From assembly GCA_020845895.1 (NCBI GenBank), contig JADLEX010000047.1:13073-77072 (forward strand): DNA of 64,000 nt, read 5' to 3'. Positions 1-64,000 of this stretch are shown here, piece after piece. The notes under the pieces were generated by a model. That model was not told the origin of the DNA and did no database searches. It saw only the letters and a program-made list of their open reading frames with translations. The translations under genes were made by a program, and so were the position numbers. This DNA comes from Deltaproteobacteria bacterium. GTDB lineage: Bacteria; Lernaellota; Lernaellaia; JACKCT01. Numbering within the stretch: position 1 is the first letter of the stretch; the number at the start of each line of letters is the position of its first letter.

Positions 1-669
1 GCCGTGCCCGTGCCCGACGACTTTCACACGCAGCTCGGCGGCGCGGGGGCAACGGTGCGCGTGACGACGCCGGACGGCGACACGATCGAGGCGAAAAGCC
101 CGATCTACGCCGTCGAGGACAACGGGTTCGGCGGGCGGACGAGCGAGCCGGGGTGGGGGATGCTCGGCACGGTTTACGCCCTCGTGCAGGGCGCGCCGCA
201 ACTGCCCGACCACGACGATCCCTGCGACGATCCCCTCGTGCCAGAGGTTCCGTATGAGTGCCCGTACACGACCATGCTCGTGCCGAATTTCGCGGTTCCC
301 GTCACGCCTTTCGATCAGGGCTTTCCGGGCCTGTCCGCGAATCTCAAGGAGTGGTTCGGAATCTGGTTCGACGGCTACCTTGTCGCCTCGGAATCGGGAA
401 GTTACGAACTCGGACTGTGCTCGGACGACGGATCGCGTCTTTACCTGCCCGGCGTGTCCGACGACCCCGTGATCGTGAACGACGGCCAGCATTCGTACCA
501 GTGCGTCGGCGCGGAGGTCGAGTTGGATGCGGGTCGAAACCGATTCAAACTGGACTATTTTCAGGGGCCGGCCAACGAAATCGCGCTGGAAATGTACTGG
601 ACGCCGCCCGGAGGCGCGTCCGCGATCATCCCGGCGACGCAGTTCCGTCTGTTCGACGAGGACTTCTAA
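1..669 (+). CDS. PA14-domain protein, C-terminal fragment (5' end lies outside window)
   Basis: ORF open to window edge; motif blocks GIWFDGYLV / SYELGLCSDDGSRLYL / RFKLDYFQG / LEMYW typical of PA14 (GLEYA-like) beta-sandwich; recognised by eye, no search run. Confidence 0.55.
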   Translation, partial: AVPVPDDFHTQLGGAGATVRVTTPDGDTIEAKSPIYAVEDNGFGGRTSEPGWGMLGTVYALVQGAPQLPDHDDPCDDPLVPEVPYECPYTTMLVPNFAVPVTPFDQGFPGLSANLKEWFGIWFDGYLVASESGSYELGLCSDDGSRLYLPGVSDDPVIVNDGQHSYQCVGAEVELDAGRNRFKLDYFQGPANEIALEMYWTPPGGASAIIPATQFRLFDEDF

Positions 670-814
670 CCCGGGACCGTCCCGCGGTCGCCCGGTCGAG
701 ATCGCCCGTCACCGGAGTGTCGTCCGGCACTCCGAAAAACGCATTTCCTATGGCAAATGGGTTGTCCATCTGTTATAAATACGTGTCCTTGCCGGACGCT
801 TCCGGCAGGACCGA

Positions 815-2761
815 ATGGGGAGAGGTTTTGTCATGGGGGATGATCGAAAACGTAGGCGTCGTTTCGGTCGCGCGCTGGTCGCCGCGGTTGTCACTTTCGT
901 TGTCCTGGCGGCATTCGCCCCGGCCGCTTTCGCCCAGACGCAGGATCAGCGCACGCTCTTCGTGATCGGCAACATCAACTCGGCCTTCGGCACGTTCCCG
1001 CTGCGGGCCTACAACATCGTCGACGACACGATCGTTCTCGCGAACACCTGGTACCCGGCCGCGCGCGACGACGGCGCGGTGGGTATCGGCGTCGATCCCG
1101 TCAACGCGCACATGTTCGTCACGTACGAGAACCTCGACCTCACGGTCGGCGTGGTGGACGTGTACGACGCCACCGACGCCACGCCGCTCGGACAGATTTC
1201 GCTCGTCGGCACCACGAATCTCGCGGGCATCGACGTGCACGCGGGGCGCGGGGTCATGTACGTCGTCGACCGCTGCATGCCGACCATCTACACCTTTGAC
1301 ACGGACACGTTCCAGCCGATCGACTCGTGGGACATGCCGACCAGCAGTTGCGCCTATGGCATCGACGTGATCGACGAGGAAGACCTGATCTTCGTCGCCG
1401 ACGCGTCCAACACGGTGCACTGGTATGATATCGACACCCACGAAGAGGTCGGCAGCGCCACGCTCACGTACCCCTCCGCGTCCATCGCCGTCGACTATTC
1501 CGAGGGCTACCCGGTCATTTACACCTCATGCGTCGATGGACAGTCTGAAATCGCGCCGCCCGGCGACGTGCCTTATCTGGTGAAGTACAACACCAACACC
1601 GACACGCAGACCACGTATTATCTCGGCGCGAATCAGTCGGGGCGCGGCATCGGTCTCGACGTCGTCAATCGCCGGGCGTACATCGCGGCGGGCGTCGTGG
1701 GCGGCCTCGCGAGCGGCACCATCCGCGTCGTGGACATGGACACGATGACGGAGCTGTCGCGTTCGCAGCTCCCCGGCGGCTTCGGCACGCCGTGGAGCCC
1801 GACGGATCTCGAAACCACGTGGCTCGCGTTCGGCAGCAACATCCAGAAGACCTCGCCGACGCATCCCGACGGCGAGATTGAGGTTGGCCAGCAGATCACG
1901 TTCGAGATCACCATCGAGAACCGCTACAGCCGGCCGATCCACGTATTACCGTTCAAGGACGATTACGACCCCGCGCACCTGACCTTCGTGTCGGCTACAC
2001 CGACCCCCGACAACGTGGACACGGTCAACGGCGTGGTCGAGTGGAATGATCTGATTCCGTCCGTCGGCCACGATATGGAGTTCGAGGAAACGTACACCGT
2101 CACGGTCGTGTTCGAGGCGAATCCGCCCGACTCGTGCGAGACGTGGGTGGACGGCACCAACACCGGCATCATGTCCGGCGCGGAAAACGACCGCGGCGAC
2201 GTACTCGATGAGTCCTCGGGCTCGATGGCTTATCGCATCTGGTGCACCTGCCAGAACGACGAGGAGTGTGACAACGGCCTGTGGTGCGACGGCGAAGAGC
2301 AGTGTCTCAACCGCGAGTGCGTGTCGCTCGGCAACCCGTGCCCCATCGACGACGGCATCTTCTGCAACGGCGAGGAGACGCTGGTGTGCGTGGAGGAGAC
2401 GCAGGAATGCGGCCACTCCGGCGACCCGTGCGCCGATGACGGCAACCTGTGCAACGGCGTCGAGTCGTGCAACGAAGAAGCAGGCCAGTGCGAAAACACC
2501 GGCGACCCGTGCACGGACGACGGCGAGTATTGCAACGGCGACGAGTTCTGTGACCCGACGAAGGTGGATTGCCGGCACAGTGGCAATCCCTGCGACGAGG
2601 ACGAGACGTGTAACGAGCCGACGGACGAGTGTCTTGCGCCCGGCGAGGACCCCGGCCTCGACAAGGAGCCCGGCGGCGACAAGGACGAAGACGCCGGCTG
2701 GCCCGAGGGTCAGGTGACCGGCGGTTGCTGCGGCTGCGGCGACAACGGCAAGGACGACTGA
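815..2761 (+). CDS. secreted surface protein: signal peptide, LVIVD/YVTN-like beta-propeller repeats, DUF11-like domain, tandem Cys-rich (CNG..E.C) repeats, acidic Gly/Cys C-terminal tail
   Basis: 648-aa ORF; N-terminal basic-hydrophobic-AFAQ signal peptide; repeated VxxxD/YVVD blocks; ITFEITIEN...LTFVSATP segment resembles DUF11; C-terminal repeats C.DG.(F/L)CNG.E.C x6; ends GGCCGCGDNGKDD; paralog of 4212..5771. Confidence 0.7.
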   Translation: MGRGFVMGDDRKRRRRFGRALVAAVVTFVVLAAFAPAAFAQTQDQRTLFVIGNINSAFGTFPLRAYNIVDDTIVLANTWYPAARDDGAVGIGVDPVNAHMFVTYENLDLTVGVVDVYDATDATPLGQISLVGTTNLAGIDVHAGRGVMYVVDRCMPTIYTFDTDTFQPIDSWDMPTSSCAYGIDVIDEEDLIFVADASNTVHWYDIDTHEEVGSATLTYPSASIAVDYSEGYPVIYTSCVDGQSEIAPPGDVPYLVKYNTNTDTQTTYYLGANQSGRGIGLDVVNRRAYIAAGVVGGLASGTIRVVDMDTMTELSRSQLPGGFGTPWSPTDLETTWLAFGSNIQKTSPTHPDGEIEVGQQITFEITIENRYSRPIHVLPFKDDYDPAHLTFVSATPTPDNVDTVNGVVEWNDLIPSVGHDMEFEETYTVTVVFEANPPDSCETWVDGTNTGIMSGAENDRGDVLDESSGSMAYRIWCTCQNDEECDNGLWCDGEEQCLNRECVSLGNPCPIDDGIFCNGEETLVCVEETQECGHSGDPCADDGNLCNGVESCNEEAGQCENTGDPCTDDGEYCNGDEFCDPTKVDCRHSGNPCDEDETCNEPTDECLAPGEDPGLDKEPGGDKDEDAGWPEGQVTGGCCGCGDNGKDD

Positions 2762-2887
2762 CGAAACCACGAATCGAGCGAGCCCGGGGCGGCGGTTCCG
2801 GGCTCGTTTCATTTCCCGGCCGCACTCGAAAAATTTCGACTCGTGCGTCCGGTTCATCGCGGGCTCTGCCCGCGCGGGAGCGATGCG

Positions 2888-3994
2888 ATGAATTTTGCGA
2901 AGGTTTCCGTTTGGCGATTCGCGATGCTCGCGACCTTGCTCGCGTCCGTGACGATCGGTTGCGGCGACGATGACGACGACGATTCCGAGCCCGGCGATGA
3001 CGACGCTGCCGACGACGATGTGTCCGATGACGATACGGAAGACGACGACACGGGGGACGACGACACGGCGGACGACGATACGACAGATGACGACACCGGC
3101 GACGACGACACGGCGGACGACGATACCGACGACGACACGGCCGACGACGACACGGCCGATGACGACACGACCGACGACGACACCGGTGACGACGACACGC
3201 AGATCGCGTGCGAAGACCTGATCACACCCGAACTCGTCGAGCCCGAGGTTGTGGAAATTCCCGCGGGGACGTTCACGCAGGGCAGCCCCGAGGAAGAACT
3301 CGGCCACTCGAGTCTGGAAGAACAGCGCGAGGTCACGATCTCGAAGGCATTCTACATGATGAAGTATGAGGTCACGCAGTCGCTGTGGCTCGCGGCGATG
3401 GGCGAGATCAATCCCTACCAGGTGGAGTGCGGCGACAACTATCCGGTCACGGTGGTGCGTTGGATGGACGCGGTCGAATTCGCGAACCTGCTTTCGGTCG
3501 AATTCGGCTACACCGAGTGCTACGAGATCGGCGAGACGAGCGCGACGTGGGACACCGACTGCACCGGGTTTCGCCTGCCCACCGAGGCCGAGTGGGAATA
3601 CGCCGCGCGCGCGGGCACCGACACGGCGTTTTACAACGGTGACATCGTCGATCCCGGCTGCGCCGACGAGGGGTTGCTGGACATCGCATGGTACTGCGGC
3701 GCGGGATACTCCGCGCATGAGGTCGGCCTGAAGGATCCCAACGCGTGGGGCCTGTACGACATGCTGGGCAACGCTTGGGAGTGGGCGTTCGACGGCTACG
3801 ATGCCGAGCCGTACAATTACGACCCCGCGGGCCCGGTGACCGACCCCGTCGCGCCGGGCACGTTGGCGCGCATCTATCGCGGAGGTTCGATGTACGCTTA
3901 CGCGGCCAACTGCCGCGCGGCGTATCGGCGGCTCGCGCTATCGACCTACATGGACGAGGACAACGGCGTGCGGCTCGCGCGCAACAAGCCGTAG
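2888..3994 (+). CDS. lipoprotein with poly-Asp/Thr linker and FGE-sulfatase (SUMF1/DUF323) family catalytic domain
   Basis: ATG at 2888 follows in-frame upstream ORF start at 2843; lipobox TIGC; ~75-aa (DDDTx)n linker; C-terminal domain has RWMDAVEF..., GFRLPTEAEWEYAARAG, GNAWEW, RGGS motifs characteristic of formylglycine-generating-enzyme fold. Confidence 0.75.
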   Translation: MNFAKVSVWRFAMLATLLASVTIGCGDDDDDDSEPGDDDAADDDVSDDDTEDDDTGDDDTADDDTTDDDTGDDDTADDDTDDDTADDDTADDDTTDDDTGDDDTQIACEDLITPELVEPEVVEIPAGTFTQGSPEEELGHSSLEEQREVTISKAFYMMKYEVTQSLWLAAMGEINPYQVECGDNYPVTVVRWMDAVEFANLLSVEFGYTECYEIGETSATWDTDCTGFRLPTEAEWEYAARAGTDTAFYNGDIVDPGCADEGLLDIAWYCGAGYSAHEVGLKDPNAWGLYDMLGNAWEWAFDGYDAEPYNYDPAGPVTDPVAPGTLARIYRGGSMYAYAANCRAAYRRLALSTYMDEDNGVRLARNKP

Positions 3995-4077
3995 GGAGAG
4001 GCGTGAGGCGTGAGGCTTGGGTCTTTGGGCTTGGGGCTTGGGGCATGAAGCGGGGGTAGATCCTTCGCTTCGCTCAG

Positions 4078-4168
4078 GATGACAGATGCGAGGGTGCAAT
4101 TCGTCGCCCTGAGCGTGTCTTTGTCACCCTGAGCGCAGCGAAGGGTCTGTTCGCGGCAGACAATGGTT
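4078..4168. repeat. REP/MITE-like palindromic element (family A): inverted arms CCTTCGCTTCGCTCAGG / CCTGAGCGCAGCGAAGGG around a GTCACCCTGAGCG core
   Basis: inverted repeat seen directly at 4081-4097 and 4148-4165; related copy with tandem expansion at 54949..55158. Confidence 0.6.
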
Positions 4169-4211
4169 TAACGGCAAACGGCTCGCAAGAGTCGGGCGGG
4201 AGAGACAGCAC

Positions 4212-5771
4212 ATGAATCGTTTTCGCATGTTCGTGACGGTGATGGCGGCGTTGGCCCTGGTTGCGTCGTTCGCGGCAACGGCCGGGGCGCAGAGCGTTCC
4301 TTCGGAGCCGCGCGTCGTCTACGCGCTGGGCAACGTCAACGCCACCTTCGCATATCCCGTCAATGTCTTTCTGATCTGGGACGACGAACTTATTCCCGCC
4401 GAAACTCTGTTGATCGATCCGGAGGACGAATTCGAGCCCGTGGGAATCACCGTCGATTCGCTGAACAAGCGTGTATTCATCGCGCCGGAACACGGCGATG
4501 CACTCGGCGTGCTCAACGCGGAAAACGGTGAATTGCTTTCTCCCTTCACGATCGAGAGTGCGGGCGGGCTCGCGGGTCTGGAAGTCGTGGAGAATCAGGG
4601 CGACTTCTACGTCGCCGACCTGACGGACTACGACATGTTCGTTTACGATCTCGAAACGCTCGATCGCATCGATGAGTGGGTCGTTTCCGGCGGCTCCGCG
4701 GCGTTCGGCGTCGCGGTCTCGAGCGGACTGCTTTATCTCGGCAACGGCTCGAACGTCGTGCCGATCTATAACGTCTACACGCACGAGCAGGTCGGCGATT
4801 TCGAGATCGCCGACATGGCGCTCGCCATCGACGTGTGGGAGATGGACCCGCCGCGCGTCTTCACCTCGCCGGGGTTCACCACCAACTTCGTCACGCGATA
4901 CGACCTGGGGACGGGCGTGGAGACGCAGCTCGATCTCGGCACGATCGCCAAGGGACTCGCGGTCAACTCCGACGCCGGACTCCTCTATCAGCTCGCCGGT
5001 TCGGGCATCCTGCCGGAGACAAGCCTTCGCGTGATCGACGCCGAAACGCTCACCGAGCTGTCGAGCCACCCGCTCGGCGACGGCACATGGAGCCCGACCG
5101 ACGTCAAGATCGGCAGCAACTCCTTCGGCCGCCGCGTGGCGGTCGATCTGATCGGCGTGACCGAGCGCGTCTTCGATTCCGGTCAGACGGTGACATTCGA
5201 GATCATCGTGACGAACGATGCGGATTCGGCGATCGAAACGATGCCCTTCGAGGTGCTGTTCCATTCGGACACGCTGACCTACGTGAGCGCGACGCCGGCT
5301 TCCGACGCGTCCGATCCCGCCGGTTCGGTGACGTGGACCGACATCACCGCGAACCAGGGCGAGAACCTCGCGCCGGGCGAGAGCTTCACGATCATCGTGG
5401 AATTCACCGCACAGGTCCCGCCGGGCTGCGCGGGCAGCGAAGGCGACATGGTGATCGCGCGGATGGTGGGAGCGTCGCTCGGCGGCGGCGGCACCGTCGA
5501 GGACTCGGCGGGCAGCACGCGCTTCGCGGTGCTGTGTCCCTGCGCCGACAGCGCGGTTTGCGACGACGGCCTCTTCTGCACGGGTGTCGAGATCTGCGAC
5601 TCCACGAACCAGTGCGAGGACGGCGACCAACCGTGCGAGATCGACGAGATCTGCAACGAGGAGACCGACTCGTGCGATCCGCTTCCCGGTGCTGATGACG
5701 ACGACGACCTGCCCGAGCCCGAGGCCGACGACGACGACGATTCGTCCGGCCAGGGCGGATGCGGGTGCTGA
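4212..5771 (+). CDS. secreted surface protein, paralog of 815..2761 (beta-propeller repeats, DUF11-like domain, Cys-rich repeats, poly-Asp stretch, C-terminal GGCGC)
   Basis: 519-aa ORF with signal peptide (MNRFRMFVTVMAALALVASFAATAGAQ); YALGNVNATFA vs FVIGNINSAFGTF parallels paralog; TFEIIVTND...LTYVSATP DUF11-like; Cys-rich repeats; ends DDDDDSSGQGGCGC; the opposite-strand 635-aa ORF 4074..5981 is treated as a shadow. Confidence 0.7.
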   Translation: MNRFRMFVTVMAALALVASFAATAGAQSVPSEPRVVYALGNVNATFAYPVNVFLIWDDELIPAETLLIDPEDEFEPVGITVDSLNKRVFIAPEHGDALGVLNAENGELLSPFTIESAGGLAGLEVVENQGDFYVADLTDYDMFVYDLETLDRIDEWVVSGGSAAFGVAVSSGLLYLGNGSNVVPIYNVYTHEQVGDFEIADMALAIDVWEMDPPRVFTSPGFTTNFVTRYDLGTGVETQLDLGTIAKGLAVNSDAGLLYQLAGSGILPETSLRVIDAETLTELSSHPLGDGTWSPTDVKIGSNSFGRRVAVDLIGVTERVFDSGQTVTFEIIVTNDADSAIETMPFEVLFHSDTLTYVSATPASDASDPAGSVTWTDITANQGENLAPGESFTIIVEFTAQVPPGCAGSEGDMVIARMVGASLGGGGTVEDSAGSTRFAVLCPCADSAVCDDGLFCTGVEICDSTNQCEDGDQPCEIDEICNEETDSCDPLPGADDDDDLPEPEADDDDDSSGQGGCGC

Positions 5772-6544
5772 CGGCCGCGCGCCGGGTATTCGACACGATC
5801 TTTCCGCCGGTGTGCGTGCTGTGCGGCGGTCTCGCCGCCGGCCCGGACACGGGCGTTTGCGCGCGGTGCGACGCCGCGCTGCCGCGCATCCTTCCGCCGT
5901 ATTGCCGGGTTTGCGGAGCGCCTTTCGAGTCCGGTCTCGCGTCGCGCGCATGCCTCGACTGCATGAGCGACCCACCGCCATACGCCCTCGCGCGGGCGCC
6001 GCTGCGCTACGAGGGCGAGGCGCGCCGTTCGATCCTCGCGTTCAAGTTCCGGCTCGGCGTGCATCGGGCTCGCGGCTTCGCCGACCTGCTCGCATCCGTC
6101 GTGTCCATGGGTGTGACCTGGAGCGATTTCGACATCGCCGCGCCGGTGCCGCTGCACCCGCGCCGCCTGCGCGAAAGGGGCTACAACCCGCCGCTGCTCA
6201 TCGCGCGTCGGCTCTTGCGCCAAACGCCCGTCGCGCTGCGTCCGGAGCTGATGCAGCGCGTGCGAGATACGCCGCCCCAGCGCGGCCTGTCACGGGCGGG
6301 GAGACGAGACAACGTGCGTAGCGCGTTCGCCGTGCGCGACGGCGAAACCGTCGCGGGTCTGCGCGTGCTGCTCATCGATGATGTCCTCACGACAGGTGCG
6401 ACCGCCGCCGAGTGCGCGCGCGTGCTGATGCGCGCCGGGGCCGCGCGCGTCGGCGTCGTCACGCTCGCCCGGGCAACGCGCGGACGCCCGGTGCTGGACG
6501 AGGACCCCATCGACGAGACGGACGAAGACTCCCCATCGTCCTGA
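5759..6544 (+). CDS. comF: ComF/GntX-family phosphoribosyltransferase (double zinc-ribbon N-terminus + PRTase domain)
   Basis: CVLCGG...CARCD...CRVCGAPF...CLDC zinc ribbons followed by PRTase signature VLLIDDVLTTGAT; start overlaps upstream stop by 13 nt. Confidence 0.75.
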   Translation: MRVLTAARRVFDTIFPPVCVLCGGLAAGPDTGVCARCDAALPRILPPYCRVCGAPFESGLASRACLDCMSDPPPYALARAPLRYEGEARRSILAFKFRLGVHRARGFADLLASVVSMGVTWSDFDIAAPVPLHPRRLRERGYNPPLLIARRLLRQTPVALRPELMQRVRDTPPQRGLSRAGRRDNVRSAFAVRDGETVAGLRVLLIDDVLTTGATAAECARVLMRAGAARVGVVTLARATRGRPVLDEDPIDETDEDSPSS

Positions 6545-6557
6545 AAATCCCGCCCAC

Positions 6558-6617
6558 GACATGCGACGCCTTTCGCGTCATGCGACGCCCTTCGTGACAT
6601 GCGACCCCCGATGACGC
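6558..6617. repeat. three tandem ~20-bp direct repeats (C)ATGCGACGCCyTTCGyGwC spanning the annotated start of the HIRAN ORF
   Basis: read directly: 6558-6578, 6579-6598, 6598-6617. Confidence 0.6.
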
Positions 6618-7513
6618 ATGGCCGTCGTAATCTCGGAATCGTCACCGGGGGTTGCGCCATGTTGGTTATCGGAGTTTTTCGGGTGTACGACGTTCGGATT
6701 CGCATGTCGGGTACGGAACAGGAGTTCGTCTTCATCGAGTCGAACGGGGCGCTGACGCTCGTGTCGGATCTCGATGTGTCCCAATTTCACCTTCTCCTCG
6801 AGCGCGCGATTCGCCCGAAGACGGTCGATGCCGAGATCCGCATCCGGATGTACGGGACCGCGGGCGAGCGGCGGGATTTGCCGGCGCGTACCGATCCCGT
6901 TGCGCGGTTCGCCGCATTGTTTCTCGCCCTCGCGCACATCAAGGGCGGGGCGATCCTGCGCGGGCTCGAGATCGCGGACGGCTTCGACAAGGCGGACGAA
7001 CTCGATGTCGAAGTCGCCTCGAAGCTGCTGGATGAGGACGAACGGCAAAATGTGCTGGCCGAGGCGCTGTGGAGCCCGTGGCACGGACGGCCGCTGCCGA
7101 CGACCCACCCCCTACGCGCTCTCGCGAAGCTCACGGACGAATCGGACGAGGACCTGGTGCGCCGCCTGCGCGAGTGGTACGGCCGCGCGACGCGCTGGTC
7201 GAGCCGCGTGGTAGGTTTCGCGCACGTGAAGGAACACTTCATCCACCTGGAGCACGGGACCGAAGTGCGTCGCCTCGAAGCGGGCGATTCGTGCTGGCTC
7301 GTGCGCGAGCACGACAACCCCGTCGATCCCAACGCGGTGATGGTCATGCATGAAAGCGGGCAGAAACTCGGTTACCTGCGGCGCACGATTGCGCAAGTGC
7401 TGGCGACGCACCTCGACCGCGGCGCGATCTTCGATGCCCGCGTGTGCGCGTTCCTGCCGCGCGAGTATCCGCTCGACGAGCGCGTCTACCTGGAGATCCG
7501 CCGCGCGGCGTGA
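6599..7513 (+). CDS. hypothetical protein with C-terminal HIRAN domain
   Basis: C-terminal block CWLVREHDNPVDPNAVMVMHESGQKLGYLRRTIAQVLATHLD matches HIRAN (NP.D.NA..V....G..lGYlpr..A..la) architecture; N-terminal ~200 aa unassigned; start uncertain (lies in tandem repeat). Confidence 0.5.
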   Translation: MRPPMTHGRRNLGIVTGGCAMLVIGVFRVYDVRIRMSGTEQEFVFIESNGALTLVSDLDVSQFHLLLERAIRPKTVDAEIRIRMYGTAGERRDLPARTDPVARFAALFLALAHIKGGAILRGLEIADGFDKADELDVEVASKLLDEDERQNVLAEALWSPWHGRPLPTTHPLRALAKLTDESDEDLVRRLREWYGRATRWSSRVVGFAHVKEHFIHLEHGTEVRRLEAGDSCWLVREHDNPVDPNAVMVMHESGQKLGYLRRTIAQVLATHLDRGAIFDARVCAFLPREYPLDERVYLEIRRAA

Positions 7514-7533
7514 AGCCCCAAGTGCAAAATCGA

Positions 7534-7556
7534 AGGGCGCCCCGATCGGGCGCCCT
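7534..7556. terminator. GC-rich hairpin (AGGGCGCCC-loop-GGGCGCCCT) between convergent HIRAN gene and clpX
   Basis: perfect 9-bp stem read directly; T-run on minus-strand side (clpX) only partial. Confidence 0.45.
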
Positions 7557-7586
7557 GCGCGGTCTCAGTTGGTCGGAAATCTCGGC

Positions 7587-8858
<1,272 letters not shown>

Positions 8859-8902
8859 GCGTCCTCCTCACCCGGCGCTTCCGCGTGCGCCGGGGCGGGA
8901 AT

Positions 8903-9523
8903 TCATTTCGCCTCGCCCGGCTTGTCGCCCGGCTTTTCGCCCGGGGGCCGCTGCGCCAAAACCGCGTCGATCACGCCGTAGTTTTTCGCGTCCTCGGCGC
9001 TCATGAAATAGTCGCGGTCCGAATCGCTCTTGATCTTCTTCACCGTCTGTCCCGTGTGCGACGCCATGATGCGGGCAATCTCGTCCGCGGTCTTAATGAT
9101 CTCGCGGGCGTGAATGTCGATGTCGCTCGCCTGACCTTGCATGCCGCCCATCGGCTGGTGGATCATCACCCGCGCGTGCGGGAGGGCGAACCGCTTGCCC
9201 GGCGCGCCGGAGGCCAGCAGCACCGCGCCCATGCTCATCGCCTGGCCCATGCAGATCGTCGAAACCGCCGGCTTCACGAACTGCATCGTGTCGTAGATGG
9301 CGAGCCCGGCCGAAACCGAACCGCCCGGCGAGTTGATGTAGAAGTGAATGTCGGCCGCGGGGTCTTCGCTCTCCAGAAACAGCATCTGCGCGATGATGAG
9401 ATTCGCCACGTTGTCGTCCACCGGCGAGCCCAGCATCACCACGCGGTCCTTGAGCAGGCGCGAATAGATGTCGTACGCGCGTTCGCCCCGGTTCGTCGAT
9501 TCGATCACCATCGGAATCAGCAT
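8903..9523 (-). CDS. clpP: ATP-dependent Clp protease proteolytic subunit ClpP
   Basis: 206 aa; catalytic Ser context [11 protein letters not shown], His motif MIHQP; tig-clpP-clpX order. Confidence 0.95.
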
Positions 9524-9675
9524 CGTGCCACGGCCCCTTCGGCGTTTTCGCGTTCGCTCACCGTTCCAGTCTCGAAACCAATCTAGCGCACGAACGCGAA
9601 AAAGCGAACACCTCGGCGGCGGCGCATTTATGCGTTCTCCAATGTTTTCGTCGTTTTTTCGGCGGACTTGACGAC

Positions 9676-11007
9676 TTATTCGTCCGCGTCGCCCGCATCC
9701 GGACCGACCTCGGCCTCGGGGGCGTCAACCCACTCGACGTTCGCGCGCTCGAGCAGGAAATCGACCGTCTTGTCCTCGACGATCTGGTGACGCAGGCCGT
9801 GCACCATCTCGTTCTTCTGGTAGTACGCGGCGAGCTCCGCGGCCGACTGCCGGTACGCCTTCGCGCGGTCTTCGTAGTAGGCCTGAAGATCCTCGTCGGA
9901 GCACGCGATGCCCTCGGCCGTGGCGATGGCGTCGAGCAGCAGCACGGCCTTGACCTCTTTCACGGCCTCGGGGCGCATCCGCTCGTCGTAGCCGCGCAGC
10001 AGTTCCTCCGCGCCGTCGCCCTGCACGCCCGAATACATCAGGCTGTAGCGCGCGCGTTCCTTCATCGATTCGAGCTGCTTGCCCACCATCGAATCGGGCA
10101 CGTCGAAGTCGTTCGACGCGAGCAACGCGGCGACGAGCTCGCCACGGTCGTGGTCCTTTGCCCGGCGCTCGGCGTCCTTCATCAACAGGCCGCGCTCGTA
10201 AGCACGCAGTTCGTCGAGCGATTGGTACTCGCCGAGATCCTTGGCGAATTCGTCGTCGATCGCGGGCTCTTGCCGCGTCTTGAGCGACTTGACCGTCACG
10301 GTGAACACGGCCGCTTTTCCCGCGAGGTGCGCCGCGCCGTATTCCTCGGGAAACGACACGTTCACGTCGAGCGTCTGGCCGGCGCGCGCGCCGACCACCT
10401 GATCCTCGAATCCCGGAATGAACGAGTTGCTGCCCAGTTCGAGCAGGTGATTTTCACCCTTGCCGCCGTCGAAGGCCACGCCGTCTACCTTGCCTTCGTA
10501 GTCGATCTCGGCCACGTCGCCCTTTTGCGCCGGGCGGTCGTCCTCGATCGGCACGAGCTGGGCGCGCGACTTGGCGAGCTGCGCGAGCCGGCGGTCGATC
10601 AGCGCTTCGTTCACCGCCGGCCGGCGGCGCTTCACGCCCACGCTTTGGTAGTCTTTCGGCGCGATCTCGGGCGACACCTCGACCACCGCCACCGCGCCGA
10701 ACGCGCCATCGGGGTCGAACGCGCTCGATTCGATCTCCGGCCGCGCCACGAGTTTCAGGTGGTGTTCCTCGACCGCCTTGTCGAGCGCCTCCTGGAGCAG
10801 GTCGCCCTTGAGTTCCTCCATCACGTGCTCGCCGTAGTGGCGCTCGATCATCGACATCGGCGCCTTGCCCGGGCGAAACCCGCGAATCTGGGCATGGCGA
10901 CGGACGTCATTGAGCATGTTCCGGCGGCCGCTCTGAACGCGTTCGGCATCGACCTGAATGTGAATACGCTGCTTGACCGGCGAGACGGCTTCGACCCGGA
11001 TGTCCAT
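9676..11007 (-). CDS. tig: trigger factor (ribosome-associated chaperone / PPIase)
   Basis: GFRPGKAP ribosome-binding signature near N-terminus, FKBP-like middle domain; start placed at MDIRVEAV (ORF continues upstream to 11118 but likely untranslated). Confidence 0.85.
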
Positions 11008-11446
11008 GGCGATCCCCAAGCCCGCAGAGGGCGCGTGACGGCCCCGCGCGCGCGCAATCCGGCGGTCGGCGGGGCGAAAAGACGCGATTGGCGCCGCGTT
11101 GGCCGGGCGCCGCGCCATCGTCTAACCCAAGGGCCGAAAAACGTCAACGCTCCCCGCGTGTGACCGAAGTGTGAGGAACTTCCGGTGAAGTGTGAAATTT
11201 TTATGTGTACTCAGAGTTTTTTTGTGCGATAATCAAGGTGTGTCGGCTGCATGCCGATGGGAAGTATTGGAAGATGAACGCGCACGGGCCGCCGGAAGGG
11301 GCATGGCTCGGGGGATGCGGATTTGAAATGCGCCGAACGTCCGGGAGTAGCGGACGGTTTCATTCGGCGAAATGTCATGAATCGTTGGAAAATGAGTGAA
11401 TTGAGCGGTTTTCGCGGGATGTGCGGCCCCGCGGGGGAGCGTGACA

Positions 11447-11860
11447 ATGGCAAAAATCGTTGTGATCGACGATGAGGAGTCGATTCGGACGTTACTCGCC
11501 CGGATTCTGGCTCACGCGAATCATCAGGTTCGCACGGCCGCGAACGGCAAGGCGGGGTTTCGTCTGCTCAAGGACGAATCGGCCGACCTGGTCATCACCG
11601 ACATCCTCATGCCGGAGATGGACGGTCTCGAGGTCCTGATGGAGTTGCGGCAGCTTTACCCCGACCTGCGTTTCATCGCGATCTCGGGCGGCGGCGATCA
11701 CCGCGTGCTCACGCACCTCATCACAGCCAAACGGCTGGGCGCGGTCCGCACGCTCTCGAAGCCGTTTGAGATCGACGACCTTCTGCACGCGGTGGATGAA
11801 ACGCTTTCCGCGCCCGCGATTCCTCCGATGCACTCCAAACCTGTCCGCCGTTACGCCTGA
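11447..11860 (+). CDS. single-domain response regulator (CheY-like receiver)
   Basis: IVVIDDEESIR...DLVITDILMPEMDG...K receiver motifs; RBS GGGGGAG 7 nt upstream of ATG 11447 (GTG at 11441 alternative). Confidence 0.8.
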   Translation: MAKIVVIDDEESIRTLLARILAHANHQVRTAANGKAGFRLLKDESADLVITDILMPEMDGLEVLMELRQLYPDLRFIAISGGGDHRVLTHLITAKRLGAVRTLSKPFEIDDLLHAVDETLSAPAIPPMHSKPVRRYA

Positions 11861-12951
11861 TCGACCTCGTCCGCCCCGATCGCGTCCGTGATCGACGTCA
11901 CGCCCGTTCGATCCAGCTCCGCCGACAAGCCGCGACATAGCCCTCGCACCATCGCCGGCCCCGCGTAGATGAATCCCGTGTAAACCTGAACGAGCGACGC
12001 ACCTGCGCGGATGCGATCCCATGCGTCGCGCGAATCCATGATGCCGCCGGCCGCGACGAGCACGATGTGTGAGCCGACCCTTGCGCGCAGGCGGCGCAGC
12101 ACTTCGAGCGAGCGCTCGCGCAATGGCGCGCCGGAGAGTCCGCCCGCGCCGAGCCTCGCCACCGCATCCACATCCGTCGATAGATTCGTCCGCGCGATCG
12201 TCGTGTTGGTGGCGATGATGCCGTCGAGCCCGAGGCGCCGCGCGAGGTCGCCGATATCGTCGATGTCCTCGTCGGCGAGATCGGGCGCGATCTTGACGAG
12301 CAGCGGCACGCGCCGCGCCGGGCACGCCGCGTCGGCCGCCCCGCGCACCGCGACCAGGATTGTCTCGAGCGATTCCACCGATTGCAGGTCGCGCAGTCCC
12401 GGCGTGTTGGGCGAGCTGACATTGACCGCGAGGTAGTCGGCAAACGGGGCGACCGCGGTCGCGCATCGGGCGTAATCCGCCGGGGCTTCCTGCAGCGGCG
12501 TCACCTTGGCCTTGCCGATGTTGACGCCGACGATCGTATTACGCCGCCGGCGAAGTCGCGCGACGGCGTCGTCGACGCCCGCGTTGTTGAAACCCATGCG
12601 ATTGACGAGGGCGCTGTCGGCGGGCAGGCGGAACAGGCGCGGTCGGTCGTTGCCCGGCTGCGCGCGCGAGGTGAGCGTGCCGACCTCGATCGCGCCGAAG
12701 CCGAGCGCCCCCAGCGCTCCGATGCCCTCGGCGTCTTTGTCGAAACCCGCGGCGAGTCCGATGGGGTTCGGAAAATCGATTCCGAACGCGCGAACGCGAA
12801 GTCGCGGATCATCCGAGCCGAGCACGCGCCGCGCCGGCGCCGCAACGCCGGGAATCGCCATCAGGAAACGAAGTGCCGCGAAGGCGAAACGGTGGACGGA
12901 TTCGGGATCGAAGAGAAAGAGGAACGGGCGGATCAGAACGCGGTAGAGCAT
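11851..12951 (-). CDS. pyrD: dihydroorotate dehydrogenase (quinone), class 2
   Basis: N-terminal membrane-association helix, [30 protein letters not shown] motifs; 366 aa. Confidence 0.9.
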
Positions 12952-13016
12952 GGCGGGCGCAACCTACCAAGTTCGCCGGGCGCGGGCAAGGAAATTCGCT
13001 GAAGGGTCCCGAGAAT

Positions 13017-13197
13017 GCGGGGACACGCACCGCTGCGCGCTGCATGTCCCCGACTTCGCTCGGCACCCCTCTCGGGAACACGGGGACACGCACCGCTGCG
13101 CGTTGCATGTCCCCGACTTCGCTCGGCACCCCTCTCCCGCCTGGCGGGAGAGGGGCAGGGGTGAGGGCCGCGCGGGCAGGGGTGAGGGCCGCGCCGA
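13017..13197. repeat. intergenic repeat cluster (family B): 63-bp tandem duplication, perfect 13-bp inverted repeat CCCCTCTCCCGCC/GGCGGGAGAGGGG, and CAGGGGTGAGGGCCGCG x2
   Basis: read directly between qor-like gene stop and pyrD start; related hairpin at 42281..42340. Confidence 0.6.
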
Positions 13198-14184
13198 TCA
13201 CGGCGCGATCAGCAGCTTGCCCCGCGTGCGCCGCGCCTCGATGTCGGCGTGCGCCAAGGCGACCTCGTCCAGCGCATACACCCGATGGATCGGCAAGTGA
13301 ATCTCGCCTGATGCGAGCCACACGATCATGCGCTCCGCTCCGGCTTCGTGCTCGGCGTGTGCGGCGGTCATGCTGGAAAACAGGTGGTAGAGCCGCAGCG
13401 CCGGGCTCTTCATAAACGCGCGCATGAGGGCGACGTAGAGCCCCTTGGGGCTCGGCGGGCCCGCCGCCTGACCATACATCACGATCGTGCCGAAGGTCGC
13501 GACGCCCGCGAGGTCGCCTTCCAGCGTTCGCTCGCCGACGCAGTTGTAAATTACGTCCGCGCCGCGTCCCCCGGTCATCTCGAGCACGCGTTCCGAAATG
13601 CTTTCGCGCGAATACACAACGGTATCGTCCGCGCCGAGTCCGCGCGCGAACGCGGCCTTTTCGTCGTCGCCCACGAGACCGATCACGCGCGAGCCGGACC
13701 GCCGCAGCAATTGGCACAGCAGCGATCCCACGCCGCCCGCCGCGGCGTACACCACCGCCGTTCCGCCGTCAGGCGGCGGCGCGACCGTGTGCGAGAGGTG
13801 ATACGCCGTCATGCCCGCCACGGGCAGGCCCGCCGCCGTCGCGAGATCGAGACGCTCGCCGAGCGCAATTACCGCGCCCTCGCGCGCGATCGCATACTCG
13901 GCGTAGCCCCCGCCGGAGTGCGTGGCGCATACGCGGTCGCCTTCGCGCAGATGCGCGACGCATTCACCCACGGCGTCGACCGTGCCCGCGGTCTCGACGC
14001 CCGGAACGAACGGCAGGTCGGGCTGCCCGAGATAGCGCCCCGCGCGCGTCATGACGTCGGCGAAATTCACGCCCGCCGCCTCGACGCGAATCCGCACCTC
14101 GCCGGGCCCGGGGTCGGGGATCGACGCTTCGCGCACGGCGAGGACCTCGGGGCCGCCGGTGCGCTCGATGACGACCGCGCGCAT
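13198..14184 (-). CDS. zinc-type/MDR-superfamily NAD(P)H:quinone oxidoreductase
   Basis: MRAVVIERTGGPEVL...GEVRIRVEAAGVNFAD N-terminal GroES-like fold; GAAGGVG Rossmann motif; start MRAVVI (ORF extends to 14223). Confidence 0.75.
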   Translation of the reverse strand: MRAVVIERTGGPEVLAVREASIPDPGPGEVRIRVEAAGVNFADVMTRAGRYLGQPDLPFVPGVETAGTVDAVGECVAHLREGDRVCATHSGGGYAEYAIAREGAVIALGERLDLATAAGLPVAGMTAYHLSHTVAPPPDGGTAVVYAAAGGVGSLLCQLLRRSGSRVIGLVGDDEKAAFARGLGADDTVVYSRESISERVLEMTGGRGADVIYNCVGERTLEGDLAGVATFGTIVMYGQAAGPPSPKGLYVALMRAFMKSPALRLYHLFSSMTAAHAEHEAGAERMIVWLASGEIHLPIHRVYALDEVALAHADIEARRTRGKLLIAP

Positions 14185-14279
14185 GGTCGGGCTTTCGGAA
14201 TCGACCGGCGTTTCTTGCGTCATCGGGGTCTCCGTGTTAGGCGGGAACGATCATTTCGCGACGCGGGCGGGGGCGCAAG

Positions 14280-14720
14280 ATGGCGACGCGCAAAAAGGCG
14301 CAGGCCGAATATAAACCCAAGTACCTGGGAAAGCCGGTCAAAGGGCCGATCGACCGCGTGGAGCTGATCCCGTGGACCGGCGGCGAGATCCGCGTGCGTC
14401 TCGACTGCGCCGAATTCACCTCGATGTGCCCCGTGACCGGGCAGCCCGATTTCGGCGCGCTCGACATCGAGTACGTGCCCGATTGTTACCTCGTCGAGAC
14501 AAAATCGCTGAAGCTGTTCCTGCAGGGTTATCGCGACCGCCGCGCCTTCAACGAGCAGATCGTCGCTGAGCTCTCCCTGACGCTCTTCCAGCAGCTTCGC
14601 CCGCTGTGGCTGCGCGTCACGGGACGATACAACCGACGCGGCGGAATCGCCCTGACGTGCGCCGCGGAGCACGGCAAGCAGCCCGACGCCTGGGATCTCG
14701 CGAACGATTCCGCCGACTGA
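14280..14720 (+). CDS. queF: NADPH-dependent 7-cyano-7-deazaguanine reductase QueF (type I)
   Basis: 146 aa; EFTSMCPVTGQPDFG catalytic Cys motif and downstream conserved segments typical of unimodular QueF. Confidence 0.85.
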   Translation: MATRKKAQAEYKPKYLGKPVKGPIDRVELIPWTGGEIRVRLDCAEFTSMCPVTGQPDFGALDIEYVPDCYLVETKSLKLFLQGYRDRRAFNEQIVAELSLTLFQQLRPLWLRVTGRYNRRGGIALTCAAEHGKQPDAWDLANDSAD

Positions 14721-14760
14721 ATCCGTGACGGAGTGAAAAATGGATTGACAGGTCGTTTTT

Positions 14761-14774
14761 CGCGGCGTATTGTG
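14761..14774. promoter_or_regulatory. perfect 14-bp palindrome TGTGCATATGCACA ~30 bp upstream of DUF134 gene; candidate operator
   Basis: read directly; position relative to start 14803. Confidence 0.35.
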
Positions 14775-14802
14775 CATATGCACATAATAGAAGGCTTTTG
14801 CG

Positions 14803-15102
14803 ATGTGCGCCCGACCGATGAAACCCCGATTCTGCCGCTGCCCGTGGGGCGGTCGCGCCTTCAAACCGACGCAGACCCCGATGCACGCGCTCGACAAGAT
14901 CCCTCTTGCCCACGACGAGCTCGAGGTGCTGCGGCTTTGCGATCTGCTCGGAAAAACACAGGAGGAAGCCGGGCAGGAGATGGGCGTTTCGCGCGGGACG
15001 GTTCAACGGTTGGCGACATCGGCTCGCGCCAAGGTCGCACGCGCACTGGTCGAAGGCTGCGCACTGATCCTGGGGGATTCCCCCATCACTGAGGAGAATT
15101 GA
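14803..15102 (+). CDS. DUF134 (UPF0251) family predicted DNA-binding protein
   Basis: ARPMKPRFCRCP...FKP...LDELEVLRLCDLLGKTQEEAGQEMGVSRGTVQRL...AR.KVARALVEG fits DUF134 consensus; adjacent to NifX-like gene as is usual. Confidence 0.7.
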   Translation: MCARPMKPRFCRCPWGGRAFKPTQTPMHALDKIPLAHDELEVLRLCDLLGKTQEEAGQEMGVSRGTVQRLATSARAKVARALVEGCALILGDSPITEEN

Positions 15103-15103
15103 C

Positions 15104-15499
15104 ATGAATATCTGTATTCCGGTCGAACAGGACAACGGTCTCGACAGCGCGGTTTGCGCGCACTTCGGCTCCGCGCCGTTTTTCCTCATGGTCGATACCG
15201 ACACGCAGGCATGCCGCGCGATTCCCAATCGCAATCAGCATCACGCGCACGGGATGTGCCAGCCGCTCGCGGCACTCGCCGGCGAGCATCCCGACGCGAT
15301 CGTCGTCGGCGGAATCGGCCGCGGCGCGTTGATGCGCCTGGTCGAAGGTGGTCTGCGCGTATACCGGGCTGCTCCGGGGACGGCTCGACAACTCACCGAG
15401 GCGCTGATCGCCGGGCGGCTCGCTCCGATGAGCGAATTGGAGACGTGTGGCGGGCACGGGCATGCGCATCAACACGGGCACGGCCAGATGTCGTCGTAG
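15104..15499 (+). CDS. NifX/NafY/NifB-C-like (dinitrogenase FeMo-cofactor biosynthesis domain) protein with His-rich tail
   Basis: MNICIPVEQDNGLDS...HFGSAPFF..VD...IVVGGIGRGAL pattern of Nitro_FeMo-Co fold; C-terminal GGHGHAHQHGHGQ. Confidence 0.7.
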   Translation: MNICIPVEQDNGLDSAVCAHFGSAPFFLMVDTDTQACRAIPNRNQHHAHGMCQPLAALAGEHPDAIVVGGIGRGALMRLVEGGLRVYRAAPGTARQLTEALIAGRLAPMSELETCGGHGHAHQHGHGQMSS

Positions 15500-15630
15500 C
15501 AATCGACCCGAAATTGACATTTCCCGCGACGCATGTGACATGGGCATGGGCTCTCATATCCTGATTCCATTGACCTGAGGCGGGCCGATTTGGGCAGCGG
15601 ACATGTGCCGCGCGCCATGATCGGCGCGGA

Positions 15631-16623
15631 GTGTGCGTGGCCGGCGACGACGATCTGCTCACCGCGTGGGGATACCGACCCGATCGGGAACCCGAACCTC
15701 CGCCTGCGTCGTCCGCCGCGACCCCGACTGTCGGCGAGCGTCGGCGGTTGGGCCCCGGTGGCCACATCGATCTCGAATTTCAGGAAAAGCGTGGGCTCAT
15801 CGCCGCCCTCGTATTCCTCGCCATCTACGGCATCTTCACCGGCGTGCAGTCGGTCGCCTTTCTCTACTTCGGCGACGATCAAAACATGCACCCGGGGTAC
15901 GCGCGGGCGGCCGTACTGATCAACGTCGGCGTGCTCGCGACATTCATCCTGCTCCTCACCACGCTGCTCGCCCTGCGGATGCATCGGGGCCGCCCCAGCC
16001 GCCGCCTCACCGCAGGCGCGCTGCACATCGCCATCTTCACCGTGTTCTCGGCGAACGTCGTCCACATGCATCTGGGCGGTACGCAGCACACCTTCCTGCC
16101 GCTCGTCAATCTCGGCGTCGGGATGGTGGCGGCGTGGCTGCTGGGCATGCGCGCGAGCTGGGCGTATTACGTGTTTTTTTCGCTCGCGTATCTGGGCCTG
16201 TCGTTGCTGGAAATGGCCGGTGCGCTGCCCTACGCACCGCTTTTTGTTTATGGCGACGAGCTCGGTCGAAATTTCACCGACGGTCGATTCATCGCGTTCA
16301 ACTATTTTCTCTACTGCACCGTATCGCTGATCGTGATGACGGCGATCGGTTTGTTCGAGCGCGACCGAGACCGACGCGGCCTGATGCTGCGCGAGGCGAC
16401 CGCAGCCGCGAAACGGGCGATCTCGCAGGTGCATGAACTTCAGAAGCTCATTCCCATGTGTTCGTCGTGCAAAAAGGTCCGCAACGATGAGGGCTTCTGG
16501 CGCGACGTGTCGCACTACGTGAACGAGATGGGACAGGGGATGGTGTCCCACGGAATTTGCCCCGAATGCACCGCGAAACTCTATCCGGATTTACAGATGC
16601 CGGAGCGGCCGGAGAGAGGCTGA
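15631..16623 (+). CDS. polytopic membrane protein with C-terminal CxxC-x25-CxxC module
   Basis: >=6 hydrophobic spans; C-terminus IPMCSSCKKVRNDEGFWRDVSHYVNEMGQGMVSHGICPECTAKLYP resembles a 4-Cys output module I recall from deltaproteobacterial sensor proteins; start uncertain. Confidence 0.5.
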   Translation: MCVAGDDDLLTAWGYRPDREPEPPPASSAATPTVGERRRLGPGGHIDLEFQEKRGLIAALVFLAIYGIFTGVQSVAFLYFGDDQNMHPGYARAAVLINVGVLATFILLLTTLLALRMHRGRPSRRLTAGALHIAIFTVFSANVVHMHLGGTQHTFLPLVNLGVGMVAAWLLGMRASWAYYVFFSLAYLGLSLLEMAGALPYAPLFVYGDELGRNFTDGRFIAFNYFLYCTVSLIVMTAIGLFERDRDRRGLMLREATAAAKRAISQVHELQKLIPMCSSCKKVRNDEGFWRDVSHYVNEMGQGMVSHGICPECTAKLYPDLQMPERPERG

Positions 16624-16726
16624 GGACTTCATGGCTGGAGGCAGCGGGAAGTGGCTGCTGGTTGTTGGTGGTTGGTTCTTGGTTATTGGTGAAGCGAGTA
16701 ATTGCGCGTCAGCCGCCATCTAGTCG

Positions 16727-17515
16727 TTACGGCGCCCAGTTCGTCCCGCCGCCGAATCCCACGATCACCTGCGCGAAGAACGCATTGAACGCGAAGTCGG
16801 GATTGTCGCCGTCCAGGTCGCGGCCCTCGATGCGCCATCCCGACGAAGCGATGTCGCCGATCACGCCCACGCGCAGACCGGTGAACGCCATCGCGTACGC
16901 GTTCGGCTCGCCGACGAAGGGGAAAAACCAATCGAGGTGCAGCGCGGCCATGCCCGAGAAGGCGTAGTAGTCGAGACGCACGTCCTGGTTCTCGGCGAGT
17001 GTCACGGTGCCGTCGGATTCGCGCGGACCGAGGTTCACGTAACGCAGTCCCGCCTGGCGCGCGAGGGGCAGCGCGGTGTAGTCACCTTCCAGATCGATGG
17101 TGAGGCTCGTCGCGCCGACGCCGAGCACGGGATACAGGCGTAGGCCGTGGAAATCGACCGCCACGAACCCGGCGTCGAAGAAGAATGTGTTGCCGATCAG
17201 GTCGGCGTCCACCCGCGGACCGCTCGCCTCATCGCGCAGCGCGAATCCCGAGAATCCGAACGTGAGTCGCTGAAAGACGAACCCGCGCAGCTCGCCGCCC
17301 GCGCACAGATAGCCGTCATCGAAGGCATCCGTGCCGATCGGTTCCAGATAGTCGGAGACGCCCGACAGGTCGAGCCCGGCGTAACCCACGGCGATCCCCA
17401 TCTGACCGCCGAAGGCCATATCCGTTTCAAAGGCCGCCGCGCCAGTGGCGCACACCGCGCAGATCGCCAGCGCCACCGCCGCCGCCACTCGGGGAGAAAA
17501 TGTTTCGCGAGTCAT
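16727..17515 (-). CDS. putative outer-membrane beta-barrel protein (signal peptide + amphipathic beta-strands)
   Basis: start taken at MTRETFSPRVAAAVALAICAVCATGAAAFE (signal peptide); alternating hydrophobic pattern; ORF extends upstream to 17785 but that part looks non-coding. Confidence 0.45.
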   Translation of the reverse strand: MTRETFSPRVAAAVALAICAVCATGAAAFETDMAFGGQMGIAVGYAGLDLSGVSDYLEPIGTDAFDDGYLCAGGELRGFVFQRLTFGFSGFALRDEASGPRVDADLIGNTFFFDAGFVAVDFHGLRLYPVLGVGATSLTIDLEGDYTALPLARQAGLRYVNLGPRESDGTVTLAENQDVRLDYYAFSGMAALHLDWFFPFVGEPNAYAMAFTGLRVGVIGDIASSGWRIEGRDLDGDNPDFAFNAFFAQVIVGFGGGTNWAP

Positions 17516-17610
17516 CGCAAGCTCCGCGCCGATTCGGTCCATCATGCCGAATCGTTTGGGGCGTGTCACGACGTGACGCGCCCGGATGTCGACCGTGACG
17601 CGTTCAAGTG

Positions 17611-19170
17611 TCAATTCGCGGCGGCGGCCTTGCGCGGAAATTTCGCCAGCCAGTAGCGTTCCCAGCGCACGCCGTGGGCGCGGCCCATGTCCGTACGTCG
17701 ATACCCCGCCTCGCCAAGCCATGCGCGGGCGAGCGCCGCGCCTCGGTCCCCGCCGTCGCGCGTGCCGTGGCTTTCGACGATCCAAACCTCGTGAGCGCCG
17801 CCGAGAGACGCGAGCAACGCATCGCGCGCCGACGCCGGCATGATCGCGGCCGATTCGCGCGGCAGCGGGTCGAATCCCGGCAGGTCGGTCGGCAAGGCGA
17901 TCGCGGCGTCCGACCGTTTCGAATAAACGAGGAACGCGTCCTTGACGAAGTGCGCGACCACCAGCGCCTTCGCGTCCGACCGCGCGGTTCGGTCGAATCG
18001 ACGCACGACCTCGCGCAGGTCTTCGCGGCCCTCGCCGCGGGTGATCGCACCCATCAGCAGTTGCGCCGCGAGCACAATCATCACGAGCGCGTTTCGCATC
18101 GCGCCCTCACCGAGTGACGAGATCGCCATCAGAAACAACGCCAGGATCGGCGCGGCGAGCAGCGCGAAGTAGTGCGTGGCGATGAAGACGCAGAACACGA
18201 AATGTGCCGCGAGCGCCGTAGCGATCGTGACGGCGACGACCGCGAGCGGAAATCCCGCGCCCATGCGCCCCCCGCTGTCCATGAGCGCGAATCCACCCAA
18301 ATCCGCGCCCCGGCGCCGCGCCGCTCGCCAGGCGCCCCAGACGATCGCTCCCGCGCCGACCACGGCGCTCGCCGCGCCGAGCCGCGCGCTCGCGAGATAG
18401 GCGCTTTTCATGAGACCCGAGACGGGGCTGTGCTGCACGAAAATCTGGATGGACCGGCGCGCAATCTGGTAAGGCGTCGCGTCCCAGCGCACCCATCCGG
18501 AATCGGGGCCGAGGCGCGCGAACTGCCCCACCGCCGCCACGAGCCAGGGCGCGAACAGCGCGAGCGCGGCGACATTCGCAATCGCAATTGACCGCGCGGT
18601 CATGCGCGACCGACGCCACGCCATCGCGGCGATAGCGAGCTGCGCGATGCACAGATACCCCGCGTAGTAGAACGTGTAGAGCCCAAGCGCGTTCGCGAGC
18701 GCGAGCGCCGCCATGCGTTTGCGGCACTCGGGGCGACGGATCACTTCCCACAACGCGAGAAAAGCCGCCGCGCCCAGCATTGCCGACAGGCTGTAGCTTC
18801 GCGCGAGGCGCGACATCGAGATCAGCGAGGGATCGAGAAACGAGACGAGCACGCCGAGCAGCGCGCCCGCCTCGCCCGCGATGACGAATCCGACGAGGGC
18901 GAACAAGGCGACGAGGATCGTCCCCGCCAACACGGGAACGATTCGGACGCGTCCCTCGATCGTCATCCCCAGATCGAACGAGGCGACAAGACGTTCAAGC
19001 GCGGGGAAGAGCGGCGGGTGGACGTCGTCCGCCAGGCTCGGCGCGTCAACGGCCAGGGCATAACGGGCGACGTAGAGTTCGTCGGTGTTCAGCCCGGGTT
19101 GGCTGAGCAGCGCCACGCGGGCCACCGCCGCCAACACGATCACCGCCGCCACAAGCGCCCGCACGCGCAT
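17611..19170 (-). CDS. GT-C fold membrane glycosyltransferase, family 39/83-like (PMT/ArnT-type)
   Basis: >=10 TM helices; first periplasmic loop carries DE motif (NTDELYVARYA); start MRVRALVAAV at 19170; paralogs at 55180..56808 and 60530..62128. Confidence 0.6.
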   Translation of the reverse strand: MRVRALVAAVIVLAAVARVALLSQPGLNTDELYVARYALAVDAPSLADDVHPPLFPALERLVASFDLGMTIEGRVRIVPVLAGTILVALFALVGFVIAGEAGALLGVLVSFLDPSLISMSRLARSYSLSAMLGAAAFLALWEVIRRPECRKRMAALALANALGLYTFYYAGYLCIAQLAIAAMAWRRSRMTARSIAIANVAALALFAPWLVAAVGQFARLGPDSGWVRWDATPYQIARRSIQIFVQHSPVSGLMKSAYLASARLGAASAVVGAGAIVWGAWRAARRRGADLGGFALMDSGGRMGAGFPLAVVAVTIATALAAHFVFCVFIATHYFALLAAPILALFLMAISSLGEGAMRNALVMIVLAAQLLMGAITRGEGREDLREVVRRFDRTARSDAKALVVAHFVKDAFLVYSKRSDAAIALPTDLPGFDPLPRESAAIMPASARDALLASLGGAHEVWIVESHGTRDGGDRGAALARAWLGEAGYRRTDMGRAHGVRWERYWLAKFPRKAAAAN

Positions 19171-19426
19171 TTTCGCCCCGTCCCGTTTCGCTTTGAAGCC
19201 CAAAGATGGAAGGCGACCGCCAGTATGAAACGTCCACCAATCGGCACGCAAGCGGCGTGCGTCGATCCGGCGGTCCGCGCCACAAATCGACGGGCGGATT
19301 GCGCCGCAAATCGGCAGGAAAGGAAACCCTGAAAAATTTTAGGAAGCGATAAATATCTTGACGAATTCGTCGCCATGGAATAAAAGCCCATTCCGAAGCG
19401 TGGCTCTGAGCCCGCTTTGAGTCGGA

Positions 19427-20053
19427 GTGCGAATGGTGCGGACGCGGAAAACCGAGGAAGTCGAGTTCACACGGGGGCAATTCGCCCGCGCCTCGCTCAA
19501 GGTTTTTCTGGAAAAGGGCTTTTTCGGCGCGACGATGGAGGAGATCTCGAGGGCGGCCGGGTACTCGACGACCGCCATTTATAAATATTTCCACGCAAAG
19601 GACGAGGTCTTTCACGCCGCGCTCGCGTCGATTTCCCGCGATTTTCTGGAGATTCTCGACGAATCGGTGCCGGCGAGCCTCGATTTTCGGGCGTTTCTGA
19701 CTTGGAAGATGACTCGGGCGCTGGGCAAAGCCGACAAGGATCGGGACGTCTTCATCGGCTTCATGACGCAGATCGCGATGGGTCCGTGGCATACGGCCAC
19801 GCACGAAAATATCCGCGAGGCGCACATGGAATTCATGCGGCGGTTCGAGGACTACATGCGGCGCGGGATCGCCGAGGGGGCGCTGGCGCCCGGCGATCCG
19901 TCGATCTATGCGTCGGCGCTCGACGGGCTCACGCACGCGTTTATCGAGCGTTGGCTGTTCGCGGGGGCGAACTACGCCCTGACGGACCACGTGGAGACCA
20001 TCATCGAGCTGTTCCTGAACGGGGTCGGCGCGAGGGGCGGTGTGGCATCATGA
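19427..20053 (+). CDS. TetR-family transcriptional regulator
   Basis: HTH block ATMEEISRAAGYSTTAIYKYFHAKDEVF. Confidence 0.8.
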   Translation: MRMVRTRKTEEVEFTRGQFARASLKVFLEKGFFGATMEEISRAAGYSTTAIYKYFHAKDEVFHAALASISRDFLEILDESVPASLDFRAFLTWKMTRALGKADKDRDVFIGFMTQIAMGPWHTATHENIREAHMEFMRRFEDYMRRGIAEGALAPGDPSIYASALDGLTHAFIERWLFAGANYALTDHVETIIELFLNGVGARGGVAS

Positions 20054-20184
20054 CTCCGATTCTTGCCGGGTTTTCCTCGAACTTTTCGTCTCATGACGCG
20101 TGGTTTCCATTGACATTTCAAGATCTTCATGGACAATGTGACCACCTGACCGCGGCGGTCAACGGTTTCCATGATGGGTCGCTC

Positions 20185-20766
20185 ATGAGCAACAAGGAAG
20201 AACGGATTCTCGAGGCCGCCGGCCGGCTTTTCAGCCGCTACGGGCTCAAGAAGACGACGGTCGACGAAATCGCCCAGGAAGCGGGGGTCGGCAAGGGCAC
20301 GATCTACCTGTATTTCGAGAGCAAGGAAAAGATCTTCACCAAGCTCGCTTATCAGAACGCCGGCCGGGTGCTGCACAAGATGGCGGACGCGGTGGGCGGG
20401 GCGACGAGCGTCGTCGACCAACTCTATAATCTGATTTTGGCGCGTTTTCGATATGTTGATGAACTCGTGAAGTATCATGATGTGAACCTGGAGTACGTGA
20501 CAAAGGAGCTGAAACCCAGCACGGCCGAGGTCACGGCCGAGTTTCGCAAGCACGAGCTGGAACTGCTGGAACGCGTCATTCGCGACGGCGTCCGCGGCGG
20601 CGAGCTCGAAGTCTCGGAACGAGAAATCCCGGTCGTGAGCCTGGCCCTGTCGGCGAGCCTCGAAGCCCTGGAAATGCCCTGGGTCGTCGAGGGGCGCGAG
20701 CTCCCCATCGAGCGCAAAGCCGAAGTGCTCGTGCGTTTGTTCATTAAAGGACTGCAGAGAACCTGA
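20185..20766 (+). CDS. TetR-family transcriptional regulator (second, tandem)
   Basis: start MSNKEERILEAAGRLFSRYGLKKTTVDEIAQEAGVGKGTIYLYFESKEKIF; upstream part of ORF 19702.. is in GC-shadow. Confidence 0.8.
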   Translation: MSNKEERILEAAGRLFSRYGLKKTTVDEIAQEAGVGKGTIYLYFESKEKIFTKLAYQNAGRVLHKMADAVGGATSVVDQLYNLILARFRYVDELVKYHDVNLEYVTKELKPSTAEVTAEFRKHELELLERVIRDGVRGGELEVSEREIPVVSLALSASLEALEMPWVVEGRELPIERKAEVLVRLFIKGLQRT

Positions 20767-20810
20767 TTCTTCAGCTCCGCGGTTTTCCGGCGACCGGACT
20801 TGCCGGTCGT

Positions 20811-22256
20811 GTGACGGAGGTGTCCGCCGTGCGTGAGCGCGCCCGTGCGTCTTTTTCCCGGTTTCTGACGGTCGTTCTGATCGTCACAGCGTTCGGTTGG
20901 GCCGACCCCGCCATCGCGCAGAACGCCCCGGCGGCGGCGACCGACGAGGCCAAACTCGGCGCGCTGACGCTCGCCGAAGCGATCAAATTGGCCGTCGCGA
21001 ATGGCGAGTCCGCCAAGATCGCCGAAGCGAACACCGAGGCTGCGCGGCTCACGGTGCGCGAGAGCGAGGCCGGCGCGTATCCGCAGGTCACCGGTATCGT
21101 CGGCTACACCTACAACATCAACCAGCCCAAGCAGGAGATGGAGTTCGCCGAGGCGTTCAATCCGCTGATGCAGGCCATGGGCCTGCCGCCGATGGAGAAC
21201 CCCGAGATCCCGCTTGTGTACCGTCACGACTGGGCGATGACGCTCGACGTGCAGCAGACGCTCGCCGTCGGACGCGTGTCGAAGGCGATCCGCCTCGCGA
21301 AGATGTACGAGGAGTCGAGCCGCCTCGGCGCGGACGTGACGAATCGCGACACCGCGCTCGAAACCGCGCGGGCGTATTACGACGTGGTGCTCGCCGAGGA
21401 ATTTCTGAAAGTCTCGCAGATGTTCCTCACGCTTTCGCAAAACCACCACGACGACACGAAGCGCAAGTACGAGGCGGGACTCAAGAGCGAGTTCGACCTG
21501 CTTCAGGCGCAGGCCGATCTCGCCGCCGCCGCGCCGAACGTGACCGACATGCAACAACGCGTCGCCCTCGCCAAGAAAAATCTGCTGCGTCTGGTGGGCA
21601 TGCCGCTCGATCGCGAAGTCACTTGCGCCGAGAGCTTTTCGGAGGAAACGGTTCAGACGGCGACCGACGCATGGCGCGAGGAGGCGTTCTCCGAGCGCGA
21701 GGAACTGCGCATGTTGACCCTCGGTCGGCAGATGAAGCGCACTGAGAGCAATTTGTACTTCTCGAACATGCTTCCCGCGTTTTCCGCGAACATGGCGTAC
21801 ACCTACGCGGGACAGAGCATCACGGAAGAAAACGATTTCTGGCCCGTCGAGGATGACTGGAACACGTTCTGGTCGGTGGGCATCCAGATGCAGTGGCCGA
21901 TCTTCGACGGCCTGGGCAACTGGCAACGCGGTCGCCGCGCGCGCGTCGAGGAGCGCATCGCCGCTCTCAACGCCGCCCGCACGGCGAAAGGCATCGATCT
22001 GGAGATCGAACAGGTTTCGACGACGTTGCGCACCGCCGGAGAAAAGCTCGCCGCGCGCAAGGAGGCGATGCAGGTCGCCGACCGCGCCTTCCATCTGGCG
22101 AGCGTGCGTTACGAAAACGGCCTCGGCACCGCGCTCGAAAAGATGGACGCCAAGGCCGTGTGGACGCAGGCCCGCGTCGCATACCTGCAAACGCTCTACG
22201 AACTGAACGTTGCGCGCTACCAGCTCGCGCACGCGCTCGGAAAGGAAACGTGGTGA
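20811..22256 (+). CDS. TolC-family outer membrane efflux protein
   Basis: signal peptide, two tandem helical/beta-barrel repeats with Q/A/L-rich coiled segments; first gene of efflux operon; exact start uncertain (GTG 20829 alternative). Confidence 0.8.
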   Translation: MTEVSAVRERARASFSRFLTVVLIVTAFGWADPAIAQNAPAAATDEAKLGALTLAEAIKLAVANGESAKIAEANTEAARLTVRESEAGAYPQVTGIVGYTYNINQPKQEMEFAEAFNPLMQAMGLPPMENPEIPLVYRHDWAMTLDVQQTLAVGRVSKAIRLAKMYEESSRLGADVTNRDTALETARAYYDVVLAEEFLKVSQMFLTLSQNHHDDTKRKYEAGLKSEFDLLQAQADLAAAAPNVTDMQQRVALAKKNLLRLVGMPLDREVTCAESFSEETVQTATDAWREEAFSEREELRMLTLGRQMKRTESNLYFSNMLPAFSANMAYTYAGQSITEENDFWPVEDDWNTFWSVGIQMQWPIFDGLGNWQRGRRARVEERIAALNAARTAKGIDLEIEQVSTTLRTAGEKLAARKEAMQVADRAFHLASVRYENGLGTALEKMDAKAVWTQARVAYLQTLYELNVARYQLAHALGKETW

Positions 22257-22257
22257 G

Positions 22258-23382
22258 ATGAAACGCAGCGTGCTTCTCGTCGTGGGGATCGGCGTCGCGG
22301 CCGCGGCGCTCGTGGGATACCGCTTCGCCAAGGGCAAGCCCGTTCCGCAAAAAAGCATCGAAGAGATCCAGAAGGAGCAGGGCGTACCCGTTGAGGCGCT
22401 GCCGGTCGAGGCCGGACGCTTCGAACGCTGGCGTCGCTTTTCGGGCGAAATGCAGGGCAAGGAACAGGCCGTGCTGTACGCCAACGCACCGGCGCGCGTG
22501 TCAAAAGTCGCCGCCGCGCAGGGCGACACGGTCGGACGCGGGCGCGTCATCATCCGTCTCGATCCGCTCTCGGCGACGCAGTCGTATTCGTCGATTTCCG
22601 CGGCGCGCATCCAGGCCGACGACGCGAAGCGGTTTTACGAGCGCCTCGCGCCGCTCCACGAAGCGGGTGCGGTGGCCAAGGAAGACTTCGACCGCGCGAA
22701 AAGCGCTTACGACATGGCGCGCGCGGCGCTGACCGATGCCAGCGGGTCGATGACGCTCTCGTCGCCGATCAAGGGAACCCTCACCGACGTGCGCGTGCGC
22801 GAGGGCGACCGCGTCGATCCGCTCCAGACGCTCGCGGTGGTCGCCGACCTCTCCGGCGCGAAATTCGTCGCGGATGTCGCGCAGGGCGACGTGGAGGAAC
22901 TGCGAACCGGTCAGACCGTCGCCGTGTGCGACGACGGCGTGGCGATCGCCGACTGCAACGTGCGCGGGACGATTTCGCGCGTGAGCTTGTCCGCCGATGC
23001 GTCGTCGCGGCTGTTCCGCGTCGAGGCCGAGTTGCCGTCGATGGAGAGCCCGCGCCTCGGCACCATGCGTTACGCGCGGGTGCTCGTGTACGAAAAAGAC
23101 GGCGCGCTGGCGGTGCCGATCGAGTCGGTCATCACCCGCGGGGGAAAGACGAGCGTCTTCGTGGTCGAGGGCGACATCGCGAAGCGGCGCGAGGTGACCA
23201 TCGGCAAAAACGACGAGCGGCGCGTCGAGATCGTGGCCGGTCTGTCGCCGGGCGAACGCGTGGTGGTGTGGGGCGCAAACCGCATCGCCGACGGCGCGAA
23301 GGTGAAGGTCGTCCCGGCGGCGGGCGAGGCCGCGCCGGTCGCGAGTGCCGAAGCGACCCCCGAAGCCCCCGCCGCGAACTGA
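22258..23382 (+). CDS. efflux RND transporter periplasmic adaptor (HlyD/MFP family)
   Basis: N-terminal TM anchor MKRSVLLVVGIGVAAAALVG; lipoyl and beta-barrel segments; ATG at 22258 overlaps TolC stop. Confidence 0.85.
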   Translation: MKRSVLLVVGIGVAAAALVGYRFAKGKPVPQKSIEEIQKEQGVPVEALPVEAGRFERWRRFSGEMQGKEQAVLYANAPARVSKVAAAQGDTVGRGRVIIRLDPLSATQSYSSISAARIQADDAKRFYERLAPLHEAGAVAKEDFDRAKSAYDMARAALTDASGSMTLSSPIKGTLTDVRVREGDRVDPLQTLAVVADLSGAKFVADVAQGDVEELRTGQTVAVCDDGVAIADCNVRGTISRVSLSADASSRLFRVEAELPSMESPRLGTMRYARVLVYEKDGALAVPIESVITRGGKTSVFVVEGDIAKRREVTIGKNDERRVEIVAGLSPGERVVVWGANRIADGAKVKVVPAAGEAAPVASAEATPEAPAAN

Positions 23383-23391
23383 GGACACGCC

Positions 23392-26300
23392 ATGTCGCTC
23401 ATCAGCACCTCCGTCGACCGCCCGGTGCTCACCACGATGGTGGTGGGATCGCTGATCGTGTTCGGTCTGTTCTCGTTCACGCAGCTCTCGCAGGATCTCG
23501 TGCCCAAGGTCGAGTTTCCCTTCGTCGTCGTCACCACGATCTACCCCGGCGCGGGCCCGAAGGAGATCGAGAGCCAGGTCACGGAGAAGCTGGAGGACGA
23601 GGTCGGCTCGGTGGCCGGGCTCAAGCGAATGGAGTCGCAGAGTCTCGAAAGCCTCTCGCTTGTCCTTCTGGAATTCGAACTCGACGTGGATGCGGATCTC
23701 GCCGCGATCGAGGTGAAGGACAAGGTCGATCTGGCGATGATCAACCTGCCCGACGATGTGCAGCCGCCCATCGTGCAGCAGTACAGCTTCGACAGCTTTC
23801 CCGTGCTCAACGTCGCGGTCTATTCCGACCGACCGCTGCCCGAGATCACGCAGCTCGCCGACACGCGCGTCAAGGATGCGGTCTCGCGCGTGGACGGCGT
23901 GAGCAAGGTCGACCTGATCGGCGGTCTGCAACGCGAAATCCACGTGGCGTGCCGCGCCGATCGGCTGCGAGCCTACGGCCTGTCGATCATGGAAGTCGTC
24001 GGATTGATCCAGGCGGAGAATTTCAACTTCCCCACGGGCCGCATCATCGGTTCGGCCAGCGAGTATTCGTTGCGCATGGTCGGCGAGATGAACGACCTCG
24101 AACGGCTGAAGGGGATGCGCATACCGGTCGCGGACGGGGCGACGATCCGCCTGCGCGACGTGGCCGACGTGACCGACGCGTGGGAGGAACCCCGTGCCGA
24201 GGCGCGTTTCCAGGGCAAACCCGCCGTGTCGCTTCAGGTGATGAAAAAGAACGACGCCAACTCGGTCGAGGTCAGCGCCGGCGTGCACGATGCGGTGGCG
24301 AAGCTCGCGCCGTGGATCGCGCAGGAGAACCTGATCGTCGAGATCATCAACGACCGGGCGAAGTACATCGAGGACTCGGTCGCCGACGTGACGGGCAATA
24401 TCTGGGTCGGCGTGATCCTCACCTCGATCCTGCTCTACCTGTTCCTGCACGACTACCGGCAGACGTTCATCGTCGCCGCGGTCATGCCCGGCAGCGTCGT
24501 GGCCACCTTCGCGCTCATGAACTTCGCGGGGTTCACGCTCAACATCATCTCCCTAATGGCGCTCGGCATCAGCGTGGGCACCATCGTCACCAACTCCATC
24601 GTCGTGCTCGAAAACATCACCACCAAACTGCACGCCGGTCTCGACAGCCGCGAGGCGGCCATCGAGGGCACGTCCGAGGTGGCGGTCGCCGTCGCGGCGA
24701 GCACCCTGACGAACATCGTCGTCTTCACGCCCATCGCCTTCATGAAGGGCATCATCGGCCAGTTCTTTTACCAGTTCGGCCTCACGGTCGTGTTCGCCAC
24801 GATCGTGTCGCTCATCATTTCCTTCACGCTCGTGCCGATGCTCGCGCGGCTCGTGCTCGCGCGCCCCAAGGGGCATCTCACGCACCACGACAACCGAAAT
24901 CCCACGATTCTGGAACGCTTCGCGAAAGCGTGGGACCGCTTCTACGACGAACTTGCGAGCGACTACGCCGCGTCGCTGCGCGCGGCGCTCAAAAAAAGAT
25001 GGCTGGTGGTGGTGGTCTCGGTGCTGTCGCTCGCCGGCGGTTGCGGACTGCTGACGCAGGTGGGTGCGGAGTTTTTCCCGGAGGGCGACGAGGGCATTTT
25101 TCGGATCATCGCCAAGCTACCGCCGGGTACGAGCCTCGCGCAGACCGACCGCACGCTGCGCGACATCGAAAGTCGCCTGACCGGCGTCGCCGAATTGAAG
25201 TCCATGCTGTCCGAGGTGGGCGGCGCGGGAAAGGGCGTCGAGGACGGACAGGTCACCGTACAGCTCGTCGATCACGAGCTGCGCGAACGCACCGTGGCGC
25301 AGGTGATGGACGAGATCCGCCCGCGCCTCGTCGATATCCCGGCGGCGGAAATCCAGCTCGTGGTGGGCGACGGCGGCGGCGGACCGGGCCAGGGTGTGCA
25401 GGTCGAGGTCACCGGACCCGAGCTCGCCGAGGTCAATCGCATCGCCGGCGAGGTGTTGACGCTCGCGCGCGGCGTGCCGGGCATCATCGACCTTCGTTCC
25501 ACGTACGAAGCCGGCAAGCCGGAGCTGTCCTTCACCCCCGACCGGCAGCAACTCGCGTCGTACGGCATCACCTCACAGCAAGTGGCGTACGCGCTGCGAA
25601 CCGCCTTCGAGGGACAGGAGGTCACGTACTTTCGCGAGCACGGCGAGGACTACGACATCCGCGTGCTGCTCGACAAGACGGAGCGGGCCGACGTCACCGC
25701 GTTCGGAGACGTGCTGATTCGTGCGGGCGACCACCAGGTTCCGCTGGGCCAACTCGGCGAGATCCGCTACACGCAGGCCGAAACGAAGATCGAGCGCAAG
25801 GATAAACAGCGCATCGTGAAGGTGCTGGGCAACGTGTCGGGCATCACCACGGGCGAGGCGGTCGACGCGCTCCAACCGATCCTCGACAAGAACATTCGCG
25901 TGCCGGAGAGCTACGACATTCACTTCGGCGGCGAGGCCGAGAGCATGGCCGAGGAATTCGGCTATATCTTCCAGGCCCTGATTCTCGCCATCATCCTGAC
26001 GTATATGCTGCTCGCGGCGATTCTCGAGGACTTCGTCCACCCCTTCACCATCATGCTCACGTTGCCGCTCGGCATGATCGGCGTGGCGATGGCGCTGTTC
26101 ATCGGCGGCGTGTCGATCAACATGATGAGCCTGATGGGCATCGTCATGCTCGTCGGCATCGTCGTGAACAATGCGATCCTGATCCTCGATTACGTGCGCG
26201 TGCTGCGCGAACAGGGCATGCCGATCGGCGAAGCGCTCATCGAGGCGTCGGCGTCCCGGCTTCGCCCCATCATCATGATGAATCTCGCGATCGCGCTGTC

Positions 26301-26472
26301 GGTGCTTCCGCAGACGCTTTCCGGCGCGGGCGCGGAGTTCCGGCGTGCGCTGGCCGTTGTCACGATGGGCGGCGTGCTCGTCAGTGCGATCTTCACGCTC
26401 TTTCTGGTCCCCGCGATCTACACGGCCTTCGACCGCTTCGCGATCAAGCCGAAGGTCAAGTCGGGGGCGTAG
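23392..26472 (+). CDS. RND efflux permease (AcrB/HAE1-type), 12 TM
   Basis: 1026 aa; characteristic two large periplasmic loops and conserved TM4/TM10 segments. Confidence 0.9.
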   Translation: MSLISTSVDRPVLTTMVVGSLIVFGLFSFTQLSQDLVPKVEFPFVVVTTIYPGAGPKEIESQVTEKLEDEVGSVAGLKRMESQSLESLSLVLLEFELDVDADLAAIEVKDKVDLAMINLPDDVQPPIVQQYSFDSFPVLNVAVYSDRPLPEITQLADTRVKDAVSRVDGVSKVDLIGGLQREIHVACRADRLRAYGLSIMEVVGLIQAENFNFPTGRIIGSASEYSLRMVGEMNDLERLKGMRIPVADGATIRLRDVADVTDAWEEPRAEARFQGKPAVSLQVMKKNDANSVEVSAGVHDAVAKLAPWIAQENLIVEIINDRAKYIEDSVADVTGNIWVGVILTSILLYLFLHDYRQTFIVAAVMPGSVVATFALMNFAGFTLNIISLMALGISVGTIVTNSIVVLENITTKLHAGLDSREAAIEGTSEVAVAVAASTLTNIVVFTPIAFMKGIIGQFFYQFGLTVVFATIVSLIISFTLVPMLARLVLARPKGHLTHHDNRNPTILERFAKAWDRFYDELASDYAASLRAALKKRWLVVVVSVLSLAGGCGLLTQVGAEFFPEGDEGIFRIIAKLPPGTSLAQTDRTLRDIESRLTGVAELKSMLSEVGGAGKGVEDGQVTVQLVDHELRERTVAQVMDEIRPRLVDIPAAEIQLVVGDGGGGPGQGVQVEVTGPELAEVNRIAGEVLTLARGVPGIIDLRSTYEAGKPELSFTPDRQQLASYGITSQQVAYALRTAFEGQEVTYFREHGEDYDIRVLLDKTERADVTAFGDVLIRAGDHQVPLGQLGEIRYTQAETKIERKDKQRIVKVLGNVSGITTGEAVDALQPILDKNIRVPESYDIHFGGEAESMAEEFGYIFQALILAIILTYMLLAAILEDFVHPFTIMLTLPLGMIGVAMALFIGGVSINMMSLMGIVMLVGIVVNNAILILDYVRVLREQGMPIGEALIEASASRLRPIIMMNLAIALSVLPQTLSGAGAEFRRALAVVTMGGVLVSAIFTLFLVPAIYTAFDRFAIKPKVKSGA

Positions 26473-26519
26473 GCGGCGTCTCGAGGCGATGACTCCGATG
26501 GATTGCTGACAAAAGCTTC

Positions 26520-26560
26520 AACGCGCCGCGTCGTGACCCTTCTCGCGCGGCGCGTTTCTT
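26520..26560 (+). terminator. rho-independent terminator after RND operon
   Basis: stem AACGCGCCGCG / CGCGGCGCGTT followed by TCTTCC. Confidence 0.55.
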
Positions 26561-26588
26561 CCTAAAATAATCTGTTTGACGGCGCCGC

Positions 26589-26661
26589 GGGCGGATAGCT
26601 CAGTTGGCAGAGCAGCGGCTTTACACGCCGCGGGTCGCAGGTTCGAGCCCTGTTCCGCCCA
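26589..26661 (+). tRNA. tRNA-Val (anticodon TAC)
   Basis: cloverleaf folded by hand: acceptor GGGCGGA/TCCGCCC, D-arm GCTC-AGTTGGCA-GAGC, anticodon stem GCGGC/GCCGC with loop TTTACAC, T-loop TTCGAGC, discriminator A; CCA not encoded. Confidence 0.85.
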
Positions 26662-26706
26662 TGCACCGCGCGGGCGGATTCGCCGTCGGCGGGGAGGATT
26701 GTTTTC

Positions 26707-27399
26707 ATGCGCGTCGAAGCGTTTCGCACGCGAGTTCTGCGCACCAACACCTACGTCGTTGGGCCCGAGACGGGTCGAGATGTGGCCGTCATCGACCCGG
26801 GCGCGCCAGGGCCCGTGCTGGATTTCGTGCTTCGCGAGAATCTGCGCGTCGTCGCGATCATCAACACGCACGCGCATCTCGACCACGTCTGGGGGAATCA
26901 CCCGCTGGCGGCGGCGACCGGCGCGCCGGTGATGATCCACGCCGACGATGCGGCGAAGGCGACGCGCGCGCATCCGTTGGCGTGGGCGGTGCGCGGCAAG
27001 CGCGCGTGGAGCCCCACCCCCGCGCGGCTGCTCGTGGGCGGCGATGTCATCAGCGTGGGGACGATCGACCTCGAGGTCATCCACACGCCGGGGCACACGC
27101 CGGGCGGCATCTGCCTGAAATACAAGAAGACGCTCTTCACCGGCGACTCGCTCATGGCCGGGGCGATCGGCAATACGGACAAGCCCGAGGACTGGAAGCG
27201 GCTCTCGACGGCGATTCAGGACCACCTCTTTGTCCTCTCGGACGACATCGCGGTGTGGCCCGGCCACGGCCCGCGCACGACCATCGAACGTGAACGCAAA
27301 CTCAACATCTTCGTCCGCCACAGCCCCGAATTGATCGAACGCTGGCTGCTCGATTCGCTGCGCAGACCGCGAAAACGCAAGGACGCCGAAGTCTCGTGA
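26707..27399 (+). CDS. MBL-fold metallo-hydrolase (glyoxalase II-like)
   Basis: THAHLDH metal-binding motif plus downstream His/Asp ligands. Confidence 0.8.
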   Translation: MRVEAFRTRVLRTNTYVVGPETGRDVAVIDPGAPGPVLDFVLRENLRVVAIINTHAHLDHVWGNHPLAAATGAPVMIHADDAAKATRAHPLAWAVRGKRAWSPTPARLLVGGDVISVGTIDLEVIHTPGHTPGGICLKYKKTLFTGDSLMAGAIGNTDKPEDWKRLSTAIQDHLFVLSDDIAVWPGHGPRTTIERERKLNIFVRHSPELIERWLLDSLRRPRKRKDAEVS

Positions 27400-29216
27400 A
27401 AAATTTGAATCCGGAACGGAATCATTCATCGCGGCCGGGACGACGATTGCGCCCCGTTGCCGTTGCGCTGCTGTTCGCCGCGTTTTTTGCGACCGCGTGC
27501 CGGCAGGACCCGGCGGCGCAACTCGTCGGCGACATGTACGGACTGATCGAGGAGTTCTACATCAGCGCCTCGTCGCCCGCGGACCTGACGGCGAATGCAT
27601 TGCAGGGACTGGAGCGCTCGCTCGCGGCGAAAGCGTATCGCGAGAAGCTGGAGAAGGAGAAAGCGGAGAAGGACGCGGCGAAGGAGGCGGGGGAAGCCGC
27701 GCCATCGCCGGAACCTGAGACATCGCCCTCGCCCGCGCCGGCGGAGACGCCGCCCAGTCCCCATGGCCCGAACGCGGACCCGTCGGTCGGCGTGCCCGAA
27801 GAGCCGCCGCCCGAAGGCTCGCTCGACCCCTACGCGTTGCCCGAGGACGAGAACGGCGATCTTCCGCCAGGGCCGCTGCGCGTCGAGATCGACGGCCGTC
27901 GCGCGGTGCTGGCCATCGCGAACGAGACGCTCGCCATCGACATTCCCGAAGACCGCCGCGGCGCGGTGGACGCGTTCCTGCGCGCCTACGTTTTCGTGCG
28001 CGGAAAGCTCGACGACGGCGATCCCGAGGAGGAGCTGTTCAACGACGCGCTCGGCTTCATGACGTTCCGCCTCGATCCGCACTCACAGTACATGGCCGCG
28101 AGCCAATACACGCGACTGCGCGACGAAACGTCGGGGCATTTCGGCGGCGTGGGTATCGAAGTCGGCATGCGCTCCGATCAACTCACCGTCATCGCGCCGA
28201 TCCCGGGCACGCCCGCCGCCAACGCCGGTCTGAAGCCGATGGACCGCATCGTTAAGGTGGACGGCGTCGAAACGCTCGGCCTGTCGCTCAACGAGGCGGT
28301 GGATATGATCCGCGGCGAGATCGGCACGAGCGTCACGCTCACCATGAAGCGCGCCGACGATCCGCCCTTCGAGGTGAAGCTTCTGCGAAGCGACATTCCC
28401 GTGAACACGATCAAGGCGGAACGCGTCGAAGGCGACATCGCGTGGATCCGGGTCTATTCGTTCAATCAAAACACCGGCGCGGATCTGCGTAAGGCGCTCG
28501 GGGAATTCGATCGCAAAGCCCCGCCGCTGCGCGGCGTCATTCTCGACATGCGCAACAATCCGGGCGGCCTGCTCGACCAGGCGGTCGAGGTGGCCGACGA
28601 ATTCCTCTCGGCCGGCATCATCGTCAACACCATCGGCCGTGGTCGCCTGCGCGAAACCGAAAAATTCGCGACGATGCCCGGAGCCCGCGGCAACACGCCC
28701 GTCGTCGTGCTCATCAACAGCGTTTCGGCGAGCGGCACCGAAATCGTCGCCGGCGCGTTGCAGGACCACAAACGTGCGCTCATCCTCGGTACGCGCAGCT
28801 TCGGCAAGGGCAGCGTGCAGTCGATCTTCAAGCTTCGCGAGGACGCGGGGCTGCGTCTCACCACCGCGCTCTACTACACCCCCTCGGGCCGGTCGATTCA
28901 GGCGCAGGGCATCGTGCCCGACGTGCTGGTGAAACTCTCGCCCGAAGAAGAGCGCATGCTCGCGATGTACTGGTCCGAATCGGCGCTCTCGGGTCACCTC
29001 AAGAGCCAGGCCACGACCGAGAGCGAGGCCGACGTGGTGTGCGAGGCCGAGAAAATGCGCGCGCACTACCTCAAGACGGGCGCCATCGTCGAGGACGAGA
29101 ACTTTCCCGAAAAAAGCGACTGGCTGCTCGTCTTCGCCCGCGAAATTCTCGACGGCGACGACCGGTCGATCCCGGCCATGACCGAGCGCGCACGCGGGAT
29201 CGTGAACGGACTTTAA
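27396..29216 (+). CDS. ctpA: S41-family carboxyl-terminal processing protease with PDZ domain
   Basis: PDZ block GIEVG...GTPAANAGLKPMDRIVKVDG; S41 catalytic region VILDMRNNPGGLL...SASGTEIVAGALQD...SFGKGSVQ. Confidence 0.85.
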   Translation: MKNLNPERNHSSRPGRRLRPVAVALLFAAFFATACRQDPAAQLVGDMYGLIEEFYISASSPADLTANALQGLERSLAAKAYREKLEKEKAEKDAAKEAGEAAPSPEPETSPSPAPAETPPSPHGPNADPSVGVPEEPPPEGSLDPYALPEDENGDLPPGPLRVEIDGRRAVLAIANETLAIDIPEDRRGAVDAFLRAYVFVRGKLDDGDPEEELFNDALGFMTFRLDPHSQYMAASQYTRLRDETSGHFGGVGIEVGMRSDQLTVIAPIPGTPAANAGLKPMDRIVKVDGVETLGLSLNEAVDMIRGEIGTSVTLTMKRADDPPFEVKLLRSDIPVNTIKAERVEGDIAWIRVYSFNQNTGADLRKALGEFDRKAPPLRGVILDMRNNPGGLLDQAVEVADEFLSAGIIVNTIGRGRLRETEKFATMPGARGNTPVVVLINSVSASGTEIVAGALQDHKRALILGTRSFGKGSVQSIFKLREDAGLRLTTALYYTPSGRSIQAQGIVPDVLVKLSPEEERMLAMYWSESALSGHLKSQATTESEADVVCEAEKMRAHYLKTGAIVEDENFPEKSDWLLVFAREILDGDDRSIPAMTERARGIVNGL

Positions 29217-29308
29217 GGTCCGGCGTTCAGACGCCCCGCCTTCCGGCGCCCCTCGTCCTTGTCACGCCCGCGCGCGCTCCCTAAGATGCCGCGAAACGGG
29301 AGCTTCGG

Positions 29309-29836
29309 GTGCCGCTTCACGATATTCTGCTCATTTCGGCGGTCGCGTCATTCGCGGTATCGATGCTGCTGGTCGCCGTGCGTCTGCTCGCGCCCGACGG
29401 CACGAAACGCATCGTTTATCCCGGCGAGATCGTCGGTCAGGCCGACGAACCGGCGTCGGCGCTGCCGCTCGAAGATCGCTACCGCGAGCTGATCGAGCTG
29501 GGCATGATTCAGCTCGAACCCGAGGAGCACGTCGTGACCGGGTGCGGCATGCGTGGCGAGATCGAGGAGATCCTGATCGTCACGAACCGACGCGCGTTCA
29601 TCCTGAATCGTCGATCCGGTGCGACGTTCTTCGCCAAGCACACGTTCAACATCGAAGATCTCAAGCCCGTGCCGTCGTCCGCGGGTCTGGTCGGCAACAA
29701 GATGATCCTGACCGACGGCGCGCAGACCCGCGCGATCGACTCGCCGGGGTCCGGCGGTTATCTGGCCGATGCGCAGGTGGTGGTGCGCGAACTCAACAGC
29801 CGCATTCGCGCGGCGAAACACGGCGTGACGCTGTAA
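29309..29836 (+). CDS. hypothetical membrane-anchored protein (possible bacterial PH-like domain)
   Basis: N-terminal TM helix; no confident family. Confidence 0.45.
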   Translation: MPLHDILLISAVASFAVSMLLVAVRLLAPDGTKRIVYPGEIVGQADEPASALPLEDRYRELIELGMIQLEPEEHVVTGCGMRGEIEEILIVTNRRAFILNRRSGATFFAKHTFNIEDLKPVPSSAGLVGNKMILTDGAQTRAIDSPGSGGYLADAQVVVRELNSRIRAAKHGVTL

Positions 29837-29866
29837 CGCGCGCCGCGCGAACACTCGTGGGGTGAA

Positions 29867-30226
29867 GTGATGAAACGCTCGTTCCTTGGGGTCCTGTCGG
29901 TCTGCGTCGTTGCGCTCTCGATCGGCGTCTTCGCGTGCGATGGCGGCGACGGCGACGGCGAGACGTCGTGGGATCAGCTTTCGGGTCAGGATGACGCGAT
30001 CGATCAGTGCATCGCGCTGTGCGAATACGCGCTCGCCGACGAGCTGGATCTCTCCGACGGCCCGTGCCTGTCGGAAGAGGTGGTCGAGGACTGGGTGTGC
30101 GACGTGGCGCACAATCCGCGCACCGACGTGGATGACCTCGACACGAATCAGTGCGACAACTTCGGCGAGGGCGCGGCGCACTTCGTCGAGGTGACGCCCG
30201 ATTGCGAATTCATCAAGGCCGGTTGA
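29867..30226 (+). CDS. small acidic Cys-rich lipoprotein
   Basis: lipobox GVFAC followed by DGGDGDGE; 10 Cys in 119 aa. Confidence 0.5.
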   Translation: MMKRSFLGVLSVCVVALSIGVFACDGGDGDGETSWDQLSGQDDAIDQCIALCEYALADELDLSDGPCLSEEVVEDWVCDVAHNPRTDVDDLDTNQCDNFGEGAAHFVEVTPDCEFIKAG

Positions 30227-30274
30227 GCGGGCGAGGCGGCGCCGGGTCGCCGTTATCGAGATCGGAGTCGCGCC

Positions 30275-31942
30275 ATGCTTCGAAATGACCTCACGTCGAT
30301 TCTCGCAGTCCTCGCGTTCGCGTGTTTCGCGGCGGGATGCGGCGGCGGTTCGTCGTCGGATTCCGGCGACGGTGCTGACGGCGACGCAGTCGATGACGAT
30401 TCGGTTACCGATGACGACGCGGCCGACGACGACGACACGTCGGTCGATGACGATACGACGGATGACGATTCATCCGATGACGATACGACGGACGATGACA
30501 CGTCGGATGATGACGCCGACGACGACACGTCCGACGACGACGACGACGATACGGGGGATGATGACACGACACCGTGCCCCGACGCGGATGGCGATGGATA
30601 CACCGACGCGGCCTGCGGCGGCGAGGATTGCAACGACGCCGATGACGCGGTGAATCCCGACGCGCTCGATGTGTGCGGCGACGACATCGACAATGACTGC
30701 GACGACACGGTCGACAATCCTGAAAATCCGCCGGTGGACCTGCCGGGATTCCTGCTTGGCGTGTGCGGCAGCGGCGGCGATCCCAAGGTGCTGTTGCCGG
30801 AACTGGGTATCGCATGGCACCGGCCCACGTTTTCGTGGATCTCGTTCGAACCGGAAGTCACCGATCCCGATCTGACGATGGCCGAGATCGAAGCCGATCC
30901 CACGATCATCGACGATTACATCGACGCGAAGAACTGGACGGGGATCGACGCGAACGCGAAATCCATGCTCGATGCGGGACTGACGCTCATGCCCATCGTC
31001 GGTCACGGCTACACGACCACGCTGCCCTATATCGATGGTGATCGCGCAACGCCGGATCGACTCGGCCGCGAGCAATACCTGGCGCAGCAATACCGCGAGG
31101 TGCGCGCGCTGGTGGAGCGCTACGACGGCGACGGCTACAAGGACGCGACCGACATCGTCATCAAATTCTGGCAGACCGAAAACGAACTGAATCAGGCGAT
31201 GCTGACGGGCATCTACGGCTGGCGCTCACCGGAATGGTTCGACGCGTTCGCGTCGGCGTGGGGCGATTGGGATTTCATCACCGAGCTGCTCGCCACCCTT
31301 TACCGCGCCGTCCACGACGCCGATCCCGACGCGATCACCACGCAGAACCTGCACACCGACATCCATCCGAACTACTCGGCGCTACTGGGCCAGCCGTCGT
31401 GGATCGAGGCCGCGACCCTGTGGCGCGATTACGTCGACCTCATGGGCTTCGATGCCTACCCCAACTATTACGTGGCCGAGCCGGTGATGGGCGAGGTGGT
31501 GGGTGAGCGGGCCGAGACGATCGCCGAGGCGTCGTGCGGTAAGCCGGTGATCGCGATGGAGATCGGCTATCCCAAGGGACCGGTCGAATTGGGCTTTTCG
31601 GCCGAGTCGCAGGCCGATTTCATCGACGAGGCATTTCACGCGGCTTACGACGCCGGCGTGGTCGGGTACTTTCATTTTGGGTTGCAAAGCGCCGATGCCG
31701 ACAGCGTGGACATCACGCCGGACGACATCGCGGCCCTCGCGGCGATCGGCCCGGATTTCACCGACGGACGCATCCTGCCCGTGCTCGCGTACCTGATCGC
31801 ACACCCCGAGGTGATCGATCCGCATTTCCTCGATGTTCTTCAGAGCGTCGAGACCTACTGGGGCGTCGTCCACAACGACGGCACACATCAACCGGGCTTT
31901 GACGTTCTCTCCGATATCGCCGACGAGATCGCCGGGCGCTAA
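30275..31942 (+). CDS. lipoprotein: poly-Asp/Ser/Thr linker, MopE-like putative metal-binding Cys motif, TIM-barrel glycoside-hydrolase-like domain
   Basis: lipobox FAAGCGGG; ~75-aa D-rich linker; CPDADGDGYTDAACGGEDCNDADDAVNPDALDVCGDDIDNDCDD; WQTENELN resembles GH catalytic NE(L/P) motif. Confidence 0.55.
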   Translation: MLRNDLTSILAVLAFACFAAGCGGGSSSDSGDGADGDAVDDDSVTDDDAADDDDTSVDDDTTDDDSSDDDTTDDDTSDDDADDDTSDDDDDDTGDDDTTPCPDADGDGYTDAACGGEDCNDADDAVNPDALDVCGDDIDNDCDDTVDNPENPPVDLPGFLLGVCGSGGDPKVLLPELGIAWHRPTFSWISFEPEVTDPDLTMAEIEADPTIIDDYIDAKNWTGIDANAKSMLDAGLTLMPIVGHGYTTTLPYIDGDRATPDRLGREQYLAQQYREVRALVERYDGDGYKDATDIVIKFWQTENELNQAMLTGIYGWRSPEWFDAFASAWGDWDFITELLATLYRAVHDADPDAITTQNLHTDIHPNYSALLGQPSWIEAATLWRDYVDLMGFDAYPNYYVAEPVMGEVVGERAETIAEASCGKPVIAMEIGYPKGPVELGFSAESQADFIDEAFHAAYDAGVVGYFHFGLQSADADSVDITPDDIAALAAIGPDFTDGRILPVLAYLIAHPEVIDPHFLDVLQSVETYWGVVHNDGTHQPGFDVLSDIADEIAGR

Positions 31943-32103
31943 CGCGGAACTAAAAATAACCTTTGGCTTTCCGCACGCGCGGCCAAGGCCGAGATTTTTC
32001 TTTTTTCCAAGTCAAAATTGTGATATTCGATACACACTAGATCCGGCGCGAAAGTGTGCGTTGGTCGATGTTTTGGATGTTTCCAAACTCTGGAGGTGGT
32101 GCG

Positions 32104-32892
32104 ATGCGCGAGTGGATGTTGGTGCTGCCGGCGATTTGCACTGCGCTGTTCCTGCTCAGCGGATGCGGCGACGATGATGACGACAACGACACGGCTCCCT
32201 CCGATGACGATGTCGATGACGACGCCGATGATGACGCGGACGACGATGCCGATGACGACGTCGACGACGATGTCGATGACGATGCGGACGACGACTCGGC
32301 CTTCCCCGATCCCTTCACGGAAGACTTCGAGAGTTACGACTTGGGGACAACGCCCAACGGTCCGTGGTCGCCGGAGTATATCGAAGGCGCCCTCGCCTTC
32401 ACTATCGTCGAGGCCGTGACCAAGGACGGATCCGGCCACGTTGTCGAATTCGACGATCCGGACGGATCTTCCTGGGGCGAGCTGCACGCGAATTTCCCCG
32501 AACAGACGAGCATGTTCACGCTGTCGTGGGATTGGTACTGGCTGTCGGGAGAAATGGCCTGCGTATCGGCGACGCACTCGGGCGGCGGCGGTTGGACCAG
32601 CCTGTTCGACGTGTGTCTCAATATCGCGCCCGACGCACACGTCGAGGCGATCAACGGCGAAGGACAGTGGATCGGCTGCGGCCTGACCGCCCTTGAAACG
32701 TGGCAGACGGTCAGCATGGTTGTGGACTCGTCCTCCATGACCTACTCGGTGCTGATCGACGGCGCGCCGAGCAGTTGCACCGACTTCGACTGGTACATGC
32801 AGAGCGGCCCCGTCGACAGCTTTTCGCTGATGGCGATCGGCGTTTACGACGGTCTTGCGCATTTCGACAACATAGCGCTCACGCACGACTGA
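32104..32892 (+). CDS. lipoprotein with poly-Asp linker and domain of unknown function
   Basis: lipobox LLSGC then DDDDDND...(DDDAx)n; AT-rich promoter-like region upstream. Confidence 0.55.
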   Translation: MREWMLVLPAICTALFLLSGCGDDDDDNDTAPSDDDVDDDADDDADDDADDDVDDDVDDDADDDSAFPDPFTEDFESYDLGTTPNGPWSPEYIEGALAFTIVEAVTKDGSGHVVEFDDPDGSSWGELHANFPEQTSMFTLSWDWYWLSGEMACVSATHSGGGGWTSLFDVCLNIAPDAHVEAINGEGQWIGCGLTALETWQTVSMVVDSSSMTYSVLIDGAPSSCTDFDWYMQSGPVDSFSLMAIGVYDGLAHFDNIALTHD

Positions 32893-32905
32893 CGCGGAGG
32901 TTGCG

Positions 32906-33436
32906 ATGATGAAACCGTTGGCATTGGCCGCGGCGGCCTTCATGGTTCTCGGAATCGTGCTCGCGGGGTTTGCCACCGCGCCGGAGGACGCCGGCGACTG
33001 CCCCGACGTCAACAGCCTCTGCTTCGACAAGGTCATGTACCTCTACGTCGAGTGCAATCTCTTTCTATACGACCCGGAGTCGGGAGAGCCGATCGACGTG
33101 GAGGATCTCGTCGCCGATTGTCAGGCGGGGACGAACGACTGGGTCAACGCCGTCATGAACTGCATCGCGGTTTTCTGCGGCGATGGGTGCGAGAAAGTCG
33201 GCGAGTGCATCGAGGAGGTGATTGGCGACGATGACGAAACCGCCGATGACGACGCCACCGATGACGACACCGACGACGACTGGCTGAATGACGACGAAAC
33301 GGACGACGATGGCGACGACGACTCCGACGACCTGTGGGACGACGATGACGAAGGCGACGACGACACGACCGCGCCGACCCCCGCGCCGAAGTCGGACGAC
33401 GATGATGACGACGATCCCTATGCCTGGTGCGCGTAA
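32906..33436 (+). CDS. secreted Cys-rich protein with poly-Asp C-terminal region
   Basis: signal peptide; 9 Cys in N-terminal half; C-terminal DDDETADDDATDDDTDDD... Confidence 0.5.
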   Translation: MMKPLALAAAAFMVLGIVLAGFATAPEDAGDCPDVNSLCFDKVMYLYVECNLFLYDPESGEPIDVEDLVADCQAGTNDWVNAVMNCIAVFCGDGCEKVGECIEEVIGDDDETADDDATDDDTDDDWLNDDETDDDGDDDSDDLWDDDDEGDDDTTAPTPAPKSDDDDDDDPYAWCA

Positions 33437-33518
33437 GCGCGAATGTGTTTGAAGAGAAGTTCGGCCGCTTCGGGAAACCGGAGCGGTCGATTCGCTTTTC
33501 AAGAGCAGGGGGCGCCGG

Positions 33519-35768
33519 TCAGTCGTCGCGAAAGGCGATGTCGGTGCCGGAAACCGGGCGCGCGAGAATCTCGAAGACGTGATCGCGCGCGACCTGCGCG
33601 TCGCGGTCCTGATAGAGCCGCTGATACATCTCCCAGTTGCGCAGAATCACTTTGACGTAGTGCCGCGTCTCGTCGAACGGGATGCGCTCGATGACCTCGT
33701 CATAGCGCCGCCCCGCGTTTTCGCCCCACCAGCGCGTGGCGCGCCCCGGTCCGGCGTTGTAGCCCGCCAGCGTGCGCGGCACGTCGCCTCCGGTTCCGTG
33801 GTAGGCGCGGGCGAAATACCACGTGCCGAAATCGACGTTGGTCTCGATGTCGTACAGATCGACCGAGCCCTTGATGCCGCGCTGTTTGGCGATGTAGCGC
33901 CCGGTCGAGGGGATCACCTGCATGAGTCCGCGCGCGGCCGCCCAGCTCTGGGCGTGCGTCTGAAACGCCGACTCCTGCTTCACGAGCGCGAGCATCAGAA
34001 ACGGATCGAGATTCTTCTCGCGGGCATTCCGTTCGATCACGTCGGCGTGCAGCATGGGGAATTGCCGCCGCGCGACGAGCTCGTGCGGGTCGACGAGCGC
34101 CCCCGCGCGGATGTGCCGCGCCGCGAGATCGGCCATGCGGATCGAATCGAGTTGCTCGCCGCATAACGCGTAGGCCACTGAGAGCGGGTAGGGCAGCGTC
34201 GAGTCCTTCTCCGCGAGCGTCCGGACGAGATCAGCATGGCGCTTGAGCGACTCGCGCTGATCGGTCTCGGCGAAAGCGCGCATGGCCGCGAAGGCTCCGC
34301 GCGTCGACTTCGACGCGGTTTGCGCCGCGCCGCCCAGCGCCGCGAGCGCGCCTGCGTCCACGGCATCGCCGCCGCCGCCCGACTGCTCTGCGTTTTCGGG
34401 CAACGTCGGTAACCCGAGCCACGAACCCCACGCCTCGGCGAGAAAACGGTTGTCGAGCCAGCGCCGTGCGCGGAAATCGCCGTGCCCCATCGCCTCCAGG
34501 CGCGCCTCGGCGGCGAGCCCGTAGTACGTGCGCGGATATCGGTCGGCGAGATCGAGGTACACGCGCTCGGCCTCGTCCGGCATCTTCGCGCCTTCGGCGG
34601 AGCGGCCCCACCAGTAGAGCGCCCGGTCGGCGTCGGCGTGGTCGGGGTCGAATCGGTAGAGCGATTCGAGCAGGCGGCGCGCATTCTTGTCGTCGCCGCC
34701 CAAGTGCGCCGCGAATCCGCCGAACCACAGCGATTCGCGCGCGATCCATCCGGTCTTCGCCACCTGATGCGCGCGTTCGAAGTCCTGCGCCGCGACGCGG
34801 AAACGATCTTCGTTGAGCGCCATGTTTCCCGACGCCCACAGCGCCTCCGCCTCGACATATGACCCCGGCGCCACGCGGGCCGCGCCGAGCAGCAGCGCGC
34901 GGCGCATGTCGAAGTCGTCCTTCGCCGCCGCGCCCACCCGTGTGTCGTAGATCGTCGCGAGCGCCCGGGCGATCTCGGAGGTCGGGTTGCTTTTCTTCGC
35001 CGAGGCGAGCGCCGAGGTCGCCTGCTTCCAGCGCCCGCGATACATCACGCATCCCACCGCGCGCATTTCCAGGATCTGCGCGGTGTCGGAGCCCGGCGCC
35101 ATGGCCTGCACGCGGTCCGCGATCCACCCGGCGGTCTGGAACCAGCCGTCGTCGAAATAGCGGTCGAACAACGCGGCCATCTCGCCCTGCGTTGGTGTGC
35201 GGGCAGATGCGCCCTTCGCGCGCAGTTCGTCCGCGAGTTGCCGCGCGTCTTTGACCACGGCGCTCTTGAATCCTTCGTGCGTTACAAGGTAAGCGTCGGC
35301 GAGCGCCTCGTGGATTCGTCCGGCGTCGGCGAGCGCTCGGGCGCGGCGAAGTGTCCAGATGTCCGGCGAGTCCTCCGGTCGGTCCGTGAGTCGGGAATCG
35401 ATCACCGCGAAGGCGTCCGCGCCGCGATGCGCCCCAATCAGAGCGTCGGCGAGATATCCCCGAACGAGATCGGCGTAAACCGAATCGGCGTGGCGGCCGA
35501 GGAACTCGCGCGCTTCCTCGATGGTCTGCGCGCCGCCTTGATCCGCCATCAGGCGCACCTGCTCGAAGTGCGCCGCCTCGGCGAGCTCGCCGCCCGCCCG
35601 CGCGACGCGGTCGAACCCGGCGAGCGCGCTCGTCGTGTCGCCCGCCGCCAGCGCTTCGCCCGCGCGCACGAACTCGTCGTCGGCGATCACGGGCGCCGCC
35701 GCGCACACGAGCGCCAACGAAATCGTCATCGCTGCGATCGACGGGACGAGCGTGTGGAGCCGAATCAT
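33519..35768 (-). CDS. slt: soluble lytic murein transglycosylase (Slt70-like: superhelical N-domain + C-terminal SLT domain)
   Basis: signal peptide; C-terminal ES..Q...S.AGA.GLMQ(V/I)...YNAGPG motifs of family-1 lytic transglycosylases. Confidence 0.8.
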   Translation of the reverse strand: MIRLHTLVPSIAAMTISLALVCAAAPVIADDEFVRAGEALAAGDTTSALAGFDRVARAGGELAEAAHFEQVRLMADQGGAQTIEEAREFLGRHADSVYADLVRGYLADALIGAHRGADAFAVIDSRLTDRPEDSPDIWTLRRARALADAGRIHEALADAYLVTHEGFKSAVVKDARQLADELRAKGASARTPTQGEMAALFDRYFDDGWFQTAGWIADRVQAMAPGSDTAQILEMRAVGCVMYRGRWKQATSALASAKKSNPTSEIARALATIYDTRVGAAAKDDFDMRRALLLGAARVAPGSYVEAEALWASGNMALNEDRFRVAAQDFERAHQVAKTGWIARESLWFGGFAAHLGGDDKNARRLLESLYRFDPDHADADRALYWWGRSAEGAKMPDEAERVYLDLADRYPRTYYGLAAEARLEAMGHGDFRARRWLDNRFLAEAWGSWLGLPTLPENAEQSGGGGDAVDAGALAALGGAAQTASKSTRGAFAAMRAFAETDQRESLKRHADLVRTLAEKDSTLPYPLSVAYALCGEQLDSIRMADLAARHIRAGALVDPHELVARRQFPMLHADVIERNAREKNLDPFLMLALVKQESAFQTHAQSWAAARGLMQVIPSTGRYIAKQRGIKGSVDLYDIETNVDFGTWYFARAYHGTGGDVPRTLAGYNAGPGRATRWWGENAGRRYDEVIERIPFDETRHYVKVILRNWEMYQRLYQDRDAQVARDHVFEILARPVSGTDIAFRDD

Positions 35769-35831
35769 CCGTCTAAGGTACCGATTTTCCGCGCTCGGGC
35801 AAGGCGCGGGCGCGCGAACGATCCCGCTACG

Positions 35832-36365
35832 CTATTCGAGATCGTGAACCGCGAGCGCTGACTGGAAGCCGGCGTTGCTTCGCAGGATCGACCCCGCGTA
35901 CGCGCCCGCCTCGGTGAGAAAACTCACGTAGTACGCTTTCTGATTATCCGAGGGATCGAGTTCGCCCGACCACAGGTCGGTCTTCGTGACCTCGAAGGGT
36001 TCGCGAATGTACGCCGTGACGGCGGTGTCCGTGCCCGTGTAAGGCCGATCGAGATCGTACAGCGCAATGAGTTCATCGACGGTCGGAAGCCGCCAGTCGG
36101 ACTTGTCCGCCTCGTCGAGACCCTCGGCCCAATCCCGCGCGTCGTCCCACGTGAGCGCCGCGCCATTGTCCTGCGTCTTCCAAAGCAGGCATTCGCAGGT
36201 CATCGTGCCGTCGCCGTTATCCTCGCAGCCGTCCACGCACTCGGTTTGTTCTTCCTCGGCCGCGTCGTCGTCATCGTCGTCATCGCCGCCGCCGCCACAT
36301 CCGATGGCGATCGTCGTCGCCGTCGCGAATACAAAAAGAATGCCGAACAGCGTGCGCATCGTCAC
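35832..36365 (-). CDS. DUF1566 (Lcl C-terminal-like) lipoprotein with poly-Asp linker
   Basis: lipobox IAIGCGGGGDDDDDDD; LWKTQDNGAALTWDDARDWAEGL...SDWRLPTVDELIALY matches DUF1566 core. Confidence 0.6.
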   Translation of the reverse strand: MTMRTLFGILFVFATATTIAIGCGGGGDDDDDDDAAEEEQTECVDGCEDNGDGTMTCECLLWKTQDNGAALTWDDARDWAEGLDEADKSDWRLPTVDELIALYDLDRPYTGTDTAVTAYIREPFEVTKTDLWSGELDPSDNQKAYYVSFLTEAGAYAGSILRSNAGFQSALAVHDLE

Positions 36366-36514
36366 GGATACCCCCGGGATTTCGAAGTGGAAAAAACAAT
36401 CTAATGGAAGGCGGCGTTCGCGGGCAATAGCGGTCCGCGCGGAGCGTGGCGCGCGTTGCCTTTTGACGGTCGCCTGCTTATGATCCGCGCTTCCTTGGAC
36501 CCCGGTTTGGGATC

Positions 36515-38146
36515 ATGAAGAAAATCCGTCTCACCCCCGAACGGCGCGAGGCCCTGCGCGAGTCGTGGCCTGCGCTGGTCACGGCGCTGCTGTACGTTCT
36601 CGCGTTTCCCTCGGCGGGGTTGTGGCCGCTCGCCTTCGTGGCGCTTGCGCCCACGCTGGCGATCGCGCAGGGCGCGAAGACGACCGAACGCACGTGGTGG
36701 TTCGGTTTTGTCGCGGGGTTCGTCGGCAATGCGGGCAAGCTCTATTGGCTTGTCTACACCATCAATCATTACGGGCACTTCCCGCTGCCCGCGGCGCTCG
36801 TCGTGTTCTCGCTATTGTGCGGATTCCTCGGCGTCTTCTGGGGCTACACGTTTTGGCTCACCCGGCGCGTCGGCGAGCGCGTCGCCTTGCCGCTCTCCGT
36901 CGTCTTTCCTCTCGCATGGATGACGCAGGAGTGGGTGCTGACGTGGTTCCTCACGGGCTTTCCGTGGTCGATGATCGGCCATGCGCTCGTGGGTTGGCTG
37001 CCGATGGCGCAGGCCGCGGATGTCATCGGCGGCCTCGGGCTTTCGTTCCCCGTCGCCCTTGGCAACGCGGTGATCTACGAAATCTGGAAATTCGCCCGCG
37101 AACGCCAATCGCGGCCGGATCGCCGATTCCCCGTCGGCGAATTCGTCACCTTCGCGATGTGGGTCGTCGCGCTGGCCGTTTACGGCTTCCTGCGCATCCC
37201 CGCCATCGATCAGCAGATGGCGTCGGGACGCGCAATTCGCGTCGGGATGACGCAGGGAAACATCGACCAGAACGAGAAGTGGAACCCCGGCAATCAGGAT
37301 CGCACCTTCGAGACCTACCTCGCGCAGGCGAAGAAGACCGTTGTGGACGGCGCGTCGCTCGTCCTGATGCCCGAAACCGCGCTGCCCTACTGGCAGACGC
37401 AGGGCCGCGCGTTGAAATCCGATCTGCGCGAATTCGTGGACGGCGTCGGCGCGTGGACGCTCATCGCGGTGCCGACGAAGGTGGAGAATCCCGACGATCC
37501 GGAGTGGCCCTACAAGTACAACTCGGTGGTGCTGGCGTCGCCCGACGGCGATTTGTCGGACTGGTACAACAAGCACCGTCTCGTGCCTTTCGGCGAGTAC
37601 CTGCCGCTGAAAAAACTCTCCGTGCCGTTGGTGAAGTGGCTGCGCTCAATCCCGGCGCTGTCCAAGCTGCGCCTCAGCGCGGGATTTTACCCCGGCGAGG
37701 AGTACATCGTCTTTCCGCACCCCGAAGGCCGCTTCGGCATGGCGATCTGCTACGAGATCATCTACCCGGGCATCGTGCGCAAGGTCGTGAACCTCGGCAC
37801 CGACTTCATGGTGACGATCACCAACGACGCGTGGTTCGGCGACACCAGCGCGCCGCATCAACACTGGGATCAGGTGCGCATGCGCGCCATCGAGCACCGC
37901 AAATATTTCGCGCGCTCGGCGAACACGGGCATCTCGGGCGTGATCGACGCGGCGGGCCGCACCAAGTCCGCGACCGGAACCTACGTGCCCGCCGCCGTGA
38001 CCGACGACGTGCGTACGATGAATGTGCAAACGATCTACTCGCGCCTCGGCGATTGGTTTCAATGGGTGTGCGTGTTAGCATTCCTGGCGTTTTCGGCCAT
38101 CGCGTATGCGCGGGCTCGCCGCGCGCGCGCCGCCGACGGAGTCTGA
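36515..38146 (+). CDS. lnt: apolipoprotein N-acyltransferase
   Basis: N-terminal multi-TM region + CN-hydrolase domain with catalytic E...K...C (ICYEIIYPG). Confidence 0.9.
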   Translation: MKKIRLTPERREALRESWPALVTALLYVLAFPSAGLWPLAFVALAPTLAIAQGAKTTERTWWFGFVAGFVGNAGKLYWLVYTINHYGHFPLPAALVVFSLLCGFLGVFWGYTFWLTRRVGERVALPLSVVFPLAWMTQEWVLTWFLTGFPWSMIGHALVGWLPMAQAADVIGGLGLSFPVALGNAVIYEIWKFARERQSRPDRRFPVGEFVTFAMWVVALAVYGFLRIPAIDQQMASGRAIRVGMTQGNIDQNEKWNPGNQDRTFETYLAQAKKTVVDGASLVLMPETALPYWQTQGRALKSDLREFVDGVGAWTLIAVPTKVENPDDPEWPYKYNSVVLASPDGDLSDWYNKHRLVPFGEYLPLKKLSVPLVKWLRSIPALSKLRLSAGFYPGEEYIVFPHPEGRFGMAICYEIIYPGIVRKVVNLGTDFMVTITNDAWFGDTSAPHQHWDQVRMRAIEHRKYFARSANTGISGVIDAAGRTKSATGTYVPAAVTDDVRTMNVQTIYSRLGDWFQWVCVLAFLAFSAIAYARARRARAADGV

Positions 38147-38147
38147 C

Positions 38148-39267
38148 GTGGAATACGATCTCAAGGTTCGCGTGGATGGTGTCATCGATCGCATCGAGGA
38201 CATCCGGAGGTATCTTTGACCTCGACGGGCAGCGAGGAGAACTCGCGCGGATCGAGGAACAAACCACCGTGCCGGAATTCTGGAGCGACGTGAAAGCCGC
38301 GAACGCGGTGATGAAGCGGAAAAAAGACCTCGAAGGGTCGATTCGCAAGGTCGAAAACCTCCTTTCCAAAAGAGAAGACCTCCTGGCCGGTTTCGAGTTG
38401 CTCGAAGCCGATCCCGATCCCGGTCTCATGGCCGAGAATCTGGCGCTTCTCGATCAGATCGAGATCGACGTCACCGCCGCCGAAGTCGCGATGCTGTTCA
38501 GTGCCGAGGCCGACAAGGCGCCGGCGCTGTGCGAAATCAACGCGGGAGCGGGCGGAACCGAGGCGCAGGACTGGGCGCAGATGCTGCTGCGCATGTATCT
38601 GCGCTGGGCCGAGGGGCGCGGATTCCAAACCGAGATCTTCGACGAGCAGCCGGGCGAAGAGGCGGGCATCAAGTCGGTGACCTTCGCCGTGCGCGGAGAA
38701 AACGCCTACGGGCTTCTCAAGGCCGAGGCGGGCGTGCATCGGCTCGTGCGCATCAGCCCATTCGACTCCAACGCGCGGCGGCATACGAGCTTTGCGAGCT
38801 TCTTCGTGTATCCCGACATCGAGGACGAGATCGAGGTCGAGATCGAGGACAAGGACCTGCGCATCGACACCTTCCGCGCCTCGGGGGCTGGCGGCCAGCA
38901 CGTCAACAAGACCTCGTCGGCCATCCGCATCACGCACTTCCCCTCGGGCATCGTCGTGCAGTGCCAGAACGAACGCAGCCAGCACAAGAACAAGGCTTAC
39001 GCGATGAAGATGCTCAAGGCGCGGCTCTACCAGTTGGAAGAGCAGAAGCGTCAGACCGAACGCGACAAGGTCAACGAGCAGAAGACCGATATCGCGTGGG
39101 GCAATCAGATCCGGTCGTACGTGCTCCAGCCGTACCGCATGGCGAAGGACCACCGCACGAATCACGAAATCGGCGACGTGGACAAGGTGCTGAACGGCTA
39201 TCTCGACGAGTTCATCAACGAGTTCCTCATCACGCGCAAGAAGAAGGAATCCACGGCGCACGGCTAG
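38148..39267 (+). CDS. prfB: peptide chain release factor 2 with programmed +1 ribosomal frameshift
   Basis: GTG 38148; frame-0 encodes VEYDLKVRVDGVIDRIEDIRRYL then in-frame TGA at 38217-38219 within canonical GGAGG-TAT-CTT-TGA-C site; +1 frame continues DLDGQRGELARIEEQ...SGAGGQHVNKT (GGQ motif)...; ORF-track 900-aa ORF 36565..39267 is an artefact of this frame. Confidence 0.9.
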
Positions 39268-39308
39268 CCGGGATCGCCGGCGCCGACGCGCGGCATTGTT
39301 TCGTCGCC

Positions 39309-40802
39309 ATGAATCACGAGTCGCAAAACGGCGTCGTTCCGCATTCCGCGCTTCCCGCCGCGGTCCCGGATTACGTGAGCGTGTGGCGCGTCGCGCGCCA
39401 CCTTCACCGGCTCAATCGACTGCGCCGGCGCGGCGATCGCGAGGCGGTGCTCGCCCTGCAGCGGCAAAACACGCAGCGCCTGCTGCGTTTCGCGCTCGAA
39501 CGTTGCGGCCATTACCGCGACCGCTTCCGCGGCGACGCCGCGTCACCACGCCTTGCCGATTTCGAACCGACGTCGAAGACGGCGCTGATGAACGACTTCG
39601 ACCGCGTTGTCACCGATCCGCATCTGCGCCTCGCGGACCTGCGCCGCTTCGTCGAGGACCCCGGGCGCGTCGGCGAAATCTATCGCGGGCTCTATGTCGC
39701 GGCCCACACGTCGGGCTCGTCGGGGGAGCGCGGCGTCTTCGTCATCGATCAGTTCGGTTGGGAACTCGGGCAGGCGCTCGCCGTCAGCGGCACGGGAATC
39801 CCCGATTTCCGGTGGGGTTGGGCGCGCGCGATGCTCGCCCCGCTGTGGCCGCTCCACGCCGCCACCGTCATTCCGACGGGCGGGCATTTCGCCAGCGTGC
39901 TCATGCCGCGAATCCGCTCGACCTGGACGGATCGCATCGTTCGGATGGACGAGATCGAGATCAGCGAACCCTTCGACGAGATCATCACGAAGATCAACGC
40001 CATGCGTCCCTTCGCGCTCCACTCGTATCCGACGATGCTCGCGGAGCTCGCCAACGCGCGCCTCGACGGACGGCTGAAGGCGCGCCCGTGGATTCTCACC
40101 GCGGGCGGCGAGCCGTTTACGCCCGAGATCGTCGCGCGCGTGCGCCGCGCGTGGCCGGGCATCGTGATCTTCGACATCTACGCCTGCACCGAGGTGCTCT
40201 CGATCGCGCGTTCGTGCCCGCAGGGACGCTATCACGTCAATGAGGATTGGGTCGTCGTCGAAAACGTCGACCACAAAGGCCGCCCGGTGCCCGCGGGCGA
40301 ACGCGGCGACAAGGTCCTGCTCACGCACCTGTTCAACTATCTCATGCCCATCGTTCGTTACGAGATGTCCGACTCGGTGACGTGGGACGAGACGCCCTGC
40401 CCGTGCGGATCGCCGCTCGCCCACGTGCGCATCGAGGGACGAACCAACCACACCCTCGTTCTACCCGGGCAAACCGGCGGCGATGCGCGCCTCGTGCCGC
40501 TGCCGATCCTCGTGGCGTTTCTCGAAGTGCCGAATCTGCGCACCTATCAGGTCGTGCAGACGGGTCCGGGCGCGATCGAAGTGCGTTACGTGCCCGATGT
40601 CGGCGCGTCGCCCGAGCGCGTGGAGGCCGACATCGACCGCGTGCTGCGCGCTCACCTGCGCCGCAACGGCGCGGACGATCGCCGCGTCGCCATGACGAGT
40701 CTGCGCGTCGAGACGATCGAGCGCGACCCGCGAACGCACAAGATCACCCAGGTCGTCAACATGACGGCCGCCGGGACGACGCCGGAGCGGGGGATCGCAT
40801 GA
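39309..40802 (+). CDS. PaaK/coenzyme-F390-synthetase-like adenylate-forming enzyme
   Basis: AHTSGSSGERG phosphate-binding loop analogue of PaaK T(S/T)G(T/S)TGxPK; ~500 aa. Confidence 0.65.
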   Translation: MNHESQNGVVPHSALPAAVPDYVSVWRVARHLHRLNRLRRRGDREAVLALQRQNTQRLLRFALERCGHYRDRFRGDAASPRLADFEPTSKTALMNDFDRVVTDPHLRLADLRRFVEDPGRVGEIYRGLYVAAHTSGSSGERGVFVIDQFGWELGQALAVSGTGIPDFRWGWARAMLAPLWPLHAATVIPTGGHFASVLMPRIRSTWTDRIVRMDEIEISEPFDEIITKINAMRPFALHSYPTMLAELANARLDGRLKARPWILTAGGEPFTPEIVARVRRAWPGIVIFDIYACTEVLSIARSCPQGRYHVNEDWVVVENVDHKGRPVPAGERGDKVLLTHLFNYLMPIVRYEMSDSVTWDETPCPCGSPLAHVRIEGRTNHTLVLPGQTGGDARLVPLPILVAFLEVPNLRTYQVVQTGPGAIEVRYVPDVGASPERVEADIDRVLRAHLRRNGADDRRVAMTSLRVETIERDPRTHKITQVVNMTAAGTTPERGIA

Positions 40803-40821
40803 GCGTGAGGCGGGCGAAAAC

Positions 40822-41277
40822 ATGAGCGTGGGGCGGGTTCTCGCCGTGGATCTCGGCCGCGCGCGAATCGGCATCGCCGTGTCCGACGGACTGCGCCTCG
40901 CGGCGAATCCCGTGTGCGTCGTTCCCTCGCGCGGCGATGAAGCCGATCTGGAAAACGTCGCGCGGCTCGCGAACGAACACGAAGCCGTCGAAATCGTCGT
41001 GGGGCTTCCGCTCAACATGGACGGCACCGAGAGTACGGGGTCGGCGCACGCGCGCGCGTTCGCATTGCGACTCGCCGCGCAAACCGGCAAACCCGTGTGG
41101 CTGATGGATGAGCGCCTCACAAGCGCGGCGGCGGAAAATCTGTTGCTGGCCGAGGGCGTGCGCGGCAAGAAGCGCAAGGCGCGCGTGGACAAGGTGGCCG
41201 CGGCGTTCATCCTTCAGGCGTTCTTGGATCGCCCCGGCGAGGCGGTGCCGACATTCGCGAGCGGAGTGGGATCGTGA
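40822..41277 (+). CDS. ruvX: Holliday-junction resolvase-like RuvX/YqgF
   Basis: VLAVDLGRARIGIAVSD...VGLPLNMDGTES. Confidence 0.85.
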   Translation: MSVGRVLAVDLGRARIGIAVSDGLRLAANPVCVVPSRGDEADLENVARLANEHEAVEIVVGLPLNMDGTESTGSAHARAFALRLAAQTGKPVWLMDERLTSAAAENLLLAEGVRGKKRKARVDKVAAAFILQAFLDRPGEAVPTFASGVGS

Positions 41278-42278
41278 CGGCGCGGCGATTCTTCGCGGGC
41301 GCGCTGGCGCTGGCGGGCTTGCTGGTCGTCGTGACAGGCGTCGCCGCGCATCTGCTCGTCGGTCCCACGGCGCCGGGCGAGCCGGTGCTGGTGGAGATCG
41401 AGCCGGGCACATCGTTCATGCAGATCGCCGCGCGTCTTGAAGACGCTCGGCTCATCCGGTCGCGCACCGGTTTCCTGCTCGTCGCCAAGCTGCGCGGCCA
41501 GGCCGCGCGGCTGCGCGCGGGGGAGTTCGAAATCGCGCGCGGCCAGAGCGCGCTCGCCGTGCTCGAGCACCTCGTGACCAGTCCGGTCGTGCAGCGACGA
41601 CTGACGATCCCCGAGGGCTGGACGGTCCGGCAGATCGCGACGGCGATGATTGACCAGCGCGTGGACGACGCCCCGGCCGTGCGTGCCGCGCTCGCGGACG
41701 GCGCGTTCGCGCGTGCGATGGATGTTCCGGCGGATTCCTTCGAGGGCTACCTGTTTCCCGACACGTATCAGTTCACCAAGGGCTATGGCGCGCGGCGGAT
41801 GATCGAGGCGATGGTTCGGCGATTCTTCGATGTGTACGGCGGGGAGTTTCGCGCGCGCGAACGCGCCGCCGGCCTGACGACGCACCAGGTCGTCACGCTT
41901 GCGAGCATCGTCGAAAAAGAGACCGGCGCGCCGGCGGAACGCCCACTCGTGTCCCGCGTGTTCCTCAACCGCCTCGCGCTCGGGATGCCGCTGCAATCCG
42001 ATCCAACGGTGATCTATGGTCTTGGCGAGCGCTATACGGGCAAGCTTCGGCGCACCGATCTGAGCGAAGCGACGCCGTACAACACCTATCGCATCCCAGC
42101 TCTGCCGCCCGGGCCGATCGCGAGCCCGGGGCGCGAGTCGCTGCGCGCCGTGCTCTGGCCCGCGGAGTCGAACGCGCTTTACTTTGTTTCGCGCAACGAC
42201 GGCACGCACGCGTTTTCGGCGACCTACGCCGAGCACCGCGTTCTTGTCGATCGCTATCAACGGTCGGGGGCGAAGTGA
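41274..42278 (+). CDS. mltG: endolytic murein transglycosylase MltG (YceG family)
   Basis: N-terminal TM helix then YceG domain with LTIPEGW and YLFPDTY motifs. Confidence 0.85.
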   Translation: MTARRFFAGALALAGLLVVVTGVAAHLLVGPTAPGEPVLVEIEPGTSFMQIAARLEDARLIRSRTGFLLVAKLRGQAARLRAGEFEIARGQSALAVLEHLVTSPVVQRRLTIPEGWTVRQIATAMIDQRVDDAPAVRAALADGAFARAMDVPADSFEGYLFPDTYQFTKGYGARRMIEAMVRRFFDVYGGEFRARERAAGLTTHQVVTLASIVEKETGAPAERPLVSRVFLNRLALGMPLQSDPTVIYGLGERYTGKLRRTDLSEATPYNTYRIPALPPGPIASPGRESLRAVLWPAESNALYFVSRNDGTHAFSATYAEHRVLVDRYQRSGAK

Positions 42279-42280
42279 CC

Positions 42281-42340
42281 CTCACCCCGCCTCCGGCACT
42301 CCTCTCCCGTCTGACGGGAGAGCGGACGGGGGTGAGGGCA
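42281..42340. repeat. nested inverted repeat (family B): CCCTCACCCC...CTCTCCCGTC-TGA-GACGGGAGAG...GGGGTGAGGG
   Basis: read directly in mltG / CN-hydrolase intergenic; shares motifs with 13128..13191. Confidence 0.55.
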
Positions 42341-42406
42341 TCGAACTCCTCGACTCCAAGTTCGCTTGCCGCTAATTTGTCGGCGATTCGATTCGGGGAG
42401 CGTGCG

Positions 42407-43249
42407 ATGGCTGATGTGGTGACGGTGGCGGTAGTACAGCAGCGGACGAGCGGCGATTGGGAGAAGGACCGCGACCGGGCCGCGCAGCGGCTGGAATACG
42501 CCGCGTCGCAGAACGCGGTGCTCGCCGTATTCCCGGAACTCTTCGGTTGGAATTGGTTCGCGGACGGGATGGATAAGAACGCGTTTCGTCTCGCCGAAAC
42601 CCTCGACGGGCCGCGCGTCGAGAACTGGCGCGAGCTTGCCCGCGCGCACAAAATCGCGGTCGCCGCGCCGTTGTTTTTGCACGACGGGCAGGGGCTCTAT
42701 CACAATGCCGTGGCCGCAATCGACGCGACCGGCGAGATCCAGGGTGTATATCGCTCGGTGCACGTGCCGCAGATTCCCGGATGGGAAGGAAAATTTTATT
42801 TCGCCGACGGCGACGACTTTCCGGTCTTCACGTTCGACGGCATCCCCATCGGGTTCCTGATCTGTTGGGACTCGTTTTTTCCCGAGGCGTTTCGGGCGCT
42901 CGCCCTGCGCGGCGCGCGCGCGATCGTCGTGCTGACCAGCGCGACCGGCGGCAACGAGGACCTGTGGACGCGCTCGCTCATGGCGAACGCCTTTTTCAAC
43001 GGCGTGTACGTGCTGCGCGCGAACCGCGTGGGCGAGGAGGAACACGTGTCGTTTTGCGGCGCGTCGTTCGCCGCCGCGCCGACCGGCGATCTGCTCGGCG
43101 AGCCGATGGGCGAGGTCGAAGGCGTGGGCCTGTATTCCATCGACCGCAAAGCGGTCGAACTCACGCGGCGCGAATTTCCCTTCCTCAAAGACCGGCGCAC
43201 GCGGGCGTATTTCGATCTCGCCGAATTGGTGGTGAGACGGCGGGAGTAG
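42407..43249 (+). CDS. carbon-nitrogen hydrolase family protein (nitrilase/amidase superfamily)
   Basis: start MADVVTVAVVQQ; catalytic triad context FPELF, K, ICWDSFFPE. Confidence 0.8.
   Translation: MADVVTVAVVQQRTSGDWEKDRDRAAQRLEYAASQNAVLAVFPELFGWNWFADGMDKNAFRLAETLDGPRVENWRELARAHKIAVAAPLFLHDGQGLYHNAVAAIDATGEIQGVYRSVHVPQIPGWEGKFYFADGDDFPVFTFDGIPIGFLICWDSFFPEAFRALALRGARAIVVLTSATGGNEDLWTRSLMANAFFNGVYVLRANRVGEEEHVSFCGASFAAAPTGDLLGEPMGEVEGVGLYSIDRKAVELTRREFPFLKDRRTRAYFDLAELVVRRRE
43197..43241. repeat. left copy of ~45-bp imperfect direct repeat (3' end of CN-hydrolase gene) flanking vapBC
   Basis: CGCACGCGGGCGTATTTCGATCTCGCCGAATTGGTGGTGAGACGG vs right copy CGTACGCGCGCCTATATCGATCTCGCCGAGTTGGTGGTGAGACGC. 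Confidence 0.6.
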
Positions 43250-43275
43250 GGGAGCGGCGGTTCCGCCGCGCGCCC

Positions 43276-43671
43276 TCACACCTTCATAAAACGCCGATCG
43301 GCATGAAGGGCGCGGTCGAAGGTTGCGACGCGCTCGCACCCGGTGGCGATGGCCGATTCGGCGATCAGATAGTCGGAGAAGTCCCCACGCTTCGCGGTGT
43401 AGTTGTCGAGCGCCGTACGCACGCGCCCGGCCGACTCCATCACCACGTGGCGCGCGGCGACGAGGGCGCGGAGCACGCCCGCGATCTCGGCGCGCGAGAA
43501 CCCGTACGCGCGATCGAGCACCCACACGGTTTCGCACAGCACGATGTCGGCGACGAAAAAGCGCTCGCCCGCGGCGATGCCCCGCTCGATCAATGCGCGC
43601 GCCCGGCGCGATTGCGCCGCGTCGTCCGCGACCAGAAAACGGACGAGCACGTTCGTGTCGAGGGCTATCAT
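43276..43671 (-). CDS. vapC: PIN-domain ribonuclease toxin VapC
   Basis: MIALDTNVLVRF...D...E...D acidic PIN residues; 131 aa; overlaps antitoxin gene by 4 nt. Confidence 0.8.
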   Translation of the reverse strand: MIALDTNVLVRFLVADDAAQSRRARALIERGIAAGERFFVADIVLCETVWVLDRAYGFSRAEIAGVLRALVAARHVVMESAGRVRTALDNYTAKRGDFSDYLIAESAIATGCERVATFDRALHADRRFMKV

Positions 43672-43925
43672 CGTTGATCCGCGCCGCCGCGAATCGCCGC
43701 ATCCATCCCCGCGAGCGTGACGCCCTTTTTTCGCGGTCGCAGTTTGCCGTGAAGATCCCGCAGATCGACGGATCCCGCCGCCATTTCCGCCACGCCGTCA
43801 TCGCGCAGTCGAAATGTCACGCGGTCGCCGGTGCCGAGCCGCATCGCGTCGCGAACCGTCTTCGGAATCGTGATCTGCCCCTTGACCGTGAGCTTTGCGC
43901 TCGATGTCGTCCGCGCGTTCGCCAT
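43668..43925 (-). CDS. vapB: AbrB/SpoVT-MazE-type antitoxin VapB
   Basis: KLTVKGQITIPKTVRDAMRLGTGDRVTF swapped-hairpin motif; start MANARTTS preceded by AGGAGG. Confidence 0.7.
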   Translation of the reverse strand: MANARTTSSAKLTVKGQITIPKTVRDAMRLGTGDRVTFRLRDDGVAEMAAGSVDLRDLHGKLRPRKKGVTLAGMDAAIRGGADQR

Positions 43926-44046
43926 GGGAATCCTCCTGGTCCGGTACGTTCTCATGAAATAGTAAGGAATATAGTAAGGAAACGCAAGAACCGTCGGGCT
44001 TGAAGTGTAGCCGGCGGCCTCAATCGTCCATTCGGCCAAGGACACC

Positions 44047-44091
44047 GTACGCGCGCCTATATCGATCTCGCCGAGTTGGTGGTGAGACGCA
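44047..44091. repeat. right copy of direct repeat flanking vapBC; retains coding remnant ...RAYIDLAELVVRRRD*
   Basis: alignment by eye to 43197..43241 (4-5 mismatches); weaker similarity extends ~15 bp further upstream. Confidence 0.6.
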
Positions 44092-44113
44092 GAGATTGAG
44101 CGTCGGTTGTGCG

Positions 44114-46102
44114 TCAGTCGACGAGTTGCCCCAGGACATCGGTGCTGGTGATTTCGCCCGAAAACGGGATCGAGGCCAGCGCGTCGGCCACATCAGGCGG
44201 AATCTGAAACTTGAGCGCCACGTTGCGTTCGTTGACGCCTCCGTAGCCGTGGAATCCGCCGCCGTCGTAACCCAGTTGCAGGTAGTTTTCAAAACCGAGT
44301 TCGCGGCCCTTTTGGGCGAGGATGTCGGCGTTGTCGCCGTCGATCGGCCAGTGGTCGAACAGCGTGGAATAGACCGTGCCGGTGCCGTCGCGGTTGTCGA
44401 CGATCTCGAAAATCCGCGCCTGCTGGGGGAATGAACAGATCGAGGGCGTCTGCACCTCCCAGTATCCCGCGCCCGGATCGCCGCCCGGCTTTGGGTAAGC
44501 CGTCACGTCATTGACGTGGCCGTGGCCAACGAGATGCAGGATCACGTTGGGATGCGCGTTGAGGACGTCCGACATGCGCTGCGTGCCCACAAGCATCAAT
44601 TCCGCGGGGTGGTGGGACGCGACGACGACCAGGACCTTGTCGGCTTCGGCTTCGTCGAGTTCGTCACGCAGCCACTCGAGCTGGCGAATGCTCATTCCGC
44701 CTTCCGAAACGATGGCCGCGTCCATGGTGTCCAGCACGAGCATACGAAGCGGCACGTCGCCGCCGAGATCCACGCGATACCATCCTCCGTCTTGGGCATC
44801 GACGACGTCGTCGCCGTTGTTGTCGGAAAACCCGTGGCCGTGTGCGGCAAAAAGCGGAATGACCCCTTCGGGTCCGAGAAACTCGCGGGCCGAATCGGCG
44901 GCCACATCCACGCCGTCGTCGGTCGGATCCTCGGGAGTGCCCGCGGTGTACAGATCCACGTCGAAACGCGGGTCGATGTCGTTCGTCCATTCGGGATCGA
45001 AGGTCATCAGCCAAAGAATCGATCGCCAATTGATCGGGATGCCGTAAAGGCCGCCCCACGTGTTCACGGTGGCATCGGGATTGTCGATCAGGTATTGCGC
45101 GAGTGCGCCGACGCCGGGGATGAAGCCGAAGCGCGAGCGCGTCCCCACATATTCGGCTGCGGAAAAATATCCAAGCCGCCCGCCGGGCGTGAAACCGCCG
45201 TTGTTGAGGACATCGTGATTGCCGATGGCGAAATACCACGGCAGGGGCTCGCCGTTCGCGCGGCGCAGTCCGCCCGCGCGGAAGTCGGCGTTGGAATTCG
45301 GAAGACCCGCGCGTTCGAAATGGTTGATGTTGTTGCCGTCGGCGTCGGTTTCCTGCGCGCCGAAATGGCGTTCGCCCCGGTTGCGTCCGGTGTCGGGATT
45401 GATGTCGAGATCGCCGCTGTCAGGCCGCGCCCAGCCCGGCATGCCGGAGATGAGGCCCGTGCCGTCGAGGATATCGATCATCAGTTCGATCTCGTTACGC
45501 TGCGCGTTGTCCGCGCCGTCGCCGAGAACGAGGGCGAGATCGAAGTCGCGATCGTAGTCCGTCTGGATTCGGTTGGAGGTTCGGACGATGGCATTGAATT
45601 GCTGCGCCGTCAGATCTTCCTGCGGGCGGAAGACGTATTCGAACATGCCGAAGAGCACCCACCAGGCGTCGAAAAATGTCAGCCGGGTCGGCGATTCCTC
45701 GTCCACGATCTGCGGGTCGGCGATGGAAAGAAAATAGGTGATGGAAAGCGGTTCGGCGCCGCCGGGATCGCGCGTGGGCAAGGCGCCGAGGTCGTTGCGT
45801 TCGATGTGGGGCTCGCCGGGTCCTTCGCCGAGCGCCCACGTGTCGCCGGACTCCGTGGGGATGATGGTCTTGTCGAGGGTCGTGGGAACGATCCCATCAA
45901 AGGGGTCGCCGGTGTCGTCATCGCCCGCATCGTCGTCGATCACATCATCGTCGCTCTGATCGTCGTCGGCCTGGTCGTCATCCACGGTGTCGTCGTCCGC
46001 GTCGTCGTCGGCGTCCGGCGAGTCGTCGTCAGACGAATCGCGTTCGCCGCAACCGGCCGGAATGACGAAACACGCGGCGAGAAAAACGACTGCAAAGCGC
46101 AT
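44114..46102 (-). CDS. lipoprotein with poly-Asp linker and calcineurin-like metallophosphoesterase domain
   Basis: start MRFAVVFLAACFVIPAGCGERDSSDDD... at 46102 (ORF open upstream to 46564); D-rich linker; GHGH/VASHHP/LHLVGHGH metallophosphoesterase-type motifs. Confidence 0.65.
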   Translation of the reverse strand: MRFAVVFLAACFVIPAGCGERDSSDDDSPDADDDADDDTVDDDQADDDQSDDDVIDDDAGDDDTGDPFDGIVPTTLDKTIIPTESGDTWALGEGPGEPHIERNDLGALPTRDPGGAEPLSITYFLSIADPQIVDEESPTRLTFFDAWWVLFGMFEYVFRPQEDLTAQQFNAIVRTSNRIQTDYDRDFDLALVLGDGADNAQRNEIELMIDILDGTGLISGMPGWARPDSGDLDINPDTGRNRGERHFGAQETDADGNNINHFERAGLPNSNADFRAGGLRRANGEPLPWYFAIGNHDVLNNGGFTPGGRLGYFSAAEYVGTRSRFGFIPGVGALAQYLIDNPDATVNTWGGLYGIPINWRSILWLMTFDPEWTNDIDPRFDVDLYTAGTPEDPTDDGVDVAADSAREFLGPEGVIPLFAAHGHGFSDNNGDDVVDAQDGGWYRVDLGGDVPLRMLVLDTMDAAIVSEGGMSIRQLEWLRDELDEAEADKVLVVVASHHPAELMLVGTQRMSDVLNAHPNVILHLVGHGHVNDVTAYPKPGGDPGAGYWEVQTPSICSFPQQARIFEIVDNRDGTGTVYSTLFDHWPIDGDNADILAQKGRELGFENYLQLGYDGGGFHGYGGVNERNVALKFQIPPDVADALASIPFSGEITSTDVLGQLVD

Positions 46103-46188
46103 CGTCACGCGAACCAACCCCAACAGTGATGTGGTTTGATTGTCCCGGTCGTTGGAATCGATGTCAATTGAGCTGGGCGGGTTGATTC

Positions 46189-46992
46189 TTAGATCAACAT
46201 CCGTACGGGATCGTTCTCCACGACATTCGCGAGCGTCCCGATGCCCTCGACCGTAATCTCGACTCGGTCGCCCGCGACAAGCGGGCCGACGCCCGCGGGC
46301 GTGCCCGAGGCGATCACGTCGCCGGGCATGAGCGTCATGACGCGCGAGATGAAGGCGACGAGTTTGGGCACGTCGTGGATCAGGTCGCGTGTGCGGCCGG
46401 ACTGCCGAATTTCGCCGTTCACGCGCGCCTCGACGCCGAGATCCGCGGGGTCGAGTTCGGTTTCGATCCACGGCCCGAATGGGCAGAAGGTGTCGAAACT
46501 TTTCGCTCGGGAAAACTGCACGTCCTTTCGCTGCAGATCGCGGGCGGTCACATCGTTCACGCACGTGTAGCCGAAGATCACCTCGCGCGCGCGGTCCGCG
46601 GGTACGTGTCGGCAGGGTCGCCCGATCACCACGCCGAGTTCCGCCTCGTGATCCACGCGTTCGGAATCCGGCGGACGCAGGATCGTTCCGCCGTGGTTGA
46701 GAACCGCCGACGGGGATTTGAGAAAGATCATTGGTTCCGCCGGCGCGGCCTTGCCCATCTCCGCTGCGTGAGCGTGATAGTTGACGCCGATGCAGACAAT
46801 CTTCGAAGGACGGCAGGGCGTGAGCAACTGCACGGCGGCGAGTTCCAGATCATTCGCGCCGACGGGCTCGGGGCGGTAGACCGGCGCATCGGGCGCGCTC
46901 CACATGAAGGGGTCCTTCACCGGCGCGATCCGATCGCCCGTCAAAATCCCATAGCCCGATCCCGATTCGTGTCGGTAACGAACGATCCGCAT
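46189..46992 (-). CDS. fumarylacetoacetate hydrolase (FAH) family protein
   Basis: 267 aa from MRIVRY; conserved FAH C-terminal fold residues (E..E..D metal site pattern); enclosing 664-aa ORF is GC shadow upstream. Confidence 0.8.
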   Translation of the reverse strand: MRIVRYRHESGSGYGILTGDRIAPVKDPFMWSAPDAPVYRPEPVGANDLELAAVQLLTPCRPSKIVCIGVNYHAHAAEMGKAAPAEPMIFLKSPSAVLNHGGTILRPPDSERVDHEAELGVVIGRPCRHVPADRAREVIFGYTCVNDVTARDLQRKDVQFSRAKSFDTFCPFGPWIETELDPADLGVEARVNGEIRQSGRTRDLIHDVPKLVAFISRVMTLMPGDVIASGTPAGVGPLVAGDRVEITVEGIGTLANVVENDPVRMLI

Positions 46993-47012
46993 CGTGTGCT
47001 CCTTCGGCGGAT

Positions 47013-47852
47013 CTAAAGACCGAGGACGTCGCGCATCGAGTGCAGACCCGGTTCGCGGTTTTGCAGCCACAGCGCCGCGCGCAGCGCGCCGCGCACGAAG
47101 GTCTCGCGGCTCGACGCCCGGTGCGTGAGCGTGACGCGCTCGCCGTCGCCGAGGAAATGCAGATCGTGGTCGCCGACCACGTCGCCGCCGCGCACCGCGA
47201 GCACGCCGATCTTGCCGCTTGATCGTGGGCCGACGTGGCCCTCGCGGCCGAAGACGAAGGCGTCGTCGCCGAGTTCGAGCGACTCGGCCACGGCCCGGGC
47301 GAGCGCGAGCGCGGTGCCTGACGGTGCGTCGACCTTGTGCCGATGATGGGCCTCGACGATCTCCACGTCGAAGTCCTCGCCCAGCACACGCGCGGCGCGT
47401 TTGGCGAGGGCGATGAGCAGATTCACGCCCACCGAGAAATTCGGCGCAAAGACCGTTCGCGTCCCTGCCGCGATGCGCTCGAACTCCGCGAGCTGGTCGC
47501 CCGCGAATCCGGTGGTGCCGCAGACGTAAGGGATATTTCGGTCGGCGCAGATTTTCACGTGCGTCAGCGACGCGTCGGGCGAGGTGAAGTCGATAACGAC
47601 GTTCGCCGCGACGACGCAGTTGAGCAAATCGTTTTCGAGCGAGCAATTGATCGGACGACCGAAGAGTTCGAGGCCGATGTCCTTGCCGACGTGCGGATGG
47701 TCGTGGCGCTCGGTCGCGCCGTAGAGCGCGTAACCGGGCGTTGTGTGCAGCGCGGTGGCGAAGAGCCGCCCCATGCGCCCCAGCGCGCCCGTCACGACGC
47801 CCTTGATGCGCGGTGCCTCGCTCTCGTCCCGCTCGATTTCCATGCTCGACAT
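47013..47852 (-). CDS. dapB: 4-hydroxy-tetrahydrodipicolinate reductase
   Basis: GALGRMG NAD(P)-binding motif, E(A)HHRHKVDAPSGTA signature; start at MSSMEIE with GAGGGG RBS. Confidence 0.85.
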   Translation of the reverse strand: MSSMEIERDESEAPRIKGVVTGALGRMGRLFATALHTTPGYALYGATERHDHPHVGKDIGLELFGRPINCSLENDLLNCVVAANVVIDFTSPDASLTHVKICADRNIPYVCGTTGFAGDQLAEFERIAAGTRTVFAPNFSVGVNLLIALAKRAARVLGEDFDVEIVEAHHRHKVDAPSGTALALARAVAESLELGDDAFVFGREGHVGPRSSGKIGVLAVRGGDVVGDHDLHFLGDGERVTLTHRASSRETFVRGALRAALWLQNREPGLHSMRDVLGL

Positions 47853-47944
47853 GATGAACCCCTCGCGGCGCGGATTTTCCGAAACGGCGCAAAATGTGTC
47901 GGGTTTGGGCTGGCGGGTCAAGTGCGTTCGAAAAGTCGCGAGCG

Positions 47945-49285
47945 CTATTTGCCGATGCAGAACCGGCTGAAAATCGCGCCGAGCACGTCGTCGGGCGTCG
48001 TCTCGCCGACGATCTCGCCCAGCGCGCGCGCCGCGTCCGCGATTTCGAGCGCGGTGATGGCGGGGGACGAGCCCGCGGCGAGTGCGGCGAGCGCGGCGTC
48101 GAGGTGCGCGATCGCGTCGAGCGTGCGTTGCTCGTGCCGCTCGCTCGCGAGCAGCGCCTCGTCGCGCCCCGAGGCCGCGTCACCCAACGCCGCGCGGGCC
48201 ATTTCGGCGGCCAGCGCGTCGAGCCCCGCGCCGGTCATCGCGCTGACGTTGAGCACGCCCGGCAGCGCGGCGAGGTCGCATTTGTTGGCGACGGCGACGA
48301 TCGGCACGGACGGCAGCGCCTCGCGCAGCGCGCGGTCCTCTTCCGTCTCGCCCGCGGATGCATCGATCACGAAAACGACCAGGTCGGCTTCGGCGATGCG
48401 CTCGCGGGTGATCTCGATGCCCTGCGCTTCCAGGCGTTCGGCCTCGCGCCGAAGTCCCGCGGTGTCCACCAGCCGAAACGGGACATCGGCCAGCACCGCG
48501 TCATCCTCGATCGCGTCGCGCGTGGTGCCCGGTTCCTCGGAGACGAGCGCGCGCCGCCGGCCCACCAGGGCGTTGAGCAGGCTCGACTTGCCGACGTTCG
48601 GCCGCCCCGCGATGACGGCGAGCGCGCCGTCGCGGAAGACGCGCGATCGCGTGTATCCGGCGGCGAGTGCCGCCAAATCGCGCCGCGCCGACTCGATCGG
48701 CTCTACGATCGACGCGGTTTGAACGTCGCCCACGTCGGCGTCCTCAAAGTCGATCTGCGCCTCGACGAGCGCCTTGGCCGAGATCAGCCGTTCACGCAAG
48801 TCGCGCAGCCGCCCGGAGAGCGCGCCCGCGAGCCTCGCGCTCGCCGCCCGCAACGAGGCCTCCGATCGCGCGTGAACGACGTCGAGAATCGCCTCGGCCT
48901 GCGCGAGATCGATGCGCCCCGATTCGAGCGCCCGCCTCGTGAACTCCCCCGGCTCGGCCATGCGCGCGCCCAGCTCGCGCAGCCTCGCGAGCATCGTCGC
49001 GGGGGCGGCGCGTCCGCCGTGCGTGTGCAGTTCGACGACATCTTCACCGGTGAAACTCGCGGGGGCGGGGAAGTGGACGAGATACCCGTCGTCGAACGTG
49101 CGGTCGTCGGCGTCGATGAATCGGCCGTACGTCATCGCGCGCGGTTCGATTGGGCTGGGCCGGGCCGTGCGAAACGCGCCCATGGCCAGGGCCAGGCACC
49201 CCGGTCCCGAAAGGCGGACGATCGCCACACCGGCCACGCCGGACGCCGTGGCGACGGCCGCGATGATGTCCCGTGATGCGCTCAT
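47945..49285 (-). CDS. mnmE: tRNA modification GTPase MnmE
   Basis: start MSASRDIIAAVAT; G-domain GRPNVGKSSLLNAL, DTAGLR; C-terminal CIGK. Confidence 0.9.
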   Translation of the reverse strand: MSASRDIIAAVATASGVAGVAIVRLSGPGCLALAMGAFRTARPSPIEPRAMTYGRFIDADDRTFDDGYLVHFPAPASFTGEDVVELHTHGGRAAPATMLARLRELGARMAEPGEFTRRALESGRIDLAQAEAILDVVHARSEASLRAASARLAGALSGRLRDLRERLISAKALVEAQIDFEDADVGDVQTASIVEPIESARRDLAALAAGYTRSRVFRDGALAVIAGRPNVGKSSLLNALVGRRRALVSEEPGTTRDAIEDDAVLADVPFRLVDTAGLRREAERLEAQGIEITRERIAEADLVVFVIDASAGETEEDRALREALPSVPIVAVANKCDLAALPGVLNVSAMTGAGLDALAAEMARAALGDAASGRDEALLASERHEQRTLDAIAHLDAALAALAAGSSPAITALEIADAARALGEIVGETTPDDVLGAIFSRFCIGK

Positions 49286-49428
49286 GCGGGATTCGGGGAG
49301 TTTCGGCGGCGAAGAGGGCGGACGAAGGGCAATGGTCAATAGAGCGTTGTGAGAGGAGGCTGAATCACTCGGGCCACTGTCCTTCGTCCATTTCGTTCTG
49401 ATTCATCCCGCCCGGCGTCGGGGCAGGC

Positions 49429-51018
49429 TCACTTTGCCGCCGGTCCGTATTGTGCCACGGAATCGGCGATCTCGCCAGAAAATTGTTCGTAATTCTTGAT
49501 GAAACGTCCGGCCAGATCACGGGCTTTGCGGTCGTAGGCTTCAGGGTCTTTCCACGTGGCGCGCGGATCGAGCACATCTTTCGGCACGCCGGGCACTTCC
49601 AGCGGCACCTCGAATCCGAACGTGGGATCGACGCGCGTCGGGACCGCCGCGAGGCTGCCGTCGAGCGCGAAATTCACCAGCGCACGGGTGTGTTCGATTT
49701 TCATGCGCTTGCCCTCGCCGTAGGGACCGCCGGACCAGCCGGTATTGACGAGCCAGCAATGCGTGTCGTGCGTTTCGATGTATCTCTTCAGCAGCAGCGC
49801 GTAGGTCGTGGGGTGGTGGACCATGAAGGGCGCGCCGAAACAGGTCGAGAACGTCGCCTGCGGTTCCTTGCCGAGCCCCTTTTCGGTCCCGGCGACCTTG
49901 GCGGTATATCCCGAGAGGAAATGATACATCGCCTGGCCGGTGGTGAGGCGCGAGATCGGCGGCATCACGCCAAACGCGTCGCACGCGAGCATGAGGATGT
50001 TCTTGGGGTGCTCGTACACACCCCCGATGAGCGCGTGTGGGATGTGCGTCAGCGGGTAAGCCGCGCGCGTGTTTTCGGTCAGCGAATCGTCTTCCAGATT
50101 CAGACGGCGCGTGTTCGGGTCGGCGAAGCCGACATTCTCGAGAATCGTGCCGAACGTGCGCGTGGTCTGGTAGATCTCGGGCTCGGATTCCTTCGAGAGC
50201 TTGATGACCTTGGCGTAGCAGCCGCCCTCGAAATTGAAGATGCCGTCGGGTGCCCATCCGTGTTCGTCGTCGCCGATCAGATCGCGGCGTGGGTCCGCCG
50301 AGAGGGTCGTCTTTCCCGTGCCCGAGAGCCCGAAGAAGAGCGCCGTGTCGCCGTCCGGGCCGCGATTCGCCGAGCAGTGCATCGGCATGACGCCCTTGGT
50401 GGGCAGCAGGTAATTGAGCAGCGTGAAGACGCTCTTCTTGATCTCGCCGGCGTAGCTGGTGCCGCCGATCAGGATCAGCTTTTTCGCGAAGTTGAGGATG
50501 ATGAAGGTCTCGCTGCGCGTGCCGTCCACGTCGGGTTTCGCGTGGAAATTCGGAGCGTTGATGATCGTGTAGTCGGGCTCGAAGTTTTCGAGCTCCTCGC
50601 CCCGGCACTGGATGAACATGTTGCGCGCGAAGAGGCTGTGCCACGCCGTCTCGGTGATGACGCGGATGTAGGCCCTGTGGTCGGGATGCGCGCCCGCCCG
50701 GCAATCCTGCACGAACAGGTCTTTGCCCTGCAGATACGCGGTCATGCGGTGGAAGAGCGATTCGAATCGGTGTTCGTCGAACGCCTTGTTGACGTCGCCC
50801 CACCACACCTCGCCCTGGGTGGACGCTTCGCGGACCACGAATTTGTCGTTGGGCGAACGCCCGGTGTGACCGCCCGTGCGTACGACGATCGGCCCCCTGT
50901 GCGCGATGATGCCTTCGCGGTGCCGCACCACCTGCTCGTAGAGCGCGGGGGTGCCGAGGTTCCAGTATTCATGACCGACGTTGACGATGCCGTGAAGGCT
51001 CAGATCGTAGCGAGGCAC
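49429..51018 (-). CDS. pckA: phosphoenolpyruvate carboxykinase (ATP)
   Basis: GRSPNDKF, kinase-1a GLSGTGKTTLS, CYAKV, NTGW motifs; GTG start at 51018 preceded by GAAGGGG; length 529 aa. Confidence 0.9.
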   Translation of the reverse strand: MPRYDLSLHGIVNVGHEYWNLGTPALYEQVVRHREGIIAHRGPIVVRTGGHTGRSPNDKFVVREASTQGEVWWGDVNKAFDEHRFESLFHRMTAYLQGKDLFVQDCRAGAHPDHRAYIRVITETAWHSLFARNMFIQCRGEELENFEPDYTIINAPNFHAKPDVDGTRSETFIILNFAKKLILIGGTSYAGEIKKSVFTLLNYLLPTKGVMPMHCSANRGPDGDTALFFGLSGTGKTTLSADPRRDLIGDDEHGWAPDGIFNFEGGCYAKVIKLSKESEPEIYQTTRTFGTILENVGFADPNTRRLNLEDDSLTENTRAAYPLTHIPHALIGGVYEHPKNILMLACDAFGVMPPISRLTTGQAMYHFLSGYTAKVAGTEKGLGKEPQATFSTCFGAPFMVHHPTTYALLLKRYIETHDTHCWLVNTGWSGGPYGEGKRMKIEHTRALVNFALDGSLAAVPTRVDPTFGFEVPLEVPGVPKDVLDPRATWKDPEAYDRKARDLAGRFIKNYEQFSGEIADSVAQYGPAAK

Positions 51019-51232
51019 GCGGCTAGCCCCTTCGGGTAGAGAGGAAGGATTTTCCGGGCGAGACGCGACCCAATTCCATTCGCCCGCCCGTTCAATAACA
51101 TAGTTCGCCGCGTGCCGACAATTCGTTTTCGCCGGTTTCGCGCGGGCGCGCGTTTTGACACGCCCCATGGCCGCGACTAATATACGGCCCGTTTTCAGCA
51201 AGCCGCCTTTCGCGGCGATTTCAGGGCACGCC

Positions 51233-52138
51233 ATGGCACGTTTCAGGTTCATCGCGACCGCGGTCGCGGTCGTCATCGGGTTTGCGCCCGCCGGATGCTC
51301 CAAACTCGTCCAGAGCCGTGTCTCGGGGATTGTCGATAACCTGTCGACGGCGGTCCAAAAACAGAAGGACCCCGAGCTCGTCCGCGACGGCGCCCCGGCG
51401 TTCCTGCTGGTCGTCGACGGCGTGCTCGAAGGCGATCCCGATAACGAACGCTACCTGTCCGGCGCGGCGCAGATCTACTCGGCGTATACGTCGGCGTTCC
51501 TCGTCGGCAAGGAGCCGGAGCGGGCGAAAATCCTCTCCGACAAGGCCCGCGACTATGCGATTCGCGCCATGGCCCTGCGCAACCCCACGTTTGCGGCGCT
51601 GCACGATCGTCCGTACACCGAATTCGCGCCGTGCCTGTCGACGTTCACCAAGGTCGATGTCCCCGCGCTCTTTCTCGTCGTGAGCACGTGGGCGACATGG
51701 ATTCAGGCGCACGCCGACGACATGAACGCCATCGCCGATCTCGCCAAGGTCCAATCGATGACGCAGCGCCTGCTGGAACTCGACGACGCATACTCGTACG
51801 GCAGCCCCCACCTCTACATGGGCGTCCTGCACACGCTCATTCCGGCAGCGCTCGGCGGACGGCCCGAAGACGGCAAAAAGGAATTCGAGGCGGCCCTGCG
51901 GCTCGGTCGCGGAAAATTCGTGATGACCTATGTTCTCTACGCGAAGCAGTATGCCCGCCCGGCTCTCGATCGCGAATTGCACGACCGGCTGCTGACCGAG
52001 GCGCTCGCGATTCCGGCCGACGTGGTGCCCGAACTCACGCTTGTGAACACGCTCGCCCAGCGCGAGGCGAAAACCCTGCTCGACGGTTCATCCGACTGGT
52101 TCGGTGAGCCCATGGCCGAAGAAGGAGAAACCCCGTGA
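51233..52138 (+). CDS. TatT-like TPR lipoprotein associated with TRAP transporter (TPAT-type T component)
   Basis: lipobox APAGCS; helical/TPR-like composition; stop overlaps dctP start by 4 nt; assignment rests mainly on context. Confidence 0.5.
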   Translation: MARFRFIATAVAVVIGFAPAGCSKLVQSRVSGIVDNLSTAVQKQKDPELVRDGAPAFLLVVDGVLEGDPDNERYLSGAAQIYSAYTSAFLVGKEPERAKILSDKARDYAIRAMALRNPTFAALHDRPYTEFAPCLSTFTKVDVPALFLVVSTWATWIQAHADDMNAIADLAKVQSMTQRLLELDDAYSYGSPHLYMGVLHTLIPAALGGRPEDGKKEFEAALRLGRGKFVMTYVLYAKQYARPALDRELHDRLLTEALAIPADVVPELTLVNTLAQREAKTLLDGSSDWFGEPMAEEGETP

Positions 52139-53145
52139 AAAGACCCGTCGTTGTTTTCGTCGCGGTACTGGCGCTTTGCGCCCTCGTCGCGCCCGCATAC
52201 GCCCAGACCGTTCTCAAGATCGCGACGCTCGCCCCCGAGGGCACCGACGCCGTGAAGGCCATCAACGCCGCGGGACAGGAGATCGCCACCGCCACGCAGA
52301 ACCGCGTGAAGATCCAGGTGTTTCCCGGCGGCACGCAGGGCAAGGACGACACGATTCTGAAGAAGATGAAGATCGGCCAGATCGACGGTGCGACGTTCAC
52401 GGCGGGCGGCATCTCGTCGGTCTATCGCGATTTCCAGATCATGAGCCTGCCGCTTCTGTTCCGCTCCTACGACGAGGTCGATCACGTCCGTCCGCAGATC
52501 GAGCCGGTCATCATGGCGGGACTCGAAAAAGCGGGCTACGTCCCGGTCGGCAATATCGAGGTGGGCTTCGCCTACCTGATGTCGAAGTCGCCAATCAAAA
52601 CGCTTGGCGATCTGAAGGGCAAAAAAATCTGGGTCCCGGAAAATGACCCGATCAGCAAGACGGTCTTCGAGGAGATGGGCGTGCCGGCGATCCCTCAGCC
52701 GATTTCCGACGTGTTCACGAGCCTCAAGACCGGCATTCTCGACACCTACGCCAACCCGCCCGTCGGCGCGGTGACGTTGCAGTGGTACACGGAATCGAAA
52801 TACGTCGGCAAAAAGCCGCTCATCTACATCTACAGCACGCTGGCCTTCGCCAAGCCACGATTCGACAAGCTCTCGCCCGAGGATCAGGCGACCGTGCGCA
52901 CGGTCTTCGCCAAGCACATGAAGGCGCTGGACGTCAGTGTGCGCAAGTCGAACGATGCGGCGATGCAGACGCTCGCCAAGCAGGGACTGCAATTCACGGA
53001 CGTCACGCCCGAGGGCGATCAGCAGATGACCGATGTCGCGCAGAAAGCTACGACGAAGCTGACGTCGATGAAGGAATTCTCACCGGAGATGGTGCAGAAG
53101 GTACAGGGCATCCTCGACGCCTATCGGAAATCCAAAGGCCAGTAA
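52135..53145 (+). CDS. dctP: TRAP transporter substrate-binding protein (DctP family)
   Basis: signal peptide + DctP-type periplasmic binding fold; operon with dctQM. Confidence 0.85.
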   Translation: MKRPVVVFVAVLALCALVAPAYAQTVLKIATLAPEGTDAVKAINAAGQEIATATQNRVKIQVFPGGTQGKDDTILKKMKIGQIDGATFTAGGISSVYRDFQIMSLPLLFRSYDEVDHVRPQIEPVIMAGLEKAGYVPVGNIEVGFAYLMSKSPIKTLGDLKGKKIWVPENDPISKTVFEEMGVPAIPQPISDVFTSLKTGILDTYANPPVGAVTLQWYTESKYVGKKPLIYIYSTLAFAKPRFDKLSPEDQATVRTVFAKHMKALDVSVRKSNDAAMQTLAKQGLQFTDVTPEGDQQMTDVAQKATTKLTSMKEFSPEMVQKVQGILDAYRKSKGQ

Positions 53146-53146
53146 C

Positions 53147-53683
53147 TTGAGCGTGACCCAAAAGAAAACGGGCCTCGCGCGCGCGCTCGCATTCGTGCAC
53201 GCGGCGGAGGACATGATCCTCGCCGCACTGCTCGGCGCGATGATGCTGCTCGCCGTGGGGCAGATCGTCCTGCGCAACCTGTTCGACACCGGCTTCCTGT
53301 GGGCCGACCCGATGCTGCGCCACCTGGTGCTGTGGGTTGGCCTGCTCGGTGCGGCCATCGCCACCCGCGAGGACAAGCACATCACCGTCGATGTCGTCTC
53401 GCGGTTTGCGCCGCCGCGAATGCGGGCCGCCATCCGTGTGGCCACCGACGCATTCGCGGCTTGTGTGGCCGGTCTGGTCGCCTACGCGGGGACGGTCCTG
53501 ATCAAAAACGAAATCGAGTTCGGGTCGAAAACGTTTCTCGACCTGCCTTCCTGGACGGTGGAAATCGTGATCCCATTCGCGTTTGCCGTCATTTCGATTC
53601 GCTATGCGCGATACGCCGTAATCCACGCGATCGAAGCCGCACGTCCCGCGCCCGCCGACGCAGAGCCGGAGGCGGGCCGCTGA
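53147..53683 (+). CDS. dctQ: TRAP transporter small permease
   Basis: 4 TM, 178 aa, between dctP and dctM. Confidence 0.8.
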   Translation: MSVTQKKTGLARALAFVHAAEDMILAALLGAMMLLAVGQIVLRNLFDTGFLWADPMLRHLVLWVGLLGAAIATREDKHITVDVVSRFAPPRMRAAIRVATDAFAACVAGLVAYAGTVLIKNEIEFGSKTFLDLPSWTVEIVIPFAFAVISIRYARYAVIHAIEAARPAPADAEPEAGR

Positions 53684-54930
53684 TGCCGGTCATCATTCTC
53701 GTCTTCGCCCTGCTTGGCGCGCCGCTATTCACCATCATCGCGGCGACCGCCCTGCGCGGCTTTCACAAGTCGGGGATCGACCTGTCCGCGGTCGCGATCG
53801 AGATCTACCGCATTGCCGACACGCCCGTGCTGCTCGCGATCCCGCTCTTCACGTTCGCGGGCTACATCATGGGCGAAAGCGGAGCGCCCGGGCGCATCGT
53901 GCGCGCGTCGAAGGCGCTGCTGGGCTGGATGCCCGGCGGTCTGCCGATCGTCGCGCTGGTCGCCTGCGCCATGTTCACCGCGCTCACCGGCGCGTCGGGC
54001 GTCACCATCGTCGCCCTCGGGGCGCTGCTTTTCCCCGCGATGGCGAGCGAGGGTTATCGCGAAAACTTCAACCTCGGTTTGCTCACGACGGCGGGGAGCC
54101 TGGGCTTGCTGTTCGCGCCGTCGATTCCGCTGATTCTCTACGGCATCGTCGCCGAGGTCAGCGTCGATCACATGTTCCTGGCGGGCATCCTTCCGGGCCT
54201 GCTGATGATCACCCTGCTGGCGGCTTACGCGATGTACCAAGGCAAGGTGCAGAAAATCCCCTTGCAGAAATTCACGTGGCCCGAGGTGTGGGCGGCGCTG
54301 CGCGGGTCGGCGTGGGAAGCGCCGCTGCCGCTGGTCGTGTTCGGCGGCATCTACAGCGGATTTTTCGCCGTCAGCGAGGCCGCGGCCGTCACGGCCGTCT
54401 ACGTGCTCATCGTCGAGGTCTTCATCTACCGCGAGATCTCGCTACGCCGCCTGCCGGGCGTCATGCGCGATTCGATGGTCCTCGTCGGCGGCATTCTCAT
54501 CATTCTCTCCGTTTCATACGCCTCGACGAACTACCTCATCGACGCGCAGGTCCCCGTCAAACTGCTCGAGTTCACGCAACAGCACGTGTCGAGCCCGCTC
54601 ACGTTCCTGCTGCTGCTCAACCTCTTTCTGCTCGTGCTGGGCTGCCTGCTCGACATCTTCTCGGCGCTCGTCATTGTGCTTCCGCTCATGTTGCCCATGG
54701 CCGATCTGTACGGCATCGACCGCGTACACCTGGGCATTATCTTCCTCGCCAACATGCAGATCGGCTATTGCACGCCGCCGGTGGGCATGAACCTGTTCAT
54801 TGCGTCGTTCCGGTTCGAGCGGCCCGTCGTGCAACTCTACGTGGCGACGATTCCGTTCCTGATCCTGCTGCTGCTCACCGTCGCGCTCATCACGTATTGG
54901 CCGTCTCTGTCGCTCATGCTGGTGCGCTGA
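53683..54930 (+). CDS. dctM: TRAP transporter large permease
   Basis: ATGA overlap with dctQ stop; 12 TM 415 aa with typical DctM segments. Confidence 0.9.
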   Translation: MPVIILVFALLGAPLFTIIAATALRGFHKSGIDLSAVAIEIYRIADTPVLLAIPLFTFAGYIMGESGAPGRIVRASKALLGWMPGGLPIVALVACAMFTALTGASGVTIVALGALLFPAMASEGYRENFNLGLLTTAGSLGLLFAPSIPLILYGIVAEVSVDHMFLAGILPGLLMITLLAAYAMYQGKVQKIPLQKFTWPEVWAALRGSAWEAPLPLVVFGGIYSGFFAVSEAAAVTAVYVLIVEVFIYREISLRRLPGVMRDSMVLVGGILIILSVSYASTNYLIDAQVPVKLLEFTQQHVSSPLTFLLLLNLFLLVLGCLLDIFSALVIVLPLMLPMADLYGIDRVHLGIIFLANMQIGYCTPPVGMNLFIASFRFERPVVQLYVATIPFLILLLLTVALITYWPSLSLMLVR

Positions 54931-54948
54931 CCGGGCGAGTGAGGTCGC

Positions 54949-55158
54949 AGGAGAGCGAAGCGAAGGGCCTTGCGTGAGCTGGTACAAGATCCTTCGCTTC
55001 GCTCAGTATGACAGCGGAAATGAGCGCTCGGAGTGACCGCCACGGATTGCGGCCCTGAGCCCGCTTCTTGTCACCCAGAGCCGCTTCTTTTCACCCAGAG
55101 CCGCTTCTTGTCACCCTGAGCCGCTTCTTGTCACCCTGAGCGAAGCGAAGGGTCTGGC
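54949..55158. repeat. REP/MITE-like element family A, expanded copy: inverted GAGCGAAGCGAAGG / CCTTCGCTTCGCTC arms plus 4 tandem 20-bp units AGCCGCTTCTTGTCACCC(A/T)G
   Basis: read directly after dctM stop; shares GATCCTTCGCTTCGCTCAG..ATGACAG and CTTGTCACCCTGAGCG.AGCGAAGGGTCTG ends with 4078..4168. Confidence 0.6.
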
Positions 55159-55179
55159 TCCGACCGCCGCGGTATCCCG

Positions 55180-56808
55180 TCAAGGCAGCAACGATCGCTC
55201 GAACAGCGCGTACTCCCGGTCGAGGTGGCGATACGTCCCCGCGACGCTCCACGCATCGCCTTGCCCCAAAAACGCGGGTGCGTCGAAGTCCTGCGGCGCG
55301 ATCAAATACGCCGCGTCCTCGATCCACTTCTCGGGCGGGCGCAGCGTTTCCGACGCCCAGTACATCGCGAGGCGTCCGTCGGTCTCGAATTTCACATCCT
55401 TGATCTCGACGTTCGCGCCGTCGCGCAGCAGCGTATACGTCAGCGGAAACGCGAAGGGGTGCTCCACGTCGCTCACGCCAGTCGGAACATTCAGGAAACG
55501 CACCACGATCATCGGGCGCTCGCGCCCGCGCGCCGCGTCGCCGAGCCGCGAGCACACTTCGTCGATTTGCGTCGATTCCCACGTGCGCGGCGGGCCGATG
55601 TGCAGATCCTGCTGGTAGTCGAACGCCGTCCAACGCACGCCCATCGGGTTTGCCCACCAGCCGTTCTGATTAAGCCAGTCGCGGGGAATCGCGTTCGTCG
55701 CCATGCCGAGCCACCCCGCGAGCGCGACACCGACCACCGCGATGTGCGCACCCGTCCGCCATCTCGCGCGAGGAATCGCCGCGAGGCCGGCCGCCATGAC
55801 CGCCGCGAATCCGCACGCCCACGGGGCGACGTAGTGCGCGAGTTTCCAGTCGAGGCATGAAAACACGAGCCACGGCAGGGCGAAGAACGCCGCGAGGTGC
55901 GCCCGCGCGGGACTTCGCCGCGCGAAAACCCAGATCGCGGCGACGACAAAAATCGGAAACAGCCACGGCCCGAGGCCGATGTCCGCCACCGTGAACGGAT
56001 AGAACATCGCGTTGTTCCACGACCAGATCGGCTCGCCCGCGAGATTGCCCGCGAGCGTGACGCGAATCGCGCCACCGCGGATCTTGTTCGCGAAGTTCAC
56101 GCCGTACCACGTCAACGCAATCGCGACGGAGACGCCCGCCGCGATGGCGAGGTTCGCGAACTTCGCGCGTCGGCGCGTCGGACTCGTCTCGCAGATCATG
56201 GCGACGAATTCGACGAGCGACGGCCCCAGCAGCAGAATCGGGAAGTTGTCGCGCGTCAGCGTGCCGAGCCCCGCCGCGACGCCGAACGCGAGCGCGCGGC
56301 GCCGGTCGGAAAAGGACTGCGTTTCGAGAAGCAGACGAAACGCCATCGCCACCATGCCGATCGACGCAAAGTCGAGCATCGCCATGCGCGAAAGACCCCC
56401 CGCGAGGGGGAGCGTGGTGACGAGAATCGCCGCGACCACGCCCGCGCGGCTCGAGCGCGTCAGGTGTCGCGCGATGCCGTGCGCGCCCCACACGAGCGCC
56501 GCGTGAAACGGGATGTTCGCGGCGATGTCCACCTGAATCGACGGCCCGAAGACGTGATGCAGCGCCGTGGCGACGAGGTAGTAGAGCGGCGTATAAACCC
56601 CGCCCCAGATCTGCCCCGGGCCGTGCCGCCACGTCCACATGATCGTCTGAAGGTGGCCGACCTCGTCACCGTACAGCCGCGTGGCCATGTGCGACGTGAA
56701 CCACGCGTTGACAAGCGCCTGCGCGGCGACGATCGCGACGAGGGCGATCCACGCGCGGTCCGGCGTGGGCGCGGACTCGTCAGGTGGTGGGGGGATCGCC
56801 TTCGTCAT
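55180..56808 (-). CDS. GT-C fold membrane glycosyltransferase, family 39/83-like (PMT/ArnT-type), paralog 2
   Basis: multi-TM; loop-1 YGDEVGH motif; similar topology to 17611..19170. Confidence 0.6.
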   Translation of the reverse strand: MTKAIPPPPDESAPTPDRAWIALVAIVAAQALVNAWFTSHMATRLYGDEVGHLQTIMWTWRHGPGQIWGGVYTPLYYLVATALHHVFGPSIQVDIAANIPFHAALVWGAHGIARHLTRSSRAGVVAAILVTTLPLAGGLSRMAMLDFASIGMVAMAFRLLLETQSFSDRRRALAFGVAAGLGTLTRDNFPILLLGPSLVEFVAMICETSPTRRRAKFANLAIAAGVSVAIALTWYGVNFANKIRGGAIRVTLAGNLAGEPIWSWNNAMFYPFTVADIGLGPWLFPIFVVAAIWVFARRSPARAHLAAFFALPWLVFSCLDWKLAHYVAPWACGFAAVMAAGLAAIPRARWRTGAHIAVVGVALAGWLGMATNAIPRDWLNQNGWWANPMGVRWTAFDYQQDLHIGPPRTWESTQIDEVCSRLGDAARGRERPMIVVRFLNVPTGVSDVEHPFAFPLTYTLLRDGANVEIKDVKFETDGRLAMYWASETLRPPEKWIEDAAYLIAPQDFDAPAFLGQGDAWSVAGTYRHLDREYALFERSLLP

Positions 56809-57022
56809 CCTCTTCCGCGTGTTCTTCCCGTTTCTGTTCGATGACGTGCCGCTTGGCCGGTGAAATGATGGATTCGAGTTCGAGCATGGCGAGCGCCGCC
56901 GTGCCCGGCGACGCCTTCCTCTTTCGCCAGTAGATCCAACCGCGCGCCTCCGCGGCCAGCAACAGGCGGTCCAGTACGAATGCCGCGGCGAGCACGGCGA
57001 TCACGATCAGCGCGGTCCTCAT
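56780..57022 (-). CDS. small membrane protein (80 aa) overlapping start of GT39-like gene
   Basis: MRTALIVIAVLAAAFVLDRLLL TM helix then acidic tail; 29-nt overlap suggests translational coupling; weak. Confidence 0.35.
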   Translation of the reverse strand: MRTALIVIAVLAAAFVLDRLLLAAEARGWIYWRKRKASPGTAALAMLELESIISPAKRHVIEQKREEHAEEDDEGDPPTT

Positions 57023-57130
57023 GACGCACCCCGCCCGGCGCGAACCGCGCCGACACGAAAGCATAATCACGGACCGGCGCATTGGCCACCGGTGGGAAAA
57101 GATTTTGGCCCGCGCGCCTCGCAAGCCACG

Positions 57131-57162
57131 AAAAAAGTTCTTGACAATATGGGGGGGGGGGG
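57131..57162 (+). promoter_or_regulatory. sigma70-like promoter with G12 homopolymer in the -35/-10 spacer (TTGACA-atat-G12-cgtt-TATTAT)
   Basis: read directly; spacer 20 nt as assembled; 60 bp upstream of RBS AAGGAGAG + ATG 57224. Confidence 0.4.
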
Positions 57163-57223
57163 CGTTTATTATCGAAAAAGTCAAAACGGCAGCCGGGCGC
57201 AAGACCCGAGAAGGAGAGCGGCG

Positions 57224-57502
57224 ATGACGGTGCATATTTATTCGGACTTCGCGGCGGGCAACGACGCGTGGGACGGCAGTCAGGCCACCTCCGGCGGAGG
57301 CAGCATCGGCCCGAAAAAGCACATCAACGCCGCGAAAGCCTTGGTGACGAACCCCGTGGAGGATGAGGTCATTATCCACGTCGCGGGCGACACGGCAAAC
57401 CCCGGTAACCGGAACCCCCAGCGTCCCACAGGCACCAAGATCAATACTCTCATGGCAGACCACACTACCAACGATAAGGATGATTGCTATGAAAGCGCGT
57501 AA
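57224..57502 (+). CDS. short ORF resembling only the N-terminal ~60 aa of right-handed beta-helix (pectate-lyase-like) proteins; possible gene remnant
   Basis: YSDFAAGNDAWDGS...P..INAAKALV...GD.VIIHVAG matches beta-helix N-cap consensus; strong RBS; only 92 aa; low-GC. Confidence 0.4.
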   Translation: MTVHIYSDFAAGNDAWDGSQATSGGGSIGPKKHINAAKALVTNPVEDEVIIHVAGDTANPGNRNPQRPTGTKINTLMADHTTNDKDDCYESA

Positions 57503-58235
57503 TCATGCTATATTGTTATGTGTGACGGCCATTGCGATTCTTACTTGTGCAAAAACGAGCGCTTGGGCCACGTCATGGGCTGCAAGTACAGATGAGCTGA
57601 CGTCACCCTCGTTTCTAGCATCGCATTCCGTCGGTGTATTTCGTGGAACCGTTGTCTCGATCGATTATCGGACCGTTGCCACCCCTTCCGGAGGAAGTTA
57701 CGCGTATACCATAGTCCGATTTACTGTTACTGAACAGTACGCCGGATCGGATACGGGTCGAGAAAAGATCATCTACGTTGCTGGCGGGCAGAACGGCGAA
57801 CGTCGTCAGGCCATAGCTGGCGCACCTTCTTTTAACGTAGATGATGATGTTGTGGTTTTCGAAGGAAGTTCAAACCATTGGTTGTTCGGCTCCTCGTTCG
57901 GTATGCATGGGGTATTCCGATTCATTAAGGGCGAAACCGACTTGATCGTCCTAAACAACAATGGTTTTCCAGTCACTGCTATCAACAACGCAAACATTTC
58001 TGTCAAAGAGGACTACCGGTGCGAGTTGTCTCTGGATAGGAAACACTGTGACGCATGGACTTCAGCAGACGCATTGGATACCAAGACAACCAAAGAGCTT
58101 GAGCCCATGTTGGTCAACGCTACGGACTTCGAAAATGACATCCGCGATATTGCAAAAAACACCGCTCTGGCTCCCTCCCGGCCACTGTCGGGGACAGAAT
58201 TCGTCGAATTCCTTAAGCATTTTGTTGCGAATTGA
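57489..58235 (+). CDS. secreted hypothetical protein
   Basis: signal peptide MKARNHAILLCVTAIAILTCAKTSAWA; start overlaps previous ORF by 14 nt; low GC. Confidence 0.5.
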   Translation: MKARNHAILLCVTAIAILTCAKTSAWATSWAASTDELTSPSFLASHSVGVFRGTVVSIDYRTVATPSGGSYAYTIVRFTVTEQYAGSDTGREKIIYVAGGQNGERRQAIAGAPSFNVDDDVVVFEGSSNHWLFGSSFGMHGVFRFIKGETDLIVLNNNGFPVTAINNANISVKEDYRCELSLDRKHCDAWTSADALDTKTTKELEPMLVNATDFENDIRDIAKNTALAPSRPLSGTEFVEFLKHFVAN

Positions 58236-58259
58236 CACACTCACAGAACGAAGGAGGAA

Positions 58260-59405
58260 ATGTCCATGCGAGCACCTAATGCGAAAATCGTCGCGTTGTC
58301 ATTCGCGTTGTGTGTGCTGTCAATTCTATTGTCTCCACAATCGGCCGCTGCTTGGGTGTGGTGGACAATCGACGGTTGTCCGGTCGCTTGGGATGCGAAT
58401 CCGACAATCCAAATAGACGTCGGCCCCGGGGATTTTTATAATATGATTCAACGAGAGGCGGTGAGCCATCCGGCAGCGAGAATCGGCGCGGTGAACGATT
58501 CTTGGATCGACATCAATTTGGTAACCACGACATCAACCGGCTCGGATAACGGTGAAAGCGAAATTTGGATGGCACCTCTTCCGGATGGTACGCTCGGCCT
58601 GACGATGATGGATATCGGCGCATATTGCGAAATTTGGGAAATGGATATCAAGATCGCCGATGACGTCGATTGGATATGGGGCATTCCAACAACCGTCAGG
58701 GATCCGTATCCGTTTGGCGACGGTGGCGACTTTTATGCCAGACCCGTCATTATCCACGAGTTGTTGCACGGCGTTGGACTCGATCATACGACCTCTGACT
58801 TTGGATACATGCATCCCACTGTTTCGTCTGGTTCAGTGCTTTTCACAAATAGGGACGACAACAAACGCGTGGAGCCCGCGCCTAAAGAACGTCAAGGACT
58901 TCGGACGATTTACCCCCAAAGCGAAACCGAAACCGATCTGGCGATAGCAAACAACATTTGGCCGAATGACGTTGGGACTGGCGACATCAAAAATTATAAA
59001 CTTTGCAGACCCGCATATGGCTTACATTGGGCTGGCAAATTCGATCAATATTGCACGACTGCGGAAATCCACTCAAATCTCTGCCCTGGCGATTTTGTCA
59101 AGGTTCGCGTCCCCGTCATGAACTACGGCCACAGTTCTGCAACCTACAATTTGGAAATGTGGTTTTCAATCAACGACCCTTGGGGGTCCGGTACGGACCA
59201 GGAATCGCCGACAGTCCGCTCGGCGACGACCGGCGCTGTTAGCACCACACTCGTAGAGACCTCGTTTGAGATCCCATCGACCGTCTCAAACGGACAAAAC
59301 TACTACATAATCATGCGAGTCAAGCCGATCGCCAACGAGGAATCCACTATGAACAACTGGATGCCGATGCGCGGGTTGATCGGCATCGGAACCGAATGTC
59401 CATGA
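58260..59405 (+). CDS. secreted metzincin zinc metalloprotease (HExxHxxGxxH + Met-turn)
   Basis: signal peptide; VIIHELLHGVGLDHT zinc-binding consensus and downstream SDFGYMHP Met-turn; low GC. Confidence 0.75.
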   Translation: MSMRAPNAKIVALSFALCVLSILLSPQSAAAWVWWTIDGCPVAWDANPTIQIDVGPGDFYNMIQREAVSHPAARIGAVNDSWIDINLVTTTSTGSDNGESEIWMAPLPDGTLGLTMMDIGAYCEIWEMDIKIADDVDWIWGIPTTVRDPYPFGDGGDFYARPVIIHELLHGVGLDHTTSDFGYMHPTVSSGSVLFTNRDDNKRVEPAPKERQGLRTIYPQSETETDLAIANNIWPNDVGTGDIKNYKLCRPAYGLHWAGKFDQYCTTAEIHSNLCPGDFVKVRVPVMNYGHSSATYNLEMWFSINDPWGSGTDQESPTVRSATTGAVSTTLVETSFEIPSTVSNGQNYYIIMRVKPIANEESTMNNWMPMRGLIGIGTECP

Positions 59406-59431
59406 CAAGCGGTCTAAGACAGGAGAAGATC

Positions 59432-59722
59432 ATGAAATATGCCATTTTGACGGCGGCACTGACCATAGTTTTGATCGGCTGTGACAGCGGCGACGACGAT
59501 GACGACGACCAAGCCGCCTGCAGCGGACTGTCCCAGGAGGGCGAAGAATGCCTTGATCGATGCGGTGAGGAACGTGAAGCGTGCGAGAAGGATTGCGCAG
59601 AGACCGCAGAAGATGTTTTGATGTGCGAGTCAGAATGTGGGCCTGTCTACGATAAATGTTATAATGAATGCTACGAAAAATTCCCTGCCGCAGAGCAATG
59701 TGTGGACACAATTGCCACATGA
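59432..59722 (+). CDS. small Cys-rich lipoprotein with poly-Asp linker
   Basis: MKYAILTAALTIVLIGC-DSGDDDDDDQ; 12 Cys in ~75 mature residues (CxxxC / ExC pattern). Confidence 0.5.
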   Translation: MKYAILTAALTIVLIGCDSGDDDDDDQAACSGLSQEGEECLDRCGEEREACEKDCAETAEDVLMCESECGPVYDKCYNECYEKFPAAEQCVDTIAT

Positions 59723-60085
59723 GTGTGGCGGAAAATGTGAGACAGAAACCGCCACGACCGGTGCGACCTTTTTGGATCTGTACAGCAGCCACTTCAACCA
59801 AATCCTGAACCGGCGGCACGAGCGGATTCAGGTCGACAAGGCCATCGACGCAACGATCGTTGGGCAGAAGATTGGTACCGTGCCTACGCGGCTTGCCCTT
59901 GCGTCGATTGGCGCAAATCGGTGAAAGTCAATAGTCGCCCCTGAAAAATGGCATTAACTGGCTGAAATCACTGGACAAAATATCGTTTTCGTGCTGGTTC
60001 TTTTCACCGGGAATAAGGCATATCAACGCACGAAACCTGCGATTCGACGGGCTCACCACGTCCTGAGGTTCTCGAAGAACGGTGG

Positions 60086-60460
60086 GACGATTCCTAGGAC
60101 GATTCTTGACGATTCTTGGACGATTCTTGGGACAAGATACAGAACTCGTCGAACCGAACCGCCGGGCTACGACGAACGCGTGTTTCGCCGCGACGAACGA
60201 CGGCTTGAACGCGTAGCATTCCTTGACGGGCTTCCGGCTGCACCGCGAGTGGCGACGGCGGCACACGCAACGGCCCGCGCGCTGCCCCTGCGGCACGGAC
60301 GTCGTGGCGACAGCCCGCGCGCTGCCCCTTGCGGCACGGACGTCGTGGCGACAGCCCGCGCGCTGTCGCTTGCGGCACTGACATCGCAACGCGCACGGGC
60401 GCTTGTGGCACTGATGTCGCAACGCGCACGTTCGCTCGCGGCACGGATGCCGCAATAGAG
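60086..60460. repeat. tandem repeat block at right edge of low-GC island: 4x GACGATTCyTrG (60086-60131) then five degenerate 35-45-bp units CTTGCGGCAC(G/T)GA...
   Basis: read directly; opposite-strand ORF 59928..60506 here is not considered coding. Confidence 0.55.
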
Positions 60461-60529
60461 ATCCCGTAGCGCGGCGCGGCGATTTCCGCTTGAATCGCGG
60501 CTCCACGTTTTTCGCGCGCAGGATCGCCT

Positions 60530-62128
60530 TTGGCCGACGCCGCCCGACCCCGATACACCCTCGAAGCGGCCCTCGCGTTCGTCCTGTTCGCGTGCGCGGG
60601 CCTCGCGATCATCTGGGCCACACGCACGCACCTCGTCGTCGGCTGCGAATCGGACGGCCACTACATCATGGCCGGGTACGTGCGTTGCGGGGAGATGGGC
60701 CTGTACGTGCAGATGGGCAAGGGCACGTGGCCGTGGCTGTATCCGTTTGTCGTCGGCCATCTCGCGGGAATCATCGGCGCGGCCACGTACTGGGTCGGCA
60801 AGTTCGTGACGCTCGCGGCGGGGGCGGGGATCGTGGCGCTCGTCGCACACGCCGCGTCGCGCGAGATTCCCGGTCGCGCGCGGTGGATCGCGCCCGTCGT
60901 CGTCGCCGCCAATCCGCAGTTCCTGATGTATTCGACGCTCGCGTCCACCGACGTCTTCGCGGCGCTGTTCGTGGCGCTCGGGCTGTGGTTCGGCGCGCGC
61001 GCGGCGGCGCACGACGGCGGCCCGCGCGACGCGGCGCTCGCGGGAGCGGCCTGGGCGATCGCGGGGCTCGCGCGCTACCAATACGTGCCGCCCGCGCCGT
61101 TCGCCCTCGCGGCGATCGCCTTGGCCGTTCCGAGCGTCCGCCGCCGTGGGCCGATGATGGCCGGCGCGTTCGCGCTGGCGTGGCTCGGTGTCTCGTCGAT
61201 CGGTCTCGTCGGCGGATTTGCAAACCTGTCCGATGCGTTCGGTTGGTCGCAGGTGCTCGGGCGCGCGGAGAACATCCCCAACAGCGTGGGCGCGCTGGAT
61301 TGGTCTTTGAATTCCGCATGGCGCGTGGTGAAGGCGTACGCGCTGGCCGTCGATTTCGTCGCGTGGCACGTGGCGTATTACCCGTTGCTCGGGCTCGTCG
61401 CGTTTAGCGTGGCGGCGCGGCGAAACGTCTGGCGGCTGCGTCAGCTCGCGGCGGTCGGCATTCCGCTCACGGCGTATTTCGTGGCCGTTGGGTGGTTCGT
61501 GTCGATGGACGGCAACACCGATCTGCGCCGCGTGTTCTTGCCCTTCATCCCCGCGACGGCGGTGGTTTTCGCGGCGGGGGCCGAGCGGGTATTGCGGTCT
61601 TCCGGCGCGCGGTTCGTCGGCTGGCTGCTCGTGCCCACGCTCGTCGCGTTTCACGTCAACGGCTTTTTTATCGAATACCCGCTTCTGCATGTCTGGCCCG
61701 AGGGGCACCCGGTGGCGGCGCGGCACGCGTGGACCGGCCAGTGTCTTGTGCGCAGCATTCAGTGCCCGGCGCCGACGGAGGAGATCGAGGAGGTTCGCAT
61801 CGCGCGCGAGTTCGCCCGGCGTGAGCAACCCGGTTGTCGGCTCACGGTGACGAACTCGGTTCCGGCCTCGATTGAGCTGCCGCTCGCCTACGCGTGCCCG
61901 CCGGGCAGCCCGCCGTGCGAAAAGGACACCGGCCTCGACAACGCGGCGATGGGCAAGCTCGTCGAGCACTTCGCGTCGCGCGAGCCGGCGCGTTTCGTCC
62001 TCGAGTTTCCGCAAGAGGGGACGACGCGATTGACGCCTGGCGAGGCGATCGGATCGCGCGGACTATTCGAGCTGACCGAAAAGCCGCCGGTTCCCCCGGC
62101 GCGCGTGTTCGAGATCGATCCGCGCTGA
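60530..62128 (+). CDS. GT-C-like polytopic membrane protein, paralog 3 of PMT/ArnT-type glycosyltransferases
   Basis: multi-TM N-terminal half with CESDGHY loop motif, soluble C-terminal domain as in other two paralogs. Confidence 0.55.
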   Translation: MADAARPRYTLEAALAFVLFACAGLAIIWATRTHLVVGCESDGHYIMAGYVRCGEMGLYVQMGKGTWPWLYPFVVGHLAGIIGAATYWVGKFVTLAAGAGIVALVAHAASREIPGRARWIAPVVVAANPQFLMYSTLASTDVFAALFVALGLWFGARAAAHDGGPRDAALAGAAWAIAGLARYQYVPPAPFALAAIALAVPSVRRRGPMMAGAFALAWLGVSSIGLVGGFANLSDAFGWSQVLGRAENIPNSVGALDWSLNSAWRVVKAYALAVDFVAWHVAYYPLLGLVAFSVAARRNVWRLRQLAAVGIPLTAYFVAVGWFVSMDGNTDLRRVFLPFIPATAVVFAAGAERVLRSSGARFVGWLLVPTLVAFHVNGFFIEYPLLHVWPEGHPVAARHAWTGQCLVRSIQCPAPTEEIEEVRIAREFARREQPGCRLTVTNSVPASIELPLAYACPPGSPPCEKDTGLDNAAMGKLVEHFASREPARFVLEFPQEGTTRLTPGEAIGSRGLFELTEKPPVPPARVFEIDPR

Positions 62129-62581
62129 TTTTCCGGCCCCGCCCGCGCCATTTCGGCAACCGTTTCGACCTCGGGGACGAAGTCCCCAGCACGTTCGGAT
62201 ACTTGCGGGGAAAACCGAAGAATCGTTCTTAAGGGTTGTCGGTCAACACCTTGAAAAGGGGAGGAAATTTCTCGCTGAGCCTTCGTTCATTCTGGACCTC
62301 GAATATCCAAGGAATCCGTTTGAATCGTCGCTCAAATGCAACACTGGTGTTGCAAAAAAGCGACAGCGGCCGAAAATCAGCCGGAAACGGTTTTAGGAAG
62401 CCCATGTGGACAGGGTTCGTAAGGGCATGGAATCGCCCATGAATCCGGGATCGGCGGGCTGGACGATCAAACCAATCGGTATGGCACGCGGATTGCTCAG
62501 TCCCTTAAACCGTTGGATTTTGAATTTTCGGGATTTGCCTTTTTCGGGAGCGGTGGAGAGATGCGAATCGCAGGGGCTCGA

Positions 62582-63493
62582 ATGAACGGGCAACACACGC
62601 TGAACGCCTCGGTGACCTGCCGCGGCGTTGGGCTTCACACGGGCTGCCCGGTGAATCTGACGGTTCACCCGGCGCCCCCCGATACCGGCATTCAGTTCGT
62701 CCGCACGGATCTGGAAGGCCGCCAGCGGGTCAAGGCGGGTCCCGAGACCGTCACGAGCACCAGCTTCGCGACGACCGTTTCGGGCCGCGGCTTTTTCATC
62801 TCCACGGTGGAGCACCTCATGTCGGCTCTTGTCGGCATGGGCATCGACAACGCCACGGTCGAAATTGACGCCGAGGAAGTGCCGATCATGGACGGCTCCG
62901 CCGCCCCGTTCGCGCACCTGTTCGCGGGCGTCGGACTCAAGACCCAGTCCAAGCTTCGCCGCTACATGATGATCACCAAGCCGGTCGTCATTCGCGAGGC
63001 CGACAAACACGTCGCGCTCTATCCCTACGACGGCTTCCGCGTCGAATACGAGATCGAATTCGACCACGCCTTCATCGGTCGCCAGTCGTACGCGATCGAC
63101 TTGGACCCGGATGCGTATTTGCGCGAGGTCGCCCCGGCCCGTACGTTCGGGTTCCTCAACGAACTCGCGATGATGAAGGCCAACGGCTTCGCCGCCGGCG
63201 GCAGCCTGGACAACGCGATCGTGCTCGGCAACTTCAACGTCATCAACAAGGGCGGACTGCGTTACCCGGACGAGTTCGTTCGCCACAAGATTCTCGACGC
63301 GGTGGGCGATCTGTTCATGACGGGTCTGCCGGTGCTGGGACGCCTCGTGGCGTTTCGCAGCGGGCACGGCCTCAACAATCGCCTCGCGCGCCGCTTGATG
63401 ACTGAAACCGGAAGCTGGCGCATCGCCGAATTCCCGAGCGAGCGTGAGCAATCCTTTGCCGCCGAGGTGGCCGTCGCGGCCTGGGCGCGCTGA
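62582..63493 (+). CDS. lpxC: UDP-3-O-acyl-N-acetylglucosamine deacetylase
   Basis: GVGLHTG, STVEHL, MDGSA, RTFGF, HK(I/M)LDA(V/I)GDL motifs; start MNGQHT chosen by alignment to E. coli LpxC N-terminus. Confidence 0.9.
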   Translation: MNGQHTLNASVTCRGVGLHTGCPVNLTVHPAPPDTGIQFVRTDLEGRQRVKAGPETVTSTSFATTVSGRGFFISTVEHLMSALVGMGIDNATVEIDAEEVPIMDGSAAPFAHLFAGVGLKTQSKLRRYMMITKPVVIREADKHVALYPYDGFRVEYEIEFDHAFIGRQSYAIDLDPDAYLREVAPARTFGFLNELAMMKANGFAAGGSLDNAIVLGNFNVINKGGLRYPDEFVRHKILDAVGDLFMTGLPVLGRLVAFRSGHGLNNRLARRLMTETGSWRIAEFPSEREQSFAAEVAVAAWAR

Positions 63494-63535
63494 TCCTCCG
63501 AATTTCGCCGATCGACTGAATTTCGCCGATCAACA

Positions 63536-63563
63536 AGGCCCGCTCCGGCGGGCTTTGTTTTTT
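63536..63563 (+). terminator. rho-independent terminator after lpxC
   Basis: GGCCCGC-TCCG-GCGGGC stem followed by TTTGTTTTTT. Confidence 0.55.
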
Positions 63564-63669
63564 CGGAATTCCCGTTAGAACACCCGCCGTCCGGTAGAAA
63601 CACCCGCGCCGCCGGCATCCGTCCGGCGGCGCGAGGTTTCAGGCCCGCGGGCGACGCCCGCGTTCTCGC

Positions 63670-64000
63670 TCAGAGCTTCTCGTACTCCACGATTCCCACG
63701 AAGATCGTCTCAGCGGCCTGCGCGGCGTAGGCGGCCTTGTAGTAACGTCCGGCCTGCCACTGCGACCACGCGTAGTCGAGCAGCGCGCTGGCCTTCTTGA
63801 ACCAGAATCCGCTCTTGAAGGTCACGCCGCCGATGGTGATGTCTTCCGAGCCGTCGAGATCGCCGGGGTTCGGATCCCAGCCGGGGGCCGGCGTGATGAA
63901 GCGGTCGTAGGCCGCCTCTTCCATTCCGACCGCATCGACGAGCATGCCGTACGACGACCGCTTGAGCTGCGGGTTCTTGTCGGGTGCCATCGAGTAGTCG
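63670..64000 (-). CDS. hypothetical protein, 3' part (5' end outside window)
   Basis: ORF open to window edge; no family recognised. Confidence 0.35.
   Translation of the reverse strand, partial: DYSMAPDKNPQLKRSSYGMLVDAVGMEEAAYDRFITPAPGWDPNPGDLDGSEDITIGGVTFKSGFWFKKASALLDYAWSQWQAGRYYKAAYAAQAAETIFVGIVEYEKL

Follow-up and report, generated by a model that had tools for sequence, protein, structure and literature searches.

Each of the sorting tags LPXTG, PEP-CTERM, GlyGly-CTERM and MYXO-CTERM has pointed the way to a new sorting enzyme and made it possible to list the surface proteome of an organism. In eukaryotes, the CaaX motif and the CC and CXC endings of Rab proteins are C-terminal cysteine lipidation motifs which act as cytosolic prenylation signals. 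The head of the surface protein TraA is PA14-like. MYXO-CTERM is a tripartite signal which is cleaved by an intramembrane CPBP protease, the myxosortase MrtX (PMC11980579; 10.1101/2023.06.07.544157). TraA combines Cys repeats with a MYXO-CTERM, and lipidation of the invariant cysteine of this signal is predicted (PMC11980579; bioRxiv 10.1101/2023.06.07.544157). The locus analysed here encodes two proteins, A and B, ending in a Gly/Cys tail which has the appearance of a C-terminal attachment tag not described so far. Within the window, that is, the whole 64-kb stretch of DNA that was analysed, the locus is made up as follows.

4..669, + strand: 3′ part of a PA14-domain protein (Pfam PA14, 7e-14); a partial ORF with the terminus ...FRLFDEDF and without the tail
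815..2761, + strand: protein A, 648 aa, predicted to be secreted (ORF, AF2 model with Foldseek, family alignment)
815..937, + strand: putative signal peptide of A, residues 1-41, with cleavage after AFA (read from the sequence)
947..1819, + strand: beta-propeller of A, residues ~45-335 (AlphaFold, Foldseek)
1832..2248, + strand: DUF11-like beta-sandwich of A, residues ~340-478 (PF01345 below cutoff, pLDDT >90)
2243..2632, + strand: Cys-rich repeat stalk of A, residues 477-606 (Cys positions, motif matches, alignment)
2633..2695, + strand: acidic, Pro/Gly-rich linker of A (unalignable, gap-rich columns; pLDDT <50)
2696..2758, + strand: C-terminal tail of A, GWPEGQVTGGCCGCGDNGKDD (family alignment, DNA-pattern scan)
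2776..2814, + strand: terminator-like hairpin followed by UUUCAUUU, directly 3′ of the A stop (folding energy)
2885..3994, + strand: lipoprotein of FGE/C-type-lectin fold, 369 aa (PF03781, 136 bits)
2957..3199, + strand: lipobox Cys25 of the FGE-like protein, then its poly-Asp (DDDTx)n linker (sequence; 15-bp tandem repeat)
4212..5771, + strand: protein B, 519 aa, a divergent paralogue of A (ORF; PF01345 20.6 bits)
5748..5768, + strand: short tail of B, GQGGCGC (aligns with the CCGC tails in the family alignment)

The three ORFs are as an earlier note on this DNA had described them. A and B are paralogues with ~29% identity and, as read from the sequence, have signal peptides ending in AFA|Q and AGA|Q; both appear to be Sec-secreted. 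A is a 100% match to the MAG protein IT350_05865, for which NCBI places the start at M7 (642 aa). The gene of the FGE-like protein has its ATG at 2885 in an ORF that opens at GTG 2843, and the last 10 bases of the B tail (5759-5768) lie within the first possible comF start, the overlap amounting to 13 bases with the B stop included. The PA14 gene noted upstream is indeed present, but it was not found in the neighbourhoods of homologues and is not a conserved neighbour. The window also encodes Lnt, a TolC-like OEP and SLT, from which the host is a diderm with lipoprotein machinery.

A and B have a common layout of signal peptide, YVTN-type propeller, DUF11-like sandwich, Cys repeats, acidic linker and Gly/Cys tail. 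In A, residues 45-335 are modelled by AlphaFold as a confident all-beta propeller (pLDDT mostly 85-95), and the top PDB match in Foldseek is 1L0Q, followed by YncE and BtuG/BtuG2. The propeller proposed in the earlier note is therefore recovered as a fold of the YVTN/YncE type but not as the LVIVD family, as PF08309 did not match the propeller region even at E<=10. The DUF11-like domain stands as a modelled beta-sandwich (residues 340-478, pLDDT >90, AlphaFold), although the PF01345 (DUF11) scores of 23.4 bits in A and 20.6 bits in B stay under the cutoff of 24.6 and TIGR01451 reaches 15.4 bits against a cutoff of 24; the homologues P0002 and P0010 carry PF01345 above threshold. Tandem Cys repeats were described for both proteins, but only A has them. 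Its stalk is built from four C-x-DDG-x-(F/L/Y)-CNG-x-E-x-C units, each ~27 aa long and containing 4 Cys, and a half-unit cap, while B has one such unit and a cap. No Pfam or NCBIfam model matched the Cys-repeat region at E<=10, TIGR02232 included, and the resemblance to this repeat family is by eye only. The linker of A, predicted to be disordered (AlphaFold, pLDDT <50), varies among homologues in length and sequence, and that of B is poly-Asp. A contains 28 Cys in total, the tail leaving an uneven number within the C-terminal module. The full tail is found in relatives of the B type, namely P0015, P0019 and the second tail-bearing ORF of L024 (539 aa).

A ends in GWPEGQVTGGCCGCGDNGKDD and B in SSGQGGCGC; these are the sole such tails within the window. 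The general form of the tail is G-G-(x)-C-(C)-G-C, and its long form reads GWPEGxVTGGCCGC. In the family alignment, G636, G637 and C638 are conserved to at least 90% and C639, G640 and C641 are invariant. The tail does not change among homologues that are 36-58% identical and have linkers that cannot be aligned, and it is the best-conserved stretch within the C-terminal half even though AlphaFold predicts it, like the acidic linker, to be disordered. Short forms (GGNCCGC, GACGC and GGCGC) end an FGE-like protein, a subtilase and B, respectively, with two Cys only in the latter two. Three cysteines beside acidic residues would suit metal binding too. Beyond the Cys cluster, G, E, D, GK, GS or GDNGKDD may follow. 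No Pfam or NCBIfam model matched the tail, and a literature search for such a tail found no paper describing it. TIGR03901 and TIGR02232 were unmatched in A and B, both with the C-terminal 172 aa (E<=10) and with the whole proteins (E<=0.1). The conservation and the strict C-terminal position of the tail are far beyond chance. The earlier view that it has no counterpart of the TM helix and Arg cluster seen in MYXO-CTERM is upheld, and the data support a distinct conserved C-terminal motif rather than a truncated MYXO-CTERM.

Other proteins share the tail, a point which the earlier note had raised. A DNA-pattern scan for G-x-VTGGCCGC gave ~39 instances in five FEN-1099 MAGs, a count that takes in the pattern-matching subset of each genome, and all of them lie 0-7 residues from the stop (0-10 with P0141 included). 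Matches in other taxa were non-coding in their frame, distant from a stop, or part of a 74-residue ORF without family context. The tail-coding DNA exists in 32 distinct codon versions with synonymous changes, which argues for selection on the peptide. A profile search against 1.84 billion representatives returned 6 clusters only; the distribution is therefore narrow. The carriers represent at least six architectures, namely propellers with or without Cys repeats, at least three unrelated N-domains with Cys repeats, an FGE-like protein and an S8 subtilase. Most long-form tails stand after Cys repeats, and there are carriers without any Cys repeat (those of L010 and L016, the second L024 ORF, P0015 and P0019). 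As GWPEG..VT mostly travels with Cys-repeat or propeller modules, the spread could in part be due to domain shuffling and not to independent recruitment. Of 23 complete ORFs that bear the tail, 18 have a signal peptide with h-region and AxA site; among the five without a call, four are broken ORFs and for the fifth, L041, the scan had picked an internal stretch. In the distant homologue P0013, a hydrophobic segment followed by RR (GGGAMGWVELLLGVVGLAAVHWRR) comes after the DUF11 domains, but this segment is not terminal as called because the sequence continues into an OmpA-like barrel. We infer that the tail, together with the acidic linker, is a modular C-terminal tag on Sec-exported envelope or surface proteins which is specific for Lernaellota (FEN-1099), an uncultured phylum known solely from MAGs.

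We suggest, with a probability of roughly 0.4, that the tail is a lineage-specific attachment tag which has no TM helix and acts through its cysteines, and that the FGE-like protein is a non-catalytic partner. Display of the proteins might proceed in the following steps. After Sec export and removal of the signal peptide, the head would fold into the YVTN propeller and the Ig-like sandwich, a layout also present in an archaeal S-layer protein. Oxidation of the Cys repeats could then give a rigid stalk, and the disordered acidic linker would display the terminal cysteine cluster. Finally, at least one tail thiol would be coupled covalently to an envelope component, so that the head is tethered by its C-terminus. 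By analogy with MYXO-CTERM and the CaaX/CXC signals this component is most likely a lipid; alternatively, a disulfide to a partner protein could be formed. The stretch beyond the last Cys, zero to ten residues long, may be trimmed off. Since the tag has neither TM helix nor Arg cluster, intramembrane cleavage would not be needed. On the other hand, with no TM segment the tail would have no obvious means of staying at the membrane to be lipidated. Clustering of the sampled neighbourhoods revealed no recurrently linked sortase, CPBP protease, rhomboid or acyltransferase.

It is unlikely that the tail, instead of being an anchor, binds metal (Cu, Zn, Ni or Fe/S) at the end of a flexible acidic arm and so helps to capture or store metals or to adhere to mineral surfaces in anoxic habitats. 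A cluster of three thiols that comes after a long linker rich in Asp and Glu would fit this role, as would the segment CDNDxDGxxGPQCDGxDCND...CDGIDQDCDG of the Family-3 carriers, which has the appearance of a metal-binding motif. Chelation, however, would demand neither a strict terminal position nor the invariant non-ligand residues G-W-P-E-G-x-V-T-G-G; moreover, the tail contains no His, and B and the subtilase would have to make do with two cysteines.

A redox role is in our estimate quite unlikely. The terminal C-G-C would then be a CXC on a mobile arm, working as a disulfide shuttle or isomerase helper while these Cys-rich proteins fold oxidatively, or polymerising them into a lattice by intermolecular disulfides. 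In the sulfhydryl oxidase Erv2 a C-terminal CGC arm is the disulfide relay, CXC peptides mimic PDI, and Cys-rich DUF11 proteins, for example chlamydial OmcB, form disulfide-linked envelopes. The uneven cysteine number in the C-terminal module of A and the predicted disorder of the arm would agree with such a role. The tail is, however, also found on carriers which have no Cys repeats (P0015, P0019, the subtilase and the FGE-like protein), and the conserved WPEG..VTGG resembles a recognition signature. A disulfide lattice would furthermore overlap with attachment and does not exclude it.

Improbable as well is a purely structural tail which ends the Cys-repeat domain, for example by a last disulfide to the stalk, was inherited along with this domain and has no separate role. 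The long form mostly follows Cys repeats, and the two co-occur among the neighbours of the window. Nevertheless, ~12-70 disordered and non-conserved linker residues separate tail and stalk, and the short form ends FGE-like and S8 proteins. The repeat-less carriers listed above largely contradict this explanation.

The FGE-like lipoprotein between A and B was correctly recognised in the earlier note: PF03781 scores 136 bits, and the lipobox VTIGC is followed by an 80-residue poly-Asp linker (TRF period 15, 13.9 copies, 2995-3199; pLDDT ~45-50 in the predicted model). Its gene is the only recurrent neighbour of the propeller family in the neighbourhood clustering and adjoins 11 of 31 distinct family genes. 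In ~0.5 Mb of sampled DNA, with overlapping loci counted in, all 11 FGE-like matches are in loci that had been fetched for a family or tail gene, 10 of them at most 3.5 kb from a family gene. The A-FGE-B triad occurs in three genomes, with the same order in L024 and L029. The model matches FGE structures at E~1e-14 (Foldseek). The best PDB match is TvpA (2Y3C; sequence 7e-24, fold TM 0.75, 30% identity), and the nearest relatives are TvpA, PvdO and CarF. TvpA, the closest solved relative, is a non-enzymatic ligand-binding protein. No NCBIfam equivalog was found; the best, GldK, scores 73.6 bits against a cutoff of 350, and an identity as T9SS PorK/GldK was rejected on this basis.

The fold, the conserved adjacency and the fact that the FGE family acts on Cys could still speak for a maturase which modifies the tail cysteines by formylglycine formation or another thiol oxidation, as the earlier note had speculated. 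This has very little probability in our view. An intact Cys-Cys active site is missing: in the alignment to 2AFT/1Y1E, Ala stands at the position of C336 of human FGE and Cys at that of C341, and the latter position reads C, C, C, C, N, T and T in seven orthologues. The tail has no CxPxR substrate motif, and a sulfatase gene is nearby at L004 only. The FGE-like gene accompanies the propeller family only and not the tail carriers of other architectures. Finally, one paralogue (L003 12539-14143) itself ends in SSGGNCCGC and is therefore a tag carrier rather than a tag processor. Judged by its sequence, the protein is best seen as a non-catalytic conserved partner of the propeller family and not as the maturase of the tail. 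It would be a TvpA-like lipoprotein of C-type-lectin fold with a poly-Asp tether of its own, probably in a surface complex with both propeller paralogues, which would account for the conserved triad.

The chance that the tails are assembly or frameshift artefacts, the true proteins running on into a canonical MYXO-CTERM or another tripartite signal, is practically nil: downstream of the A and B stops no frame restores a hydrophobic segment, TM helix or Arg cluster, a stable hairpin of 15 bp and a U-run come after the A stop (MFE -30.8 kcal/mol, z = -2.27; not called by a simple terminator scan), and ~39 genes from five independent assemblies end alike.

Returning to the attachment tag, we advance a bolder version with much reserve and regard it as doubtful: the tag, in its long and short forms, could be the first prokaryotic C-terminal anchor that uses neither a TM helix nor a sortase-type intramembrane protease, and the TvpA-like lipoprotein a dedicated co-receptor of the propeller pair. 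If true, exported proteins would receive a covalent lipid or cross-link on their terminal cysteines once in the periplasm, as a bacterial counterpart of the eukaryotic CaaX/CXC tails, and a whole uncultured phylum would display its surface proteome through this tag. The tail also supplies carriers to examine, among them propeller proteins, a subtilase, FGE-like proteins and several unknown families. Lipoproteins of the FGE-like type which are assigned to the 'formylglycine-generating enzyme family' should not be annotated as enzymes.

When compared with known systems, A resembles the Methanosarcina mazei surface-layer protein 1L0Q (YVTN and PKD) in the order of propeller and Ig-like sandwich, but this archaeal protein is only 14% identical and has neither Cys-repeat stalk nor Cys tail. 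The FGE-like protein shares PF03781 and the overall fold with SUMF1/FGE but not the catalytic pair of Cu-binding cysteines, which is absent or not conserved. With TvpA of Treponema denticola, likewise a lipoprotein, it shares the C-type-lectin fold and the absence of the FGE catalytic cysteines. TvpA, however, is diversified by a DGR, whereas for the 3′ region of the FGE-like gene no template repeat >40 nt was found in the window (blastn of 3700-4060) and no reverse transcriptase among its scanned ORFs. The CaaX and Rab signals are like the tail in having Cys or Cys-x-Cys near a flexible C-terminus without TM segment; they are cytosolic, whereas the tail proteins are Sec-exported, and no link to a prenyltransferase was seen.

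The closest parallel is MYXO-CTERM. TraA and A both have a secreted surface head, Cys-rich tandem repeats and a short C-terminal tag, and both signals have an essential Cys after Gly, invariant and near the C-terminus, with dozens of carriers per genome within one phylum. In MYXO-CTERM, however, the Cys signature is followed by a TM helix and an Arg-rich end, whereas the tail proteins stop 0-10 residues after the Cys cluster. To our knowledge, every sortase-type signal has a TM helix and an Arg cluster, and a tag without these would imply an attachment chemistry unlike that of every described bacterial system. Like the sorting tags known so far, the tail could give the same kind of handle on the surface proteome, here for Lernaellota.

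A and B, the two paralogous secreted propeller proteins of the window, flank an FGE-like lipoprotein gene, and the ORF listing places the three genes in the same direction.

4-669: 3′ end of a PA14-domain gene (Pfam 7e-14), upstream of A
815-2761: A, 648 aa (ORF listing)
2843/2885-3994: FGE-like gene (ORF listing)
4212-5771: B, 519 aa (ORF listing)
5759-6544: comF, downstream of B
6599-7513: 304 aa, HIRAN domain (1e-14) at the C-terminus, between comF and clpX

The HIRAN-domain gene is followed by clpX, clpP and tig (trigger factor). The earliest comF ATG lies inside the end of B, and 13 nt are shared (5759-5771), comprising B's final four codons plus its stop. Since comF homology begins only at residue 17, the real start may be further downstream.

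Both proteins begin with a Sec signal peptide (AFA-Q in A, AGA-Q in B). The AlphaFold2 model of A, built on the 12-sequence family alignment (mean pLDDT 74), has a confident all-beta domain at residues 45-335 and a confident beta-sandwich at 340-478; pLDDT drops to 50-70 in the Cys repeats and to under 50 over residues 576-648. In a Foldseek search of the PDB the best match was 1L0Q, a surface-layer protein of Methanosarcina (YVTN propeller plus PKD), and YncE and the surface lipoproteins BtuG2/BT1954 matched as well. An architecture of beta-propeller plus Ig-like domain is therefore correct. The propeller had been called LVIVD-like, for which there is no Pfam match even at E ≤ 10, and the proposed DUF11 domain came out marginally subthreshold in the Pfam search. 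A contains 28 cysteines, 21 of them within residues 477-606, where four units of about 27 residues (CxDDGxFCNGxExCx5-8C) are closed by a half-unit cap; B contains a single unit plus the cap. Neither the Cys repeats nor the tail is matched by any Pfam or NCBIfam (June 2026) model even at E ≤ 10, and TIGR02232 and TIGR03901, suggested for these segments, gave zero matches at this threshold.

The Gly/Cys tail is the best conserved part of the C-terminal half. Of 12 full-length homologues (36-58% identity), 11 have (A/P)GWPEGxVTGGCCGC as their ending, with 0-7 residues after it. In the family alignment C639, G640 and C641 never vary and conservation is at least 90% at G636, G637 and C638; the linker ahead of them cannot be aligned, its length ranging from roughly 12 to 70 residues. 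The tail occurs in 32 distinct DNA versions, with synonymous codons varying at seven of eight positions, the exception being the second Cys, which is TGC throughout. Conservation thus acts on the peptide, and a DNA-level element posing as a peptide is ruled out by the same variation. In JAOSJX010000004 a broken, frameshifted propeller gene between two intact paralogues (L003, one of the loci fetched around family or tail genes, 8100-9968) has a final piece which still ends in EGEVTGGCCGCG. The full-length paralogue P0008 (M5R36_07125) carries an unrelated basic tail (KRTRGKVK), possibly from a 3′ frameshift.

We scanned one genome per species from 185,579 species with a degenerate DNA pattern for G-x-VTGGCCGC and obtained 41 loci. 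Apart from six matches in other taxa, the about 39 instances are confined to five MAGs (JAOSJX01, CAZQAE01, CAXXWT01, CAYSHR01 and CAZPJD01), and in all of them the motif stands 0-7 residues before the stop codon.

Tail instances per MAG
FR_14 'FR-FEN-1099-1': 10
SRP191223_co1_360: 13
CAXXWT01: 7
binchicken_co97_82: 5
binchicken_co200_86: 4

The six other matches (Kitasatospora, Streptomyces, Gordonia, Acidobacteriales, Saprospiraceae) have no relation to the family and are about as many as expected by chance. Five lie 14-129 residues before a stop in mostly nonsense-looking frames; the Saprospiraceae match lies two residues before a stop, but in a 74-residue ORF without family context. A tail profile found just six clusters among 1.84 billion representative proteins; the tail is therefore confined to a very narrow lineage. 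The propeller family is likewise tiny, with 19 matches in a profile search for distant homologues. Two of them, P0140 and P0142, terminate in PKD or other domains. The JGI protein P0013, 827 aa long, is the most remote propeller plus DUF11 homologue and the only one of these with a segment resembling a TM helix plus RR, GGGAMGWVELLLGVVGLAAVHWRR, behind its DUF11 domains. It runs on into an OmpA-like barrel; possibly the sorting signal is a classical one and the gene call a fusion.

IT350_05865, from a MAG bearing the label 'Deltaproteobacteria bacterium', matches A at 100% identity; exact-protein look-ups with A, B and the homologue P0002 found no record. Within the species-level collection, CAZPJD01 is the nearest genome (L037 91% identical to A over the propeller, FGE-like gene 94% identical). 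Related MAGs are named FR-FEN-1099, and the phylum FEN-1099 is Candidatus Lernaellota (PMC9324843). Genes for Lnt, an SLT transglycosylase and a TolC-like OEP plus RND pump lie in the window; the organism is therefore a diderm with machinery for peptidoglycan and lipoproteins. The window's sole Rfam or ARAGORN match is a tRNA-Val(TAC) at 26589-26661. Two GT-C type glycosyltransferase genes (PMT_2, TMEM260_N, PTPS_related) lie at 55180-56808 (-) and 60530-62128 (+), and others immediately 3′ of family or FGE genes at L004 13556-15823 and L007 11856-13721; they may serve protein O-glycosylation of surface proteins. A low-GC island (57363-59719, 51.7% versus about 65%), possibly acquired DNA, codes for secreted proteins, among them one whose HELLHGVGLDH motif is zincin-like (58260-59405) and, at 59270-59719, a small poly-Asp lipoprotein rich in Cys.

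The carriers of the tail have at least six architectures, and four further proteins end in a shorter form, in which a poly-Asp linker precedes GGNCCGC, GACGC, GSCCGC or GGCGC.

Architectures of tail carriers
Propeller + DUF11 + Cys repeats: most carriers
Propeller + DUF11 without Cys repeat (B type): L010 and L016 carriers, second tail-bearing ORF of L024, P0015, P0019
About 690-aa family, different N-domain, CDNDxDG...CDGIDQDCDG segment: L008, L018, L031, L038, L040
Another N-domain + eight Cys units: L015
Small N-domain: L025/P0016
Separate architecture: L048
Short tail, FGE-sulfatase protein: L003 12539-14143
Short tail, S8 subtilase (Pfam 1e-37): L007 13645-15852
Short tail: P0012 and B of the window

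The about 690-aa family, including P0018, has repeated beta-rich N-domains (FYxFDKIxLFGYIDGTTYxIY). Ahead of the Cys repeats stands a conserved CDNDxDGxxGPQCDGxDCNDxDxxIYPGAxExxCDGIDQDCDG, a segment which P0018 is missing. P0141 ends in GGGCGCG plus 10 residues. An N-terminal signal peptide is called in 18 of the 23 complete carriers; the other five are four truncated or broken ORFs and L041, where the scan picked an internal stretch. Because the tail is terminal, follows a disordered linker, is borne by unrelated passengers and occurs many times per genome in one phylum, it appears to behave as a sorting or anchoring tag. We assign it to the Cys-containing C-terminal sorting/anchoring tags, as one previously undescribed in Pfam, NCBIfam and the literature searched, which held nothing relevant on the motif or on Lernaellota surface proteins.

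We suggest that the carriers are exported by Sec and would then be attached covalently through the terminal thiols, to a lipid or by a disulfide to a partner. We favour this reading tentatively, at a probability of roughly 0.4, because of a layout like that of TraA and MYXO-CTERM and because the tail mirrors the N-terminal design of lipoproteins. In about 0.5 Mb of neighbourhoods no processing enzyme recurs. The window contains an S41 C-terminal processing peptidase with PDZ domains (tail-specific protease family, 27396-29216), a generic candidate for trimming the residues behind the Cys cluster and without link to carriers at other loci. Metal binding by the tail is an unlikely alternative to covalent attachment, and a redox-active CXC arm or disulfide polymerisation is slightly less probable still. 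That the tail is a mere structural end of the stalk seems improbable.

Equally improbable is maturation of the tail by the FGE-like protein, which the earlier note had speculatively placed in a surface-protein maturation module. The co-localisation itself is real. All-against-all ORF clustering of every locus yields the FGE-like genes as the only recurrent non-carrier family (14 members, 12 loci, 6 genomes). Such a gene lies within 3.5 kb on the same strand for 11 of 31 distinct family genes (a count that includes L004, which the computation had collapsed with L005 as a duplicate), and the A-FGE-B order recurs at L024 (CAXXWT01) and L029 (JAOSJX01). Every one of the 11 FGE-like matches in the sampled DNA (overlapping loci included) comes from a locus retrieved around a family or tail gene, and 10 lie within 3.5 kb of a family gene. 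The protein is a lipoprotein with lipobox VTIGC, an approximately 80-residue (DDDTx)n linker whose coding DNA is a 15-bp tandem repeat (13.9 copies) and a PF03781 domain (136 bits); orthologues are 51-94% identical. In the HMMER alignment to human FGE, Cys336 is matched by Ala and Cys341 by Cys, the latter position being C, C, C, C, N, T, T across seven orthologues. With the catalytic Cys pair absent, a true FGE identity is ruled out from the alignment. The gene is also missing at the loci of carriers with other architectures, and the L003 paralogue bears the tail itself; the FGE-like gene therefore tracks the propeller family rather than the tail. Its closest solved relative is Treponema TvpA (sequence 7e-24; predicted fold TM 0.75, 30% identity, model pLDDT 80); PvdO and CarF rank next, with the FGEs after them. 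TvpA binds ligands and is diversified by a DGR, but the idea of a DGR target was dropped as the 64-kb window has no template repeat. The most economical reading is that the FGE-like protein would bind rather than catalyse, as a subunit of a surface complex with A and B.

An assembly or frameshift artefact hiding a MYXO-CTERM, for which the earlier note had asked for a check, can practically be dismissed, as the tail is terminal in all of the about 39 instances from the five MAGs, a 15-bp hairpin with U-run follows the stop of A (-30.8 kcal/mol, z -2.27 in RNA folding, passed over by a simple terminator scan owing to its loop length) and no frame 3′ of the A or B stop encodes a hydrophobic stretch plus arginines.

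Several lipoproteins of the lineage carry a poly-Asp/(DDDxD)n spacer right behind the lipobox Cys (C-G-D-D-D-D), mirroring the acidic spacer before the C-terminal tail.

Lipoproteins with poly-Asp spacer
Window 2957-3199 (FGE-like), 32056-32892 and 59270-59719
L001 15193-15624
L006 12031-13629

The head of M. xanthus TraA is PA14-like, and TraA has Cys repeats and a MYXO-CTERM. A shares with it the layout of head domain, Cys-rich stalk, flexible linker and Cys tag. In MYXO-CTERM the invariant Cys is needed for processing, and lipidation is predicted ahead of surface display (PMC11980579; Haft, bioRxiv 10.1101/2023.06.07.544157). Covalent attachment through the terminal thiols, if confirmed to proceed without a TM segment, would be mechanistically new for bacteria. 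Unlike MYXO-CTERM, the Lernaellota tag stops at the Cys cluster and has neither TM helix nor Arg cluster; it also mirrors the N-terminal lipoprotein design of the same organisms, in which a lipid-Cys is followed by poly-Asp and then the domain.

Follow-up and report, generated by a model that had tools for sequence, protein, structure and literature searches.

A poly-aspartate module beside the anchor-type cysteine of lipoproteins and secreted proteins in an uncultured bacterium that has an outer membrane

Introduction

What is the use of a long run of aspartates placed immediately behind the cysteine by which a lipoprotein is to be anchored? The question is raised by a stretch of 64,000 nucleotides (hereafter the window), for which a preliminary description had reported lipoproteins with a poly-Asp linker encoded by tandem DNA repeats, and had taken these linkers to be length-hypervariable, possibly to act as a spacer or tether, and to be suited to O-glycosylation through regularly spaced Thr and Ser residues. 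It did not include the two-part organization of the module into head and tail, the likeness of the head to sorting signals, or the mirrored version at protein C-termini. The routes by which lipoproteins reach the cell surface are known for few lineages, and in the literature searched we did not find poly-Asp or aspartate-rich lipoprotein linkers of such an architecture described.

The host bacterium is uncultured and possesses an outer membrane. Its genome is labeled “Deltaproteobacteria bacterium” at NCBI, the best ClpX matches (66-70%, among the matches listed) are mostly to genomes of Geobacteraceae, Myxococcales, “Deltaproteobacteria” and Binatia, and features typical of Myxococcota are seen in relatives; the label, the ClpX matches and the MYXO-CTERM signals of relatives all place it outside the Bacteroidota. 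Outer-membrane markers in the window are an OEP/TolC-like gene (20811-22256) and an LpxC-like ORF (62513-63493) that was recognized by eye only. The apolipoprotein N-acyltransferase Lnt is encoded at 36515..38146 on the forward strand (LNT_N and CN_hydrolase domains); in other bacteria this enzyme adds the third acyl chain to lipoproteins. Neither Lgt nor LspA is encoded within the 64-kb window, no Lol genes are found in it, and no type II secretion system (T2SS) genes were recognized among its ORFs, part of which were scanned against Pfam.

Results

Lipoproteins with an acidic module

The poly-Asp tract beside the lipobox Cys is real and recurs in the window. Translations give six genes and one marginal member in which a Sec/lipobox signal peptide is followed, after the Cys, by an acidic module. 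All seven N-termini conform to the lipobox pattern (basic n-region, uncharged hydrophobic core, [LVI][ASTVIG][GAS]C, Cys at about residue 15-35), that of 44114..46102 being atypical with Pro at -3.

The most extreme case is the FGE-sulfatase-fold lipoprotein encoded at 2888..3994 (forward strand; TIGC-GDDDDDD..(DDDxx)n), with a signal peptide at 2888-2959, the Cys codon at 2960-2962 and an acidic linker at 2963-3196; the span 2963-3198 first reported corresponds to this linker-coding DNA. The head GDDDDDD and 14 DDD units together make up 78-79 residues, 48 of them Asp, with a net charge of -50. The product is 100% identical to NCBI MCC6157562.1 and identical also to P0001, and its best solved relative is the Treponema denticola variable protein 2y3c. 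Gene 30275..31942 (forward) reads AAGC-GGGSSSDSGDG.. around the lipobox Cys (Cys codon 30338-30340), where a Gly/Ser head and a (DDDxx)n linker of about 77 residues (30341-30571) lead into a Cys-rich DADGDGY...CDD stretch resembling the “putative metal-binding motif” PF11617, a match that is recorded for several orthologues and not for the gene 30275 protein itself. Its C-terminal part is a TIM-barrel, glycoside-hydrolase-like domain of clan GH-A, for which the galactanase 2gft (GH53) and PslG (5bx9) are the top Foldseek matches. AlphaFold2 models of these two proteins predict the linkers to be disordered, with pLDDT below about 50 and no secondary structure: residues 24-105 of the gene 2888 product score about 47-53 and its domain, from about residue 110, above 90, while residues 24-131 of the gene 30275 product fall below 50 and residues 150-555 rise above 90.

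Gene 32104..32892 (forward; LSGC-GDDDDDND.., Cys codon 32164-32166) has a 48-residue linker at 32167-32310, in which GDDDDDND is followed by eight DDD units separated by a single A or V (a 12-nt period encoding DDDA/DDDV), with a net charge of -31; searches of its passenger domain found no relative in Pfam, NCBIfam or the PDB. The TIGR03767-like metallophosphoesterase lipoprotein at 44114..46102 (reverse strand; PAGC-, Cys codon 46049-46051) carries GERDSS and eight DDD units at 45896-46048 (51 residues, net charge -28). Two genes have a head only: the Lcl_C (DUF1566) lipoprotein at 35832..36359 (reverse; IGC-, Cys codon 36297-36299), with GGGGDDDDDDD at 36264-36296 and an acidic extension to 36210, and a small Cys-rich lipoprotein at 59432..59722 (forward; IGC-), with DSGDDDDDD at 59483-59509. 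The latter gene sits in an island of 50-52% GC. The marginal member, a small Cys-rich lipoprotein at 29870..30226 (forward; FAC-DGGDGDGE), has just a short G/D head (29939-29962) and no Pfam or NCBIfam match. The pattern does not extend to every lipoprotein, as two genuine ones in the window, both on the forward strand, lack the tract: an S41 peptidase with a PDZ domain (27447..29216; C-RQDPAAQ) and a TRAP-transporter T-component TAtT (51233..52138; C-SKLVQ), both periplasmic-type proteins.

Specificity for the anchor-type cysteine

The module is specific to the stretch beside an anchor-type terminal Cys, whether N-terminal or, in mirrored form, C-terminal. A six-frame scan of the window returned eight strong D-rich tracts, six of which begin no more than 6 residues from a lipobox Cys, the other two being C-terminal tails of secreted proteins. 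Such tracts are present in 6/9 lipoproteins of the window against 3/42 other genes (Fisher p = 3.3e-4), and in none of the 77 lipobox ORFs from a control set of 80 ClpX-scan loci from diverse bacteria (1.45 Mb). A generally acidic proteome is ruled out as the explanation, the non-lipoprotein genes of the window being of ordinary composition (D 6.3%, E 5.8%, K+R 10.4%), as is a repeat artefact driven by GC content, since the module is found at 50-57% GC. Two objections were raised at the outset. The enrichment in lipoproteins speaks against a general compositional bias, and the linkers lie C-terminal to the lipobox Cys, so that signal peptidase II would not remove them together with the signal peptide.

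Head, tail and the question of a mere spacer

In the window the head of the module consists of 1-4 Gly/Ser residues followed by 5-7 Asp, and four genes add a tail of 8-15 DDD-x(1-3) units, so that the modules reach 79 residues and net charges down to -50. When relatives are included, the unbroken Asp run of the head is 5-11 long, the heads of relatives often contain a second Cys (“GCGC”), and the module spans about 10-100 residues with net charges of -7 to -50. The residues from the Cys onward read CGDD and CGGG in two window genes each, and CDSG, CDGG and CGER in the others. A poly-D head is missing from the linkers of 44114, 30275, P0006 and P0057. Across 35 linkers the first run of at least three Asp begins at +3 in 13, and the spacers between runs are built from A (140), T (124), G (79), S (62) and V (39), with no K or R in any of them.

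The simplest account of these linkers would be a pure spacer, a disordered segment needed for passage through the Lol system or for reach across the periplasm, whose poly-D head holds no sorting information. Outer-membrane lipoproteins of E. coli commonly have disordered N-terminal linkers that are needed for targeting (10.1101/2021.01.05.425367), the linkers here are likewise predicted to be disordered, and some of them are headless. Head-only genes, however, with 9-11 module residues, would make poor spacers; there is a systematic difference between the first Asp run, at least 5 long in 19/35 linkers, and the later ones, of which 11/239 reach that length; and strict avoidance of K and R together with a fixed DDD unit exceeds the needs of a generic linker. 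We regard this account as possible but doubtful.

The same regularity could be taken to indicate that putative cation binding is the main function, with DDD units chelating metals such as Ca2+ or Mg2+ in order to store them, to form bridges to LPS phosphates or to control the nucleation of minerals at the cell surface. The density of carboxylates is extreme (as many as 48 of 78 residues being Asp), the length of the DDD unit hardly varies, with 202 of the 239 later runs exactly 3 long, and a PF11617-like Cys-rich stretch often lies adjacent, PF11617 being recorded for many retrieved proteins. Yet cation binding does not by itself explain the strict anchor-side position on many unrelated passengers, and head-only versions would offer few sites, which leaves it improbable as the principal role.

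DNA repeats, length variation and spacer residues

The DNA encoding these linkers is repetitive but imperfectly so. In gene 2888 TRF detects 13.9 copies of a 15-nt unit, with 76% matches. Among the linkers no perfect tract exceeds (GAC)5 or, at period 15, about 2.3 units or 34 nt; GAC and GAT codons are mixed in the linkers as they are elsewhere in the same genes. Between close orthologues, whose domains are 86-94% identical and free of indels, the linkers measure 79, 78, 71 and 69 residues, and in a second family, over deeper divergence, the shortest linkers have about 25 residues and the longest more than 100. The linkers are therefore indel-prone, which lends the claim of hypervariable length weak support, and they do not behave as a contingency locus would. 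A simple-sequence contingency locus was rejected as a candidate, there being no long perfect slippable repeat and all units being multiples of 3.

One could still regard the linkers as products of GAC slippage, either functionless or serving rapid switching of length. The tandem periodicity of 12-15 nt and the confinement of indels to the linkers are what such an account would predict. Against it stand, besides the imperfection of the repeats, the absence of long GAY tracts from other reading frames and from non-coding DNA (of 74 runs of (GAY)>=3, 58 fall within a gene in the frame that encodes Asp, and none of the remainder is longer than 3 units), as well as the conservation of position and character over deep divergence and differing GC contents. 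All length changes are in frame, so on/off switching is impossible. We consider neutral or contingency repeats a highly improbable explanation: the module is selected at the protein level, because long GAY runs occur solely in the Asp frame, with an ordinary codon mix and over a wide range of GC.

Nor can much be said for the module as an O-glycosylation scaffold in which the regularly spaced Thr/Ser after Asp are modified. D-[ST]-[AILVMT] is the O-glycosylation sequon of Bacteroidota, and 13/29 D-[ST] sites in the window linkers fit it; two genes for PMT_2-like membrane glycosyltransferases are also present in the window, with marginal scores of 27-29 bits. Enzymes of the PMT_2 type, however, are common and have many functions, the repeats of gene 32104 are almost devoid of S/T, with spacers of A or V only, and over the 35 linkers Ala is the commonest spacer residue and T+S make up about a third. 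Glycosylation as a general rule is not supported by these counts, and as an explanation of the module it is very unlikely.

Conservation in relatives

The module is conserved across deep divergence: orthologues retain it at identities as low as about 40-50%, and the genomes that encode it have GC contents of 53-72%. In orthologues of the FGE-fold protein (48-94% identity) the domain is still preceded by 67-98 residues, and the orthologues of gene 30275 (41-94% identity) keep the module; homologues of the latter at 34-54% identity, one of them labeled Candidatus Methylomirabilis, have short, non-acidic linkers. A homology query with the linker only (composition-filtered) found three proteins, all with a lipobox, and a metagenome scan with CGDDDDDD and DDDTTDDD matched at least 600 stretches, from which four loci were confirmed. 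Clusters of at least four DDD runs occur in 69 retrieved proteins; in 58 they lie within 30 residues after a signal peptide and Cys, in 4 more nearly so, and in a further 4 directly before a C-terminal signal of Cys, TM helix and Arg cluster. Against TIGR03901 (cutoff 20 bits) these last four gave 24.5, 22.3, 18.3 and no match, and the metagenomic relatives P0196 and P0198 have the features of MYXO-CTERM proteins. Passengers in relatives include PA14, GH114 and penicillin amidase domains. An S41 peptidase from another metagenome (P0206) has a D-linker, and the contrast with periplasmic housekeeping lipoproteins is thus not absolute.

A mirrored version at C-termini

Three secreted proteins of the window, all encoded on the forward strand, have C-terminal ends that are of interest here. 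The protein encoded at 4212..5771 starts with a type I signal peptide and matches DUF11 weakly; in its C-terminal region, which is rich in Cys, two Asp5 runs within 5673-5741 precede SSGQ-GGCGC-stop (GGCGC at 5754-5768). Its stop codon is genuine. Among 150 cluster representatives of its relatives 24 end in CxC, and in most of these an acidic tract precedes a terminal GGCGC or ..VTGGCCGC. A paralogue at 815..2761 ends WPEGQVTGGCCGCGDNGKDD-stop (2720-2758), as does, in like manner, the orthologue at 7989-9917 of locus L081. The third, a small secreted Cys-rich protein at 32906..33436, has a C-terminal D-repeat tail (33218-33433) and ends DDDDDDDPYAWCA-stop. The arrangement (DDDxx)n-D5-9-x(2-5)-GCGC-stop closes five secreted proteins from five assemblies. 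Window proteins end GGCGC-stop or GGCCGCGDNGKDD-stop, with neither a TM helix nor an Arg cluster downstream in any frame, and none of them matches TIGR03901 (MYXO-CTERM). Read-through or frameshifting behind the C-terminal GCGC was ruled out, given that the proteins use different stop codons, that terminators lie downstream, and that none of the frames encodes a TM helix.

Discussion

We suggest, with modest confidence, that the module is an anchor-proximal polyanionic tether whose head is possibly also a sorting determinant. After Sec export and processing of the signal-peptidase-II type, the acidic module would lie directly behind the Cys to be lipidated. The tail would act as a polyanionic tether for stand-off: its charges would repel one another and be repelled by the anionic membrane or LPS surface, which would hold the passenger extended off the membrane; for about 80 residues a reach of some 10 nm could be expected, compared with about 28 nm of contour length, and divalent cations would probably tune the extension. 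The original idea of a spacer or tether agrees with this, given the predicted disorder, the K/R-free spacers and a position that is always beside a terminal anchor-type Cys; what counts against it is that a simple spacer would have no obvious need for a strict DDD unit. That the head may serve as a sorting determinant as well is proposed with less confidence than the role of the tail, and by analogy with Bacteroidota and with type-II-secretion-dependent lipoproteins, where acidic or G/D-rich residues at +2 to +5 play that part. Passengers in the window comprise the glycoside-hydrolase-like barrel and FGE-fold, metallophosphoesterase and Lcl_C domains, and on the whole they look environment-facing: the GH-A barrel here is like that of PslG or galactanase, and relatives carry PA14, GH114 and penicillin amidase.

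By the same kind of analogy the head could mark proteins of the inner membrane, which counts against a role in sorting to the surface. The G/D head would then be a signal for Lol avoidance, and the long tail would let an inner-membrane lipoprotein reach the peptidoglycan or outer membrane. GDD and GGG are reported as motifs of Lol avoidance or inner-membrane retention in Pseudomonas, as is Asp at +2 in E. coli (PMC12802150), and a tail of 50-80 residues could be long enough to cross a periplasm. The same module, however, precedes MYXO-CTERM signals on clients bound for the cell surface, and the passengers resemble enzymes acting on extracellular polymers; we hold retention combined with reach to be rather unlikely.

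Returning to the anchor-proximal tether, a wider proposition can be put forward tentatively, and it may well prove wrong: that in a Myxococcota-like group of uncultured bacteria one code of poly-Asp and terminal Cys marks lipid-anchored surface proteins at the N- or the C-terminus, placed after the lipobox Cys, ahead of a MYXO-CTERM or ahead of a new GGCGC/GGCCGC-COOH signal without a TM helix. If such a code were to exist, it would represent an acidic surface-export signal for lipoproteins outside the Bacteroidota, together with a C-terminal signal of a new type for anchoring or attachment, the mirrored GGC(C)GC-COOH ends pointing to an undescribed relative of MYXO-CTERM. Were the head a sorting signal, a simple sequence rule could predict the surface proteome of many uncultured polymer-degrading bacteria. 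The DDDxx tails would constitute a natural polyelectrolyte tether, with a possible use in surface display and a relevance to cell-surface charge and cation management.

Comparison with known systems

The closest parallel to the head is the lipoprotein export signal (LES) of Bacteroidota, C-S-(D/E)2-4 or K-(D/E)2 (Lauber 2016, PMC5080379; Valguarnera 2018, PMC6222051), with the consensus SDDDD in B. fragilis that is functional when placed after the Cys, and with Asp at +3/+4 being essential in SusG; hydrolases and binding proteins exposed at the surface bear this signal, whereas lipoproteins facing the periplasm lack it (PMC5080379; PMC6222051). As in the LES, a small residue at +2 is followed by consecutive Asp from +3, right after the lipidated Cys; CGDDDDDD, CGDDDDDN and CDSGDDDDDD carry two or more D/E in the region of about +3 to +5, and the passengers of the window are split similarly, proteins that look environment-facing having the module and periplasmic-type proteins lacking it. 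The differences are that +2 is Gly here and not Ser, Lys or Gln, that the Asp run is 5-11 long and usually followed by tens of DDDxx units, and that the lineage does not belong to the Bacteroidota, surface exposure being here a possibility suggested by analogy.

A second parallel is provided by lipoproteins of the T2SS/GspN route, which in A. baumannii carry GGG or ND(N/D) at P2'-P4', with a G/D hybrid motif in the further species examined, including B. pseudomallei (PMC12802150). Together with the Pseudomonas motifs these are matched letter for letter at P2'-P4' by CGDD, CGGG, CDSG and CDGG; GDD and GGG occur in two window genes each and DSG and DGG are of the same type, GER being the one that does not fit. 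Those motifs, in contrast, comprise 3-7 residues and have no long repeat tail. A further link to this route is that MYXO-CTERM proteins, which reach the surface via T2SS (PMC11980579), bear the same acidic module in relatives.

For the tail, comparable segments lie elsewhere between the lipidated Cys with its sorting residues and the globular domain. Surface lipoproteins of Borrelia have disordered “tether” regions. Half the lipoproteins in the outer membrane of E. coli have a disordered N-terminal linker (El Rayes et al., 10.1101/2021.01.05.425367), placed as here, but of mixed composition, whereas the tails described here are almost pure, periodic poly-Asp of much higher charge and exist in a C-terminal mirror version as well.

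MYXO-CTERM itself combines a GCGC motif with a TM helix and an Arg cluster (TIGR03901; PMC11980579, 10.1101/2023.06.07.544157). In related metagenomic proteins the D-repeat module stands directly before a Cys of the GCGC type, the secreted proteins of the window end in GGCGC or GGCCGC, and the lipoboxes of relatives often read GCGC. The window proteins, however, stop at the Cys motif without a TM helix or Arg cluster and are not members of that family, and for the N-terminal lipoproteins the route is the ordinary one through the lipobox.

An acidic module behind the lipobox cysteine

Six translated genes of the window (2888-3994, 30275-31942, 32104-32892 and 59432-59722 on the forward strand, 35832-36359 and 44114-46102 on the reverse) encode lipoproteins with a Sec-type signal peptide, a lipobox Cys and, immediately after it, an acidic low-complexity tract, confirming the recurrent architecture claimed in the preliminary description. 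Another proposed member, 29870-30226, is marginal, with merely a short G/D stretch (Cys followed by DGGDGDGE). The originally noted span, 2963-3198, codes for the linker of gene 2888-3994; the linker itself (2963-3196) has 78 residues including 48 Asp, a net charge of -50 and a 15-nt period (Tandem Repeats Finder, 13.9 copies, 76% matches), and the remaining long window linkers have periods of 12-15 nt.

Thirty-five non-identical long linkers, pooled from the window, related loci and homologues, display a two-part module: a head of Cys, 1-4 Gly/Ser and D5-11, then a short break and a (DDD-x1-3)n tail. In 19 of these linkers the first Asp run has five or more residues, and in 13 it starts at +3; of the 239 later runs, 202 have exactly three Asp and just 11 have five or more. 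Spacers between runs are 1-3 residues long (210/239), consist mainly of A (140), T (124), G (79), S (62) and V (39), and lack Lys and Arg entirely. Several linkers use A/V spacers exclusively, so the suggested O-glycosylation cannot be a general rule; the suggested metal binding is plausible. Window heads read CGDD and CGGG (two each), CDSG, CDGG and CGER, and genes 35832 and 59432 lack the tail. In AlphaFold2 models built from family alignments, residues 24-105 of gene 2888 and 24-131 of gene 30275 form no secondary structure and have a pLDDT of about 40-53; the passenger domains, the globular parts beyond the linker, score above 90.

Specificity and selection at the protein level

Scanning all six frames for 12-residue windows containing at least six Asp yielded eight strong tracts: six start no more than six residues from a lipobox Cys, and two form the C-terminal tail of a secreted protein. 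In a crude set of 51 window genes, D-rich tracts occur in six of nine lipoproteins versus three of 42 other genes (Fisher p = 3.3e-4). A generally acidic proteome is ruled out by the ordinary composition of the non-lipoprotein genes (D 6.3%, E 5.8%, K 2.7%, R 7.7%). The same lipobox detector found a D-linker in none of 77 lipobox ORFs from 80 loci around clpX in diverse bacteria (1.45 Mb).

The tracts could also be by-products of GAC slippage. However, 58 of the 74 runs of three or more GAY codons are read as Asp within a gene, the other 16 all having just three units, and GAC:GAT is 91:36 in linkers, near the 152:81 in the rest of the same genes; slippage is therefore rejected, and the tract is selected as protein.

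Conservation among relatives

The gene 2888 product is 100% identical to a protein, NCBI MCC6157562.1, whose metagenome-assembled genome bears the label 'Deltaproteobacteria bacterium'. Among the matches listed (species representatives), the best ClpX proteins are just 66-70% identical. Among the best 120 FGE-family homologues of gene 2888, 48 have lipobox-like N-termini and 17 D-linkers, the latter labelled 'Deltaproteobacteria bacterium', 'Myxococcota bacterium' or 'bacterium'. Close orthologues, with gap-free domains 86-94% identical, have linkers of 79, 78, 71 and 69 residues, and at 48-60% identity 67-98 residues still precede the domain. Support for the hypervariable linker length expected earlier is weak: orthologue lengths shift by one or two units, and no perfect repeat exceeds (GAC)5 or, at the 15-nt period, about 2.3 units.

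In the gene 30275 family, several of the closest orthologues (P0125-P0130, P0134, P0135) have kept the lipobox together with a D-linker of about 25 to over 100 residues; in a few likewise close ones (P0131, P0136, P0137) little or nothing of the linker is present. Farther homologues, one of which bears the label Candidatus Methylomirabilis, show either a short linker that is not acidic or an ordinary signal peptide.

D-linker genes are frequent in loci of related assemblies: five of seven lipobox ORFs in L081, two of five in L082 by the strict rule (three by eye), and more in L083, L085 and L086 (53-57% GC) and L087 and L088 (64-72% GC). The window has 64-67% GC except for one island (~57300-60000, 2.7 kb, 50-52% GC against 65% around it), probably acquired horizontally, which encodes three secreted proteins: one metalloprotease-like (HExxHxxGxxH, 58260-59405), the small poly-D-head lipoprotein 59432-59722, and a third of no assigned identity. 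Since the module occurs in both GC classes of loci and in the island, it does not depend on base composition. On a 70% GC metagenome contig, a substrate-binding-protein-like lipoprotein (L084:16412-16684) continues after its Cys with GDDDDDDGGGGSG, which extends the short poly-D head to another genome of high GC.

Relatives' lipoboxes often read GCGC followed by GDDDD. A second Cys two residues past the first, as G-C-G-C-G-DDDD, is seen in L081, L083 and L087 and in the homologues P0005, P0007, P0047 and P0073; one Cys may be acylated and the other might stay free, for instance for a disulfide to C-terminal CGC proteins.

A mirror version at the C-terminus

Four or more clustered DDD runs are present in 69 retrieved proteins. 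In 58 of these the runs lie no more than 30 residues past a signal peptide and Cys, and in four more this is nearly the case. Four others carry them C-terminally, directly before a CSC, CGC or CNC motif, a TM helix and an Arg cluster; two of these score above the curated MYXO-CTERM threshold and a third just under it. Five secreted proteins from five assemblies, one being window 4212-5771, end in (DDDxx)n, D5-9, 2-5 residues and GCGC-stop, and none of the five has a TM helix or Arg cluster. These ends are real, since the stop codons differ and terminators follow.

Of the best 150 cluster representatives related to 4212-5771 (1.84 billion searched), 24 end in CxC, including most full-length homologues, in which GGCGC or ...WPEGxVTGGCCGC follows an acidic tract; eight have a MYXO-CTERM-like end of Cys, TM and basic residues. 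A CxC end occurs in 7/469 ORFs of 150 or more residues from lineage loci versus 1/2435 from the control loci. Cys-rich secreted proteins that match DUF11 weakly and close in GGCGC-stop or ...VTGGCCGC(x0-7)-stop behind the acidic tract comprise window 4212-5771 and 815-2761 and, in relatives, L081:1333-2961, L082:4063-5520(-), L086:537-2363(-) and L087:11147-12730; no NCBIfam model matches this ending. The N-terminal lipobox cases and the C-terminal GCGC and MYXO-CTERM cases thus place the acidic module beside an anchor-type terminal Cys at either protein end.

A third type of Asp run adjoining a terminal Cys is found in the small secreted Cys-rich protein 32906-33436, whose C-terminal half is a D-repeat tract broken by W/L and which ends in DDDDDDDPYAWCA-stop. 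In P0122 (109 aa, ENA metagenome), a (DDDTx)n linker connects a lipobox signal peptide with a C-terminal signal of Cys-motif, TM and RRRR, and there is no passenger domain; it would in effect be a tether with an anchor signal at both ends.

Passengers and envelope context

The gene 2888 passenger has an FGE-sulfatase fold (nearest solved structure Treponema denticola variable protein 2y3c), also related to PorK/GldK-type lipoproteins, and that of gene 30275 is a clan GH-A TIM barrel, nearest to GH53 galactanase and the exopolysaccharide hydrolase PslG. Genes 44114 and 35832 carry a TIGR03767-like metallophosphoesterase and an Lcl_C domain, respectively; three of the passenger domains gave no database match. 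The window lipoproteins that lack the module, an S41/PDZ peptidase (Cys followed by RQD) and the TRAP T-component TAtT (Cys followed by SKL), are typical periplasmic proteins. The host has an outer membrane, as the window encodes Lnt, a TolC-like outer-membrane factor and an ORF read by eye, without a profile scan, as LpxC-like (62513-63493); Lnt would make the window lipoproteins triacylated.

Two genes resemble PMT_2-type (GT-C) membrane glycosyltransferases at marginal Pfam scores (55180-56808, reverse; 60530-62128, forward), and ORF 17611-19251 (reverse), without a Pfam match, is similar to them by eye alone; all three might be linked to envelope or protein glycosylation. Intergenic tandem repeats lie at 60085-60455 (41-nt x2.8 and 33-nt x3), immediately upstream of gene 60530, at 55061-55141 (20-nt x4.1) and at 13018-13136 (63-nt x1.9, 98% matches).

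Proposed role and comparison with known signals

The analysis shows where the module sits, what it consists of, that it is predicted to be disordered, and that it is selected as protein and conserved. Beyond this, we suggest that the tail could well serve as a polyanionic stand-off tether linking lipid anchor to passenger, a role that we consider quite probable. The head might be a sorting determinant as well, a tentative and somewhat doubtful proposal drawn from the literature on acidic and G/D motifs in other bacteria. Some linkers have no head, however, an S41 peptidase found elsewhere (P0206) carries a D-linker, and identical motifs can signal inner-membrane retention.

In its way of working the module would resemble known lipoprotein tethers and sorting motifs of the acidic or G/D type. 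The Bacteroides export signal, C-S-(D/E)2-4 with Asp essential at +3/+4, marks surface hydrolases (PMC5080379; PMC6222051). In Acinetobacter, the lipoproteins that the type II system exports with GspN have GGG or ND(N/D) at P2'-P4', G/D hybrid motifs occur in the other species examined, B. pseudomallei included, and in Pseudomonas GGG and GDD act as Lol-avoidance motifs (PMC12802150). For MYXO-CTERM, generically GCGC, lipidation is predicted at the Cys, with Lgt as a possible enzyme; myxosortase cleaves just past that Cys, and the type II secretion system carries the proteins to the surface (PMC11980579). We do not file the module under these families, because its host lies outside the Bacteroidota, the window heads resemble the GspN motifs in sequence but any dependence on a type II system is putative, and the C-terminal version has the GCGC signature but not the two defining MYXO-CTERM features, TM helix and Arg cluster. 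NCBIfam and Pfam hold no model for the acidic module, full-text literature searches found no description of the architecture, and the C-terminal GGC(C)GC-COOH end stands out as the most novel lead.

Follow-up and report, generated by a model that had tools for sequence, protein, structure and literature searches.

Three putative GT-C/PMT_2 glycosyltransferases from an uncultured Lernaellota lineage, including an ancestral divergent gene pair beside lpxC

GT-C enzymes work at the outer face of the cytoplasmic membrane, where they modify lipid A, polysaccharides and proteins, and this decoration affects envelope charge, antibiotic resistance and surface recognition. ArnT (GT83, PDB 5ezm and 5f15) is the undecaprenyl-phosphate-L-Ara4N:lipid A transferase, and LgmB, FlmK and RgtA-D likewise modify lipid A or the LPS core from undecaprenyl-phosphate donors. 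The PMT_2 group is a large and loosely delimited set of bacterial and archaeal proteins, most of them uncharacterized. Its members, which NCBI names "glycosyltransferase family 39 protein", have a common N-terminal module composed of TM1, a D(E) loop, an hPPLY motif and TM2-TM7. The Gtr, Arn, streptococcal GtrB/PgtC2 and Pgf systems have three components, a GT2-family synthase, a flippase and a GT-C protein (PMC8035078, PMC11127046, PMC12041528). Protein O-mannosylation in bacteria has been studied only in Actinobacteria (PMC11727336), while the transferase acting on the extended O-glycosylation motif of Bacteroidota was unknown in 2022 (PMC8729774). The paper on the Lernaellota (PMC9324843) makes no mention of glycosyltransferases, glycosylation, lipoproteins or acidic linkers.

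Three genes of this type, here labeled GT1, GT2 and GT3, are present in the window, i.e. the whole 64 kb stretch of DNA that was analyzed (Table 1). The term GT2-family synthase refers to a separate enzyme type and not to gene GT2. As originally predicted, all three are intact ORFs for polytopic proteins with Asp in what is probably the first periplasmic loop. In GC3 all three have the strong bias typical of real genes. Hydropathy divides each protein into a hydrophobic N-terminal part of ~380 aa, with about 11 predicted TM helices, and a soluble C-terminal domain of 140-170 aa for which no Pfam model was matched. Scans for promoters and terminators near the three genes gave counts close to the shuffle expectation.

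Table 1. Features of the window discussed in the text (positions in nucleotides of the window)
Feature	Position	Strand	Properties
FGE-sulfatase-like lipoprotein	2888-3994	+	Pfam FGE-sulfatase 136 bits; Thr-rich (DDDT-x)n linker; earlier proposed as acceptor
Imperfect 15-nt repeat	2995-3199		Linker repeat
272-aa secreted protein	16727-17545		Downstream of GT1
GT1	17611-19170	-	519 aa; putative GT-C_A glycosyltransferase; ORF has exactly these ends
Two TetR-family regulator genes	19427-20766	+	Pfam; divergent from GT1
RND efflux operon	20811-26472		Follows the TetR pair
Acidic-linker lipoprotein	29867-30226		
Acidic-linker lipoprotein	30275-31942		
Acidic-linker lipoprotein	32056-32892		
Acidic-linker lipoprotein	35832-36365	-	
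Acidic-linker lipoprotein	about 44114-46100	-	
GT2	55180-56808	-	542 aa; putative PMT_2-type GT-C; ORF has exactly these ends
80-aa single-pass membrane protein	56780-57022	-	29-nt overlap with GT2 start
Low-GC insertion	57091-60463		3.4 kb; 53.8% GC vs 67-69% in flanks; between GT2 operon and GT3
Acidic-linker lipoprotein	59396-59722		
GT3	60530-62128	+	532 aa; PMT_2-type membrane protein; ORF has exactly these ends
lpxC	62561-63493	+	Pfam LpxC 352.6 bits; ~430 nt after GT3 stop, same strand

Pfam PF13231 (PMT_2) is the sole family model matched by the three proteins, with 23.2 bits for GT1, 27.4 bits for GT2 and 29.4 bits for GT3. The gathering threshold is 26.1 bits, which places them at the family boundary, GT2 and GT3 above the threshold and GT1, on its own, below it. 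The membership of GT1 is supported by the precomputed PF13231 match of the identical database protein P0001 and by its homologs, which are PMT_2 proteins. NCBI already gives the family 39 name to the identical database proteins. The second model considered in the original prediction, PF02366, gave no match at E<=1 for any of the three, while E. coli ArnT, used as a control, scores 211 bits on it. Since no other Pfam family was above threshold either, the proteins have no PMT_4TMC or MIR domain. A search of NCBIfam with all three returned nothing at E<=1, ArnT models included; an assignment to ArnT or to a lipid A-specific clade, the result named beforehand as fatal to the original prediction, was thus not obtained.

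Structural comparison places GT1 in the GT-C_A fold superfamily (Pfam clan GT-C), with three-dimensional similarity to solved GT-C enzymes; the best whole-length TM-score of its model, 0.57, is to ArnT. The AlphaFold model of GT2, built from a 6-sequence alignment, had a pLDDT of 42.9 and was left out of the fold search. Searches of PDB sequences by phmmer with each single protein gave chance matches only, and nothing was found there with the GT2 and GT3 family profiles. The likeness to yeast Pmt1, Pmt2 and Pmt4 and to actinobacterial Pmt spans about 330 aligned residues at 12% identity. Identity to ArnT is about 13-14%, and ArnT has 13 TM helices against the about 11 predicted here. Judged by their sequences, all three are predicted to be GT-C/PMT_2 glycosyltransferases, neither true PMT (GT39) nor ArnT (GT83).

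Acidic residues directly follow TM1 in GT1 (D30-E31), GT2 (D48-E49-V50) and GT3 (E40-S41-D42). The acidic loop-1 motif described earlier is present; the DE/DVHPPL-type motif is common to the wider PMT_2 group and so is not specific to PMT. In GT1 the loop contains NTD30E31 and then D49-V-H51-P-P-L. When the GT1 family profile is aligned with yeast Pmt1, D30-E31 falls on the DE of Pmt1 and DVHPPL on its DVHPPL. The PMT-type combination is found in the GT1 family, GT2 has DE plus PLYY, and the match of GT3 is not clear. E31 is invariant in 20 of 20 GT1 family members; D30 is invariant in the six closest members only and is missing from several distant ones. D48-E49 of GT2 aligns with the DE of the GT1 family (hhalign and family HMM), and D48 is invariant in all six aligned GT2 sequences. 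GT3, which diverges most from the others, has a loop 1 containing C39-E-S-D42-G and WPWLYPF; its D42 corresponds in position to D30 of GT1 in a non-significant hhalign alignment and is conserved in 2 sequences only. Each gene is thus predicted to encode a polytopic protein whose first loop outside the cytoplasm holds a conserved acidic residue, which in GT3 is probably D42.

The C-terminal domain of GT1 is of the alpha/beta type (about 380-519) and carries a conserved D475-R476-G477, while that of GT2 has ~168 aa and that of GT3 is Cys-rich. Lys/Arg clusters in alternate loops of GT1, and the Cys residues of GT3, with pairs in loop 1 and five in the C-terminal domain, were counted in favor of a periplasmic orientation. 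The N-terminus of GT1 would then be cytoplasmic and its loop 1 periplasmic.

The term paralogs, applied to these genes before, is too strong. Pairwise BLASTP detected no significant similarity among GT1, GT2 and GT3. Homology of GT1 and GT2 appears at the profile level only (hhalign probability 95% over the N-terminal ~215 columns, DE on DE), and GT2 scores 41.9 bits over residues 18-378 against the 123-sequence family HMM. The GT3 profile gave no significant link to the GT1 or GT2 families, by hhalign or by family HMM. Relatives are few in all cases. For GT1, a search of 1.84 billion cluster representatives gave about 15 at E<1e-30, and a homolog is known from Candidatus Lernaella stagnicola. 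A word-indexed search through 5.8 billion proteins gave five relatives of GT2 and, for GT3, one cluster. The only other relative of GT3 came from a metagenome scan, as one locus that is also the source of the GT2-GT3 adjacency described below; all these GT3 relatives are close (90-91% identity). The three genes appear from these searches to represent three tiny, lineage-restricted and very divergent subfamilies.

GT2 and GT3 are parted by the low-GC insertion in the window, and in that sense they are scattered, as had been stated. In the related locus L019, however, they are adjacent, in the order dctM, GT2, small ORF, ~0.7 kb, GT3, lpxC, and comparison of the window with L019 by blastn and tblastn showed that the insertion is absent there. 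Within the insertion lie a 290-aa ORF, an M10-like metalloprotease ORF, tandem repeats and a lipoprotein that is Cys-rich and has an acidic linker. Together, the small-protein/GT2 operon and GT3-lpxC make up an ancestral divergent pair, and they probably belong to one pathway. The adjacency of GT3 and lpxC was observed in all four loci seen (window, L008, L009 and L019). It is confined to relatives with at least 90% identity, in which synteny is expected, so it is weak evidence for the acceptor. No decisive promoter or terminator call was obtained in the interval between the two genes.

The gene for the 80-aa membrane protein overlaps the start of GT2, which suggests that the two are translationally coupled. 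This agrees with the earlier proposal, and the gene is conserved in L007 with 94% amino-acid identity and 13 synonymous vs 6 non-synonymous codon differences. It is also present in L019. In Pfam it gave a weak sub-threshold match to DUF6191 alone (E 0.011).

GT1 would be an independent unit beside TetR regulators. The synteny with the TetR and RND genes is kept in a relative with 83% identity (L001). Other homologs have different neighbors: a group II intron and penicillin acylases in L002, a class A PBP in L011, and DUF2804 in L013, L017 and L018. These contexts disagree, which was counted against the reading favored below. No characterization of DUF2804 was found in the literature searched. 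The 272-aa secreted protein downstream of GT1 was considered as a conserved partner and rejected; it has no Pfam match, and no ortholog was present in the 460 nt after the GT1 homolog of L001.

On the donor side, the window differs from the three-component systems. Pfam searches of most ORFs found no gene for a polyprenyl-phosphate-sugar synthase, a flippase or sugar-nucleotide synthesis in the 64 kb, and tblastn with two GT2-family synthase-like proteins from L015 and L016 found nothing in the window. A GT2-family synthase, suggested earlier as a gene to look for nearby, was thus not found in the window, where the GT-C genes stand alone and the partner of GT2 is the 80-aa single-pass protein instead. 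Because none of these genes is present in the window, we only infer the type of donor. Distant homologs of gene GT2, in contrast, sit in loci of the three-component kind, with synthase-like, sugar-nucleotide and paired GT-C genes. In L015, which contains a 27%-identical homolog, there are two tandem GT-C paralogs and a 272-aa GT2-family enzyme whose best NCBIfam similarities are to PgfS, ArnC and dolichyl-phosphate hexose transferase, together with a 4,6-dehydratase-like gene and a LegC/PseC/ArnB-like aminotransferase. In L016 the GT-C gene and the end of an ORF fragment upstream of it overlap by 4 nt; the fragment, without a Pfam or NCBIfam match, was judged by eye to be the C-terminal end of a GT2-family enzyme. 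After the GT-C gene come a second PMT_2-like protein and a gene annotated as GT2-family. No flippase was identified in L015 or L016, although synthase-like GT2-family genes are present in both. The proximity of distant gene-GT2 homologs to synthase-like GT2-family and amino-sugar genes supports the proposed donor chemistry.

The reading that we favor, with a probability of about 60%, is that GT1, GT2 and GT3 are three separate members of GT-C_A that transfer sugar in the periplasm from a polyprenyl-phosphate-sugar, possibly to a glycolipid or glycan. Each would be an inner-membrane enzyme of about 11 TM helices with a cytoplasmic N-terminus, a small C-terminal domain facing the periplasm, and a catalytic or acceptor-activating Asp in the first periplasmic loop (D30 in GT1, D48 in GT2 and probably D42 in GT3). 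By analogy with every characterized GT-C_A enzyme, a single sugar would be taken from a flipped polyprenyl-phosphate-sugar donor and transferred at the periplasmic face to an acceptor, in an inverting reaction. The GT2-family donor synthase and the flippase would have to be encoded elsewhere in the genome. As for the acceptor, our best guess is not the lipoprotein linkers but a glycolipid or glycan of the envelope (LPS lipid A/core or other surface polysaccharide). The GT-C membership of GT3 depends on one Pfam match 3 bits above threshold, which counts against this reading. The result is mainly a corrected annotation, with GT-C/PMT_2 proteins, an ancestral divergent pair beside lpxC and a conserved small membrane partner. 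These are very divergent GT-Cs from an uncultured lineage, and their acceptors, once defined, would be new specificities in a poorly charted class.

An ArnT-like function, in which GT2 and/or GT3 would place a cationic or other sugar from undecaprenyl-phosphate onto Kdo or onto a lipid A phosphate, is unlikely. For GT1, ArnT is suggested by the best TM-score match and by an architecture in which a TM domain is joined to a small periplasmic C-terminal domain of the alpha/beta type, and lpxC adjoins GT3. An Arn-like gene set, with the ArnB/PseC/LegC-like aminotransferase, the dehydratase, the ArnC-like GT2-family enzyme and GT-C genes, was found, but only beside the L015 homolog of gene GT2, and GT-C genes are paired in L015, L016 and L019. 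The profile searches, however, argue against it. Besides the empty NCBIfam and PF02366 results, hhalign gave a probability of 0.2% when the GT1 family was compared with E. coli ArnT, and ArnT is absent from the PDB sequence matches of all three profiles. No genes of an arn-type operon (ArnB, ArnC, ArnA, ArnD, ArnE/F) are in the window, and GT1 has His at the position where ArnT presumably has its phosphate-binding Lys.

Slightly less probable is the function first proposed, in which at least one of the three would be a protein O-glycosyltransferase that transfers polyprenyl-phosphate sugars onto Thr/Ser of (DDDT)n lipoprotein tethers. The acidic-linker lipoproteins are real, but (DDDT)n, attributed to many of them, describes only two. 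The linker consensus is (DDDX)n, where X is A, V, T, S, G, E or Q. X is mostly Thr/Ser in two of the five long linkers of the window, the other three being A/V-dominated or mixed, and both linkers of the related genome L002 are without Ser/Thr. Thr/Ser is therefore not conserved in the linkers, which are imperfect tandem repeats of 12-15 nt, so that X can drift. In favor of this function, the linker D-T-(A/T/G/S) formally fits the Bacteroidota motif D(S/T)(A/I/L/V/M/T/S/G/F/C) (PMC8729774), and a GT1 homolog occurs together with acidic-linker lipoproteins in L002, although this co-occurrence is confounded by shared ancestry. The GT1 homolog of Ca. Lernaella (L011) overlaps the class A PBP gene by 4 nt, but that PBP is without a Ser/Thr-rich tail. 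No conserved adjacency of any GT gene to a linker lipoprotein was found, and the domain searches gave no PF02366, PMT_4TMC or MIR domain. The broader version, in which the GT-Cs, above all GT1 with its PMT-like loop 1, perform a general periplasmic O-glycosylation of D-(S/T)-x in poly-Asp tethers, is very improbable. If true, its parallels would be the D(S/T)x system of Bacteroidota and, in streptococci, the glycosylation of disordered Ser/Thr-rich regions by GT-C enzymes. A link of the GT genes to the aspartate-rich tethers would be interesting if true; at present nothing in the sequence supports it, and the hypothesis is neither refuted nor supported.

Also very improbable is a role of GT1 in modifying the machinery of cell-wall synthesis or material linked to peptidoglycan. 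The 4-nt overlap of the GT1 homolog with a PBP1 gene (Transgly + Transpeptidase) occurs in L011 and L012, and streptococcal PBP1a is a GT-C substrate (PMC12041528). But only one lineage shows this link, with a homolog about 31% identical to GT1, and it is missing from the window and from L001, L002, L013, L017 and L018, where the neighbors are TetR/RND genes, the group II intron or DUF2804. The window itself contains no homolog of PBP1, and when the Lernaella PBP1 was inspected for the Ser/Thr-rich C-terminal tail seen in streptococci, none was found.

It is highly improbable that at least one gene, with GT3 the likeliest, descends from the GT-C fold but is catalytically dead or no longer a glycosyltransferase, like PIG-U and GAB1 in the GPI transamidase. 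In favor of this, the DE pair of GT3 is without its Glu, the PMT_2 match of GT3 (residues 69-218) leaves loop 1 outside and GT3 scores only 1.1 bits on the broad (123-sequence) family HMM. Against it, D42 lies at the expected distance after TM1 and is followed by an aromatic-Pro-x-Leu-Tyr-Pro stretch resembling hPPLY, many active GT-C enzymes have one acidic residue at the loop-1 site, and GT3 is conserved at 90-91% identity across four relatives.

The three ORFs GT1, GT2 and GT3 lie where they were originally predicted and are real, very divergent glycosyltransferase genes of the GT-C/PMT_2 type. In all of them GC varies with codon position as in real genes (window GC is 65%), and they share one layout: the N-terminal ~380 aa are hydrophobic, with many helices predicted, and a soluble C-terminal domain of 140-170 aa follows. 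The acidic residues claimed to follow TM1 are present (GT1 D30-E31, GT2 D48-E49-V50 and GT3 E40-S41-D42). The sole Pfam match for each protein is a weak one to PMT_2 (PF13231; 23.2, 27.4 and 29.4 bits for GT1, GT2 and GT3, cut-off 26.1 bits). All three are already annotated in NCBI as generic glycosyltransferases, under the label 'glycosyltransferase family 39 protein'.

The original prediction described these proteins as PMT/ArnT-like paralogs. Membership in GT39 or GT83 was not sustained: of the two Pfam models proposed for classification PMT_2 was matched by all three, but PF02366 (PMT) by none at E<=1, while E. coli K-12 ArnT, the positive control, scored 211 bits on PF02366 and 37 bits on PMT_2. 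No NCBIfam model matched, and the GT1 family gave no hhalign match to E. coli ArnT. As these models define the two families, the proteins therefore belong to neither GT39 PMT nor GT83 ArnT, and their place is the uncharacterised PMT_2 periphery. As to paralogy, GT1 and GT2 are homologous at the level of family profiles (hhalign probability 95% over the N-terminal ~215 columns, DE aligned on DE), and GT2 scores 41.9 bits (residues 18-378) on an HMM from 123 GT1 relatives; however, BLASTP detected no significant similarity in any pair, and GT3 was tied to neither GT1 nor GT2 (hhalign probabilities 4% and 2%; 1.1 bits on the same HMM, on which its 90% ortholog scores 16.5 bits). The three represent separate subfamilies within one superfamily rather than a recent expansion. 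Their relatives are scarce. An exhaustive HMMER search with GT1 recovered 1005 proteins at E<=1e-3, with the C-terminal domain common to only ~30 full-length relatives, and word-indexed searches gave five relatives of GT2 and one of GT3.

In a 20-sequence alignment of the GT1 family, E31, P52, P53, E72, R76, Y168, Y416, R476 and G489 are invariant and N28, D49, D475 and G477 nearly so; for D30, invariance holds only within the six closest homologs. Yeast Pmt1 was the sole significant match of the family profile among PDB sequences (E 4e-4), the DE and DVHPPL motifs aligning on DE and DVHPPL of Pmt1. Helix positions and Lys/Arg clusters suggest 11 TM helices in GT1, with the N-terminus inside and a periplasmic alpha/beta C-terminal domain. 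The structure predicted for GT2 is unreliable (pLDDT 43).

The gene for the small membrane protein that had been noticed precedes GT2 and shares 29 nt with the GT2 start. It is called and conserved in L007 (94% identity, 13 synonymous and 6 non-synonymous codon changes) and present in L019. The acidic C-terminal part of the small protein has a weak, sub-threshold match to DUF6191 (E 0.011). The genes of L019 run dctM, GT2, small ORF, ~0.7 kb, GT3 and lpxC; since GT2 and GT3 stand side by side there, GT3 and GT2, the latter together with the small partner, are ancestral divergent neighbours beside lpxC. The GT3-lpxC adjacency is retained in L008, L009 and L019, all relatives of at least 90%. 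The window has a 3.4 kb insertion between the GT2 operon and GT3, with a GC content of 53.8% against 67-69% in its flanks. L019 lacks it, and in L007 and L008 the sequence on the intervening side of GT2 and of GT3, respectively, is a different one, which suggests that the interval is a hotspot for insertions. Tandem repeats lie on the outer side of GT2 and just upstream of GT3 (Table).

GT1 and two TetR genes point away from each other, and an RND efflux operon comes after the TetR genes; an 83% relative (L001) retains this arrangement. The GT1 homolog in L002, a 42%-related MAG, neighbours a group II intron reverse transcriptase and penicillin-acylase lipoproteins. In Candidatus Lernaella stagnicola (L011/L012) the end of a class A PBP gene overlaps the GT1-family gene by 4 nt, and in L013, L017 and L018 a gene of the uncharacterised DUF2804 family is immediately upstream (gaps of 89 and 27 nt and an overlap of 7 nt, respectively). 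A SprT-like gene precedes this pair in two of the three loci, and a convergent radical SAM gene follows it in two. No partner gene of the distant family members, PBP and DUF2804 included, occurs in the window, and GT1 is an independent unit. A signal-peptide protein without Pfam match is encoded 65-95 nt downstream of GT1; from its beta-rich-looking composition it may be an outer-membrane protein, and no counterpart was found after the GT1 homolog in L001.

Two distant GT2 homologs belong to glycosylation loci with several components. The L015 locus has two GT-C paralogs in tandem and, after them, genes for a GT2-family enzyme (the glycosyltransferase family, distinct from gene GT2), a 4,6-dehydratase-like protein and a LegC/PseC/ArnB-like aminotransferase, in this order. 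The best NCBIfam similarities of the 272-aa GT2-family enzyme, all sub-threshold, are to PgfS, ArnC and dolichyl-phosphate hexose transferase. In L016 an upstream ORF fragment ends with a 4-nt overlap into the GT-C gene; read by eye, the fragment is a putative GT2-family C-terminus, and it matches no Pfam or NCBIfam model. Downstream of the GT-C gene are another PMT_2-like protein and a gene annotated as GT2-family. These loci show that paired GT-C genes are usual for the family of GT2, and their synthase-like and sugar genes support polyprenyl-phosphate monosaccharides as its probable donors. The synthase sought nearby, as originally proposed, is absent from the 64-kb window, as are flippase and sugar-nucleotide genes. 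The best-supported mechanism is that a single sugar is passed on in the periplasm, with a polyprenyl-phosphate as its donor; our leading guess for the acceptor is an envelope glycolipid or glycan. Less likely rivals are protein O-glycosylation of the lipoprotein linkers and ArnT-type modification of lipid A, the latter with an Arn-like cluster in L015 and no ArnT kinship in the PF02366 and hhalign searches.

Genes for acidic-linker lipoproteins are plentiful in the window, as predicted, but the description of the linkers as (DDDT)n is too narrow. Imperfect tandem repeats of 12-15 nt encode a (DDDX)n pattern, and the tethers, either of this pattern or simple runs of D6-7, come directly after the lipobox Cys or a few residues from it. 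Thr/Ser predominates at X in two of the five long arrays of the window and Ala/Val takes this position in 32056-32892; X is mixed in 32906-33436 and the 44114-46564 ORF. The linkers of both lipoproteins adjoining the GT1 homolog in L002 lack Ser/Thr, and a Lernaella lipoprotein has C|DDDDDDD. The conserved property is Asp, not Thr. Poly-aspartate tethers look like a lineage trait, since L002 and Ca. Lernaella stagnicola have them too. In E. coli, Asp beside the lipidated Cys is the inner-membrane retention signal. O-glycosylation of the linkers by the GT enzymes is quite unlikely. Three general points favour it, none of them evidence on these genes themselves: loop 1 of GT1 is PMT-like, D-T-x is a formal match to the O-glycosylation motif of Bacteroidota (PMC8729774), and GT-C enzymes of streptococci add sugars to disordered Ser/Thr-rich stretches of a lipoprotein and of PBPs (PMC12041528).

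Coordinates of the genes, loci and repeats discussed (window positions unless a locus is named)
Feature	Position	Strand	Remarks
GT1	17611-19170	-	519 aa counted from ATG
GT2	55180-56808	-	542 aa
GT3	60530-62128	+	532 aa
Small membrane protein	56780-57022	-	80 aa, single-pass
Inserted segment	57091-60463		290-aa ORF; M10-like metalloprotease ORF (weak Pfam match); Cys-rich acidic-linker lipoprotein
Tandem repeats upstream of GT3	60273-60455, 60085-60130		intergenic; 41 nt x 2.8, 33 nt x 3, 11 nt x 4
Tandem repeat, convergent gap dctM / GT2 stop codon	55061-55141		20-nt unit CCGCTTCTTGTCACCCAGAG x 4.1, 95% identity
Signal-peptide protein	16727-17545	-	272 aa
DUF2804 + GT-C pair	L013 8875-11572; L017 5299-8090; L018 2308-4886		DUF2804 345 aa; three independent metagenomic lineages
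Arn-like cluster	L015 9283-17886		methyltransferase, GT-C paralogs (758 + 719 aa), synthase-like GT2-family enzyme, 4,6-dehydratase-like, LegC/PseC-like aminotransferase
Acidic-linker lipoprotein genes	2888-3994, 29867-30226, 30275-31942, 32056-32892, 35832-36365, ~44114-46100, 59396-59722		
Gene with C-terminal acidic region	32906-33436		
Poly-aspartate tethers, window	2995-3199, 30409-30550, 32201-32294, 33229-33331, 36264-36296(-), 45914-46009(-), 59483-59509		
Poly-aspartate tethers, other genomes	L002 1937-2008 and 3313-3444; L011 6128-6148(-)		

Elsewhere in the window, the pyrD-like and zinc-ADH genes are separated by an intergenic region with a 63-nt unit repeated 1.9 times (13018-13136, 98% identity) and a 21-nt unit in two perfect copies (13153-13194). 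A sequence like peptide chain release factor 2 (GGQ motif region) lies within a long composite ORF at ~38200-39267 (+).
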